From the IMG/VR virus record IMGVR_UViG_3300033475_000089: a DNA stretch of 38,009 bases; one strand, written 5' to 3'. The translations under genes were made by a program, and so were the position numbers. The notes beneath the pieces are model-generated. The model was not told the DNA's origin and made no database searches. It worked only from the letters and a program-made list of their open reading frames with translations. Shown here piece by piece: positions 1-38,009 of this stretch (positions within the stretch are counted from its first letter, which is position 1; every line of letters begins with the position of its first letter). This DNA is from a virus.

Positions 1-127
1 TTCAGTTTGCTGGCTGTTATTTAGTAGCGTAGGATAGGACTATGGCATATAAACAAAAAAAGCCAGTTTTAGTAACTGAAGGTGGTTTAAATACAACAAC
101 ACTAACTTCTGGTCAAATAGTTGTTGG
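1..127. repeat. Terminal direct repeat, left copy (circular-closure overlap)
   Basis: Bases 1-127 recur base for base at 37883-38009, and the window ends exactly where the repeat ends. The ATG at 42 corresponds to the ATG at 37924. Confidence 0.95.
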
Positions 128-554
128 TGCTGGTACATCTGCGCCAACAGGACTTAACTATACTTCGTCAACTTCCTGGACACCGGTGTTGCAGTTTGGT
201 GGTGCTTCGGTAGGTATTACGTATAGTACGCAAACAGGTGTTTATTGGCAGGTTGGTAAACTTGTCTTTTTGGACCTTACTATTGTCTTGAGTAGCAAAG
301 GAACTTCAGTAGGTAATGCGACCATAGTAATATCTGGGCCGCCTGCAGCGGAAACGACTATTTCTTCAGTACCTTTTAAGTTTACTTATAGTAATATTGC
401 ATTCGTTGGAATACCAGGAGGAAGATTAATTACCTCTTCGCTCACATTAAGTGGTGAAGATTATAGAAGTAATAATTCTGCGTTAAGTTTAACAAACACA
501 TCTTTTACCAATACATCTGTTGTGCGTGTGAGTGGTTGTTATTTAGCTGCTTAA
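42..554 (+). CDS. Tail-fibre family protein, MAYK-type N-terminus, tandem paralogue of 37414..37914
   Basis: 170 aa. It shares MAYK..P.PV.EGG, TSTSWTPVLQFGG..GITYSTQ and ISGPPAA blocks with the 166-aa ORF at 37414. The C-terminal third diverges. Confidence 0.8.
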   Translation: MAYKQKKPVLVTEGGLNTTTLTSGQIVVGAGTSAPTGLNYTSSTSWTPVLQFGGASVGITYSTQTGVYWQVGKLVFLDLTIVLSSKGTSVGNATIVISGPPAAETTISSVPFKFTYSNIAFVGIPGGRLITSSLTLSGEDYRSNNSALSLTNTSFTNTSVVRVSGCYLAA

Positions 555-578
555 GAGTTGCAGAACTAGAAGCTAAAG
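555..578 (+). repeat. 24-nt remnant of an S74-type fibre gene 3' end, direct repeat of 36827..36850
   Basis: gagttgcagaactagaagctaaag versus gagttacagaactagaagctaaat, 22/24 identical. It translates as RVAELEAKV*, compared with RVTELEAK* at the end of 35965..36852. Confidence 0.8.
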
Positions 579-637
579 TATAAAATAGAATTGCATTATA
601 TATCCTCCTCATTGGATATAATAATCTCAATACTACC

Positions 638-676
638 GCCCCATATGTACTCCAATCCATATGGGGCGTTTATTTT
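638..676 (+). terminator. Rho-independent terminator after the last fibre gene
   Basis: 10-bp perfect stem, gccccatatg (638-647) with catatggggc (658-667), followed by gtttatttt. Confidence 0.8.
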
Positions 677-684
677 AAAAAGAA

Positions 685-710
685 CATCCCCCACGGTTAA
701 GTAGGGGATG
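685..710 (-). terminator. Candidate terminator for the minus-strand early operon
   Basis: Stem catcccc (685-691) with ggggatg (704-710). Read on the minus strand it is followed by ttcttttt. A second small hairpin lies at 728-742. Confidence 0.45.
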
Positions 711-757
711 AGCAAGTGCGTTTAACCATCCCTAAAGGATGCGCTTAAGACCAAGAG

Positions 758-952
758 TTAATTCTTTAATATAAAGTTAACGACCAATATAATGATAATT
801 ACAGCTAAAAGTGGTACCCACTGTAAATTATCAGGATCTTTTCTTCCTATAGCTGTATAGAGACATTTCGGTTTACAATAAAACTTACCATTTAACATGA
901 CTTCGTGATCTATTTTAGGTCCGTTACAGGTAGCACATTTAATTTTTTGCAT
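758..952 (-). CDS. Small Cys4 (CxxC...CxxxC) protein with a C-terminal transmembrane anchor
   Basis: 64 aa: CATCNGP...YCKPKC followed by WVPLLAVIIIILVVNFIL. Its start overlaps the stop of the erf gene. Confidence 0.6.
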   Translation of the reverse strand: MQKIKCATCNGPKIDHEVMLNGKFYCKPKCLYTAIGRKDPDNLQWVPLLAVIIIILVVNFILKN

Positions 953-1685
953 ATATCTGTTTCTGTTTACGTATCTTCGTTATAACATCTCTATACAAAC
1001 TCTCAGGAAGCTCGGAAAGATTGCTAATATTGTAGCTATCAAGAAGCTTCTTACACAGCTGAGGTAATCCCTTAAGTTCCTCATTCAATTCATTTAACTG
1101 AAACGTCGTTACTGTTTCGGGAGATTCATCATTGCGATCATAATCCATATTAATCTTAGTTGCTCCCGGATCAGCAAGACGCAACTTGTTCTCTTCAAAT
1201 TCCGCATCATCATCCTCGGGATCATTATGCAATGTTACACCCAACAATGCCTGCAAACAGTATCTACGGGCATAGGTGCTTACCGATCCCCACTCTTGCT
1301 GGCCTGCCTTTAAGGGACAAATAAGGTACTTGGATTGAATAAACTGTCCACTACTATGAGCAAGACGGGTGTACACATAGGAACGATTATCTACTGCTCG
1401 TATCTGCTGTAGAACGGAAAGCTCATACTTACTTAAGGGAGCTCGTGTACCCTGTACAATCGCATCCAAGTTGCCATACTCAGTCTTATGGAATGGATTG
1501 AGCTTATTCACCTTAATACGGGGAAATTCACCCTGGGCTTTTGCCAACGCTGCATAGAGTTCATTGGTCTGTGCAGATTCATATATGTCAATGTCGTCAT
1601 TCGTCAATCTATCTATGATGGGCTTTATCATCGCTTTTAAAGAGATAATCTCTTTAAGTATTACTTCTACATCTACTGCGTTCAT
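939..1685 (-). CDS. erf: ERF-family single-strand annealing recombinase
   Basis: 248 aa. ERF-like blocks: YAALAKAQGEFPRI, NPFHKTEYGNLDAI, LAHSSGQF and WGSVSTYARRYCLQALLGV. Confidence 0.8.
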   Translation of the reverse strand: MNAVDVEVILKEIISLKAMIKPIIDRLTNDDIDIYESAQTNELYAALAKAQGEFPRIKVNKLNPFHKTEYGNLDAIVQGTRAPLSKYELSVLQQIRAVDNRSYVYTRLAHSSGQFIQSKYLICPLKAGQQEWGSVSTYARRYCLQALLGVTLHNDPEDDDAEFEENKLRLADPGATKINMDYDRNDESPETVTTFQLNELNEELKGLPQLCKKLLDSYNISNLSELPESLYRDVITKIRKQKQIYAKN

Positions 1686-1700
1686 CTCTACTCTTTCTTT

Positions 1701-2183
1701 TTATGCTTTATACTCCACTAACTGATCTACTAATTTTTCACATTCTTTTTTAACAAAGTCTATATTTTTATAGGTATCTATATTTGTATTACAACTAGTT
1801 GGATATATTTTATACAATATTTCTAATGCATCGAATATTTGAGAGGCTTTATCTTTTTCTTCATCGGTTGCTTTATCTAATTTATCTTTATAAAACCACT
1901 CACGATCCAATGATAATGGAGCAATATCTCCCAGGTGAGCGCAGTCAAATCCAATTGCCCATTTATCCTGGCCCTTTAAATTCCCCGAATAAGTAAGACC
2001 ACCATGGACATCGAAGTTTTCATTCATCTGATCATTATAAAGTTTACCATATAACTTATGCCCGTCTGGGATAAACACATATCCATTAAGAGCACCAACA
2101 GGTCCCCTTAATATCAAGCATTTATACCCTTTGTATTCAAATTCTAATTCATTAGGCTCATTACGCCATTCTTGTTCAATCAT
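1701..2183 (-). CDS. Hypothetical protein
   Basis: 160-aa ORF in the early operon, tightly spaced with its neighbours. It contains HGGLTYSG and GFDCAHLGD motifs of unknown family. Confidence 0.7.
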   Translation of the reverse strand: MIEQEWRNEPNELEFEYKGYKCLILRGPVGALNGYVFIPDGHKLYGKLYNDQMNENFDVHGGLTYSGNLKGQDKWAIGFDCAHLGDIAPLSLDREWFYKDKLDKATDEEKDKASQIFDALEILYKIYPTSCNTNIDTYKNIDFVKKECEKLVDQLVEYKA

Positions 2184-2267
2184 TATCTACCTTTATTTAA
2201 GTCCCACGGGGGTGGAGGGTTATCTCCTACCCCTATAGAACAACTAAGGAAAAAACAGTTCTTATAG

Positions 2268-2516
2268 TTAACTTTGTATGGCTTTGCCTTTAAGCTTTAA
2301 TACGATATTTAATGATTTACTACAATATATATCATCGCAAGGAGTTTTATGCGGCAATGAAGCATGAAAAAATGTAAGCATAGTTTCTAGTTCTTTATCA
2401 GATAATAAATGCCGATGTTTTTCAATATTAAATGTTCCTACATAATAGGGATCTTTAAATTTTAATATTCCTGCATTTTCAAGTCGCTCTATCGAATCAC
2501 CTAAATCAAAAATCAT
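2268..2516 (-). CDS. Hypothetical protein
   Basis: 82-aa ORF, co-oriented with the early operon. Confidence 0.6.
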   Translation of the reverse strand: MIFDLGDSIERLENAGILKFKDPYYVGTFNIEKHRHLLSDKELETMLTFFHASLPHKTPCDDIYCSKSLNIVLKLKGKAIQS

Positions 2517-2542
2517 GATATCCCTTTTAACTAAAATAGTTC

Positions 2543-2905
2543 TTACAATGAATATTGCGTCTTTAGGTGAGCAATATAATCTTCAATTAATTTATCAATG
2601 TGAGGGCTTAATTTCACTCTATGTTCTAGTTTTAATTGTCGTATATTCTTCTGTACTATTTCATTGGTTTCGACATTATCTACAGTCACTATAGCCTGCC
2701 AGGATTTACAATCACCAAATCCTTTTTGGATAGAAATAGAATAAAGAAAATTACCGCCATCATCAGGAACATTCCAAGTAAATGGTAAAAGAACACTTTT
2801 ACCATTCTTTAAATATTCATCAAATTCAACAATAGGACGCGTTATTTCATCTCTTCTTTGATGAAGATCATCGGTGCAGTTCTTTAGTTTGTCCAATGGA
2901 TTCAT
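2543..2905 (-). CDS. Hypothetical protein
   Basis: 120-aa ORF, co-oriented with the early operon. Confidence 0.65.
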   Translation of the reverse strand: MNPLDKLKNCTDDLHQRRDEITRPIVEFDEYLKNGKSVLLPFTWNVPDDGGNFLYSISIQKGFGDCKSWQAIVTVDNVETNEIVQKNIRQLKLEHRVKLSPHIDKLIEDYIAHLKTQYSL

Positions 2906-2947
2906 CGTATGTCCTATCGTTTATGAAATATTAATCATACGAAAACT

Positions 2948-3133
2948 TTATTGCACTATAAGATTATTTTCATTTTTTTCTTTTACTTCTTTACAGTCTT
3001 CTTCTATTTCACTGGAATTACCTGAAACTATGTGATCTAAAAAATTCATATGTTTTTTTATGAACTCAAGACGCTCTTGACCATCAAGTATTTCACCTTC
3101 TGAATTGATGATAACTTTGCTGAATTTTTCCAT
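2948..3133 (-). CDS. Hypothetical protein (start trimmed to an internal ATG)
   Basis: The track ORF 2948..3229 overlaps its upstream gene by 58 nt. The ATG at 3133 (MEKFSKV...) has a GAAGG RBS and removes the overlap. Confidence 0.55.
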   Translation of the reverse strand: MEKFSKVIINSEGEILDGQERLEFIKKHMNFLDHIVSGNSSEIEEDCKEVKEKNENNLIVQ

Positions 3134-3171
3134 ATATTTTATACCTTCTTTATTGAATACCGTTTTATAAC

Positions 3172-3543
3172 TTATAATAAATCTTGGAATGCATCTATGA
3201 CTGCGGTTGATGCATGGGTGAGCTTCCAATAAGCAGAGGATTCACTGCGATAGGTATCAAGATCTATATCTTGATAACCAGGAACATGTAATTCGCATAT
3301 AAACTTGTAATCCACATTGCCCTTACGTTCAACCAATTCGAATTTAAAGTCACCGCCATAGGCATTCTTATGATCCGAGAGCTCAGCAAGTTGTGCCTTA
3401 AGCTTCTTTTCGGTTGCTTCCCATTCCTTGCGCCATTGTATAGCGTTGTAGAGCTCGTGGGCTACTTCAATCCATTGTGTATCTTGTTTGGTTAATTCTT
3501 GAGCAAATTCAGCTGAATAGTTTGGTGTGTTTCTGATTTCCAT
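3172..3543 (-). CDS. Hypothetical protein, coiled-coil N-terminus
   Basis: 123-aa ORF. Its start lies 2 nt downstream of the preceding gene's stop. Confidence 0.7.
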   Translation of the reverse strand: MEIRNTPNYSAEFAQELTKQDTQWIEVAHELYNAIQWRKEWEATEKKLKAQLAELSDHKNAYGGDFKFELVERKGNVDYKFICELHVPGYQDIDLDTYRSESSAYWKLTHASTAVIDAFQDLL

Positions 3544-3544
3544 C

Positions 3545-3841
3545 TTATTTCTTCCAATAGTTTTGAGGTTTTATGCGTCGATCCATTGCTTCATATTCAT
3601 GGTCGTCTACTTCCATAGGACATAGACAAACTTCATGCTTTATGTGTAGTTCTGCAAAGTGTACAAGCATATGTTTCCAAAGCTCTTTATCTTTGCGCAT
3701 ATCTTCATGACGCATCATACCTATACCATCAAAGACACCATTTGAATGCTCCAAGGCTTCATGTACTGCCTGAATATCTGCAAGCTCTTGGGGTGTGAAT
3801 ATTGCACCTTCGATCCCCAATCCATCAAGAATTATTTTCAT
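3545..3841 (-). CDS. Hypothetical protein, first gene of the leftward early operon
   Basis: 98-aa ORF with an AAGGGA RBS, about 45 nt downstream of the leftward promoter. Confidence 0.7.
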   Translation of the reverse strand: MKIILDGLGIEGAIFTPQELADIQAVHEALEHSNGVFDGIGMMRHEDMRKDKELWKHMLVHFAELHIKHEVCLCPMEVDDHEYEAMDRRIKPQNYWKK

Positions 3842-3884
3842 AGTTTTTCCCTTACATAGAATGATTAATTTAACACTTAACTAT

Positions 3885-3913
3885 ATATTATTATATAATT
3901 TTAATGTTGTCAA
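3885..3913 (-). promoter_or_regulatory. Sigma70-like leftward early promoter
   Basis: Minus-strand TTGACA (3913-3908), 17-nt spacer, TAATAT (3890-3885). Confidence 0.6.
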
Positions 3914-3928
3914 CAACTTATATATAAT

Positions 3929-3957
3929 TTTACATTCTTCATAAAGTATATTATAAT
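3929..3957 (+). promoter_or_regulatory. Sigma70-like rightward early promoter
   Basis: TTTACA (3929-3934), 17-nt spacer, TATAAT (3952-3957), 26 nt upstream of the ATG at 3983. Confidence 0.65.
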
Positions 3958-3982
3958 AGATATGTATTAATGAAAGGATATA

Positions 3983-4222
3983 ATGTTTAATATAAAAACA
4001 TTCAAAGAACTGCACGACCAGCCACATCTGATACGGGAAGCATTCTTCCAGGTTATGACACGTGCTGGGCTTACGGTGAGCGAAGTGAGTAGGCAAACGG
4101 GGATAACGACCGTTACCTTACATAACTTCATGACAGAACGAAAGAAAGCACAGCTGAAGACAATGAGTAAGCTGTTGCATTGGATGGAAACTAACTACGG
4201 GGAGAGAATAGATGGACTATAA
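3983..4222 (+). CDS. Cro/CI-type helix-turn-helix transcriptional regulator
   Basis: 79 aa with the HTH-like segment LTVSEVSRQTGITTVTLHNFMT. It is the first gene downstream of the divergent promoter region. Confidence 0.65.
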   Translation: MFNIKTFKELHDQPHLIREAFFQVMTRAGLTVSEVSRQTGITTVTLHNFMTERKKAQLKTMSKLLHWMETNYGERIDGL

Positions 4223-4577
4223 AAAGAATATGGCTACCGCCATATTACATGCATACGGGATAAATAAGTATCACTACGATCGTTTAGTTGCTGAGGCTAA
4301 TACATTAGACCTGAAGACAAAAGAAGGGCATGATGCCTGGATTATGACGTTCTTTCAAGCCGGATGTTTTCTTAAGAGTGCTATGGATTATACGGCTGCC
4401 TTACAGGCTAAGGGTGGACCATTTGTAGGTTTCTTACAGGAAGATAATGAGCTTGCCGCTAATGTGAATGCAGCAATAGAGTACTTCAAGAAGAACTATG
4501 AAGATTGGAACAAAGTAATAGATAAGATGGAACAAGAGAGAACCCAACAAGAGAAGGACACAGATGTCATTCAATAG
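4212..4577 (+). CDS. Hypothetical protein
   Basis: 121-aa ORF with a GGAGAG RBS. It overlaps both neighbours by a few codons, which suggests translational coupling. Confidence 0.7.
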   Translation: MDYKKNMATAILHAYGINKYHYDRLVAEANTLDLKTKEGHDAWIMTFFQAGCFLKSAMDYTAALQAKGGPFVGFLQEDNELAANVNAAIEYFKKNYEDWNKVIDKMEQERTQQEKDTDVIQ

Positions 4578-4959
4578 ATTACAACTACAAGGCAGATTAG
4601 AGAAGCATCCAGAAGTAAAAATGATGAAAGATTTTAAGATGGCTACCTTGTTTCTACAAGTAAGAAACAACAAGGACCAGATAGAAACGTTCGAAATTAC
4701 TGCCTGGGGTAAGACTGCTGAATGGGCAGAAAAGAACTGTGAAAAGGGTTCTATTATCTCTATGGAGGGTAAAGTAGGGATATCTTCTTGGGGTGAAGGT
4801 GAAAATAAGAAATCTAAGATACGCATTACAGCAGATAAGTTAAACTTCTGTAGATGTCATATGGATCAAGCTCAGGAGGTTGCACCAGCGGTAGCACCCA
4901 AGCCAGTTCCCCAAAAGGCTCCCGATGTTACTGCTGACTTTGATGAGTTACCTTTTTAA
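4564..4959 (+). CDS. ssb: Single-stranded DNA-binding protein
   Basis: 131 aa. OB-fold-like N-terminus (LQLQGRL...PEVK....ATLFLQV), a Pro/Ala linker, and the acidic tip DFDELPF resembling the canonical SSB C-terminal D-D-D-I-P-F. Confidence 0.8.
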   Translation: MSFNRLQLQGRLEKHPEVKMMKDFKMATLFLQVRNNKDQIETFEITAWGKTAEWAEKNCEKGSIISMEGKVGISSWGEGENKKSKIRITADKLNFCRCHMDQAQEVAPAVAPKPVPQKAPDVTADFDELPF

Positions 4960-4983
4960 GAGACCTAATTATTGGGGATAATA

Positions 4984-5433
4984 ATGAAAGAGCTTTTTAA
5001 GGAAACTATATTCCGTATGTATATTGATAAAGACCAAGAATATTTGGCTTTTAGATTAATGTGCGGAAGTAATGATTATGTTATTTATCGAGCGGATGCG
5101 GGTTGTTGTTCTAAGTCTTGGTTTGAATCTATCTCTAATCCTGAATATCTTATAGGAAATGAGGTTATAGGAATAGAAGAGAAAGTAGAAAGAGAAGAAA
5201 CGGTACCAGAAACTGCTGAAATGGTAGAAAAAACTCTACGTATATATGGATATACATTAAAGACAGCGCAGGGTTACACTGATATTGAATTCCGTAATGA
5301 AAGTAATGGCTATTATGGAGGAAGGTGCGATCTGGTTGATGATCCGGAGTTAAAGGTAACTAGAGTAGCACCTGATCAGATTCAACTTTCTTTTGGCGAA
5401 CAAGGCAGTAAGATCATTCTATATCAGGTTTAA
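4984..5433 (+). CDS. Hypothetical protein
   Basis: The track ORF begins at a TTG at 4972. The ATG at 4984 (MKELFKE...) follows a GGGGA RBS. Confidence 0.65.
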   Translation: MKELFKETIFRMYIDKDQEYLAFRLMCGSNDYVIYRADAGCCSKSWFESISNPEYLIGNEVIGIEEKVEREETVPETAEMVEKTLRIYGYTLKTAQGYTDIEFRNESNGYYGGRCDLVDDPELKVTRVAPDQIQLSFGEQGSKIILYQV

Positions 5434-5558
5434 ACAAATTCCACTGTTGCCAAAAAAGAGCTTTAGGTATACCCTTATTTCTATATAAGTATAAATAAAA
5501 ACTCGGGCTCCCGATATAAATATCAAGAGCCCTAAAATTTTTAACTGTATGACAAAAT

Positions 5559-6338
5559 GTGTTTCCCGCACGTCATACCGAAAGGATTCAAAATGAATAT
5601 CACCCAGAACATATCAACTTACCGGAGGTATTTCATTTGAAGCATCTAAATTCTATCTTACCCTCATGCATAAGTCAACTACATTCTGCAAAAAACGCTG
5701 TAGTTACGCCAAAAAACCAATCAAACAGCCATAAACGTTACAATAAAAGATTAACTCCACAACAATGGCAGGAAAAAGAGCTCAGGCCTTTTGAGTTAGA
5801 GAATGAGTTAGTTCATCATATAACGAATAAACATGAGACATATCAAAAGCTAGTTAATGACCTTATATATCTATCAGCTCAGGGAATTATCATTGAAGTA
5901 AGCCAAGCATGGATAGCTGAACGCTTAGATATCTGTCTACGCCAGGCCAATAGACTTGTTGCTAACATGAAGGATGAAAAAGTAGGTGATACGTATACCC
6001 GTGGTATGGAGATGACAGCCATCACAAGATTAACGCCGATGTTAGCCAGACCATCCATATGGGCCAAGCTCCAAGATGTTCTACCGGTATGCAAATCATT
6101 AACCAAGGGTCTTATTCTTTATGTAGGATTACTCAGTTCTCCCAAAACCCTCTCTAAATGGGCACATGTCGTAGGATTAAAGAATAATTATTTATATATA
6201 AATAAAGAATATAAGAAGAATATACCTAGTACTCCTAAAATCATACAAGAAGAACCAAAAACTGGGCCACCTAAGGTGGCAGCTACCGCAGAGGAAGCAA
6301 AAAGGATAATTGACGCCTTCCTTGCTACATTGGGATAG
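5559..6338 (+). CDS. Putative DNA-binding or replication-associated protein; start uncertain
   Basis: 259-aa frame opening at a GTG. It has an HTH-like segment, VSQAWIAERLDICLRQANRLVANM. No convincing RBS or ATG lies near the 5' end, so the true start may be downstream. Confidence 0.45.
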   Translation: MFPARHTERIQNEYHPEHINLPEVFHLKHLNSILPSCISQLHSAKNAVVTPKNQSNSHKRYNKRLTPQQWQEKELRPFELENELVHHITNKHETYQKLVNDLIYLSAQGIIIEVSQAWIAERLDICLRQANRLVANMKDEKVGDTYTRGMEMTAITRLTPMLARPSIWAKLQDVLPVCKSLTKGLILYVGLLSSPKTLSKWAHVVGLKNNYLYINKEYKKNIPSTPKIIQEEPKTGPPKVAATAEEAKRIIDAFLATLG

Positions 6339-6510
6339 CGCCCAAAAAGATTGATTATGTAAATTGTAAGAGCGCTATCGATCTGTCGCTTTCGGGAGGA
6401 TAACTGCCTGCCCGGGCCCCGCCACATTTCCCCTTTTGTTGGTTGTTTTTCGGTCTGCTGTGTTGTAACCTACACAGTAAGCAGACTAAGACTTTAAAAA
6501 AGGAGTTACT

Positions 6511-6969
6511 ATGTTGGCACGCAGTTACTTAAAGGTAATACCCACCCCCGAGTTCCGCCCCACCCCCTCCCAAGTTGATCCCTATGCACAAGTGTATGTA
6601 GTTCAAGGTGATCCCGTACCCCTTGCTCGTGCTCGCTCTTCAGGCAATCGTATGTATGATTCTCAAAAGAATATTAAACAGTTCATACGTATATCACTTG
6701 AAGGACAACACAACCAGCAAATGTATAAAGGTCCAGTTATATTAGATATACGTTTCTATCTTGAGCTCCCTAAGCGTAAGATGCATCCCCATCACACACC
6801 CTTAGGGCCTCACTTCTTTAAACCCGATCTATCTAACCTGATTAAGATGTATGAGGATGTATGCACCGGCCTACTTTTACAAGACGATGCCCAGATAGCA
6901 ACAATTATTGCCCATAAGTATTATGATTACGTTCCCAGAACAGAATTTTCAATTATAGAGATTAAATAA
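6511..6969 (+). CDS. rusA: RusA-family Holliday junction resolvase
   Basis: 152 aa with GDPVPLARAR and KPDLSNLIKMYEDVCTGLLLQDDAQI, matching the RusA signature (K)PD.DN..K...D.L.......DD.QI. AAGGAG RBS. Confidence 0.75.
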   Translation: MLARSYLKVIPTPEFRPTPSQVDPYAQVYVVQGDPVPLARARSSGNRMYDSQKNIKQFIRISLEGQHNQQMYKGPVILDIRFYLELPKRKMHPHHTPLGPHFFKPDLSNLIKMYEDVCTGLLLQDDAQIATIIAHKYYDYVPRTEFSIIEIK

Positions 6970-7500
6970 ATGGCAGATACTAAAAAAAGAACTACGAAAA
7001 AGAAAGAGGAGGCTATCAAATCAGTAGGAAAGCAAGAGCCTACTTTTTGGGAAGCTTTTGCTATGCGACATCAGCCCCCATCTCAACATTATATTGAATC
7101 GATAGCTCGACGAATGATAGCTTGGTCTGAACTTCCCGATAGTTATATCTTAACCAAGTTTATGGTCACGCTCCCTCATGCACCAAAACAAATATATGAT
7201 TGGGCAAAAGATTGGCCCCAGATTGAATATGCTTTGGACGTAGCTCGTGCAAACATAGCTGCGCGTAGAGAAGAGAGAGCGGCCGCAAGCAACCAAGACT
7301 ATTATAAAATATATGAGCGTAACCAGGCTGTGTATGATATGCCTTACCGTGATCTTATTAAATGGCGTGAGGATATTAAACCTAAGGCGCAAGAGAGTGG
7401 CCCGACAACTGTTAATGTAATGGTGCCTGAGTTTGCCACAACAGATATAGTCCCCGATGTTAGAAAACCTATCGGATCAGCAGGAAAGGCTACCGGATGA
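6970..7500 (+). CDS. Possible terminase small subunit or DNA-binding protein
   Basis: 176 aa with a basic N-terminus. The segment PKQIYDWAKDWPQIEYALDVARANIAARRE resembles the HTH region of small terminases. It lies 1 kb upstream of terL. Confidence 0.4.
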   Translation: MADTKKRTTKKKEEAIKSVGKQEPTFWEAFAMRHQPPSQHYIESIARRMIAWSELPDSYILTKFMVTLPHAPKQIYDWAKDWPQIEYALDVARANIAARREERAAASNQDYYKIYERNQAVYDMPYRDLIKWREDIKPKAQESGPTTVNVMVPEFATTDIVPDVRKPIGSAGKATG

Positions 7501-7667
7501 AAGAAAATTTAGTAAGAAGAGATCCCAATAAAGTATATCCCCAAGGCAAAGGATGGCCAGGAGCTACCTGTTCTGATTGTTCCAAAGATGTATCCCATGG
7601 ATTCATCTATAAAGAAAAAGATCCTGAGATAAGATGGTGTCTTGATTGTGCGTTAAAGGATAGATAA
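7497..7667 (+). CDS. Small Cys4 zinc-ribbon-like protein (below the track cutoff)
   Basis: 56 aa, MKENLVRRDP...CSDC...CLDC. ATGA overlap with the upstream stop and TAATG overlap with the next start. Confidence 0.55.
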   Translation: MKENLVRRDPNKVYPQGKGWPGATCSDCSKDVSHGFIYKEKDPEIRWCLDCALKDR

Positions 7668-7873
7668 TGAGCTGGGCACACATGATTAAATCAAATTGTA
7701 GAGTGTGCAATAAAGAAGCATACTTTCGCTGTGATTCTGATGGGAATATCTCAGAAATGGGACCTGATGGCTATCCATTAAAGGGTAGATGCGGAGAATG
7801 TTATGACATTTGGTTCTACAATGAATTTAATAATGGTGTTAATCCTAATAGGAGAAAGTATGATAACGACTAA
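7667..7873 (+). CDS. Small Cys-rich zinc-ribbon-like protein
   Basis: 68 aa containing CRVC...C and CGEC. Confidence 0.6.
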   Translation: MSWAHMIKSNCRVCNKEAYFRCDSDGNISEMGPDGYPLKGRCGECYDIWFYNEFNNGVNPNRRKYDND

Positions 7874-8144
7874 AGAAGAACATCTACAAGATAGAATCGA
7901 TCGTCCTAACTATTGGAAATTCAGGGATGCTCTTACTGCTATAAAAGATCATCATACACAACAAACTATAGAGCTATGTGAGTTAAAAGGTCATCGCAAA
8001 GGAAGAACCAAATTGATGGAATGTAGTTGTTATGAAGGCATGTACGAATTGTTTAGCAATGCGGGATCTCTCTGGGAGTTTGTAGACGTAAGAGAACAAA
8101 CTAAAGAACCCTATGAACCACACATGAAGGAAGATGGTGAGTAA
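7860..8144 (+). CDS. Hypothetical protein (start trimmed)
   Basis: The ATG at 7860 (MITTKEEH...) follows a GGAGA RBS. The track start at 7803 would overlap the upstream gene by 71 nt. Confidence 0.6.
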   Translation: MITTKEEHLQDRIDRPNYWKFRDALTAIKDHHTQQTIELCELKGHRKGRTKLMECSCYEGMYELFSNAGSLWEFVDVREQTKEPYEPHMKEDGE

Positions 8145-8334
8145 AGATTTTAATTTAACCATCTATTCCTGTGGTCATGAATGCAATATGGGCAATTGTG
8201 AAGATAAAGAATTCGCCATGCATATAAAAGTATTTATATGCCCTACTACCAAGCTTAACTTAGAAAAACATTTCGATCTGGTACGTATTTTATCGTTACA
8301 GGATTGCAAGGAGTGGTTGGAATATGAAAGTTAA
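8134..8334 (+). CDS. Small Cys-rich protein, tandem paralogue of 8324..8551
   Basis: Shares C..(E)C....CE(D/E)K........I.IC and (D)(C/F)KEWLE(Y/E)E blocks with the next ORF. Confidence 0.6.
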   Translation: MVSKDFNLTIYSCGHECNMGNCEDKEFAMHIKVFICPTTKLNLEKHFDLVRILSLQDCKEWLEYES

Positions 8335-8551
8335 TTGTCCCATGCTCTGGACTGCCTGCTCTAATGAAGCCTGTAAAGTTACCTGTGAAGAAAAGAAAGC
8401 ATGGACTACACAGATCACCATTGAGATATGCAACCAAGAAGATCCACCCGATGCAGTTATAAAGAAAGTATTGGAGATGATGCTACCATTGGCATACAAA
8501 GACTTTAAGGAATGGCTTGAAGAAGAACGTAACCGAAGAGCAAGTGCATAA
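8324..8551 (+). CDS. Small Cys-rich protein, tandem paralogue of 8134..8334
   Basis: See 8134..8334. The two ORFs overlap by 11 nt. Confidence 0.6.
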   Translation: MKVNCPMLWTACSNEACKVTCEEKKAWTTQITIEICNQEDPPDAVIKKVLEMMLPLAYKDFKEWLEEERNRRASA

Positions 8552-8574
8552 GCTTTAAAAAAGAGCGAGTAGTA

Positions 8575-9942
8575 ATGAGTATACCTGTTGAGGCGATTAT
8601 CCACTTGGATAAGTTTAAGCCTCGTGACTATCAATTACCTATATTCGATGCGATAGAGAATAAGGGTTTCAAACGTGTAATAGCAATCCTTCCACGACGT
8701 GCTGGTAAAGATCTGGCCTGTTGGAATCTTCTTATTCGTGCTGCTATACGTAAAGTTGGTGTGTATTGGATGTGTTATCCCACCTACGCTCAAGGCAAGA
8801 AGATTCTCTGGGATTCAGTGACGAATGATGGTATGAGATTCCTGGATTATATTCCACCTCAACTCATTAAATCAGTAAACTCGCAAGAAATGAAAATTAG
8901 GCTAGTAGGGGGTAGCCTTTTACAAGTAGTAGGATCAGACAATGTTGATAATCTTGTTGGTACTAACGCTCGTGGGATTGTGTTCTCTGAATACGCGCTC
9001 CAGGATCCCCGAGCCTATCAATTACTTCGACCGGTACTCACAGCTAACGCTGGTTTCGCGGTCTTCATATCCACGCCCCGTGGTAAGAATAACTTATGGG
9101 AATTATACAACCTTGCACAGGCCAATCCCAACGAGTGGTTCGCCTACATGCTCACGGTGCACGAGACACAGCACATAGATCTTGAGCTTATTGAACAGGA
9201 ACGTCGATCTGGAGAGATGTCAGACGATATGATCGAACAAGAATATTTCTGCAGTTTTTCAGCTGGAGTAGAGGGAAGCTATTACGCTAAATACTTAGAT
9301 AAGATGCGCTTGAAAGGCCAGGTTGGTATCGTTCCATGGGAACCAACGATGAAAGTGCATACCGCATGGGATATCGGTTTAGATGGCACAGCAGTGATAT
9401 TCTTCCAGGTTGCAGGCCAGGTAGTTCGCGTTATAGATTACTACGAAAAGCCCAACATGCCTTTCGAATACTTTATAGAACTCGTACTCCAAAAGAAATA
9501 TCGTTATGGCAACCATTTTGGTCCACATGACTTGGAACATCGCGTCTATACTAACAGTGCAGCAGCTACAAGAAGAGAGCTTGCGCTCGATCTTGGTATT
9601 GAATTTCAGGTAATAGATCGTGATCTTATAGCTGATGGTATAGAACTCGTGCGTAAAACATTACCACGCATTTGGATTGATGAAGTAAATGCTCAGGGGT
9701 TAATACGCTGCCTAGAAAACTACCGCCAGGAATATGATGGTAAGCGCAAGATCTATAAGGGTAAGCCATTGCACGATAACTATAGTCATGGAGCAGATGC
9801 TTTACGCTATCTTTGCCAATCTTTATCACGCACCTCAGATTCTATATCTTCTAAAGAGCGTGAGTATCTTTATCGTGAGGCAATGTATGGTACAAGTAAT
9901 AGCAATATACCTGCAGCTCTGCGTGATGACGTATACTATTAG
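8575..9942 (+). CDS. terL: Terminase large subunit
   Basis: 455 aa. Walker A-like LPRRAGKD, Walker B-like GIVFSEY, nuclease-domain WDIGLDGTAVIFF and C-terminal HGADALRY. Preceded by GAGTAGTAATG. Confidence 0.85.
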   Translation: MSIPVEAIIHLDKFKPRDYQLPIFDAIENKGFKRVIAILPRRAGKDLACWNLLIRAAIRKVGVYWMCYPTYAQGKKILWDSVTNDGMRFLDYIPPQLIKSVNSQEMKIRLVGGSLLQVVGSDNVDNLVGTNARGIVFSEYALQDPRAYQLLRPVLTANAGFAVFISTPRGKNNLWELYNLAQANPNEWFAYMLTVHETQHIDLELIEQERRSGEMSDDMIEQEYFCSFSAGVEGSYYAKYLDKMRLKGQVGIVPWEPTMKVHTAWDIGLDGTAVIFFQVAGQVVRVIDYYEKPNMPFEYFIELVLQKKYRYGNHFGPHDLEHRVYTNSAAATRRELALDLGIEFQVIDRDLIADGIELVRKTLPRIWIDEVNAQGLIRCLENYRQEYDGKRKIYKGKPLHDNYSHGADALRYLCQSLSRTSDSISSKEREYLYREAMYGTSNSNIPAALRDDVYY

Positions 9943-9967
9943 TCTGCTATACTATGCCTGAGGGAAT

Positions 9968-10228
9968 ATGAAAAGAATTAAGCATATAGTTGAATGGTAT
10001 ATTGAGCATCCACAAGAGTTTGCACGCATGCTGCGTGATTATTTAACGATCATAGCAGCGATCTCATTTGTTATTGGTATGTTCGCTGTAATGATAATGA
10101 TTATAATTATATCTATCTGGGCTATAACTCGTGCAGATTTAATGGTAAATTTTATTTGGTTTGGACTGTTGACTATGATATCTGGTGTAATATTGGCTGC
10201 AAGATATGAAAATAATAATATTTATTAA
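9968..10228 (+). CDS. Small integral membrane protein
   Basis: 86 aa with two long hydrophobic segments. Confidence 0.6.
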   Translation: MKRIKHIVEWYIEHPQEFARMLRDYLTIIAAISFVIGMFAVMIMIIIISIWAITRADLMVNFIWFGLLTMISGVILAARYENNNIY

Positions 10229-10237
10229 GGGAAGAAG

Positions 10238-10600
10238 ATGAACGAAGAAAAGATAATTACCGAAGTAACTAAGCCTGCTTTTAAAGTAACTAATAAAGAA
10301 GCAGTTAGTTCTAATCAATTAAAAGATCTTAAGCAAGATATAGAACATCTCAAAAAAGAGATAACTAGTATCGAAAAACGTCTTAAGAATAATATTATTG
10401 CCTGTGAAGCAAATACTACCTACATAGATGAATTTAAAAGAAAACTTGAAGTCACCGTGAATAGCGTAACAGAAATGGTAAATAGTAACCGATATGCCAT
10501 GGACGTTATTTTTCGGCATTTACGGTGGCATCAGGTCGTCCTTGTTCTTATGCCATTGCTTATATTTTTCGCTTTGTGGGTGAAGAATGTATGGCGGTGA
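10238..10600 (+). CDS. Coiled-coil protein with a C-terminal transmembrane anchor
   Basis: 120 aa. Heptad-like central region, C-terminal VVLVLMPLLIFFALWV, and an AGGGAAG RBS. Confidence 0.6.
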   Translation: MNEEKIITEVTKPAFKVTNKEAVSSNQLKDLKQDIEHLKKEITSIEKRLKNNIIACEANTTYIDEFKRKLEVTVNSVTEMVNSNRYAMDVIFRHLRWHQVVLVLMPLLIFFALWVKNVWR

Positions 10601-10729
10601 TAAATGAATAAAAGTCGTCAAAATATAACAGTAGTAAAAGGGGGTAAATATAATGTTGGAAAAAGAACAACACAAAAGAGTAAATATAGATTTGCCTTTA
10701 GTATAACTCGCCCCCATGAAGGAGAAAAA

Positions 10730-11083
10730 ATGACCGAACAAAATTCTACAAAAGGTAAATGGTTCCTGAGTTGCAGTGGCGAATTACCTCATGGGGTTAG
10801 ATTTGCCCTTATTAAACTTACTGATGATGGACCTTTGATGGAACCCATCGAAGATTTTATGATTGGTATTCCTGGTTTTGATGAGAAGGTTGAAGAGGGA
10901 TATTTTAACTGTGATAAAAAAGAATTCAAAGATCTTTTTCTCAGTTATCTTTTAGCACTATCAGAGCAAAATACAGAAAAAGTAGATGATATTCTCTCAA
11001 GATGTGTCTCAGTATGGAAAGCTTGTGAAGAAGAATCATATGCTGGACCTGCTGCGAAACTCTTAAAAAGACTCGCCCCTTAA
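10730..11083 (+). CDS. Hypothetical protein (start trimmed)
   Basis: The ATG at 10730 (MTEQNSTKGKW...) follows an AAGGAGAAAAA RBS. The track start at 10604 has no RBS. Confidence 0.6.
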   Translation: MTEQNSTKGKWFLSCSGELPHGVRFALIKLTDDGPLMEPIEDFMIGIPGFDEKVEEGYFNCDKKEFKDLFLSYLLALSEQNTEKVDDILSRCVSVWKACEEESYAGPAAKLLKRLAP

Positions 11084-11090
11084 TAAAGAA

Positions 11091-11120
11091 GGGACTAGGT
11101 GGTATGAGGCCCCTAGTCCC
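11091..11120 (+). terminator. Stable hairpin, possible terminator or RNA processing site
   Basis: 9-bp stem gggactagg with cctagtccc and a 12-nt loop. There is no U-tract on the plus strand. Confidence 0.35.
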
Positions 11121-11307
11121 AAAACGATAGTAGTTAAACCACTATCCAAAAAAGGCAAAACGGATATGCATCTTGAATCTTAACATCTATTTTATTTGCT
11201 TTCAACTATAGCCCGTCTTACACTATCTACGTCAGAGTTTTGTACGCCTAATCAAACCTCATTACAATTATAAAAAAGAGTTGTCATGAGCCAGGAGAGC
11301 AGTAGTA

Positions 11308-13437
11308 ATGATAGGGCCAGAATTATCACCGATGTATATAGATGAAGTACATCGCGATGTCTTACAGATGATGGAGGCTTCATATGTGCAAGCCATTACG
11401 ATCAATCAATCTTTCTGGGCTGAAGCAGATGTGGATACCCGTTTTGAAACCGGCGATCAGACTATTTTTAATGAACTTTATGGTAATATACCTGCTAATA
11501 GACGTCGTCAGTTCGCCTTTAATCGCATCCGTCGTGTTATCAACATGGTGCATGGCTATCAGGTACGCAATAGAAAATCCATAACCATTATCCCTGTAGA
11601 GAATGGTGAACAAGATACCGCAGACCAATACACAAAAATATTCTCGCAATTAGAACGCCAAGAAGGCATTCTTGAAACCATATCCGATGCCTTTAGGGGG
11701 GCATTGGTTACCGGTATGTCACTCTTGCAAGTATGGATGGATTACCGTGAAGATCCTATTTCCGGTAATATAAAACTAGATCATAAGCATTATAACTCAT
11801 TCCTCATAGACCCATTCTTTCGCAAAAAAGATCTCTCTGATTGCAACTTCATCTGGATACGTAACTTTCTCACCAAGCGTGAAGTAGTTTCATTACTTCC
11901 ATGGGCAACCGAAGAAGTATTAGGATTTTCTAACCTTGAAGGAACTCCCGGCAACAAAGATGCCAAGTTCCAGTTTATGCCTGAAACGTATAATTTCTCA
12001 ATGAAGAATCTTCTTACGTATGATGAGTATTATTATCGTGCATACCGTACACAAAAATCATTAGTGGATATTCGTACGGGTGAATCAATGGAATGGCGTC
12101 ATGGCGATGAAGCTTTGCGCGAATATGAACGACAGAACCCAGAGATTATGAATAACCTGATTGAAGTAGATCAGGAAATACAGACCGTGCGTTTGGCTAT
12201 CGTCGTACAAGGCAAGGTCATGTATGATGGTCCACAACCTGGTGGAACCGATCGCTATCCATTCGTTCCGGTTGTTGGCTATTACAATCCCCAAATGCCA
12301 TATTTCCCTTGGCGTATTCAAGGCATCGTGCGTGGATTACGAGATGCACAGTTTCTTTATAACCGCCGTAAGGCAATAGAATTAGATATTCTTGAATCAC
12401 AAATTAACTCTGGTTGGTTATACAAAGAAGATGCACTTATAGATCCTAAGGATGTATTCCTTTCAGGCCAAGGTCGTGGCTTAGCGCTCAAGAAATCAGC
12501 ACAAATAACAGACGTACAAAAGATACCAGCTGCCGACATACCACAAGGACAACTTGAAGTCTCTCGCATACTTGCTGAGGAAATAAATCAAATTTCAGGC
12601 GCTAACGAAGAATTATTGGGTTCGGCTACGGATGATAAGGCAGGTATATTATCGATGCTTAGGCAAGGTGCTGGTCTTACTACGTTGCAGATATTCTTTG
12701 ATAACTTAGATTATGCGCAAAAGATGCTTGGTAATATTATGCTCGATATGATTCAGACAAACTATACCCCTGGAAAAGTACAGAGGATTATTAATGAACA
12801 GCCCACTGCACAGTTTTATAATAAAGCGTTTGGAAAATATGCGGCCGCAGTTACAGACGGTGAGAACACGGATACACAACGTCAACTCCGTTTTGCACAG
12901 CTTCTTCAACTCCGTGAAGTTGGAGTGCCAATTCCAGATGATCAACTCGTGGAATCCGCAACTATCCAAAATAAAAAGAAACTTGTCGAAGCAATCCAAG
13001 CCCAACAACAACAGCAACAGCAAATACAACAAGCGCAAATGGAAGCTGCTCAACAAGAGCAAATGGCTCGTGTGCAACTGGCTCAGGCGAGTGCGCAAGC
13101 AGAACAAGGGCTCGGGCTTGAACGTATAAGTAGAATACAAGAGAACCAACAACTAGCAGTAAAACAACGTGCAGAAGCTAAGCGCGAAGAAGAACAGGCT
13201 ATCTTAAATGCAGTACGTGCACTCAAAGAACTTGAGTCTGTAGACTTAGCAAATATAGAAAAATTAATTCAACTTTCGCATGTAGTGCAAGCTAAAGAAG
13301 CGGCACAACAGACAGTTGATGAAGTGGCAGACGCTGGCAGACAGTCTCTTATGCAACGAGTCCAACAACAGTTGCAAGCGGGACCTAAGCCTATAAAACA
13401 GAATAATATACCGACGCAGCCAGTTGCTGCTAGGTAG
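11308..13437 (+). CDS. Portal protein
   Basis: 709 aa, located 1.4 kb downstream of terL. Long Gln/Ala-rich C-terminal coiled coil (QAQQQQQQQIQQAQMEAAQQEQ) like barrel-bearing portals. Preceded by GGAGAGCAGTAGTAATG. Confidence 0.7.
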   Translation: MIGPELSPMYIDEVHRDVLQMMEASYVQAITINQSFWAEADVDTRFETGDQTIFNELYGNIPANRRRQFAFNRIRRVINMVHGYQVRNRKSITIIPVENGEQDTADQYTKIFSQLERQEGILETISDAFRGALVTGMSLLQVWMDYREDPISGNIKLDHKHYNSFLIDPFFRKKDLSDCNFIWIRNFLTKREVVSLLPWATEEVLGFSNLEGTPGNKDAKFQFMPETYNFSMKNLLTYDEYYYRAYRTQKSLVDIRTGESMEWRHGDEALREYERQNPEIMNNLIEVDQEIQTVRLAIVVQGKVMYDGPQPGGTDRYPFVPVVGYYNPQMPYFPWRIQGIVRGLRDAQFLYNRRKAIELDILESQINSGWLYKEDALIDPKDVFLSGQGRGLALKKSAQITDVQKIPAADIPQGQLEVSRILAEEINQISGANEELLGSATDDKAGILSMLRQGAGLTTLQIFFDNLDYAQKMLGNIMLDMIQTNYTPGKVQRIINEQPTAQFYNKAFGKYAAAVTDGENTDTQRQLRFAQLLQLREVGVPIPDDQLVESATIQNKKKLVEAIQAQQQQQQQIQQAQMEAAQQEQMARVQLAQASAQAEQGLGLERISRIQENQQLAVKQRAEAKREEEQAILNAVRALKELESVDLANIEKLIQLSHVVQAKEAAQQTVDEVADAGRQSLMQRVQQQLQAGPKPIKQNNIPTQPVAAR

Positions 13438-13510
13438 TTAGAGGTACATTTTTAAACCTTGCCCTACTACGCTCAAGCTACGAAGGGCAGTTTCTACCAA
13501 AGGAGCCACA

Positions 13511-13807
13511 ATGGCTAAACATAAACGTTATCATGGTACACACCATCATAGAACTCATGATGGTCATCATTCAGAAGGTGTTGGCGTCGGCATGAAGCAT
13601 TACTCCGGCAAGCATGACAGCGAAGGCATGATCCATAATGATTATGGTGCTATAGCTAATATGCCACCACATGCTATGGTTAAAGGCTGGCCGAAATGTG
13701 AAGATTCATTGCTTATGATACCGTCAGATGATATCCATGGTATTGATATGCAAATCGATCAAGCAGTTCGCTCAATCGAAGCAAATAGAACTACCCGTAA
13801 GAACTAA
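13511..13807 (+). CDS. Histidine-rich small protein
   Basis: 98 aa. The N-terminal 35 residues contain 11 His (HKRYHGTHHHRTHDGHHSEG). AAGGAG RBS. Confidence 0.7.
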   Translation: MAKHKRYHGTHHHRTHDGHHSEGVGVGMKHYSGKHDSEGMIHNDYGAIANMPPHAMVKGWPKCEDSLLMIPSDDIHGIDMQIDQAVRSIEANRTTRKN

Positions 13808-13816
13808 GGAATTCCT

Positions 13817-13966
13817 ATGCCTGCAATGTTAAGATTATCTAAAAAAGCGACTAAGATAGCTTATCAAGTTATGGGAGTCCCAGCCCCCATGGCTTCTAAA
13901 CAAACTAAGCGTGAAAAAGAGATTGAAGAACGTGTACGGCAATGGGATACACGTTTGAGTAAGTAG
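13817..13966 (+). CDS. Small basic protein (below the track cutoff)
   Basis: 49 aa, MPAMLRLSKKATKIAYQV...REKEIEERVRQWDTRLSK, with an AAGGA RBS. Confidence 0.5.
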   Translation: MPAMLRLSKKATKIAYQVMGVPAPMASKQTKREKEIEERVRQWDTRLSK

Positions 13967-14030
13967 ACGTATTGGTGCAGGCCCTATTGAGTGTAAAAGC
14001 TCGTAGGGCCCAATAAAAAAGAGTAGTAAG

Positions 14031-14231
14031 ATGGCTGAAGCAAAAAAGAATTGGATCCAATCGGCGATAAAGCACAAAGGTGCATTGCATAAAGAACTTC
14101 ACGTTAAAGAAGGCGAGAAGATCACTAAAAAAAAACTCAAAAAAGCTGCTAAAGCAGGCGGTAAGGAAGGGCGTCGCGCCCGCCTTGCAATCACGCTACA
14201 AGGTCTGGCTAAGAGAAAGAAAAAGAAATGA
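14031..14231 (+). CDS. Small Lys-rich basic protein
   Basis: 66 aa, KGALHKELHV...GRRARLAITLQGLAKRKKKK. Preceded by GAGTAGTAAGATG. Confidence 0.65.
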   Translation: MAEAKKNWIQSAIKHKGALHKELHVKEGEKITKKKLKKAAKAGGKEGRRARLAITLQGLAKRKKKK

Positions 14232-14282
14232 TGCAATGTACACGGTGCCGAACAACCCCTTGCCGTTGTAGAAAGGCTTAAG

Positions 14283-14444
14283 ATGAAAAAGAAAACAAAA
14301 GCACAGAAGAAAATAAAGAAAGTAATGAGAGAGTTCAAAGAACACGAACTTCACTCAGGATCTAAAAAAGGGCCTGTGGTAACCAATCCACGCCAGGCGA
14401 TCGCGATAGCCATTTCAGAATCAAAGAAGAAAAAGAAAAAATAA
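14283..14444 (+). CDS. Small Lys-rich basic protein with an LHSGS...QAIAIA motif (below the track cutoff)
   Basis: 53 aa, MKKKTKAQKK...HELHSGSKKGPVVTNPRQAIAIAISESKKKKKK. Confidence 0.55.
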   Translation: MKKKTKAQKKIKKVMREFKEHELHSGSKKGPVVTNPRQAIAIAISESKKKKKK

Positions 14445-14446
14445 CT

Positions 14447-14650
14447 ATGAAGTATATTGTGTTGTTTATGTTTTTTTTAGTATGTGCATCGGATAACCCC
14501 GAAGTTACCACAGCAGCTCAAGAAAGCCCAAGCGAACCAGATATACCGTGCATTATTGCTGAAAATAGGCAGCCGCGTTTAGAACGTAGGCGCCTTATTA
14601 GATATAGGCGATTATTATTATCGTGTGTTTGTTGTATGAAGAGAAAGTAG
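14447..14650 (+). CDS. Putative small lipoprotein or secreted Cys-rich protein
   Basis: 67 aa. Signal-like MKYIVLFMFFLVC with a lipobox-like LVC-A, and a basic Cys-rich tail. No clear RBS. Confidence 0.4.
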   Translation: MKYIVLFMFFLVCASDNPEVTTAAQESPSEPDIPCIIAENRQPRLERRRLIRYRRLLLSCVCCMKRK

Positions 14651-14727
14651 AGTATTACCTATAAGGAGATCAACTGTTATTTCGAGTTGTGAAGGAAGTT
14701 TTATAACGGTCTTAATGAAGGAACATT

Positions 14728-15621
14728 ATGTGTCAAAATAATGATTCGAATTGTGCGACTATGAATTGTAAGAACGAACTTAACCTTGAAAAACTTTGTG
14801 TCGAACATGTAAGAGCAGGGCAAATATGTACTCGAAAGTTAATTTTGGATGATATTTGTGCTCAAAAAATTGAAGTTAAAAACTTATCTGCAGAAAATGA
14901 AATAGTTAATAACATATGTTGTTCTGGCGTAATTAAAGCAGCAGAAGTAGATTCGCTTAAAAGTGTTTCTAATGATCTGTGTGCACAAAATGCTACGCTT
15001 ACTAAAGCTTGTATTAACGAACTCACGGTAGGTACAATTAATTATTGTGAAAAATATCGTGCAGCAGTTACTAACTCTGCAGATAGTGTATATAATTTGG
15101 GATCTTCTATTGATTGGGATGTTGTTATTGATGACCCCAATAGCAATGTATCTTTAGCTCCATTTAAATATACTGCACCGGTTTCTGGTTATTATTTGCT
15201 CTCATTCCACATCAAAAGCAATAATCTTTTGGGTGCAGGTACTATTATTGGTATCCCTCTTGGTATTCAGTCAGTATTAGTAAATGGTAACTTGCTACGC
15301 CGTGAGACGGTGCCTTATCTTTCATTTTCTGCAGATCAATCTTCATCTTTAACAAGCCTAACCTTGTTGAATGCTGGAGATATCGTAACTATGAAATATG
15401 AAGTGTTCTTTGTTGACCCAATATCAGGATTAACTTCGTTTGTTGGAACCGTGAATTTAGAGGCTAATGGTGCACTCCAAGGTGAATCTGGATTTACTAT
15501 CCATTATCTATCTTCATTGAACTGTACACCTGGCGCAGCATGTGTTCCATGTGCTCCAGTTACCATAGGATGCCAACCTTTTACTACGCCATGTCAACCT
15601 AGTGCAGCATTAGTGAAATAA
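14728..15621 (+). CDS. C1q/TNF-like globular-head protein with an N-terminal ~10-residue Cys repeat stalk
   Basis: 297 aa. Residues ~20-110 carry about nine decapeptide repeats of the (I/L)C....(I/L/V)... type. The C-terminal ~170 aa has C1q-like blocks: FKYTAPVSGYYLLSFHI, VLVNGNLL and LLNAGDIVTM. Confidence 0.5.
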   Translation: MCQNNDSNCATMNCKNELNLEKLCVEHVRAGQICTRKLILDDICAQKIEVKNLSAENEIVNNICCSGVIKAAEVDSLKSVSNDLCAQNATLTKACINELTVGTINYCEKYRAAVTNSADSVYNLGSSIDWDVVIDDPNSNVSLAPFKYTAPVSGYYLLSFHIKSNNLLGAGTIIGIPLGIQSVLVNGNLLRRETVPYLSFSADQSSSLTSLTLLNAGDIVTMKYEVFFVDPISGLTSFVGTVNLEANGALQGESGFTIHYLSSLNCTPGAACVPCAPVTIGCQPFTTPCQPSAALVK

Positions 15622-15647
15622 AAGCGCTTCATTTTTTTCTCCTATCT

Positions 15648-15690
15648 GGAACATCAGCTACTCATCCGGCTGATGTTCCTCTTGTTTATA
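15648..15690 (+). terminator. Rho-independent terminator
   Basis: 11-bp stem ggaacatcagc (15648-58) with gctgatgttcc (15669-79), followed by tcttgttt. Confidence 0.7.
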
Positions 15691-15732
15691 AGCCACTTTA
15701 TGCTACAAATAAAGAAAAACCCAGGAGTAGTA

Positions 15733-16236
15733 ATGGAAGAAAAGAATAATTGGCTCCAGGTTCCTTTGGTGGAAAAGAAGGAAACTGTCGGAGCTGTTGC
15801 TGTCCGGTTAATGGAAAAAGGTTATGAAAAAACGGATGTAATCGAGCAACAACGTGCTATGCAAGAAGAATGGATGGCTAATATCTACCTAGCAGTCGAG
15901 AATGGTAGAAAACTTTTTACCAATGACTTTTACATCCATATAGAGACTAAGCGTGAGCGTATATTAGATAACGTCTTGCGTAACTATTTTATACCCCGTG
16001 AATCCTGTCCATCCCCCAACTATGATCAGACTGTCTATAAATATGACAGAGCTAAAGAAGAATTAGAATTTCTCTGGGTTATCCCATCTAAAGATGCTGC
16101 GTTGATGATGAAAGAACAATGTCTGTTGATTGATAAATCTGAGCATGAATTACTCAGATTTGTTATGGATTTCTTTGATGGGACACTCGAGAGACGTGCA
16201 ATGGAATTGAATGGTGAGAGTTTAATATTTATATAA
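15733..16236 (+). CDS. Hypothetical head-module protein (start trimmed)
   Basis: The ATG at 15733 is preceded by GGAGTAGTAATG. The track start at 15673 lies inside the terminator hairpin. Confidence 0.7.
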   Translation: MEEKNNWLQVPLVEKKETVGAVAVRLMEKGYEKTDVIEQQRAMQEEWMANIYLAVENGRKLFTNDFYIHIETKRERILDNVLRNYFIPRESCPSPNYDQTVYKYDRAKEELEFLWVIPSKDAALMMKEQCLLIDKSEHELLRFVMDFFDGTLERRAMELNGESLIFI

Positions 16237-16246
16237 GGAATGAGTA

Positions 16247-16975
16247 ATGATAGACGAACAAGAAGTTATCCAAGAAGCAACCCAGGAAGAGACACCAGAT
16301 GCCATTGAACAAACGGTGGATCACACTCCAGAGCCCCCTAAACCAGATCCAGCAGCCCTGTATAAAAGGGACATACGTAACTTACGTGACAAATGGGAAC
16401 AATCAGAGCGCGAAAAATCTGAACTCATTAGACTTCTGCAAGAGCGCCAGGGGAATCAGCAGCCTGATAATTTTGATTTTACTCTTGGTGACGATGATAT
16501 TGTTGAAGGTAAACATATCTCCAAGGTCAAAAAGCAGGTGAAATCTGAGCTTTCTAAGATGCAAGAAGAGCTTGCAGCTATGAAACGCCAAAGTAATCAG
16601 CTTGCTGCTGAAAATAAAGCCCGTAGTAAGTATCCGGATATAGATAAGGTATTATCTCCAGAGAATATAGAAGCGTTGAAGGATGCCGATCCTGATGCGG
16701 CTCGTAGTATAGCAAATCTTAATGATCCCTATGCACAGTTTACCTTCGCCTATTTAGCTATTAAGGAGAAAGTGTTGAACAATCCACAGCCAACTTACAA
16801 CCGCGATAAAGAACAAGCACAAAAAAACGCTTTAAAACCAAAGGCATCTGCCGGCATGAGTTCCCAGCAGGGAGATTCGCCGCTAGCACAAGCCAATGTA
16901 TTCGGTGCTGGTTTAACACCAGAGTTGAAAAAGAAATTGCGCGAAGAGATGGAACAATTTGCCAGAAGAGTGTAA
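16247..16975 (+). CDS. Putative scaffolding protein
   Basis: 242 aa. Acidic N-terminus and coiled-coil middle region (MQEELAAMKRQSNQLAAENKA), located between the portal and capsid genes. Confidence 0.5.
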   Translation: MIDEQEVIQEATQEETPDAIEQTVDHTPEPPKPDPAALYKRDIRNLRDKWEQSEREKSELIRLLQERQGNQQPDNFDFTLGDDDIVEGKHISKVKKQVKSELSKMQEELAAMKRQSNQLAAENKARSKYPDIDKVLSPENIEALKDADPDAARSIANLNDPYAQFTFAYLAIKEKVLNNPQPTYNRDKEQAQKNALKPKASAGMSSQQGDSPLAQANVFGAGLTPELKKKLREEMEQFARRV

Positions 16976-17032
16976 GCTAGCCCATAGTTATTGTTGTGTT
17001 TTTTAAACACGCAATGCTTGTTCATCAGGCAG

Positions 17033-17078
17033 TAGTAGATAAGTTTTAACGTCACGTTTCTTATCTACTATTGTTTGT
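17033..17078 (+). terminator. Rho-independent terminator
   Basis: 11-bp stem tagtagataag (17033-43) with cttatctacta (17060-70), followed by ttgtttgt. Confidence 0.65.
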
Positions 17079-17191
17079 ATGGACTATTGCCATGGATGAG
17101 TTGATTGTTTTAATATATCGACTGTTATCTGACTATCTTTACAGCTTATCCATGGTTTTATTGCCCTTGTAGACTACCGGTTAGGAATGAT

Positions 17192-17431
17192 ATGGAATGG
17201 ATTGAGTGTTCGAACTCTAAAGATTTACCACGCGATGGTATAATTTTTTTATCTCTATGGAAAGGAAGAATTTGCATGACGCAATTTGATGTTGAAGAAG
17301 GTTCTTTCTATATAATGTTCGAACCTGCTGGTTATTCTCAAGCATGGCGGGTAGATTGGGAACGTGAATCAAAGTTCACTCATTGGATGCCATTACCTGA
17401 TTTACCTAAGGAATTATATGGAATGGATTAA
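17192..17431 (+). CDS. DUF551-like protein, tandem copy 1
   Basis: 79 aa. MEWI...DLP......W.GR.C..Q.D.E..SFY..F.P............KF..WM.LP pattern shared with the next ORF. Confidence 0.65.
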   Translation: MEWIECSNSKDLPRDGIIFLSLWKGRICMTQFDVEEGSFYIMFEPAGYSQAWRVDWERESKFTHWMPLPDLPKELYGMD

Positions 17432-17657
17432 AGTTAATGATTATAATGACCTTCCAAAAAATGAAAAACCATTTCTGGTTATGTGGAAAGGCCGTGTCTG
17501 TTTAGCACAGTATGATATTGAAGATTTATCATTTTATTTAGCTTTTGATCCTGCAATTTATGATGGCACCGTAAAAGTAGACTTAAATCATGCGGGAAAA
17601 TTCAAATATTGGATGGAATTGCCTAAAGAAAAGTTTGATATCGATGCTACTACCTGA
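17418..17657 (+). CDS. DUF551-like protein, tandem copy 2 (start trimmed)
   Basis: The ATG at 17418 gives MEWIKVNDYNDLP..., colinear with copy 1. The two ORFs overlap by 14 nt. Confidence 0.65.
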   Translation: MEWIKVNDYNDLPKNEKPFLVMWKGRVCLAQYDIEDLSFYLAFDPAIYDGTVKVDLNHAGKFKYWMELPKEKFDIDATT

Positions 17658-17683
17658 AATAAAAAAATAAATTAAAATATATC

Positions 17684-17712
17684 TTTACAAACAAATCATA
17701 ATATTATATAGT
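17684..17712 (+). promoter_or_regulatory. Sigma70-like promoter of the membrane-protein cassette
   Basis: TTTACA (17684-89), 17-nt spacer, TATAGT (17707-12), in an AT-rich 120-bp intergenic region. Confidence 0.55.
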
Positions 17713-17720
17713 TTATATAT

Positions 17721-17734
17721 CTTCTGATCAGAAG
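17721..17734. promoter_or_regulatory. Perfect 14-bp palindrome just downstream of the promoter (candidate operator or attenuator)
   Basis: cttctgatcagaag, followed by catcttttatttt. Confidence 0.4.
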
Positions 17735-17777
17735 CATCTTTTATTTTATTAACATTCTTTATTAGAGAGCTAAATCT

Positions 17778-18305
17778 ATGAAAAGACTACTATTGTCTTT
17801 AATTATGGGAATGAGTTTGAATGCAGCAAGCAGTTTAGTAGAATTAACTTCACGACCTTCAAGTCCTGATCGTTTATTCCATGATGGTTCTTCATTTGTG
17901 GTACAACGTATGGGTGTTACGCAGCAGGTTCCAGCCTATGCAGTTGAACGAGAGATACGCAGCTATGATGTTGCTACACTCTTAAAGTTGCAAGAGCATG
18001 GATATTTTGATGTACAACGCTCGGTTGAAGGCAACGAATATCGTATTGAATTCCAACCAGTGCTTAAAGCAGGCGGCGTCGGTGGCGCTAATGCTGGCTT
18101 TTGGGCAGGACGCTTTTTAGGATATGGCTTAGTATATGGCTTAACTGCTATTGTATGCCTTCCAGCGCTTGCTGCTGGACCAGTTGCTTATGGTGCTGCA
18201 TTTAAAATAGCATCAGTAACGGTAGCACCTATTGCAGAAGCAACCGCAACTACCTTCTCGGTAGCCGGTGGCGTTGCTGGTGGAGTTGCAACAGGACCTG
18301 TATGA
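17778..18305 (+). CDS. Secreted or membrane protein with a glycine-zipper-like C-terminal region
   Basis: 175 aa. Signal peptide MKRLLLSLIMGMSLNAASS. The C-terminal 80 aa are Gly/Ala-rich and hydrophobic (GGVGGANAGFWAG...VAGGVAGGVATGPV). Confidence 0.65.
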   Translation: MKRLLLSLIMGMSLNAASSLVELTSRPSSPDRLFHDGSSFVVQRMGVTQQVPAYAVEREIRSYDVATLLKLQEHGYFDVQRSVEGNEYRIEFQPVLKAGGVGGANAGFWAGRFLGYGLVYGLTAIVCLPALAAGPVAYGAAFKIASVTVAPIAEATATTFSVAGGVAGGVATGPV

Positions 18306-18529
18306 TAAAGTTCAAAACTGCATTGTACGATCAGATATGTCATACAGCTGCATTTAGCTGTGTATTAGTATCAGCTTTCAGTTTACTTGCATATCTTGGT
18401 CTTATGCCCGTTAATGCATACAATTCATATTCAGGATTTAGCTTTGCAGTTACTTTCTGTATATCGATTATTGTAGGCGCTAAATTACGGCAGCACTTTG
18501 CATATTTGTTCTATCCGAACAGTGATTAA
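18302..18529 (+). CDS. Small two-TM membrane protein (holin-like topology)
   Basis: 75 aa with two hydrophobic helices. ATGA overlap with the upstream stop. Confidence 0.55.
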   Translation: MIKFKTALYDQICHTAAFSCVLVSAFSLLAYLGLMPVNAYNSYSGFSFAVTFCISIIVGAKLRQHFAYLFYPNSD

Positions 18530-18560
18530 AAAACTAGGTATATGTATCTAGGATAATATG

Positions 18561-18587
18561 GGGCTCCGCAAGGGGCCCTTTTATTTT
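18561..18587 (+). terminator. Rho-independent terminator with a GCAA tetraloop
   Basis: 7-bp stem gggctcc with ggggccc (18561-67 / 18572-78), loop GCAA, followed by ttttatttt. Confidence 0.75.
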
Positions 18588-18811
18588 ACTGGTGTCATTG
18601 GTCCATAGAATGGATGCTCAATGATATCTTCTTCAAATACTCGTGTATCTTTAACGTCATACAAACCAGGAAATCCTACTTTGTGTATGATGTGTCGCTC
18701 TAAAGCTTGTTCTAAAGTAATGCCATATTCATCTGCATAGCGCTCGTAGTAATCCATATGTTCTGCAGGAATTGCGATGAGCATACTGAGATATAAAATA
18801 ACTGAATTCAT
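18581..18811 (-). CDS. Hypothetical small protein with an N-terminal hydrophobic segment (start trimmed)
   Basis: An internal ATG gives MNSVILYLSMLIAIPAEH... (76 aa) with an AGGA RBS. The longer track start at 18874 has no RBS. Confidence 0.5.
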   Translation of the reverse strand: MNSVILYLSMLIAIPAEHMDYYERYADEYGITLEQALERHIIHKVGFPGLYDVKDTRVFEEDIIEHPFYGPMTPVK

Positions 18812-18920
18812 TTTTAATCCTAATAAGTGGACACCGGCACCCCGTGGTAGGTTATTGCACCATGCTGTCCACAATCGATAGTGAGCACAGGCCGATGTCG
18901 CAATTTTGAATCAAGTATAA

Positions 18921-19628
18921 CTAGATTTGCTTTTTAGTTCTATCTGCTTCTATTTCAGCCTTGGTTCTGCGTGGGTTCTTACGAACATAAGGCCTACGAT
19001 TGTTACAGTTTTCTTGATGCGTAACCCATCTACAGTTTGAAGGCTCATAGTTTCCATTGTTATCTATGCGATCCAGGGTTAATCCTTCTGGCCTATCTCC
19101 CATATCTGCATAAAAATTAACAAATTTACGCCAACGTTCACATACAGTTATACCTCTTGCGCCATAATCCTTATAACCGGTTGCATGTGGCGCGGTGCAA
19201 CGATTTATCATAGCTTGCCATGTTTTGTAAATAGATGTATTAATCATGCCATGCTTGGTATTTTTTGCTGCAATTTCTCTATTGTGGCATGTTCTACATT
19301 GTGTTGTTTTTCCTGATCTCAATTCTGATGCACATTGTAAAGCTCGATGTCCACAATCGCATTCTGCTTCATAACGCATAAGCTTTCTATGCATATCAAC
19401 ATATCTTATTATGGTCCATTTACCGTATTTTTTCCCTATTTCGTCTGCTGGGTTATGTAACATTCTGAGTTTGCAATCTACGCATTGAGTTCCACGACCT
19501 GCACGTAAATCAGTTCCTGCTTTTATACGAATATTTCCACATTCGCACATACATTCATAATGCTTTCCTGGTTTTTCACTGGGCCATTCAGCTAAAACTG
19601 TCCATTTGTGAAATGTCTTGCCAATCAT
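18921..19628 (-). CDS. Free-standing HNH-family homing endonuclease
   Basis: 235 aa. Two Cys-rich repeats (KWTV...C.C.CG......G..LR.G....C..C). C-terminal block IYKTWQAMINRC...YKDYGARGITVCERW...F..DMGDRP.GLTLDRIDNNGNYEPSNCRWVTHQENCNN. Confidence 0.75.
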   Translation of the reverse strand: MIGKTFHKWTVLAEWPSEKPGKHYECMCECGNIRIKAGTDLRAGRGTQCVDCKLRMLHNPADEIGKKYGKWTIIRYVDMHRKLMRYEAECDCGHRALQCASELRSGKTTQCRTCHNREIAAKNTKHGMINTSIYKTWQAMINRCTAPHATGYKDYGARGITVCERWRKFVNFYADMGDRPEGLTLDRIDNNGNYEPSNCRWVTHQENCNNRRPYVRKNPRRTKAEIEADRTKKQI

Positions 19629-19862
19629 TTTAAATTCATCCTATACTGTTAGTGGCAGTAATGAGAAGTCGCCATCCTCACATGACAGTATCTGAGTCTC
19701 GTCAACTCAAGACAGTACGCGGGAGTCGTCATCCCAAATCCACATGGTTTTAGTTTGTATTTACCACTGTTCTTTGAAATCTTTAGTTTACACCTAATGA
19801 TGATTATAATAACATGAAAAAATACAATTGAGTAGTAAAAAAAATAAAAAAAATAAGGAGAT

Positions 19863-20129
19863 ATGATGAGTATAACGACTACATCAAGTCTTCCTGCGCC
19901 GGTCCAGCAATCTTTTGCATACAAGTTGCTCGCCGTACCAATCCCCAATTTCATTCATAACTTAGCAGCAATGTATCAAGTTATGCCTAGACAAGGTGGT
20001 ACGACAATCCGCTTCCGCAGGTATAATCCATTAAATACGGCTATGGTGCCATTGGGTAACAGCGGTGTTACACCTCCACCACAAAATTTAACAGCTGTAG
20101 ATATCGATGCGAAGATAAGTTTTTACGGT
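19863..20129 (+). CDS. Major capsid protein (N4 gp56-type, HK97 fold), exon 1
   Basis: 89 codons ending ...AKISFYG. The blocks GGTTIRFRRYNPL and PLGNSGVTPPPQNL are typical of this MCP family. AAGGAG RBS. The exon ends in the U of the P1 U.G pair (tacggt with gccgta at 20136-41). Confidence 0.85.
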
Positions 20130-20374
20130 AAACGTGCCGTAACAGTTTATTGTTAAAGACGTATGTGACAATAAACGAGCAGGTTAATGATGGCCTGCTT
20201 TAAACCCACTCTGATTGACTTGGAACTCCTTATGGGACAACAAGGCGGAAGCGAAAGCACCGTGAACGACTAAGCGAGAGGGCGCGAAAGCGAAGCGATA
20301 GTCTGAACTCTATAGCAATATAGAGAGGGAACTCCGAAGAGGGATCCCCGCTCGAAAGAGTCATAAAGTAACAG
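20130..20374 (+). mobile_element. Group I intron 1 (ORF-less, 245 nt)
   Basis: P1 is tacggt|a with tgccgta. P2 is gtttattgt with acaataaac. P2.1 is agcagg with cctgct. It has the shared block gattgacttggaa (20213-25). P7 is GACTAA (20268-73) with GATAGTC (20297-303). P8 and P9 have GAAA and GCAA tetraloops. The intron ends ...gtaacaG. Confidence 0.7.
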
Positions 20375-20401
20375 ATTTGCACTTTACAAAATCAAGACCC
20401 T
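20375..20401 (+). CDS. Major capsid protein, exon 2 (27-nt micro-exon, ICTLQNQDP)
   Basis: In frame with exons 1 and 3. It ends in the U of the P1 U.G pair of intron 2 (agaccct with ggggtct at 20411-17). The junction gives ...QNQDP|VLNE..., restoring the DPVL.E block expected in this MCP family. Confidence 0.6.
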
Positions 20402-21206
20402 AAAAAATATGGGGTCTATAAACCGTCTCTGATTGACTTGGAAGCCTACGGCATTTGCTAGGGTGACAAGGGCCAAGGACGCGATTTGAATTTATTGTTT
20501 TAAAGGATGTAAGTGGAAGCGAGAATTAAGTTTACGAATCTCTTCAAAGCAAGTCTGACGAACTTCAAGGTTTTCTTTAGAAACTTTGTTGCTTCCAAGC
20601 CTTTCGGTGTAAGTTTTTCTAAACCTAATCATAATCTCACACTGTTTCTTCTTGATAGTAAGATAGGGCAGAATTTGTTCACAAAGATCGAGCAATCTAT
20701 CACCTGTGGCAATCCAACTGAATACTTCACGTGTGAATCTCTGAGTAGAGGTGGTACGTGTGGCAGCAGAGTTGGTTCCGCTAAAGGTTTGATTAAGCCA
20801 ATCTATAAGAACATAATCAGTATTATCAATCTTAAGAAGACCGCGATAATGTTCGCTTACATAGCCATCGCCCTTCTTTTTGGGAATGATGCCCATATAG
20901 AAACATCCTTCACCATCAACGATACCAGCCATATAGGCAAGATCGGTATCTTTGTAGATAGTTGGAACGTAATTTTCAGATCGTTTATAGTATTTGCGTC
21001 GTCGTGTTTCTTCCATAGGATACCTTATTTTATGGACCAGTTATATTATACAATTGTACACGATCATTTACTATTTGTCCAGGCTGAACGACTAAGTGAG
21101 ATGGGCTCGCAAGGGTATGCGATAGTCTGACCTGCATTCGAAAGATGCAGAGGTGAATCCGAAGAGGTTTGCCCGCCTAGAAATAGGTCACAAAAGTAAC
21201 AGAATG
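20402..21206 (+). mobile_element. Group I intron 2 (805 nt) carrying an antisense LAGLIDADG gene in the P6 region
   Basis: P1 is agaccct|a with tggggtct. P3 is gtctc with gagat. It has the shared block gattgacttggaa (20431-43). P7 is GACTAA (21090-95) with GATAGTC (21121-27). P8 has a GCAA loop and P9 a GAAA loop. The intron ends ...gtaacagaatG. Confidence 0.7.
20492..21016 (-). CDS. LAGLIDADG homing endonuclease (single-motif type), antisense to the host intron
   Basis: 174 aa. Motif LAYMAGIVDGEGCFYM and an ILPYLTIKKKQCE block. AAGG RBS, with a TATAAT on the minus strand at 21050-21045. Confidence 0.85.
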   Translation of the reverse strand: MEETRRRKYYKRSENYVPTIYKDTDLAYMAGIVDGEGCFYMGIIPKKKGDGYVSEHYRGLLKIDNTDYVLIDWLNQTFSGTNSAATRTTSTQRFTREVFSWIATGDRLLDLCEQILPYLTIKKKQCEIMIRFRKTYTERLGSNKVSKENLEVRQTCFEEIRKLNSRFHLHPLKQ

Positions 21207-21438
21207 GTATTAAACGAAGGTTCTCGCCGTCTTGGCGTATCTTTACGCCAAACTGAAGACCAGCTTACGCGCGATATGTTGCAATCAACCGCATCATTCA
21301 TCAATTGCGTTGGTGGCGTTAACGGTGATAGCCCAACTGAAATCACACGTAGTGATGTTGATACTGTTATTCAAGCCCTTATGGGAAATAACGCCTATAC
21401 CATCACTGACTTGATTCAAGGTGAAGACCGTTTTGGGT
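21207..21438 (+). CDS. Major capsid protein, exon 3
   Basis: VLNEGSRRLGVSLRQTEDQLTRDML...DLIQGEDRFG plus 1 nt. P1 of intron 3 is ttgggt (21433-38) with gcccaa (21446-51). The alternative exon end at 21439 is also frame-compatible. Confidence 0.75.
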
Positions 21439-21640
21439 TAATTTGGCCCAATTAAAATTTCTGGTAATTGACTTGGAAGCCTAAGGGAAACTATGGCGAC
21501 AAGGCGCAAGCAGCGTAAGCATGCAGCGTGAGAGACTAAACCCAGAAACACCGTAAGGTGATGTGATAGTCCGACCAGAGTTACGAAAGGCTCTGAGATG
21601 CACAGAAATGATGCATCCCCCATAAGGGAGTAACAAAGCG
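21439..21640 (+). mobile_element. Group I intron 3 (ORF-less, ~202 nt)
   Basis: P3 is tctgg with ccaga. It has the shared block attgacttggaa (21467-78). P7 is AGACTAAA (21532-40) with GATAGTCCGACC (21565-76), close to the Tetrahymena core AGACUAAA...GAUAUAGUCGGACC. P8 is cacc-GTAA-ggtg. The alternative boundaries 21440..21638 are also frame-compatible. Confidence 0.7.
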
Positions 21641-22044
21641 CAAGCCCCGTTCGTAATGCTTACCTAGCATTATGCCATACGGATCTGGTATCTAACTTGA
21701 ACAACGTTGCTGGATTTGCAAACGTAGCACAATACCCGAACAATAATAACGTTCCTGATTGTGAATATGGTGCAATTTCTAATCTACGTTTCCAAGTATC
21801 TTCTATTGGTGCGATTGCTGCTAATGCTTCAAGCCTTGGTAAGAATGTGTACTCCATATTCTGCACAGGCCGCGAAGCATATGCAAACGTAAAACAAGAA
21901 GGTTATGCAGACAGTTTCATTTATCGTTCACCGATCTACTCTGATCCATTGGCTCAGAATGCATCTATAGGTTGGAAGACTGCTATGGTCCCTCGCCTGT
22001 TGAACGATCTATGGTTAATCAATTTACGTTGCACCCTAGCATAA
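21641..22044 (+). CDS. Major capsid protein, exon 4
   Basis: (S)SPVRNAYLALCHTDLVSNL...SDPLAQNASIGWKTAMVPRLLNDLWLINLRCTLA. The DPLAQ...GWK...LN..W tail is characteristic of N4-type MCPs. The frame is open upstream of the track start (TTG at 21697) back to 21634. Confidence 0.8.
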
Positions 22045-22057
22045 GGAAAGGATTAAC

Positions 22058-23281
22058 ATGGATGGAACCGTTTTAGGTCAAGGTACCTTTTTAGCTAATT
22101 CAACTGGATTAGCTAACCCAAACCCAGGTAATGCTGAGATTGGACAAGCCAATACTGCCTATATTCAAATACCTTCAAACGCAGACTTTATGTGGGTGAG
22201 AAACTTCACTAAGTCTGGTGCTGCCGGTACTAATGCAGCCTATTTTAATGGGACTGCTAATGGTGCTGTAGGTGTTGAATTCTACTGGCAACGTGGTATG
22301 GCAGCTGGATCTGCATTTGTTAAATTTTATAGCAATGCTGGTCAAGCAATATCTGGTGATACGATAACTTCTGGCGGATTTACTTTGTATGATCCATCAG
22401 GTCAATCACAAGGTGCACAGCCATTACTTGGACCTGCTGTTGCAACGACTGCTTCTACAAACGCAACGCGTCCGGTAGTAAGTACAGCTGATACATCGGG
22501 TATTTCTGTAGGTACTGTTGTTCGTATGAGCAATAGTGCACAAACTGATGTTAATGGTGTTGATATGGTTGTAGGTGCTGTAACAGTAAATACAAGCTTC
22601 ACGCTTTTAGCAGCATCAAATGCTTTAGCTACCGCTCCAGGTGCTATTGGTGGAGCTGGCTTCTATCGCATTGTATACAATGCTAATAGTGAGCTATTCT
22701 ACCCACGTCGTCGTATTGTTACTAATATTACACGTGCGGTGAATGCACAAGTTAGTACTTCAGTTGCGCATGGATTAACTCCAGGCCAATCAGTACGCTT
22801 TAATATCCCTGCTGCATCAGGTATGATTCAACTTAATCCTCAATTAAATAATAACTATTTCCCTACAAGCGCAAGCCAATCTGCAGTAGTTGTTCAAGTA
22901 ATTGATGATTATAACTTTACGATCAACATTGATACAACTGCATATGATGCGTTCACATGGCCTACTATTGCACAGATGCCTTCTAACTTCCCTGAGGTTG
23001 TTCCTTTTGGTGAAGATACAGCTGCTGCTTTAGTAAGTCCATATAGCCAAACACCAACCATTGGCGGAAGCCAAATCTTCAATACTAATACAGGTATCCT
23101 TGCTGACTCAACAGTCAACACAGGCTATTTGGGTATGGTATTAGGAACTGGTGGTGCTGGCGCTATTCTTACAACTCCTATACTTGGTCCTTCTGGAACT
23201 ATTTCTTGGTCAGCAGGAAACGTTGCCACAAGTGACAGAATGTATTGGGTTGCAGGTAAATCGCAATTCGGTGGATTATAA
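22058..23281 (+). CDS. Virion structural protein of unknown role (Ala/Gly/Thr-rich, directly after the MCP)
   Basis: 407-aa ORF with an AAGGA RBS, 13 nt after the MCP stop. No family recognised. Confidence 0.7.
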   Translation: MDGTVLGQGTFLANSTGLANPNPGNAEIGQANTAYIQIPSNADFMWVRNFTKSGAAGTNAAYFNGTANGAVGVEFYWQRGMAAGSAFVKFYSNAGQAISGDTITSGGFTLYDPSGQSQGAQPLLGPAVATTASTNATRPVVSTADTSGISVGTVVRMSNSAQTDVNGVDMVVGAVTVNTSFTLLAASNALATAPGAIGGAGFYRIVYNANSELFYPRRRIVTNITRAVNAQVSTSVAHGLTPGQSVRFNIPAASGMIQLNPQLNNNYFPTSASQSAVVVQVIDDYNFTINIDTTAYDAFTWPTIAQMPSNFPEVVPFGEDTAAALVSPYSQTPTIGGSQIFNTNTGILADSTVNTGYLGMVLGTGGAGAILTTPILGPSGTISWSAGNVATSDRMYWVAGKSQFGGL

Positions 23282-23320
23282 TAATGGGGGCCTTGTGCCC
23301 CCTTTCTTGAAAGGAAGAGT

Positions 23321-23815
23321 ATGGAAGAAGCAAGATCGGCCGTTATTGGGCATATACAAACTGCTCATACCCAAGGGCCAAATAAAGATGCAAAAAAACT
23401 TAATTTAAAATATATGCGCGATCGCGATCGTGAAACCGTTACCGGTGTATTTCGTTACTATGAAGTACCAAACGGTGTCATGGAATTCGTATATCGCGAA
23501 TATAAAGAAGACCCGGTAGAAAGATACCGCATGTTTGATGGTGAAATATATACCGTTCCCCGTGGGGTTATGCGCCATTTGAATAAGAATGGCTGGTATC
23601 CAGAATATGAGCACTATCAAACAGAACGTGGTTTACAAATGATCGGTAATCATGGTCCTATGATTGCAGGTATTAATCCCGATATGCCACATGTTGGTAT
23701 GCGTATTGGTAAGAAGATTAAACGTTTTGCTTTTGAGAGCATGGAATTTCTTGAGATGGATGATATTCCGGGAGCACAACGTATTATCAATGTCGAATTA
23801 GCACCAGTTAAATAA
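23321..23815 (+). CDS. Hypothetical structural-module protein
   Basis: 164-aa ORF with a GGAAGAG RBS. Confidence 0.7.
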   Translation: MEEARSAVIGHIQTAHTQGPNKDAKKLNLKYMRDRDRETVTGVFRYYEVPNGVMEFVYREYKEDPVERYRMFDGEIYTVPRGVMRHLNKNGWYPEYEHYQTERGLQMIGNHGPMIAGINPDMPHVGMRIGKKIKRFAFESMEFLEMDDIPGAQRIINVELAPVK

Positions 23816-23818
23816 GGA

Positions 23819-24199
23819 ATGACGATGCCCTATTTTTGCTATGCTTCACCAAATCCAATATTCCAGCGATCTATGCGTATAATAGAAGCTATTACCAATG
23901 GATTTCCTGCGCAGGTTACCACTACCTTTCCGCATCAGTATTTAAATGGACTCATTGTACGTCTGTATATACCGGAAGGATTTGGTATGCAGCAAGCAAA
24001 TCAATTATCGGGCGCTATAACCGTCACTTCAGCAACGACGTTTCTGGTGGATATTGATACGACAAATTTCGATTCTTTCATCATTCCTACGATTGTTGAG
24101 GGCGTGAGTTATACATGCCCTCAAGTCGTACCAACAGGTGAGGTCTCGAGTACGTTACAGAATGCCACGCAAAACGTACTTCCATTCTCTGCAACGTAA
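23819..24199 (+). CDS. Hypothetical structural-module protein
   Basis: 126-aa ORF with an AAGGA RBS. Confidence 0.7.
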   Translation: MTMPYFCYASPNPIFQRSMRIIEAITNGFPAQVTTTFPHQYLNGLIVRLYIPEGFGMQQANQLSGAITVTSATTFLVDIDTTNFDSFIIPTIVEGVSYTCPQVVPTGEVSSTLQNATQNVLPFSAT

Positions 24200-24289
24200 A
24201 GATTGTATATAGTGCAACTCTTGCTAGCCTTATAAAAAAGAACGTCCGTCGTCGCCCGTTGGGCTATGCCGAGACGCAGGGGAGTAGTA

Positions 24290-25303
24290 ATGGCAGATTC
24301 TACATTAAATGCGATACGTACTAAAGTACGACGTTTAACACGGACACCTTCAGAGGCACAGTTAAGCACTGCTGAATTAGATCAGTATATTAACACCTTT
24401 GTGCTATATGATCTTCCTGAGCATTTACGGCTGTTTAACTTAAAGCAAACCTTTACCTTTTATACTAATCCCTACCAGGATGTATATGAGAATATAAGTG
24501 ATCCTGCATTCAGTCAGAATCCATTGTTTGATTTTAAGAATAGGTTTATATCTATTAATCCACCAGCATATATAGCCGGTTGGCAAGTATTGTGGACACA
24601 ATCTCGTGAGCAGTTATTTAATATATATCCACAAACGAATGCCATTGCATCCATAGGTGTTATAGGAGATGGTGTCACTAATTCTTTTTCAGGTACATTG
24701 GCTAATGTTCCTGTACAGGCTAATAACGTTCTATTTGATTCGGTTGGTGTTAATAACGAAGGTCTTTCGGTTTTTGATGCTCCTTTGTTTCCTTCTGATG
24801 GTACTGGAACTTTATTTGATAGTAATACCAATATAGCTGTTGGTGCTATTAACTACGTAACCGGAGCTTATACATTCTCATTCTCAGCAGCTCCTGGTGT
24901 TGGAAGAGCAATAAATAGCCAGACTATACCTTACGTACCATCGTTGCCGCAAACAATCTGTTATTTTAATGATAGTTTTATACTTCGTCCTATTCCTGAT
25001 CAACCATATAGAGTTGATGTAGAAGTATATGTACAACCTACTGAGATGCTCGACACCACTCAACATCCAGAACTTAATCAATGGTGGCAACTCTATGCCC
25101 TTGGGGCAGCTCGGAAAATATTCCAAGACAAATTAGATATGGATAGCTTATCGCTGATACAGCAAGAGTTTGAAGATCAGATGGCTATGGCATTGAGAAG
25201 AACAATCGTACAGAATACCAATGAACGTGTAGCAACTATATATACAGAAAATACCCAAGGCCCTAATAATAATGGCTTCTGGTGGGGAACTGGTAACTTT
25301 TAA
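24290..25303 (+). CDS. Virion protein, possible head-tail adaptor (start trimmed)
   Basis: The ATG at 24290 is preceded by GGGGAGTAGTAATG. 337 aa. The function is inferred from position only. Confidence 0.65.
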   Translation: MADSTLNAIRTKVRRLTRTPSEAQLSTAELDQYINTFVLYDLPEHLRLFNLKQTFTFYTNPYQDVYENISDPAFSQNPLFDFKNRFISINPPAYIAGWQVLWTQSREQLFNIYPQTNAIASIGVIGDGVTNSFSGTLANVPVQANNVLFDSVGVNNEGLSVFDAPLFPSDGTGTLFDSNTNIAVGAINYVTGAYTFSFSAAPGVGRAINSQTIPYVPSLPQTICYFNDSFILRPIPDQPYRVDVEVYVQPTEMLDTTQHPELNQWWQLYALGAARKIFQDKLDMDSLSLIQQEFEDQMAMALRRTIVQNTNERVATIYTENTQGPNNNGFWWGTGNF

Positions 25304-25312
25304 GGAAATTTT

Positions 25313-25930
25313 ATGGCCTATAATAATAACGTACCGTTGCCAACTGATACGATTTCATCAACACAAGATCCTATATTACAGAATTTCAGGGCTATAAAAC
25401 AACTTATTGATGTAAATCATGGTACTTTTGGTGGCACTGGAATTGATCAAGAAGGTAAGCATAAATTTGTAGAGATGCCAGATCAAACTGCAGATCCTGC
25501 AGCTGCTACGGGCGAAATGACGTTATATGCTAAAACTTATACTAAAACATCACAATCAGAAGCTTATGTTTTAAGAGATGATTTAGCTGGGCCCAATGTC
25601 CCTATTCCTTTTACTGCATGTCTAGCAAATCAAAATGGATGGGCATGGCTTCCGTGTGGCTTGTTAATGAAATGGGGTAATTTTTCTTTAACAAGCGGAA
25701 CAAATGCTGGCACTGCATTTAACTATCCTACAGGTGTTACTATACCAGCATTTACATCACAACCATTTATACTACAAACGAGTTTACTAAGTGGAAGCGC
25801 TCCTTCTGGGAATTCAACTCAATATCATGCAATAGTATATACTCCCCTATCTACAGGATTTACTGTTGCATGGAATGTTGCGAGTGCGATTAATTTAAGC
25901 TATTTAGCTATCGGACCTGCAACTCCATAA
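25313..25930 (+). CDS. Tail or fibre-associated structural protein
   Basis: 205 aa with a fibre-like N-terminus (MAYNNNVPLP...). Confidence 0.65.
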   Translation: MAYNNNVPLPTDTISSTQDPILQNFRAIKQLIDVNHGTFGGTGIDQEGKHKFVEMPDQTADPAAATGEMTLYAKTYTKTSQSEAYVLRDDLAGPNVPIPFTACLANQNGWAWLPCGLLMKWGNFSLTSGTNAGTAFNYPTGVTIPAFTSQPFILQTSLLSGSAPSGNSTQYHAIVYTPLSTGFTVAWNVASAINLSYLAIGPATP

Positions 25931-25939
25931 GGAACACCT

Positions 25940-28165
25940 ATGCCACAAGATCGTTTCCTTATAGCTCCCCTTACTGATGGCCTACAAAACAACGTAAAAC
26001 CCTGGTTGATTTCAGACCAGGCTTTCGCAGTATTACAAAACCTCTATCTATTTCGTGGACGTGTGCGTAAACGTTTTGGTGTAGAGTATATGGGCACTGG
26101 CCAAGATCAAAAAGAATCACGATTAAGAGTTAATTTGGGTGCTACCAACGGAGCTGGTACTCTGGCTGGCACTGTGCCTGGAAATGTGTTTGCTGTTGGA
26201 CAAATGTTCTCTGTTGGATCTGTACTATTTACTGTGGTTACTGCTGGGGCCGTTCAGCAAATGTTGCGTACCGATTTAAGTGTAGCTGTAGCAACATATA
26301 GTACTACAAATGGCGCATTTAATATTACTGGTGCGGCTGCTTTAACCACTGTTTACTTCTATCCGGGCCTTCCCGTTATGGGACTAACTCAATTTGAGAC
26401 AGAGTTAGTTAATGAAGAATTTACCATAGGGTTTGATACTAGGTTTGCTTATCGCTATCTATCTACCGGATGGACAAGATTGGCTGGCGAAGCAACTCCA
26501 GGAGCTGCTTTATGGTCTGGCAATGATACTAATTTCTTCTGGTCAACAAATTACCGAGGACCTACCGATGGTGTTAGTGTTTTTTTTACAACGAATAACT
26601 ATTTTAATACTGGCACTAATGCTTATGATGGGGTGCGATATTTTGATGAAGCTGCAGCTTTATGGCATTTCTTATTACCTCAATATTCTACGAGCGCTAA
26701 TGATATAATTGTTGCTGCACTCATTGTAGTACCTTTTCAAAATCGCTTATTACTCCTTAACATAGTAGAGCAAACAGGTGCAGGTCCCTTTACTTATCAA
26801 CGCTATGTTAATCGCGTAGCTTATTCTTCGACTGGAGATCCTACAAGCGCTGTGCAATGGGATCGAGTTACCCCAGGGCGTGGTGGGAAAATAGATTGTC
26901 CAACGCCCGAAGCTATCGTCACCGTAGAATTTATCAAGAATCGACTCATTGTTGGATTTGAAAAAAGTACATGGGAATTAGTCTACACGGGCAACCAAGT
27001 TACTCCCTTTGTATGGCAAGAATTAAATACCGAATATGGATCTGAATCTACATTTAGTGCAATACCGTTTGATAAATATATGCTATCTATAGGGCAAGTT
27101 GGGGTTATGAGCTGCAACGGATCAAACGTACAACGTATAGATGATTTAATCCCAGATGAGGTATTTAATATTTTGGATGGGTCGGATGGCGTTATACGCG
27201 TATATGGTATCCGTGATTATTTTACTGAGCTGGTATATTGGACCTTTCCTACATCTGCACAAGCAGCAACTAGTATTCCTCGTAAGTATCCTACCCGTGT
27301 TCTCGTATATAACTACAAGGCTAATACCTGGTCATTTTTTGATGATTCTATTACCTGTTTTGGTTACTTCCAAATTATTAATACTATGAGTTGGGAAGAG
27401 AATAATAATCAATGGGAAGAAGAGAATGAACTATGGGTAGATCCTACATTCCAGTCTGGATTCCGTGCTGTTATAGGTGGTAATCAAGAAGGATATACAT
27501 TCGTCTGTAATACAGGTGAAAATAGTAGTAGAAATGCAGGGGTGCTCCAGATAACTAATGTAAATACAGCAACTCGACAACTTACTATAATTGATCATAA
27601 TCTTATAGCGGGTGACTATATTCTTCCTGAAGGTGCGGTAGGATTGACTGGTCTAAACGATATTATAACGCAAGTGCTTTCTATAGTTGATGCAAACAAT
27701 ATCATTATTGAGCAACCATTTTCTGGAACCTACGCTGGTGGTGGAACTGTAGCTCGCGTTAGCCCTTTAGTGCTCACCAGCAAACAATATAATTTCTATG
27801 TGGAGAAGCTTAGAAATGCTTATATATCTAAGATAGATTTTCTTGTTACACGTACCCCTACCGGTGCAATTACCGTTGATTCTTATATATCTTCTTCTAA
27901 TTTTTCTCTTTTAGCGGGAGGACAAGCTACAGGGGCTTTAGTGGGAACGAATGTACTTGAGACAAGTCCATATGCTTTATATCCATTTGAATCGCAACAA
28001 GACCGATTGTGGCACAGCCTGTACCTGCAGGCAGAGGGAGAAACGGTCCAATTTTCTATGTATTTTTCGGATGCTCAAATGAGAGATAAAAATGTTTCTC
28101 TTGTTGGATTCGAATTACATGCTTTCGCAGTCACAGCTATGAGCACATCAGATCGACTTCAATAG
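25940..28165 (+). CDS. Large tail structural protein (possible nozzle / tail tubular B-like)
   Basis: 741 aa, the largest ORF in the tail module. The function is inferred from size and position only. Confidence 0.65.
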   Translation: MPQDRFLIAPLTDGLQNNVKPWLISDQAFAVLQNLYLFRGRVRKRFGVEYMGTGQDQKESRLRVNLGATNGAGTLAGTVPGNVFAVGQMFSVGSVLFTVVTAGAVQQMLRTDLSVAVATYSTTNGAFNITGAAALTTVYFYPGLPVMGLTQFETELVNEEFTIGFDTRFAYRYLSTGWTRLAGEATPGAALWSGNDTNFFWSTNYRGPTDGVSVFFTTNNYFNTGTNAYDGVRYFDEAAALWHFLLPQYSTSANDIIVAALIVVPFQNRLLLLNIVEQTGAGPFTYQRYVNRVAYSSTGDPTSAVQWDRVTPGRGGKIDCPTPEAIVTVEFIKNRLIVGFEKSTWELVYTGNQVTPFVWQELNTEYGSESTFSAIPFDKYMLSIGQVGVMSCNGSNVQRIDDLIPDEVFNILDGSDGVIRVYGIRDYFTELVYWTFPTSAQAATSIPRKYPTRVLVYNYKANTWSFFDDSITCFGYFQIINTMSWEENNNQWEEENELWVDPTFQSGFRAVIGGNQEGYTFVCNTGENSSRNAGVLQITNVNTATRQLTIIDHNLIAGDYILPEGAVGLTGLNDIITQVLSIVDANNIIIEQPFSGTYAGGGTVARVSPLVLTSKQYNFYVEKLRNAYISKIDFLVTRTPTGAITVDSYISSSNFSLLAGGQATGALVGTNVLETSPYALYPFESQQDRLWHSLYLQAEGETVQFSMYFSDAQMRDKNVSLVGFELHAFAVTAMSTSDRLQ

Positions 28166-28173
28166 GAGAAATT

Positions 28174-28698
28174 ATGCCAGATCCATTGAGTGTTTTATTA
28201 CCTACCAGTAACGTATGGGATCCTAGTCAGATATATGAGACTGAGGGTATAAATGAACCCATGCAAGAATTACTGGTGCGTATGTACCAAAATCTAAATC
28301 AGATGTCGATTGCTATAAATCTTAAAGATAGCGCTTATTATACCACCCAAGAGTTTGTTAATAACCAACAATTTTTTCAACCCACGGGTGTTGATCAAAC
28401 TGATTATAGACCAAGCTTTCGAATGACTGTTAATTTCGGAGCGCTTCCTGCCGCTGGTGCCAAAACAGTTGCGCATAATATTGGACCAAGTTCTGCATAC
28501 ATAGCGACGAGGATTTACGGTGCTGCAACAAAACCCTCTACTATTAACTGGATACCCATCCCTTATGTTTCTGCTACCTTGATGGCTGATAACCTACAAT
28601 TGGATGTTGATGCTACTAATGTAACCATAACTACTGGCGGCACTGATTATTCTTTGTATACGCAATGTATTGTAGTTATAGAGTATATAAAAAAATAA
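28174..28698 (+). CDS. Tail structural protein, unknown role
   Basis: 174-aa ORF with a GGAGAA RBS. Confidence 0.7.
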   Translation: MPDPLSVLLPTSNVWDPSQIYETEGINEPMQELLVRMYQNLNQMSIAINLKDSAYYTTQEFVNNQQFFQPTGVDQTDYRPSFRMTVNFGALPAAGAKTVAHNIGPSSAYIATRIYGAATKPSTINWIPIPYVSATLMADNLQLDVDATNVTITTGGTDYSLYTQCIVVIEYIKK

Positions 28699-28755
28699 GT
28701 AGCTTATAATGCTGACTTAATTAGGCTATTAATAGTTATCGAGAAAGGATAGTAC

Positions 28756-29466
28756 ATGGGTTTTTTTTCTGGCACAAAAGCACGCAATGAACAATTAAGT
28801 ACCGTTACACCACAACAAGCAGGTACCAATGTTGCAGCCAATACTGGCGTACAACAATTAATACCTTACCTCTTACAAAATCTTATGGGTGGCCCTCAAG
28901 GCCAAGGTAGATTTGATTTTGGTCCTATTGCTCAGCGCGCACGCACGCAGTTTGAACAACAAACTATACCGAGTATCGCAGAACGATTTAATACATTGGG
29001 CAGAGGCGCTTTATCAAGTTCTGGATTCGCACAAACTCTTGGTGGTGCTGGTGCTGGATTACAAGAAGGCCTAGCCGCTCAAGAATCACAATTTGGCCTA
29101 CAACAACAAGGGCTATTACAACAATTGCTTGGGCAACTTGGCGGTATTGGCTCACAACAACAATTTGAAAACATCTATCATCCAGAACAACCTGGATTCC
29201 TACAAACTGCACTCCCCGGTCTTATAGCTGCTGGTGCGACTGCCTTTGGTGGACCATTAGCGGGAGCAGCTGGTGGAGCTTTAGCTAACGCTCTATTCGG
29301 TTCAGTAGGTCAACAAGCTCCACAAAAAGTTAGCAGTATGCAACCACGTTCAAATATGTCTAATTTAGGTGGCTCATTAGGTAATCTCATAGGTGGTACC
29401 CAGCATTTACCTATAGGTGGTGCTAATGCATTTAATATCGGTGCTAGTAAATTTGGAGGATTCTAA
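28756..29466 (+). CDS. Gly/Gln-rich low-complexity virion protein (possible internal or ejection protein)
   Basis: 236 aa with GGAGAGLQEGLAAQESQFGLQQQGLLQQLLGQLGGIGSQQQ. Confidence 0.65.
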   Translation: MGFFSGTKARNEQLSTVTPQQAGTNVAANTGVQQLIPYLLQNLMGGPQGQGRFDFGPIAQRARTQFEQQTIPSIAERFNTLGRGALSSSGFAQTLGGAGAGLQEGLAAQESQFGLQQQGLLQQLLGQLGGIGSQQQFENIYHPEQPGFLQTALPGLIAAGATAFGGPLAGAAGGALANALFGSVGQQAPQKVSSMQPRSNMSNLGGSLGNLIGGTQHLPIGGANAFNIGASKFGGF

Positions 29467-29468
29467 TC

Positions 29469-31349
29469 ATGGCTCAAATTATCAATACTCCTGGTCGTAG
29501 CGCATATGGCGGACAAGCTGCAGGTTCTGCTTTAGGCAAAGCTTTAGAGGGTTTAGCTGGCACGTTTGTTGGTGAGTTCACTCGCGGTAAGCAACGTACA
29601 TTGTTTGAAAAGCAATATCCTGAGCATGCAGATATCCTATCGCAATTCCATGCGAATCCTGCTGTACAACAAAAACTTATAGCCAATATAGAAAATCAAC
29701 GCGCCAGCCAATTACAAAATTTGTTAAAACAGCAACAACAAACACAGCAAACGGAAGAACTTGCCAATTATTATGAATCACAGGGATTACCACGTGATCT
29801 GGCTTATCAACCAAAAGAAGTACGTAATCTTGAATACAAGAGATTAACAAAGCCACAAACATGGGCGCAATCTGCATTAGATTTGTTTAAAGGTGAACCT
29901 GCTGTTAAAAAACCTGGAGCAATTACACAGGCTCCTTTAGGTGAAATACCTAAACAGGGACAAGTAAGCGCCGAACAAGCTGAATTATTACGTTCCCAAG
30001 GATATGATGTTCCATTAGCCAATGAATCTACTTCAATGGCCCAACGAGTATCTTCTTTTGGAACTGGATTTGGTGCAGGAAAATTAGGGCTTACAGGAGA
30101 TTTACTTTCTGGCTTGGGTGGTTTAGCTAATAGATTATTACCTGAAGGATTACAGTTACCAGAATATAAATCTGCTTTATCTGTTGAAGGACCTCAACAA
30201 CAAGAATTACAATCACTGGCTGATAGATTTGGGGTTGAAGTTGATGACCCTAGATTCCTGCAAATGTTATCTGAAGGTGAACTTATAACTCCAACTGTTG
30301 CATCTCCATTTCCAACTTCTACTGAGCTAAAAAAGGGTATAGGTAAATTAGCTAAAGGTACCGAAGCAGAAAAATATCTTACACCACAAACAGCTACACA
30401 AAAATGGTATGAAGATATGGGGCAGATTGCTGCTCTTCTTTCGAGTCCTTCTAAATCATTTGCACAAGGTGGTATTAAAGCAGTTGCTAAAGATTTAGCT
30501 AAAGCTGCCGGCGTAGCTGCAGGTGGTGATACTGCTGGATGGTTAACTGCACGTGCTACTGGTAGTGAGCTTGCGGGAGATTTGATCAAAAATGGCATAT
30601 GGCTTGCTTATAATTTATTCCCAGGAAGCTTAAATAATGTTGCCCAAAAAGAAGCATCTGTGTTTGAAAATGAAGTGATTAAGAAGGCTGAAGCGGCTAA
30701 TAAAACTATTGATATGACTAAATACAAACCAGAAGTTATTAAGATTCAACATGATCTTAATAAAATGGTTCGCGGGACTGATGCGTATAAATTCTTAGAA
30801 AATGAAATACAACCATTGCAAGAGATTGTATTGAAACACAATCAAGATCCCCGAGCTTTATGGGATTATATTGGGGAATTACGAGCAAAGCTTCCTGAAG
30901 CTCCTGACAAAGCAAAAAAATTGTATGAAAAAATGATTGAAGTCAGTGAAAACATTCTTGAAAACTTTGGCAATACTATCAGTAAAGAAGGTACCCAAAG
31001 TTTTAAAAATGCTGAAAGGCTTCTTGCACAAAGTTCTGCCGCTGCAAATGCCTTTAAAAATAATAAAAAGATTATTACTGACAATGTAGGCGTTGGAGTT
31101 GCTATGATGCTTATGGGTGGCATGAGAAAACTTTTCGCCGTAGGTGCCGGTGCCGCTGCTCTAAATTATGCAGCTAAAATGGTTACTGACCCGACTATGC
31201 AAAAGTATATGACCCAGCTAGCAAAAGCTGGAGCTGCTAACAATACTATACTTGCAGATAGGCTTATGAAGAAAGTTAACAAACGAGCGGAGCAGATAGA
31301 TCCTAAAACAGCACGTGAAGTTATGGCGCAATTACAACAAAGCAGATAG
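29469..31349 (+). CDS. Large internal virion or ejection protein (tape-measure-like composition)
   Basis: 626 aa. Gly/Ala-rich hydrophobic segments and coiled-coil stretches. The function is inferred only. Confidence 0.6.
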   Translation: MAQIINTPGRSAYGGQAAGSALGKALEGLAGTFVGEFTRGKQRTLFEKQYPEHADILSQFHANPAVQQKLIANIENQRASQLQNLLKQQQQTQQTEELANYYESQGLPRDLAYQPKEVRNLEYKRLTKPQTWAQSALDLFKGEPAVKKPGAITQAPLGEIPKQGQVSAEQAELLRSQGYDVPLANESTSMAQRVSSFGTGFGAGKLGLTGDLLSGLGGLANRLLPEGLQLPEYKSALSVEGPQQQELQSLADRFGVEVDDPRFLQMLSEGELITPTVASPFPTSTELKKGIGKLAKGTEAEKYLTPQTATQKWYEDMGQIAALLSSPSKSFAQGGIKAVAKDLAKAAGVAAGGDTAGWLTARATGSELAGDLIKNGIWLAYNLFPGSLNNVAQKEASVFENEVIKKAEAANKTIDMTKYKPEVIKIQHDLNKMVRGTDAYKFLENEIQPLQEIVLKHNQDPRALWDYIGELRAKLPEAPDKAKKLYEKMIEVSENILENFGNTISKEGTQSFKNAERLLAQSSAAANAFKNNKKIITDNVGVGVAMMLMGGMRKLFAVGAGAAALNYAAKMVTDPTMQKYMTQLAKAGAANNTILADRLMKKVNKRAEQIDPKTAREVMAQLQQSR

Positions 31350-31427
31350 CTAATCTTTCATGATAAAAAACATATAATAAAAAGCTATACCAGCAATAAG
31401 ATCTAAAATACAAGATAGGTCATCCAT
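31350..31427 (-). CDS. Candidate 25-aa hydrophobic peptide, antisense to the structural operon
   Basis: MDDLSCILDLIAGIAFYYMFFIMKD. AGGGGGA RBS 5 nt upstream. Minus-strand TTGCAA (31494-89), 17-nt spacer, TAGAAT (31471-66). Confidence 0.3.
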   Translation of the reverse strand: MDDLSCILDLIAGIAFYYMFFIMKD

Positions 31428-31450
31428 TTTTCCCCCTACAGGATTAAAAT

Positions 31451-31477
31451 ATATAATTCTATATAATTCTATATAAT
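31451..31477. repeat. Tandem 10-bp repeat (atataattct x 2.7)
   Basis: atataattct atataattct atataat, inside the 221-bp AT-rich intergenic region. Confidence 0.85.
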
Positions 31478-31570
31478 ATTTAATCTATTTGCAACCCCCT
31501 CACATATAATTTGCTTATAGTAGCGGATGTATGAAGCTTAGTTACGAGTACTTCTTAAATAAGGAAAGTA

Positions 31571-31903
31571 ATGAAAAACTATATATTACCTATACCGCTT
31601 ACCAGCGTTACGTCTGCATCCATCAATGGAACGACGTACACGGCTATAAACGATGCTGGGCTACCTCATCCCTGTTCTATCATACGCATTATCAACGCTA
31701 GTACTACGGCTGTACAGATAAGCTGGGATGGCACCCATGACCATGACTACGTCAAAGCTGGCGATACCATAACATTAAATTTCCAAACAAATAGACAGCC
31801 CAATGGCCAGGTAGCTTTAGCCAAACATGGTACCGTGTTCTACGTTAAGGGTACGGCAGGAACTGGTTTTCTTGCATTAGCCGGTTATTACCAGGAGAAT
31901 TGA
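31571..31903 (+). CDS. Small structural protein at the start of the fibre module
   Basis: 110-aa ORF with an AAGGAAAG RBS. Confidence 0.65.
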   Translation: MKNYILPIPLTSVTSASINGTTYTAINDAGLPHPCSIIRIINASTTAVQISWDGTHDHDYVKAGDTITLNFQTNRQPNGQVALAKHGTVFYVKGTAGTGFLALAGYYQEN

Positions 31904-32256
31904 TGTCAAACTATGCATTAGCGGTTAAATTTGCCGCAGAACCCCTTCGTTCATTAGCCTTCGGTAGTATATCAGGGACTTATGCAGGTATCGGTACTCC
32001 ATTTAGTCATCCGATACGCCTTATATATATACAAAATCTCAGCGATAAAACATTAGTCTATTCCTTTAATGGGGTTGATGACCATTTTAAACTTCCCGAA
32101 CAGGGATTTTTATTGTTAGATGTAACCTCAAATAAAACCCAACAAGGTGGTTGGTATGTTGCTGAAGGTACACGTATCTACGTTAAGCAAGATGGTGCCG
32201 CGGCCACAGCCGGAGAAGCAAATGTTTCAGCATTTTATGGTGATACAGGATATTAG
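31900..32256 (+). CDS. Small structural protein
   Basis: 118-aa ORF with an ATGA overlap onto the upstream stop. Confidence 0.65.
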   Translation: MMSNYALAVKFAAEPLRSLAFGSISGTYAGIGTPFSHPIRLIYIQNLSDKTLVYSFNGVDDHFKLPEQGFLLLDVTSNKTQQGGWYVAEGTRIYVKQDGAAATAGEANVSAFYGDTGY

Positions 32257-32264
32257 GAGAAACG

Positions 32265-34238
32265 ATGAGTCAGTCAGGTGTGTTTTTTAATGGTACAACA
32301 CCGCCTCCAGGTTCTGGTATACAAACGGTGACTGGAAATACCGGTGGGCCTGTTGGTCCAGATGGTGGTGGTAATATAGATATAGTTGGCGCTGGCCCTA
32401 TTACCGTTGATGGTAATGCCGGTACTTTTACAGAAACGATAAATATAGCCAATGCAACAACGACAGCCGTTGGAGTAGTAGAGCTTGCCACTGATGCAGA
32501 AACGATTACAGGAACTGATTCTGTTCGTGCAGTAGTGCCTTCTAGTTTAAAAGCAAAGCTTGGCGTACAAACAGATCATGCAGTTGCTATAGGTAATACA
32601 GATTCGTTAGCTATCCAATGGTCTAATGTGGGTACTGATGGGCAAGTACTTATTGCTGCTACTGGAGCAGATCCTGCATTTGCTACCGTAACTTCAACCG
32701 GAGGTACTATTGCTATAACCGGTGGTGCTAATACTCTTAATCTTGAAGCTGTAGGATCAGGTGCAAGTATTACCGTTGATGCTGATTCGGGAAGTGCTGC
32801 TCCCATAGCAAACATATTAAATTTAAATGGTGCAGCTGGTGGGAATATAACCACAACTGGTGCTGGTAATACATTAACCGTTGCTGTTTCTGGAACGACT
32901 AATCATGCCGTACAAGTAGGTAATGCTACGGGATCATTGGATGATGTAGCTGTTGGTGCAACAAATACGGTTCTTTTAGGAAATACCGGCGCAAATCCAA
33001 GCTTTGGACAAGTACCTAATGCAGCTTTGGTTAATAGTACTATTACGGTCACCGGAGATCAAAATATTACCGTTGGTGGATCTCCTGTTGCTTTGGGCGG
33101 AGCGCTAACTCTTGCCTTCCCCAATATAAATCAATATGAGTTAGTGACTGCTGATGCAGGCGGTGCCGCTGAATCATTACCAGCAGGTACCGGAACTAGT
33201 GGCCAAGTACTAACCAGTCAAGGAGCTGCTGCATATCCTATATGGGCCACACCTAATTCGGGTAGTGTCATAGCAACGCAATTTACTGCATCAGGAACCT
33301 GGACTAAAAACACCAATACACAAACAGTAGAAATACTTATCATCGGTGCAGGCTCTGGCGGTGGCAGTGGATCTCGTGGATCTGCTAATAGCGGCGCGAG
33401 TGTATCAATGGGTGGCGGCGGTGGTGCTTGTTCTGGCTCTCTATATATGAAGATGCCAGCGTTATTTTTCCCTGCATCCTTAGCAGTAACAGTAGGTGCT
33501 GGCGGTTCAGGTGGAGCTGCTGTTGCAGTAGATAATACTGCTGGTAATGATGGATCATTAGGTGGTTCAAGTTCAGTTGGATCTTTGATTAAAACATATG
33601 AAATTGGTCCTAATTATTCTTTTGGACAAGGTGGCCATCTGACAGGAACTGTTGCAAACAATGGACTGGGTGCTTTTATACGATATTTTGAAGCGCAATC
33701 AAATATTCAAAATGGATTGTCTACTAATTATGGGTTAGTTAATCCTCCAGCTGGACCTGGTAGGGCTTCGATTTCTCCGGCAGGGGTAAATTCTGCTACT
33801 GATGGCCCATATTTCATGACTGCTGGTGCAGGTGGGGGTGGATGTGGATCATTTGCGGGTGTAAATAATACGGGCGGTAATGGCTCAAATATTCGCTCAT
33901 GCTTTGACTCTGATCTTATCGTTTCAGGTGGTGGAGGGACTATCGTAATCGCGGCTGGTGCTGGAGGCGCAGTCCCCGGTGCATCGGGAGCTGCTGGATC
34001 TAATTATACAACTACTAATGGCTATCTTTCTGGCGGTTCTGGCGGTGGCGGAGGTGCCGGTGTAACTAATGTTGCTGATGCTCCGGGTAATGGCGGTAAT
34101 GGCGGTTATCCTGGCGGCGGTGGCGGTGGCGGAGCAGGTGGTATGAATGCCTCAGTGCATCCATCAGGATCTGGCGGTGATGGAGCTGATTCAATGATAG
34201 TTATAGTAGAATACTTAGGTACATTTACCATAGTTTAA
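32265..34238 (+). CDS. Tail fibre with a glycine-rich C-terminal domain
   Basis: 657 aa. Fibre motifs VGVVELATDAETITGTDSVRAVVPSSL and GTDGQVLIAATGADPAFATVT. The C-terminal ~300 aa has runs of GGGG, GAGGSGG and GNGGNGGYPGGGGGGGAGG. Confidence 0.8.
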   Translation: MSQSGVFFNGTTPPPGSGIQTVTGNTGGPVGPDGGGNIDIVGAGPITVDGNAGTFTETINIANATTTAVGVVELATDAETITGTDSVRAVVPSSLKAKLGVQTDHAVAIGNTDSLAIQWSNVGTDGQVLIAATGADPAFATVTSTGGTIAITGGANTLNLEAVGSGASITVDADSGSAAPIANILNLNGAAGGNITTTGAGNTLTVAVSGTTNHAVQVGNATGSLDDVAVGATNTVLLGNTGANPSFGQVPNAALVNSTITVTGDQNITVGGSPVALGGALTLAFPNINQYELVTADAGGAAESLPAGTGTSGQVLTSQGAAAYPIWATPNSGSVIATQFTASGTWTKNTNTQTVEILIIGAGSGGGSGSRGSANSGASVSMGGGGGACSGSLYMKMPALFFPASLAVTVGAGGSGGAAVAVDNTAGNDGSLGGSSSVGSLIKTYEIGPNYSFGQGGHLTGTVANNGLGAFIRYFEAQSNIQNGLSTNYGLVNPPAGPGRASISPAGVNSATDGPYFMTAGAGGGGCGSFAGVNNTGGNGSNIRSCFDSDLIVSGGGGTIVIAAGAGGAVPGASGAAGSNYTTTNGYLSGGSGGGGGAGVTNVADAPGNGGNGGYPGGGGGGGAGGMNASVHPSGSGGDGADSMIVIVEYLGTFTIV

Positions 34239-34248
34239 AAGGAATATT

Positions 34249-34437
34249 ATGAGCAAAAGAATACGCCATGGCATAGTGAATCAAGATAATGTAGTTGTAA
34301 ATGTAATTATATGGAATGGTGCTGAATGGCAGCCACCTCGTGGCCATTGGGTAGTTCAAGATGATAAAGTAAATATCGGTGATATATACGATCCTGATAC
34401 AAATACATTTAGTGCACCCAAAAAAGATAATCAATAA
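34249..34437 (+). CDS. Small hypothetical protein
   Basis: 62-aa ORF between fibre genes. Confidence 0.5.
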   Translation: MSKRIRHGIVNQDNVVVNVIIWNGAEWQPPRGHWVVQDDKVNIGDIYDPDTNTFSAPKKDNQ

Positions 34438-34455
34438 CTCTAAAGGAGAGTAGTA

Positions 34456-35178
34456 ATGCCTTTAAATAATAATGCGCTTAACGGCACGCGCAATAATATA
34501 GCCTACGTTGGAGTAAATGCCCCAACTCCCCCTAATACGCTTCAAGTTGCTCGCGCGCCTGGCGTACAAGACAAAAAGAATGTATATCAGGGAGACTTTT
34601 GGCTTGATACAACAACTAAAAGTATGTATGTATACCTTGGCAATGATAGTTCAGGTAATGCTTTATGGGAGCTTATAACATCAGCTACGGGTGATGTGGT
34701 AACACTTTCTGATACCGCAGGTACTTTAGTTACACCAACTGGTGCTGGTAATATACAAATTATTGGTGATACAACTTCAGGCATAACAGTAACTGCGGGT
34801 ACACATACCCTCACTATAGCTAATGCTAATAATATTATTGGTACAGCACAAACAATAGGTGCAACTACCGCTACGCTTATTTCTGTGCCTATTTTGGCAA
34901 ACCGTGCGGTTTCTGCTGTTGTTAATATTGCAGGTGCGCGTGCTGATTATTCAGCAAGTTATGCAGCAACCGGTAATGCTGGTTACAATCGCCAAGCTGG
35001 TGCGTTGAATGTCTTGCCTAACGTTGTAATTAGTCCTACCTATACAGCTGGTATTGTAGGAACTATAGGTGCAAACCTTATCACTAGTGGTAATAATGTC
35101 ATTTTACAAGTTACTGGTGAAGCAGGGCAAACATGGAACTGGTCTGCATCAGCTGAAGTAATTGTTGTAAGCGCTTAA
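34456..35178 (+). CDS. Tail fibre or spike protein
   Basis: 240 aa with a Thr/Gly/Ala/Asn-rich beta-type composition. Preceded by GGAGAGTAGTAATG. Confidence 0.7.
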   Translation: MPLNNNALNGTRNNIAYVGVNAPTPPNTLQVARAPGVQDKKNVYQGDFWLDTTTKSMYVYLGNDSSGNALWELITSATGDVVTLSDTAGTLVTPTGAGNIQIIGDTTSGITVTAGTHTLTIANANNIIGTAQTIGATTATLISVPILANRAVSAVVNIAGARADYSASYAATGNAGYNRQAGALNVLPNVVISPTYTAGIVGTIGANLITSGNNVILQVTGEAGQTWNWSASAEVIVVSA

Positions 35179-35193
35179 TTTAAAGGAAAATAG

Positions 35194-35946
35194 ATGGCAA
35201 AGCTTGGATTACAAGGCTTAAATAATAATGCCTTTGCTTATTTTGAATCAACGGGCTCTAAATCACTAGCCGTTGGTATGGTTGATACGACTGGTAACTA
35301 TGTAGTAGTTCCTAGTCTTTCAACTGGTGCTACTCCTGCTGGTACGTATGTTATGCAGATCGAGAATGCTGCAAACGGTAATGTGAATATTACTCCCAAC
35401 GGATCAGGTAGATTTATAACTACTAATGAGACAGTTACAACTGGCCTTACACTTGGCTATGCAACTCAGGGCGTATTACAAACAGATGCTGTCGGTGTAG
35501 TAACTTCATCAACTGGTACTGATGGTCAAATTCTCATTAACAACACTGCGACTGGTGTAGCTTCATGGGCCAATATCACCGCTGGTGCTAATATCACCAT
35601 TACTAATGCCGCAAATGCTATAACCATTGATGCTAATGCTGGAGCAATTACCTATAACTACACAGGTATTACCGATGCAGATTCTCCCTACACTGCTACA
35701 GCTACTGATGATGTTATTGGGGTTGATTGTAGTGCTGCAATAGTAACGGTATTGCTTCCTGATGCTCCTGCAACTGGACGCAGCTTTATTATCAAGGATT
35801 TCACTGGCTCAGCAAATACTTTTAACATAACATTATCAACCCCTGGTGGCGTGGTGCTTATAGATGCTGCCGCTACGTATGTTATGAACACAAATTATCA
35901 ATCCGTACAAGTTATCTTTAATGGTACCAAGTATATGATCGTCTAA
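35194..35946 (+). CDS. Tail fibre protein sharing its C-terminal domain with 36863..37405
   Basis: 250 aa. GTDGQILINNTATGVASWANITAGANITIT module. The C-terminal ~95 aa are colinear with the C-terminus of 36863 (LPDAPATGRSFIIKDFTGSANTFNIT... versus LPNAPSTGRVFVVKDFAGTAAAFNIT...). Confidence 0.8.
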   Translation: MAKLGLQGLNNNAFAYFESTGSKSLAVGMVDTTGNYVVVPSLSTGATPAGTYVMQIENAANGNVNITPNGSGRFITTNETVTTGLTLGYATQGVLQTDAVGVVTSSTGTDGQILINNTATGVASWANITAGANITITNAANAITIDANAGAITYNYTGITDADSPYTATATDDVIGVDCSAAIVTVLLPDAPATGRSFIIKDFTGSANTFNITLSTPGGVVLIDAAATYVMNTNYQSVQVIFNGTKYMIV

Positions 35947-35964
35947 TGATTTTAAAGGATTAAA

Positions 35965-36852
35965 ATGTCATTCTTACAAGCAAGCCCTCTCAATTTGAAT
36001 CTTGAAGGTTCAAGCTCTCCATACCCGTCGGTATTGACGGTAAATGGTACTGATTTTGTTGGTGTACCATTGCAAAATACCTATGTTGGACTGCAAGCGG
36101 GTAATATAGCGGCGAATCTTGGCGGCAATTACAATACGGCAATTGGCTATCAAAGTGGCGCGGCCATAACGTCATCTAATTATTCAACCTATATGGGCAG
36201 ACAAGCAGGTCAATCGAGTGATGCAGACTTTAACACCTGTATTGGTTATCTTGCTGGTCAAGGGGTATTTGGTGCACAAAATACTGCATTAGGTGCTGAA
36301 ACTCTATCAGGATTTGGTATTACCTTTAACGGTACATTCAATACAGCTATTGGTAGAGCAGCAGGTGCAAACTATCAAACAACTGAATCTAATAATGCTT
36401 TGTTTAATAGCCCTGGCGTGACTGGTGAATCTAACGTATTACGTTTAGGTAACCCTGGTGCGGGTGCAGGCCAACAAAGTAAAGCTTTCATAGCTGGTGT
36501 GTATGGCGTTACTACAACCTCTGCAACTACATCTGCTGTATTAGTTTCTGATGGTCATCAACTTGGTACTATAGCTTCGTCTATACGCTTTAAAAAAGAT
36601 GTAGCTGATATGGGTGAAACTTCATCAGCAATGATGCAGCTCCGTCCAGTTACGTTTAAATACAAGTCACATACAGATGATGTACTCCAATATGGTCTTA
36701 TAGCTGAAGAAGTACAACAAGTTATGCCTGGTATTGTTAACTTAGATCAAGAAGGTAATCCATTTACGGTACGGTACCATGATTTGGTACCAATGCTCTT
36801 GAATGAGTTGCAGAAACTGGCTGCTCGAGTTACAGAACTAGAAGCTAAATAG
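35965..36852 (+). CDS. Tail fibre with YadA-head-like NTAIG repeats and a C-terminal S74 intramolecular chaperone domain
   Basis: 295 aa. Repeats NTAIGYQSG, NTCIGYLAG, NTALGAET and NTAIGRAAG. The C-terminus SSIRFKKDV...VTFKYK...QYGLIAEEV...VRYHDLVPMLLNELQKL matches the endosialidase-chaperone (peptidase S74) pattern. Confidence 0.8.
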   Translation: MSFLQASPLNLNLEGSSSPYPSVLTVNGTDFVGVPLQNTYVGLQAGNIAANLGGNYNTAIGYQSGAAITSSNYSTYMGRQAGQSSDADFNTCIGYLAGQGVFGAQNTALGAETLSGFGITFNGTFNTAIGRAAGANYQTTESNNALFNSPGVTGESNVLRLGNPGAGAGQQSKAFIAGVYGVTTTSATTSAVLVSDGHQLGTIASSIRFKKDVADMGETSSAMMQLRPVTFKYKSHTDDVLQYGLIAEEVQQVMPGIVNLDQEGNPFTVRYHDLVPMLLNELQKLAARVTELEAK

Positions 36853-36862
36853 AGGAGCTACA

Positions 36863-37405
36863 ATGGCATATAAAAGGCAAAGTCCCATCCCTGTTAATGA
36901 GGGTGGGACTGGCGCTCAAACACTAACCGACCATGGTGTATTACTGGGTAATACTACTTCAGCAATAACAGCAACTTCAGCTGGCACGGATGGCCAATTG
37001 CTAATCTCTGCAACAGCTGGTGCGCCGGCATTTGCCACAGTAACTGCAGGTGCTAATATTACACTTACACCAGGTGCGAATAGTCTGACCATAGCGGCAA
37101 ATGCTACATCACAAGTTGTAGGATATGTAAATACATCTACTACTCCTTATGTCGTTGCTGCTTCTGATTATTTTATTTCTATGAATTCTACGGGTGCTAT
37201 AAAAACGGTACAGCTGCCAAATGCTCCCTCAACAGGCAGAGTATTTGTAGTAAAGGATTTTGCAGGAACTGCTGCTGCTTTTAATATTACGGTGACCACG
37301 GTAGGTGGCGTAGTAAATATAGATGGTGCCACTACATTTGTTATGAATAGCGCGTATCAATCGGTTAATGTGATATTTAACGGTACTTCATACGAAATTT
37401 ATTAG
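36863..37405 (+). CDS. Tail fibre protein, MAYK-type N-terminus
   Basis: 180 aa. N-terminus MAYKRQSPIPVNEGGTGAQTLT, middle module GTDGQLLISATAGAPAFATVTAGANITLT, and a C-terminal domain shared with 35194..35946. Confidence 0.8.
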   Translation: MAYKRQSPIPVNEGGTGAQTLTDHGVLLGNTTSAITATSAGTDGQLLISATAGAPAFATVTAGANITLTPGANSLTIAANATSQVVGYVNTSTTPYVVAASDYFISMNSTGAIKTVQLPNAPSTGRVFVVKDFAGTAAAFNITVTTVGGVVNIDGATTFVMNSAYQSVNVIFNGTSYEIY

Positions 37406-37413
37406 GAATTGTA

Positions 37414-37914
37414 ATGGCTTATAAACGAATTAGTCCTATGCCCGTATCTGAAGGAGGTACGGGCGCGAGCACCTTAACCGGGCTTTTGATTGGCGCAGGT
37501 ACATCAGCTATAACAACTGCAACCTATACAACTTCTACTAGCTGGACACCAGTCTTGCAATTCGGCGGTGGTTCGACAGGTATTACGTATAGTACGCAAC
37601 TGGGAAGATATATACAAATAGGCAACCTTGTATATATACAAATAAGTATGGTATTGACCAATAAAGGATCGTCAACAGGAGCAGCTACGATAGCAATTTC
37701 AGGACCACCGGCAGCTGGCGGAACAATATCGATAGTTCCTTTAGCATGGCGCGTGCAAACATTAACTTTCAGTACGATGCCTGTGATTACCATCAGCGGT
37801 TCTTCTATAATATTTGAACAAGTAGCTACTGGAGGCGCAGCTTCTGCACTGCAGGACACAGATTTTGCAAATACAACGAATATTCAGTTTGCTGGCTGTT
37901 ATTTAGTAGCGTAG
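37414..37914 (+). CDS. Tail fibre family protein, MAYK-type N-terminus, tandem paralogue of 42..554
   Basis: 166 aa. See 42..554. On the circular map the two genes are adjacent. Confidence 0.8.
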   Translation: MAYKRISPMPVSEGGTGASTLTGLLIGAGTSAITTATYTTSTSWTPVLQFGGGSTGITYSTQLGRYIQIGNLVYIQISMVLTNKGSSTGAATIAISGPPAAGGTISIVPLAWRVQTLTFSTMPVITISGSSIIFEQVATGGAASALQDTDFANTTNIQFAGCYLVA

Positions 37915-38009
37915 GATAGGACTATGGCATATAAACAAAAAAAGCCAGTTTTAGTAACTGAAGGTGGTTTAAATACAACAACACTAACTTCTGGTCAAAT
38001 AGTTGTTGG
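37883..38009. repeat. Terminal direct repeat, right copy. It contains a duplicate of the first 86 nt of the CDS at 42..554.
   Basis: Identical to 1-127. A length of 127 is a common assembler k-mer size, so this is more likely a circularisation overlap than a physical DTR. Confidence 0.95.

Follow-up and report, generated by a model that had tools for sequence, protein, structure and literature searches.

Bacteriophage T4 gene 60 contains a coding gap of 50 nt, and its bypass requires matched GGA take-off and landing codons as well as a stop codon directly after the take-off site. Degenerate group II introns, group III introns and twintrons either have lost catalytic parts and depend on other elements, or are packed together or nested. 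We know of no natural group I core that processes a second, foreign P1 hairpin, and no core-less insert is known to us from orf142 of phage Twort; a core-less insert which borrows the ribozyme of a neighbouring intron was not found described in the literature either. In Cluster J mycobacteriophages, a group I intron is located in the major capsid gene (PMC3706429), and the group I core of Azoarcus is functional in vitro when the guide sequence is given in trans (PMC2709566).

Here, we describe the major capsid gene of a phage (IMG/VR record IMGVR_UViG_3300033475_000089), which lies in a window of 38,009 nt, the whole stretch of DNA that was analysed. Five exons, three full-size group I introns and a mini-intron that would be spliced in cis with the help of a neighbouring intron are, taken together, probably the best explanation of this locus.

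Organization of the capsid gene

The gene (19863-22044, plus strand) is divided into five exons by four intervening sequences, and its protein has 316 amino acids. An earlier note on this DNA had assigned three ORFs to successive parts of one N4 gp56-type protein, and the comparison of ORFs and profile agrees: they encode consecutive segments of a single capsid protein. Exon 1 (19863-20129) comprises 89 codons ending in ...ISFYG, its ORF is preceded by the ribosome binding site AAGGAG, and it aligns with residues 1-88 of the homologs. It is followed by two micro-exons. Exon 2 (20159-20184; 26 nt) encodes TYVTINEQ and breaks off after two bases of a valine codon, and its translation is identical to the homolog residues TYVTINEQV; exon 3 (20380-20401; 22 nt) supplies the last base of this codon and continues with TLQNQDP. 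Exon 4 (21207-21438; 232 nt) and exon 5 (21641-22044; 404 nt including the stop codon) were delimited by alignment to homologs.

The 316-aa product aligns to P0005 without gaps over 315 residues, and residues 62-109, a stretch that covers three of the four junctions, are identical to it. With the five-exon product, the score against TIGR04387 increases from 135.9 to 157.4 bits (cut-off 60), and profile positions 1-322 of 324 are matched. The gene product is an N4-gp56-type major capsid protein with a full-length match above the curated cut-off of TIGR04387. A relative with 96% identity (P0089/L081) is uninterrupted and continuous across the junctions 20401/21207 and 21438/21641, which were thus placed exactly in the earlier note. 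Megablast with this region found nothing among cultured phages, and tblastn only retrieved relatives of less than 28% identity, which are too distant for fixing the junctions. The five-exon gene model is demonstrated by the comparison with homologs. After removal of the mini-intron, the mature mRNA is predicted to contain UUUUACGGU joined to ACNUAUGU, and the predicted capsid peptide of the five-exon model is ISFYGTYVTINEQVTLQNQDPVLNEGSR. Capsid genes of such make-up will be split or truncated by gene callers.

The first junction had been proposed at 20129/20375, which turned out to be wrong: homologs read FYG-TYVxxNEQV-TLQ at this position, whereas the resulting 309-aa product reads FYG-IC-TLQ and lacks seven residues that are present in all homologs and encoded at 20159-20184. 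The supposed micro-exon of 27 nt is really 22 nt long and is accompanied by the second micro-exon of 26 nt. The intron that had been placed upstream of it was a fusion of a 29-nt insert, the 26-nt micro-exon and the true intron of 195 nt, and its boundaries were incorrect. Gap-free alignment, which had been suggested as a check, was found after exon 3 and exon 4, but not at the first proposed junction.

The three full-size introns

All three full-size introns are located on the plus strand. Intron 1' (20185-20379) is 195 nt long, contains no ORF and is the candidate helper of the mini-intron; it has a P1 of 8 bp (GAGCAGGU/GCCUGCUU) at 20177-20200, the exon strand of which is formed by exon 2 bases 20177-20184. 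Its internal guide sequence (IGS) lies at 20193-20200, followed by the J3/4-P4 block at 20214-20225 and P7, in which 20268-20272 pair with 20299-20303. R1, a custom covariance model built from relatives, matches intron 1' with 122 bits (E = 2.6e-26). Intron 2 (20402-21206; 805 nt) is matched by R1 in two halves, 20418-20587 and 21018-21159, and its P6 loop houses an endonuclease ORF; intron 3 (21439-21640; 202 nt, no ORF) scores 117 bits (E = 4.8e-25). The P1 helices of these two, AGACCCU (20395-20401) with GGGGUCU (20411-20417) and UUGGGU (21433-21438) with GCCCAA (21446-21451), are present as the earlier note had drawn them. In each of the three introns, the U at the 5' splice site forms a U.G wobble with the internal guide, and the terminal base is a G (G20379, G21206 and G21640). 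Introns 2 and 3 are missing from P0089/L081; the L081 intron ends at the same 3' splice site as intron 1'. Judged from the homologs, deletion of introns 1', 2 and 3 restores the uninterrupted gene exactly. The shared J3/4-P4 block (ATTGACTTGGAA) and the P7 strands GACTAA and GATAGTC had been reported to occur three times, and exact counts on the plus strand of the gene region revealed three copies of each. A search of the 38-kb window with R1 yielded exactly three cores, every one of them within the capsid gene.

More than 119 environmental relatives of these introns were found in viral contigs. They occupy at least 10 sites of the capsid gene, with several introns per gene; the view that three introns in one phage gene are very rare therefore fails for this phage group. 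The cores of the family have the canonical helix order and the P3/P7 pseudoknot. In an alignment of 77 cores, 98.6% of the pairs are formed, compared to about 40-50% when the partners are slid, and the covariation score is 0.52 versus 0.17 after shuffling (0/500). Base changes on both sides of a helix occur in P3, P5, P6 and P8; P7 is invariant in this alignment, which is uninformative because the search pattern selected for P7. Taken by itself, intron 1' has a minimum-energy fold that does not stand out significantly against shuffled sequences (z = -1.7); the fold is supported by covariation and not by folding energy.

The Rfam model RF00028, by which the introns were to be checked, gave no match to the window introns at the gathering score nor at E<=10, even though the same Rfam copy detects the three Twort introns as a positive control. 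We read this miss as divergence of the intron family, because covariation and reciprocal weak matches with the Twort introns support homology; the Rfam group I model overlooks an entire intron family that occurs in more than 119 viral contigs. For the three large introns, a group I fold is demonstrated, and, based on their sequences, they are regarded as genuine group I introns for which self-splicing activity is predicted. They belong to a large family from environmental phages, which is distant kin of the Twort introns. The claim that the capsid gene is split by three group I introns therefore stands, with support from covariation across 77 members, clean junctions and the model search, but a fourth intervening sequence had been missed.

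The ORF in intron 2 is antisense to the intron (20492-21016, minus strand) and encodes a protein of 174 amino acids with a single LAGLIDADG motif (LAYMAGIVDGEG). It matches I-MsoI (E = 3e-9) and, across about 115-145 residues, I-CreI and I-CvuI, as well as phrog_5046 (E = 8.5e-24); the match to Pfam LAGLIDADG_1 (PF00961) is weak, with 15.6 bits below the cut-off of 23.1. From its motif and its homology to solved enzymes, the product is predicted to be a LAGLIDADG homing endonuclease.

A 29-nt insert without a catalytic core

Exons 1 and 2 are separated by 29 nt (AAACGUGCCGUAACAGUUUAUUGUUAAAG; 20130-20158, plus strand), and no uninterrupted homolog has an insert at this position. The insert contains a stop codon in frame 0 and is of a length not divisible by three. 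Its P1 guide, GCCGUAA (20136-20142), pairs with UUACGGU (20123-20129), the last 7 nt of exon 1, so that G20136 faces U20129. The P1 tacggU/Gccgta of the earlier note is therefore real, but it is owned by the insert and not by a full intron. The P10 guide, CGU (20133-20135), pairs with exon 2 bases 20159-20161, a tether strand (20145-20155) pairs with exon 2 bases 20166-20176, and the terminal base is G20158. The minimum-energy fold of 20116-20204 consists of three abutting hairpins (z = -4.8). The intuition of the earlier note that crowded P1 elements put limits on folding and on the order of splicing was a good one, and the real case is more extreme than the one envisaged.

Guides, tether and spacers fully occupy the 29 nt, which leaves no room for a catalytic core, and R1 gave no match over 20130-20158. 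Because a catalytic core of its own (P3-P8 with the guanosine-binding P7) is absent, the insert does not qualify as a self-splicing group I intron; it resembles the substrate half of one.

Inserts at the same site and the downstream intron

Unrelated inserts of 28-59 nt are present at exactly the same site in about 110 contigs. Inserts with the same site and anatomy were found in 77 viral contigs and 31 further metagenome contigs, although kinship among contigs makes these locus counts an overestimate of independent events. The search was confined to a single site and relied on the exon word TTTTACGGT. The 62 distinct inserts (28-59 nt) cover all three length classes modulo 3, and 90 or more distinct versions occur across the roughly 110 contigs from many samples, in which the exons are otherwise intact and conserved. 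A stop codon in the incoming frame is present in 62 of 63 inserts. The wobble G and the terminal G are found in 77/77 viral inserts and in 60/60 metagenome inserts in capsid context, both positions having been left unconstrained in the search; 46 chance matches of the same search have roughly uniform bases there. P10 is Watson-Crick paired in 61/62 and then in 31/31 inserts, in which all four threonine codons are used, with covariation. A formal count for class A inserts gave 91% paired positions versus 32-48% when slid (0/500). In class-B minis, pairing of the 3' half with their own 5' part or with the upstream exon was not above swapped controls.

None of the inserts contains a catalytic core, and no insert-bearing locus without a downstream intron was found. 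A large intervening sequence is located nearby in 68/68 loci with a complete gene, and the exon that follows the mini is always interrupted within about 100 nt downstream. The tether helix always docks beside P1 of the next full-size intron, which is located 26, 51 or 87 nt downstream. It ends 8-9 nt before the helper 5' splice site in 44/60 cases of the 26-nt group, 17/19 of the 51-nt group and 6/6 of the 87-nt group. About a quarter of the 26-nt group have other tether offsets, which are probably caused by bulges. In the 51-nt group, a formal count gave 93% paired positions versus 30-49% when slid (0/500), and six tether pairs are changed on both sides versus 2.5 expected; with six members, the tether of the 87-nt group is not significant alone (own 9.67 versus a swapped maximum of 9.67). 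Across about 110 contigs, P1, P10, the terminal G and the tether are thus conserved or covarying, and a downstream full-size intron is always present. In some minis, a reading of CUGAUUGACUU as a relic of J3/4-P4 was rejected, as complementarity to the exon adjoining the helper accounts for it better.

A search for a spliced-transcript copy, or for a nearly identical sibling without introns, of loci with a mini led at best to L128 (96%), a relative at the DNA level which has no mini and does not speak for splicing; no spliced copy was present among the sequences compared. One locus (L188) carries a full-size intron with the same guide at the mini site, and the minis resemble full introns with the middle deleted.

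Proposed splicing mechanism and alternative explanations

From these features, we infer that the 29 nt are cut out of the transcript, with the core of the neighbouring intron as the likely agent. The mini-intron would be a group I intron that is stripped of its entire catalytic core and left with the substrate-side elements. Its guide would form P1 with the end of exon 1, the U.G wobble marking the cut site, and the adjoining guide would form P10 with the first bases of exon 2; the tether would pair with the micro-exon right beside P1 of the downstream intron. The core of the intron at 20185-20379 could then act in cis on the foreign P1/P10 and carry out both transesterifications, thereby joining FYG to TYV; the downstream intron would splice itself either after or before this event. 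It seems slightly better than an even bet that such elements form a natural, widespread class of non-autonomous group I introns of 28-59 nt, which possess P1, P10, a terminal G and a tether and are spliced by the core of a docked neighbour. The co-occurrence with full introns could partly reflect origin, with minis arising only where introns are dense, rather than dependence.

Removal by group I chemistry in trans, by excised introns of the same gene or by the ribozyme of a co-infecting phage, is an unlikely alternative to the adjacent cis intron. Since the mini brings its own guide, docking by any compatible core is conceivable, the use of guides in trans is documented in vitro, and three cores are present in the window; however, whichever of the three distances applies, the tether always docks 8-9 nt from the splice site of the nearest downstream intron, which speaks for a specific cis partner, and there is no locus in which the only intron is far off or upstream. 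A very unlikely explanation is translational bypass in the manner of T4 gene 60, with take-off at GGU (Gly89), landing at ACN and the P1-like hairpin as take-off structure. Bypass would be insensitive to insert length and would fit a short, length-variable insert with an in-frame stop and a hairpin that includes the last sense codon, but the inserts offer no landing codon that would match: their last triplet (TTG, ATG, AAG, TAG and others) is never GGN and is the stop codon TAG in six distinct inserts, and the triplet following GGU is never a stop. Moreover, bypass does not explain the invariant U.G wobble, the terminal G, the covariation of P10 with the next codon, the tether or the obligatory presence of an intron. 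Like bypass, read-through, frameshifting and a split capsid of two polypeptides were rejected because of the in-frame stops, the three length classes modulo 3, the lack of a consistent start at the insert end and the missing landing codon.

It is highly improbable that a single intron of 245 nt (20130-20374) leaves four exons and a product of 309 amino acids, with the TYVTINEQV stretch as an intronic relic. The join of 20129 to 20375 keeps the frame, the P1 tacggU/Gccgta exists and G20374 follows GUAACA; yet seven residues conserved in about 2000 homologs would be lost, the skipped stretch is the exact family sequence and is retained in every relative, the 3' ends of the family and L081 put the splice site at 20379|20380, and the true intron has its own 8-bp P1 at 20177-20200. 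Just as improbable is a defect, either an assembly artefact or a dead capsid gene that results from imprecise intron deletion. The window is probably a metagenome assembly, and the minis do look like introns whose middle was deleted, but the occurrence of 90 or more versions in about 110 contigs from many samples, with intact exons and helices kept by compensatory changes, speaks against it, and the insert is free of repeats from which a mis-join could have arisen.

If splicing by the neighbouring core is correct, the mini-intron would be, to our knowledge, the first natural group I intron that has no ribozyme of its own and lives off that of another, and in an essential gene, two splice-site pairs would be handled by a single ribozyme. 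The locus would offer a system of about 300 nt for studying how, and in which order, a group I core chooses among competing P1 helices, and a model of the decay of catalytic introns to introns that only consist of signals.

Comparison with known systems

Twort orf142 is likewise a phage gene in which several small group I introns follow each other closely. The 3' regions of the introns are related (AUAGUCUGAAC ... GUAACA ... G), and the top three R1 matches in the Twort region are the three Twort introns; however, Rfam detects the latter with 64-101 bits, whereas it misses the introns of the window. The interrupted capsid gene is shared with the Cluster J mycobacteriophages, so that capsid production needs splicing, which is a prediction in the present case, but the introns there are single and full-size, compared to three and a mini-intron here and at least 10 insertion sites in the gene across the wider group. 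As in T4 gene 60, a short insert that cannot be translated interrupts an essential phage gene, with a hairpin at the 5' edge of the insert and a homing endonuclease gene nearby; in contrast, the matched codons and the immediate stop are absent, and the conserved features are group I splice-site signals.

The Azoarcus ribozyme without its IGS (PMC2709566) and engineered trans-splicing ribozymes use a P1 guide strand that is not their own, as proposed for intron 1'. These are laboratory constructs, whereas the arrangement described here is natural and tethered in cis, and selection has maintained it across about 110 contigs. Degenerate group II introns, group III introns and twintrons differ in chemistry and lineage, and a group I counterpart of them was not found in the literature searched. 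If the proposed mechanism is correct, the mini-introns would represent, for group I, the evolutionary step from self-splicing introns to introns whose removal is catalysed externally.

Revised Structure of the Capsid Gene

Three ORFs of the window, starting at 19863, 21153 and 21697, were proposed in an earlier note to specify successive portions of a single capsid protein, and this is borne out. With the exons proposed there, the joined product has the predicted length of 309 amino acids and matches TIGR04387, the N4-gp56 capsid model, from end to end (E = 1.8e-39); however, the first junction is not clean. The second and third junctions, which flank intron 2 (20402-21206) and intron 3 (21439-21640), are gap-free in the homolog alignment. 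A large protein collection contains about 2000 uninterrupted homologs of 313-317 amino acids with ~70% identity as well as P0089, a homolog that is 96% identical over 217 amino acids and continuous across both of these junctions. At 20129/20375, the joined product reads FYG-IC-TLQNQDP, whereas the homologs read FYG-TYVxxNEQV-TLQNQDP, and seven residues are thus missing. The sequence TYVTINEQV is encoded at 20159-20185 (ACG TAT GTG ACA ATA AAC GAG CAG GTT), within the segment that had been taken as the first intron. L081, the contig encoding P0089, lacks introns 2 and 3 and starts with the 3' end of an intron, ...AAAGTAACAGAATAATG|C ACA TTG CAA..., which moves the 3' boundary of the first large intron from 20374|20375 to 20379|20380. 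The revised gene consists of the exons 19863-20129, 20159-20184, 20380-20401, 21207-21438 and 21641-22044 and encodes a product of 316 amino acids, which aligns with the homolog P0005 without gaps over 315 residues; the two proteins do not differ at residues 62-109, a stretch that covers three of the four junctions. The TIGR04387 score increases from 135.9 bits for the 309-residue product to 157.4 bits. The observation made in the earlier note is partly confirmed, and its interpretation is partly supported.

Three Full-Size Group I Introns

The proposal that the gene contains three group I introns is supported by covariation, by a custom covariance model and by the second and third junctions, while the boundaries of the first intron had to be changed. 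The search suggested for its confirmation failed: Rfam 15 gave no match in the window at the gathering score and none at E<=10 on 20050-21750. As the identical search recovers all three introns of Twort orf142 with 64-101 bits, this is not a failure of the tool. RF00028 is blind to the present intron family even at E<=10, in the window (20185-21640) as well as in >119 viral contigs, and automated annotation will therefore miss these introns.

A pattern derived from blocks common to the three large introns matched these >119 viral contigs, and 75 non-redundant cores from them were aligned with two cores of the window. RNAalifold recovered P3, P4, P5, P6 and P8, with both-side changes preserving 18 of the 23 predicted pairs. 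When P7 was added as a pseudoknot, 98.6% of the cells were paired compared to ~40-50% with slid partners, and the covariation score was 0.52 versus 0.17 in shuffles (0/500); the invariance of P7 is uninformative because the search pattern required it. The order of the helices is canonical (P3-J3/4-P4-P5-P4'-P6-J6/7-P7-P3'-P8-J8/7-P7'). R1, the covariance model made from this alignment, detects three cores and no others in the 38-kb window, each located within the capsid gene: that of intron 1' (20185-20379, 195 nt) at 20200-20335 on the plus strand (122 bits), that of intron 3 at 21453-21603 on the plus strand (117 bits) and that of intron 2 in two halves flanking an ORF in the P6 loop. Each intron is preceded by a U paired with the G of an internal guide and ends in G. 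The three best R1 matches in the Twort region are the three Twort introns (~20 bits each), which shows that the family is distantly related to the classical group I introns of phages.

The ORF in intron 2 (20492-21016, minus strand) encodes an I-MsoI/I-CreI-like LAGLIDADG endonuclease and runs antisense to the intron, an orientation shared by the majority of endonuclease ORFs in the family's large introns. LAGLIDADG genes are nearly always antisense to both the intron and the capsid gene (in the window, L205, L212, L226, L252 and many other loci) and would therefore need their own promoter; an exception is the intron of L188 at the FYG site, whose ORF lies in sense. Immediately upstream of the capsid gene, an ORF of 235 amino acids on the minus strand (18921-19628) encodes an HNH endonuclease (phrog_374, E = 1e-68), which may be a free-standing homing endonuclease.

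A Proposed 29-Nucleotide Mini-Intron

The revised model leaves 20130-20158 (AAACGTGCCGTAACAGTTTATTGTTAAAG) between FYG and TYV, an insert with a stop in the incoming frame and a length that is not a multiple of three. Mapping of the capsid exons in the collected loci revealed short inserts at exactly the same site in L159, L088, L116, L147 and L090, and L188 carries a 706-nt intron there. A pattern scan identified such putative mini-introns in 77 viral contigs. With the window and two further loci, the set comprises 80 loci, whose inserts represent 62 distinct versions with lengths of 28-59 nt in all three mod-3 classes. In the longest ones (53-59 nt; L116, L222, L227, L236, L255, L257), the P1 loop contains an extra hairpin that separates the 5' splice site from the guide. 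Since the pattern demanded the wobble G and the terminal G, the scan was repeated with both positions free. Among viral contigs, only three extra matches appeared, all by chance and outside capsid genes; in a metagenome collection, all 60 inserts in capsid context had G at both positions, while 46 chance matches showed roughly uniform bases. In 61 of the 62 distinct inserts and in 31/31 new ones, the next Thr codon finds its Watson-Crick complement in the three bases that precede the wobble G, with pairs across all four codons (ACA/UGU, ACC/GGU, ACG/CGU, ACU/AGU). This three-base guide is a P10 directly adjoining P1, an arrangement by which group I introns align two exons on a single guide. 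In a formal count, 22 compact inserts were 91% paired compared to 32-48% when slid (covariation 0/500).

Several readings of the insert without splicing were considered. Translational bypass would require a landing codon, but none of the inserts has GGN as its last triplet, and six distinct ones end in TAG; moreover, no stop follows the take-off codon, and the group I signals would be left unexplained. Read-through or frameshifting is ruled out by the stops and by the occurrence of all three length classes, and an artefact or a dead gene by ~110 contigs whose helices are kept through compensatory changes.

Proposed Coupling to the Downstream Intron

Introns are absent from most capsid genes of this family. 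A large intervening sequence is found 13-102 nt away in each of the 68 mini-bearing loci whose capsid gene is complete. In the other 12 loci, the exon chains are truncated and stop at residues 88-118, at the position of a known insertion site or close beside one. R1 matches 71 of 79 mini-bearing loci, and an exon break always follows the insert after 26-27, 51-57 or 87 nt, which also applies to the new metagenome loci. In inserts like that of the window, whose full intron follows after 26 nt, the variable codons of the micro-exon can pair with the 3' half of the insert, and this tether has a mean run of 8.4 bp with the own exon versus 5.8 bp with swapped exons. Inserts with the next intron at 51 or 87 nt lack the local helix, and their 3' half pairs further downstream. 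In all three groups, the tether stops 8-9 nt short of the 5' splice site of the following full-size intron (44/60 loci at 26 nt, 17/19 at 51 nt and 6/6 at 87 nt), and these 8-9 nt are the P1 strand of that intron. The 51-nt group was 93% paired in a formal count compared to 30-49% when slid, with six pairs changed on both sides versus 2.5 expected (0/500); these changes lie 30-40 nt away from the insert and are synonymous at the codon level. The window region 20116-20204 folds into three abutting hairpins, the P1 of the mini-intron, the tether (20145-20155/20166-20176) and the P1 of intron 1', with an energy of -30.8 kcal/mol (z = -4.8).

The insert contains all elements that a group I intron has on the substrate side, has no room for a core and invariably docks against the P1 of a full-size intron further downstream. 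These sequence patterns are most simply read as a cis action of the downstream core on the P1/P10 of the insert: guanosine would attack after U20129, exon 1 would then attack after G20158, and the downstream intron would splice itself as well. In vitro, the group I core of the Azoarcus intron has been shown to work with a guide from outside itself (PMC2709566). It is also possible that free intron RNA acts on the mini-intron in trans; however, the position-specific tether makes this less likely than action in cis. In L147, L208, L209, L219 and others, the P1 loop of the putative helper intron contains a conserved extra segment of ~35 nt just after GAGCAGGT (...AGATCTTTGAAAT...GGTTTTGTAGG...), which is absent from intron 1' of the window.

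Mini-introns probably go back to a full intron at the FYG site that lost its interior, as suggested by the intron of L188, which shares their guide and resembles them at its 3' end. Exon 1 of the mini-bearing loci L240/L247 is 99.3% identical to that of the uninterrupted L055 until ~12 nt before the insertion site, where the identity stops; this break looks like the boundary of a co-conversion tract.

Comparison with Known Systems

The window resembles a near-complete genome of a tailed phage (~38 kb) with genes for the terminase large subunit, the portal and structural/tail proteins (at 8575-9942, 11308-13437 and 22058-34238), no tRNA and no close cultured relative. In this phage group, the capsid gene is a hotspot for introns (L082-L200, e.g., L110, L089, L101, L090, L252) with at least ten insertion sites, located after residues ~27, 79-83, 88, 97, 105, 117, 122, 146-190, 225-238 and 261-276. 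Multi-intron genes, for which Twort provides a known case, had been considered very rare in the earlier note, but they are not rare here: among relatives, ten or more positions of the capsid gene are occupied by introns, and a single gene has up to four large ones plus a mini-intron (L252). Group I introns in capsid genes were already known (e.g., PMC3706429). A natural core-less or helper-dependent group I intron was not found in the literature searched, whose coverage is incomplete, so that this absence is no proof of novelty. The mini-intron with its tether merits experimental testing and, as far as can be told, represents a new form of group I organisation.

Follow-up and report, generated by a model that had tools for sequence, protein, structure and literature searches.

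Organization of the Locus

The window, that is, the whole 38,009-nt stretch of DNA that was analysed, derives from an uncultured phage of about 38 kb, whose major capsid gene is interrupted four times (Table 1). Joining of all four junctions yields a 316-aa capsid protein that aligns end to end, and without gaps at the junctions, with 80 uninterrupted homologs. Its identity to annotated major capsid proteins is 24–28% over more than 88% of their length, and to isolate phages it is at most 28%; a nucleotide search against isolated phages returned no related genome, only three short matches of about 75% identity confined to the intron core. The interruptions comprise a 29-nt mini-insertion that lacks a ribozyme core and group I introns of a single family. 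The intron that carries an endonuclease gene on its opposite strand, called "intron 2" in a sequence-only reading of the locus, is in fact the third of the four interruptions. A first intron spanning 20130–20374, which would give ...FYG|ICTLQNQDP, was rejected because relatives show that 20159–20184 (TYVTINEQV) is coding. The capsid gene family as a whole has at least 8–10 insertion sites.

Table 1. Coordinates of the features discussed, with the basis of each assignment.
Feature	Position	Strand	Basis
Capsid exon 1a, residues 1–89, ...KISFYG	19863–20129	+	PHROG 1357 major head protein; collinear with uninterrupted homologs
Core-less 29-nt mini-insertion, ending in G	20130–20158	+	Homolog comparison; removal required for capsid frame
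Capsid micro-exon 1b, TYVTINEQV, 26 nt	20159–20184	+	Collinearity
ORF-less group I intron, same family; P1 AGCAGGU/GCCUGCU	20185–20379	+	Alignment row win_i1; pair counts
Capsid micro-exon 2, 22 nt; completes V, then TLQNQDP	20380–20401	+	Collinearity
Group I intron with endonuclease gene in P6a loop	20402–21206	+	Covariation over 44 introns; ligated exons collinear with 80 uninterrupted capsid genes
P1: exon AGACCCU (20395–20401) and internal guide GGGGUCU (20411–20417), U·G at 5′ splice site	20395–20417	+	Sequence; complementarity kept in relatives
5′ core half: P3 20423–20429, P4 20437–20440, P5 20445–20447/20461–20463, P4′ 20467–20470, P6 20471–20474, P6a 20477–20479	20423–20480	+	Pair counts
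LAGLIDADG homing endonuclease gene, I-CreI/I-MsoI type, single motif, 174 aa	20492–21016	−	ORF; homologs; invariant residues; PDB profile matches; AlphaFold model
Capsid-sense open frame, 205 codons, aligned codon for codon with the endonuclease gene opposite	20513–21130	+	ORF list
Shine-Dalgarno-like AAGG, 6 nt upstream of endonuclease ATG	21023–21026	−	Sequence; AGGA or AAGG at same place in relatives
Conserved −10 hexamer TACAAT	21053–21058	−	Aligns with TATAAT/TATACT in relatives
Conserved −35 hexamer TGGACA, overlapping 3′ strand of P6a	21076–21081	−	Position across 42 loci; P6a pairing
3′ core half: P6a′ 21078–21080, P6′ 21082–21085, P3′ 21098–21104, P8 21105–21108/21113–21116, P9 21132–21136/21146–21150, P9.1 21153–21159/21166–21172	21078–21172	+	Pair counts
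P7 (within 3′ core half): 21088 and 21090–21094 with 21123–21128, bulged C21089; pseudoknot with P3	21078–21172	+	Covariation
Terminal G (omega-G), last base before exon GTATTAAAC	21206	+	Reading frame; collinearity with uninterrupted homologs
Capsid exon 3, VLNEGS...GEDRFG	21207–21438	+	Collinearity
ORF-less group I intron, same family; P1 UUGGGU/GCCCAA	21439–21640	+	Alignment row win_i3; pair counts; junction via uninterrupted homologs
Capsid exon 4, SSPVRNAY... to stop	21641–22044	+	PHROG 1357; homolog alignment

The Host Intron

Judged by comparison with its relatives, the third interruption is a group I intron, the fold and junctions of which are supported by that comparison, whereas splicing itself is inferred, in the absence of splicing data. 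The 5′ splice site falls after U20401, at the U·G pair of P1, and the 3′ splice site after G21206, as the sequence-only reading had already placed them; the inferred 3′ end is a G in every aligned intron. Elsewhere in relatives, P1 has different sequences that are still complementary (AUCCCGU/GCGGGAU, AGAUCCU/GGGAUCU and CGAGGAU/GUCCUCG), and each of these helices, whether at another site or offset by 2 nt, ends in U·G. In our own alignment of 44 related introns, 92.1% of the cells in 43 pairs are paired, compared with 33–49% when the partners are slid; compensatory changes occur on both sides in 34 of the 43 pairs, and the observed covariation score was reached by none of 500 shuffles, which is a shuffle control and not a phylogeny-aware test. 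Pairing in the 5′ half of the core amounts to 86% of cells in P3, 100% in P4, 93% in P5 and 98% in P6/P6a, with compensatory changes present, and in the 3′ half to 100% in P7, where A-U/U-A/G-C covariation is seen at two pairs, 82% in P8, 100% in P9 and 81% in P9.1. The loop that holds the endonuclease ORF is closed by P6a (GGA at 20477–20479 with UCC at 21078–21080), in keeping with the earlier assignment of this ORF to a P6 loop.

No intron family of Rfam was matched, either in the whole window at the gathering threshold or in positions 19800–22100 at E ≤ 10, where only a chance match to CrcZ was obtained, and the identification of the intron thus rests on the comparative analysis given here. 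In view of the covariation, this result is read as a gap in the library's coverage of this subgroup of introns, as a consequence of which capsid genes of these phages will be mis-annotated as fragments.

The Endonuclease

The 174-aa ORF carries LAYMAGIVDGEGCF. Its LAGLIDADG helix motif, LAYMAGIVDGEG (residues 26–37), ends in a conserved acidic catalytic residue and aligns to the motif of I-MsoI and I-CreI. In 35 homologs, A27, Y28, A30, G31, D34, G35, E36 and G37 (AY.AG..DGEG) are invariant, as are P117, L119 and K122, and the invariant catalytic Asp stands in GIVDGEG; the family has at least 120 members. The match to Pfam LAGLIDADG_1 (PF00961) is below threshold (15.6 bits, E = 0.032; gathering score 23.1), and a precomputed PF00961 match is present in a few homologs. 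This shortfall is made up for by the profile of the 35 homologs, which matches I-MsoI (2.5e-9), I-CvuI (2.5e-6) and I-CreI (1e-5), and by comparison of folds. The AlphaFold model (pLDDT 81, pTM 0.77) has an alpha-beta-beta-alpha-beta-beta-alpha core (H23–36, E37–44, E56–65, H68–78, E81–85, E98–104, H105–118), and the top 30 Foldseek matches of this model are all I-CreI chains (E about 1e-9, TM 0.75–0.78). Family profile, fold and invariant motif thus confirm the minus-strand homing endonuclease ORF recognized from the letters alone, and an HMM assignment succeeds with the profile of homologs but not with the Pfam model.

The protein is under clear purifying selection, as judged from the invariant catalytic motif, the intact predicted fold and identities of 29–100%. 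The ORF is intact and conserved in relatives, where 63 non-identical genes, with identities as low as about 30%, all encode it at full length, and the degeneracy that would have told against a functional gene is not seen. The enzyme is of the I-CreI type with a single LAGLIDADG motif, and is presumably a homodimer.

Orientation of the Endonuclease Gene

The endonuclease gene is opposite to the capsid gene in all of about 70 related loci in which both can be placed. Among introns found by the motif of the intron core alone, a sample that was not selected via the endonuclease, 15 of the 16 that bear an ORF carry it antisense and one (L249) carries it in the sense direction. Over 100 independent contigs from JGI, ENA, NCBI and Logan samples show the inverted arrangement, and this recurrence, together with a family of at least 120 members, places the arrangement beyond chance. 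In this intron family the antisense orientation is the norm and the sense orientation, seen in L249 only, is the exception. The antisense layout proposed in the sequence-only reading is thereby established, and its premise that intron-borne endonuclease genes are normally in the sense direction stands as a general rule but does not hold within this family. Both informative kinds of relative named in that reading exist, namely introns without the ORF, which make up 71 of about 90 classifiable members of the family, and the one with a sense ORF.

Promoter and Ribosome-Binding Site

Because transcripts of the capsid gene contain only the complement of the endonuclease gene, the latter has to be transcribed from a promoter of its own on the opposite strand. 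The element TGGACA-17 nt-TACAAT (21081–21053) matches the consensus at 10 of 12 positions. In the close clade the −10 hexamer always lies 36 nt from the ATG, and in most of 42 loci the −35 hexamer starts 8 nt past the complement of P7 and is followed by a 17-nt spacer, its position being fixed relative to P7/P6. Scores of at least 9 of 12 were obtained on the endonuclease strand in 31 of the 42 loci, whereas the other strand reached them in 3 of 42 and shuffles in 13%; for scores of at least 10 the corresponding values are 21, 0 and 1.7%, and the mean best scores are 9.36, 7.33 and 7.43. Promoter-like sites are no more numerous in the region overall than chance would give, and it is conservation alone that singles out this candidate. 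Conservation of the −35 hexamer is partly structural, since the hexamer is also constrained by pairing in P6a. TGGACA-17-TACAAT is likely to be the promoter of the endonuclease gene, its activity being inferred and recognition of the sigma-70 type being assumed, as the host is unknown.

The independent transcription postulated in the sequence-only reading is consequently supported by a conserved promoter-like element, although no transcript data are available. The TATAAT to which the promoter had been assigned (21050–21045, minus strand) is present but is not conserved in relatives; the conserved hexamers lie 8 nt upstream, and their −35, TGGACA, is not the weak one described before. The proposed ribosome-binding site AAGG (21026–21023, minus strand) is found as described and recurs, as AGGA or AAGG, at the same place in relatives.

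The Capsid-Sense Frame Opposite the Endonuclease Gene

The open frame on the capsid strand is preceded by TAA-AGG-ATG-TAA-GTG (20501–20515), which is the complement of the C-terminal HLHPL of the endonuclease, and it terminates at a UGA in P7 3′/J7-9. Codons TTA, CTA and TCA occur 42 times in antisense endonuclease genes, compared with 421 expected, and this approximately tenfold avoidance keeps the capsid-sense frame open. A general avoidance of rare codons was rejected as the cause, because other A-ending codons are freely used in the endonuclease gene of the window, the trinucleotides TTA, CTA and TCA are abundant out of frame in endonuclease genes, and a sense-oriented homolog uses them normally. 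In the close clade, a Shine-Dalgarno-like AAGGA and a start codon precede the sense frame, the start and C-terminal end of which vary widely between loci. The base composition of the sense loop, inspected for a C-rich, G-poor Rho-loading signal, shows nothing notable.

The 29-nt Mini-Insertion

The mini-insertion can form a P1-like hairpin, UACGGU (exon)/GCCGUA, with U·G at the junction, and a second helix in which GUUUAUUGU pairs with exon ACAAUAAAC. Core-less mini-introns of 28–57 nt lie just upstream of a full intron and never occur without one. A scan with the pattern TACGGT..GTGCCGTA was dropped as too unspecific (1 true match in 118), and a longer pattern identified 92 stretches, 89 of which are in homologous capsid genes; the last triplets of the mini-insertions are AAG, ATG, TTG or TAG. 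Ribosomal bypass was rejected, because no landing triplet matches the take-off GGU, as were programmed frameshifting, which meets a stop at 20129–20131 in the −1 frame, and read-through, which adds 9 residues absent from all homologs. Since the boundaries follow the rules of group I introns, with U·G in the P1-like hairpin and a terminal G, it is more likely, as far as sequence can indicate, that the mini-insertion is removed by RNA splicing than by ribosomal bypass.

The stop-free frame and the mini-insertion may be accounted for by a joint proposal, in which the sense loop is translated as a "shield" ORF and the mini-introns are spliced with the core of their neighbour. In the first part, the codon choice of the endonuclease gene would hold the sense frame open over the loop of about 600 nt, and ribosomes would shelter this long unstructured insert of the late capsid transcript, either against Rho-dependent termination or against the antisense mRNA that could pair with it. 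In the second, the mini-introns would be genuine group I introns of which only a P1 hairpin and the terminal G are left, and their splicing would be performed by the catalytic core of the neighbouring full intron. This proposal is tentative, and we think it somewhat more apt to fail than to hold; if true, either the shield ORF or the borrowed core would be without a described precedent among group I introns.

Mobility and Proposed Model

At least 80 of 481 capsid homologs in IMG/VR are without any intron, and the QDP|V site that is occupied in the window holds an ORF-less intron in L186. The same endonuclease family is found in introns at several other capsid sites, and occupancy of several different sites implies that the element has moved repeatedly. 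Candidate targets are the uninterrupted capsid alleles, such as ...CAAAACCAAGACCCTGTTCTTAACGAA... and ...TTACAAAACCAAGACCCTGTTCTTAACGAATGTGCA..., in which the two-fold symmetry expected for the site of a homodimeric enzyme is a weak signal (4.96 matches of 11; background 2.84 ± 1.47). The phage also has a gene for an Erf-like recombinase (939–1685).

Taken together, these features are best explained by a mobile group I intron that carries a backwards endonuclease gene in its P6a loop and expresses it from its own promoter, a reading to which we give a probability of about 0.78 and in which promoter activity and timing, cleavage and homing are inferred. On the capsid strand, the ribozyme, P1 to P9.1, would excise the whole element from the pre-mRNA. 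On the other strand, a promoter with a −35 hexamer formed by the 3′ strand of P6a would give rise to an endonuclease mRNA that has its own Shine-Dalgarno sequence. Host RNA polymerase probably makes this mRNA ahead of late transcription or without regard to it, so that synthesis of the enzyme may be uncoupled from late capsid expression; convergent transcription would probably damp the endonuclease late. The enzyme would then cut intron-less alleles of co-infecting relatives at the conserved coding site ...QNQDP|VLNE..., and recombinational repair, for which the phage encodes an annealing protein of the Erf type, would copy the intron in. The suggestions of the sequence-only reading that antisense RNA acts on the capsid pre-mRNA, or that the endonuclease belongs to a different phase of infection, remain untested inferences.

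Alternative Explanations

The antisense transcript could instead be mainly a regulator, which pairs with the capsid pre-mRNA or with the excised intron and controls splicing or capsid yield, the protein being secondary. Such a transcript would match, base for base, about 600 nt of the intron loop and, if unterminated, the upstream exons too, and there is a precedent in phage S-PM2, in which an antisense RNA links the intron-containing psbA gene and an endonuclease gene (Millard et al., 2010, cited in PMC3428280). This explanation is nevertheless unlikely, because the protein is clearly under purifying selection, with its catalytic motif invariant and its fold intact, and because the predominance of ORF-less introns indicates that antisense RNA is not needed for splicing.

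It is quite improbable that the capsid-sense ORF is the functional gene, for example one encoding a maturase-like protein, and the endonuclease frame only its lesser overlapping partner. The lack of stops in the sense frame goes far past what is expected, and the frame's AAGGA and start codon in the close clade would suit a gene, but the antisense frame is unmistakably a LAGLIDADG enzyme, whereas the sense product has no family match (a family profile did not match it) and has a composition resembling the complement of a Lys/Glu/Asn-rich gene. The widely varying ends of the sense ORF fit a product that is translated but irrelevant in sequence better than a conserved protein.

Very little speaks for the inverted gene being a dead or decaying, unexpressed passenger whose orientation arose by neutral chance and became fixed a single time, in an ancestor. 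A single inversion inherited by descent could explain many loci, and decay after fixation is common for homing endonuclease genes, but the full-length ORFs in diverged genes, the conserved promoter and ribosome-binding site, the strongly shaped codon usage and the repeated movement all contradict it. Still harder to maintain is the view that denies the intervening sequence the status of a self-splicing group I intron and takes the capsid gene to be fragmented or otherwise processed. It can appeal to the lack of an Rfam match and of a splicing experiment, but has to set aside the U·G in P1 at the 5′ junction, the terminal G, the helices P3–P9.1 with the P3/P7 pseudoknot backed by covariation, and the gap-free capsid protein restored by junctions that were drawn from group I rules. 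Inversion of the segment by mis-assembly, which the sequence-only reading had allowed for and which is conceivable in a metagenomic contig, is practically excluded by the same layout in more than 100 contigs from four sources (JGI, ENA, NCBI and Logan) and by the overlap of promoter and P6a, which is sensible only in this orientation.

Comparison with Known Systems

I-CreI, I-MsoI and I-CvuI are homodimeric LAGLIDADG homing endonucleases of group I introns in chloroplast 23S rRNA. The enzyme of the window resembles them in its single LAGLIDADG motif, its length of about 170 aa, its core fold and its encoding by a group I intron. It differs in having only about 20% identity to them, a phage capsid gene as host, a position on the strand opposite to the intron, a probable promoter of its own of bacterial type, and a target that is not clearly palindromic.

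I-TevI is a GIY-YIG enzyme whose gene lies on the sense strand, its transcript forming part of the sense RNA or falling within it. Its intron, the td intron of T4, is like that of the window a phage group I intron in which the endonuclease ORF is looped out of the P6 region, whereas the gene of the window runs the other way and has its likely promoter within the complement of P6a. In both systems, by inference in that of the window, dedicated promoters separate expression of the intron endonuclease from that of the host gene (for the promoters and regulation of T4 intron endonucleases, see PMC2988022).

The one documented precedent for the antisense layout is I-DirII of a nuclear rDNA group I intron of Didymium iridis, the gene of which is antisense to the intron and has its own promoter (Johansen et al., 2006, cited in PMC3073962). 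Unlike the system of the window, I-DirII stems from a eukaryotic nucleus, is expressed by way of a Pol II promoter together with a spliceosomal intron and a poly(A) tail, and belongs to another enzyme family, and it is a single case, whereas the present layout characterizes a large family. The words antisense, opposite and orientation are absent from a 2014 review of bacterial group I introns (PMC3984707). In the literature that was searched, antisense endonuclease genes were found only for the nuclear rDNA intron, and none for introns of phages or bacteria.

Several related group I introns with very short exons between them are known from orf142 of phage Twort and from other phage genes. The capsid gene of the window shares with orf142 the presence of several such introns in one phage structural gene, and is distinguished from genes of this type by micro-exons of 22 and 26 nt and by the core-less 29-nt insertion. 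We know of no counterpart to this insertion, and a search of the literature for core-less group I mini-introns found none. Introns in capsid genes have been described in Cluster J mycobacteriophages (PMC3706429). The 50-nt coding gap of T4 gene 60, which is accompanied by the mobA endonuclease gene (bioRxiv 10.1101/2022.08.31.505936), is similar to the mini-insertion in being a non-coding insert of tens of nucleotides in an essential phage gene that is associated with an endonuclease and is skipped for the protein. The gap of gene 60 has matched take-off and landing codons (GGA...GGA), whereas the GGU of the mini-insertion has no matching landing triplet.

The separation by strand of endonuclease and capsid expression bears on how these elements limit their cost to an essential and very highly expressed late gene. 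The stop-free sense frame would extend what is known of the coexistence of introns with translation-coupled gene expression in bacteria, and core-less mini-introns would do the same for minimal ribozyme substrates. Mobile group I introns of phages are textbook selfish elements, the endonuclease genes of which are described as sense-strand passengers. The large environmental phage lineage considered here, represented by over 100 contigs and, in IMG/VR, by 481 capsid homologs, has the opposite design: the gene runs backwards, and its likely promoter is merged with a helix of the ribozyme. This lineage offers a natural system in which the strand physically separates endonuclease expression from that of intron and host gene.

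The interrupted capsid gene

Around the endonuclease ORF, the plus strand encodes the major capsid protein (PHROG 1357) in pieces, whose exon/intron map was drawn by comparison with relatives (see table). The joined exons specify 316 residues. Relatives of this protein are encoded in 481 IMG/VR stretches, and the best 80 of these each align in one uninterrupted frame, from residue 1 or 2 to residue 316, with every junction free of gaps (for example, IDAKISFYGTYVTINEQVTLQNQDPVLNEG with IDAKISFYGTYVILNEQVTLQNQDPVLNEC); annotated capsid proteins of isolated phages share 24-28% identity across more than 88% of the length. The coordinates that the sequence-only reading assigned to the endonuclease-bearing intron were exact, but its name, "intron 2", undercounts the interruptions of the gene.

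Just upstream of the capsid gene lies a second, free-standing endonuclease gene of the HNH type (PHROG 374, E = 1e-68), followed by a 97-aa ORF that has no family match. This minus-strand two-gene module, which is downstream of the intron's endonuclease gene on the same strand, breaks up the plus-strand structural operon and is preceded by a terminator-like hairpin. Approximately 215 nt before the capsid start codon there is a promoter-like sequence (TTGCCA-18 nt-TATACT, 10/12), which overlaps the beginning of the divergent HNH gene.

Features of the capsid locus and its surroundings
Feature	Coordinates	Strand	Remark
Terminator-like hairpin	18560-18579	+	
97-aa ORF	18581-18874	-	
HNH endonuclease gene	18921-19628	-	
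Promoter-like sequence	19618-19647	+	
Capsid exon 1a	19863-20129	+	
29-nt insertion	20130-20158	+	
Capsid micro-exon 1b	20159-20184	+	
Intron	20185-20379	+	without ORF
Capsid micro-exon 2	20380-20401	+	
Endonuclease-bearing intron	20402-21206	+	
Endonuclease ORF	20492-21016	-	174 codons
Open sense frame	20513-21130	+	205 codons
Ribosome-binding site (plausible)	21026-21023	-	AAGG
Putative -10	21058-21053	-	TACAAT
Putative -35	21081-21076	-	TGGACA
Capsid exon 3	21207-21438	+	
Intron	21439-21640	+	without ORF
Capsid exon 4	21641-22044	+	

Fold of the host intron

Rfam returned no intron, either at gathering scores over the whole window or at E <= 10 over 19800-22100, and the fold was therefore tested directly by comparative alignment of 42 non-identical endonuclease-bearing introns, with the ORF excised, and the window's two ORF-less introns. 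RNAalifold recovered P3, P4, P5, P6, P6a, P8, P9 and P9.1, and P7 was added to this structure as a pseudoknot. Standard pairs fill 92.1% of 1883 cells, a share that falls to 33-49% once the 3' partners are shifted by 1-3 columns, and 34 of the 43 intron pairs have changed on both sides. The covariation score is 0.597, a value reached by none of 500 shuffles (0.198 +/- 0.009). P7 is 100% paired, with a bulged base and A-U/U-A/G-C alternation at two pairs; P2 is absent, and nothing intervenes between P7 and P3'. P1, formed by the last exon bases and the guide sequence and ending in U.G (AGACCCU/GGGGUCU in the window), differs strongly in sequence yet stays complementary in relatives whose insertion point is 2 nt further along or elsewhere. 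The last base of the endonuclease-bearing intron is G21206. The pair counts, the covariation, P1 with its U.G and the terminal G make a strong sequence-based case for a group I intron, though the curated Rfam library does not see it.

The endonuclease ORF lies within the loop of P6a (GGA 20477-20479 with UCC 21078-21080), in keeping with the earlier supposition that it occupies the P6 loop. In several loci (L020, L021, L023, L034-L037 and others), the antisense ORF overruns the complement of P6, P4' and P5, giving C-terminal tails such as ...SALLPVS, so that coding and ribozyme-core sequence overlap on opposite strands.

Identity of the endonuclease

The ORF bears the motif LAYMAGIVDGEGCF. The HMM check proposed earlier fell short with Pfam LAGLIDADG_1 (15.6 bits; threshold 23.1) but succeeded with a profile built from 35 homologs, which matched the solved structures of I-MsoI (2.5e-9), I-CvuI (2.5e-6) and I-CreI (1e-5). 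At least 120 homologs have 35-100% identity, and AY.AG..DGEG, P117, L119 and K122 are invariant in the alignment of 35. The AlphaFold model (pLDDT 81, pTM 0.77) has an alpha-beta-beta-alpha-beta-beta-alpha core and superposes on I-CreI chains (E approximately 1e-9, TM 0.75-0.78). Despite the sub-threshold Pfam score, these homologs, invariant residues, profile matches and predicted fold make the LAGLIDADG assignment secure, and the minus-strand 174-aa ORF noted earlier is confirmed as such. Sequence and model indicate a single-motif enzyme of the I-CreI type. Enzymes of this type are homodimers.

Orientation and distribution in relatives

Related loci were retrieved through the endonuclease protein, and the capsid exons were then placed on them. 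The capsid gene is opposite in strand to the endonuclease in all of the approximately 70 loci where both were placed, at endonuclease identities from 86% to approximately 30%. Members of this endonuclease family are found in introns at several positions of the capsid gene, namely behind QDP (two registers, offset by 2 nt), behind NEQV, close to residue 177 and elsewhere, and are inverted at each. To remove the ascertainment bias of endonuclease-based sampling, IMG/VR was searched with the intron's J3/4-P4 motif alone, which yielded 128 intron copies in 119 stretches. An ORF is lacking in 71 copies, and 16 have a 500-670-nt insertion in the P6 region with an ORF of at least 80 aa; the endonuclease family is antisense in 15 of these 16 and sense in one (locus L249). 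The antisense arrangement noted in the sequence-only reading thus holds in both samples and is the norm within this intron family. In the comparison with related phages proposed there, empty alleles, ORF-less introns (one, in locus L186, at the exact window site) and the sense-oriented version all exist.

In L249, the one intron of the family with its endonuclease gene in sense, the LAGLIDADG gene lies in the P6 loop (reverse strand, ~5430-6000 of the reversed locus), and its ORF extends into P6'/P7.

There are at least 8-10 intron sites within this capsid family. At the QDP/V site, the 5' splice sites of the window, L014 and L018 and of L001-L013 are 2 nt apart (after ...GACCCU versus after ...GAUCCCGU); the endonuclease genes share 75-86% identity, and in each intron P1 and the 3' exon phase match accordingly. 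The offset could have arisen by sliding of the intron or by separate insertions at neighbouring positions. Locus L256 (reverse strand, ~8916-9270 of the reversed locus) also has an intron at the same capsid site; instead of the endonuclease gene, its P6 loop holds an insertion of ~150 nt with a small ORF on the sense strand that encodes two CxxC pairs (MECNKCKKF...CDQCSHEF...). At least 119 IMG/VR contigs (L171-L289), of up to 367 kb, contain the intron-core motif CTRATTGACTTGGAA. Only 40 of them contain this capsid family, and the family of introns is therefore widely distributed among other genes and phages, jumbo phages included, all invisible to Rfam.

Expression of the inverted gene

Since transcripts of the capsid gene carry the endonuclease gene only as its complement, a minus-strand promoter is required. 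Promoter-like sites occur over the region as a whole in chance-level number, and the best, TGGACA-17 nt-TACAAT on the minus strand (10/12), is singled out by conservation rather than by site count: relatives have TGGACA/TAGACA/TTGACT, 17 nt and TATAAT/TACAAT/TATACT at the same position. Over 42 non-identical loci, the mean best score of 12 is 9.36 on the endonuclease strand (at least 9 in 31 loci, at least 10 in 21), 7.33 on the opposite strand (3 and 0 loci) and 7.43 in shuffles (13% and 1.7%). In most loci the -35 starts 8 nt past the complement of P7, with a 17-nt spacer. The -35 hexamer is the complement of the 3' strand of P6a, and therefore one sequence serves ribozyme and promoter. The conserved -10 lies 8 nt upstream of the TATAAT (21050-21045) taken earlier for the promoter, and that TATAAT is not itself conserved; the AAGG proposed as ribosome-binding site remains plausible.

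No ORF in the window is big enough for a phage RNA polymerase, the largest encoding portal, virion and tail proteins, and transcription by the host RNA polymerase is therefore plausible. The promoter may be early or constitutive, and strong late capsid transcription would run into it and damp it. Termination of the endonuclease mRNA might be aided by the complement of the P1 hairpin together with the UUGAUUUUG behind it (~20417-20385, minus strand).

An open frame opposite the endonuclease gene

The plus-strand frame opposite the endonuclease gene is in exact codon register with it, and stops could arise in that register only from the endonuclease codons TTA, CTA and TCA. Their share of codons is 1.30% in 63 non-identical endonuclease genes from introns and 4.91% in the capsid exons of the same loci; out of frame, the same trinucleotides reach 9.2% and 6.6%, respectively. 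One endonuclease clade uses them normally. Without it, 54 genes (9077 codons) contain 42, as against 421.5 +/- 17.7 predicted from capsid synonymous usage; leucine is TTA in 3.8% (capsid exons, 25.7%) and serine TCA in 1.1% (26.5%). The rare exceptions cluster within the last ~10 codons. Because usage is normal in free-standing homologs and in the sense-oriented copy of L249 (10 of 160 codons), and the window's gene makes free use of other codons ending in A, codon usage indicates that selection keeps the capsid-sense frame open across the inverted gene.

The codons for the conserved C-terminal H-x-H-P-L of the window's clade appear on the complementary strand as TAA-AGG-ATG-xxx-ATG/GTG (window 20501-20515), a sequence made up of a stop, an AAGGA resembling a Shine-Dalgarno sequence and a start. 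In eight loci the frame stays open across the ribozyme's 3' half and reaches the capsid exon downstream. As the frame varies in where it starts and ends, a second functional protein is the less likely explanation. The cause is not certain, and the best guess is protection by translation: ribosomes would translate the sense RNA of the P6a loop, and thereby shield a 600-nt unstructured insert of the late operon from Rho-dependent termination or pairing with antisense mRNA.

Proposed mini-introns

The 29-nt insertion lies between ...TTT TAC GGT and ACG TAT GTG..., contains a stop and breaks the frame, and uninterrupted capsid homologs read FYGTY continuously across this point. Insertions of 28-57 nt are common at this position: a pattern scan found 92 stretches, 89 of them within homologous capsid genes, and IMG/VR holds 79 distinct sequences (copies also in L001, L004, L014 and L048). 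The preceding glycine codon is GGT without exception, every insertion ends in G, and the exon end pairs with the insertion in covarying fashion (UACGGU/GCCGUA, UUCGGU/GCCGAA, UAUGGU/GCCAUA, UUUGGU/GCCAAA), leaving U.G at the junction, features that conform to group I rules. There are two classes. In one, a second helix of 8-11 bp, for which compensatory variants are numerous, is formed with codons 3-6 of the micro-exon that follows; the other keeps a CTGATT remnant of the P3-J3/4 region. None of the insertions contains a catalytic core. All 66 complete genes with a mini-insertion have at least 250 nt of additional intron sequence, with a recognisable core in 63, and in no gene is the mini-insertion the sole interruption. 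Bypass by the ribosome, as in gene 60, is unlikely, as no landing codon matches. It is proposed that the mini-insertions are internally deleted group I introns that may survive through the core of a neighbouring intron; the literature search found no precedent for such core-borrowing mini-introns.

Mobility

The insertion site lies between LQNQDP and VLNE, among the most conserved stretches of the capsid protein; its dyad symmetry is weak. Many intron-less capsid alleles coexist in nature (IMG/VR), and the phage encodes an Erf-type annealing protein. Conserved target, intron-less alleles and annealing protein together are the standard setting for homing, for which there are no cleavage data.

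Comparison with known systems

The only literature precedent found for an inverted endonuclease gene with its own promoter is I-DirII of a Didymium nuclear rDNA intron, which has a Pol II promoter (PMC3073962). A T4 review discusses antisense orientation for free-standing endonuclease genes only (PMC2988022), and orientation goes unmentioned in a 2014 review of group I introns in bacteria (PMC3984707).

With the promoter moved to TGGACA-17-TACAAT, the overall interpretation reached from sequence alone is supported. The main finding, an antisense endonuclease in a capsid intron, is solid and extends known biology; the open sense frame and the mini-introns are more surprising and still hypotheses. 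The literature search found no description of the arrangement, in which the endonuclease gene is inverted throughout the family, has its promoter fused with P6a and is recoded so that the opposite strand stays open. Its parts are familiar: the enzyme works like I-CreI, meeting the membership tests that could be run except the Pfam threshold, and the intron, like T4 td, is a phage group I intron with an ORF looped out of P6.
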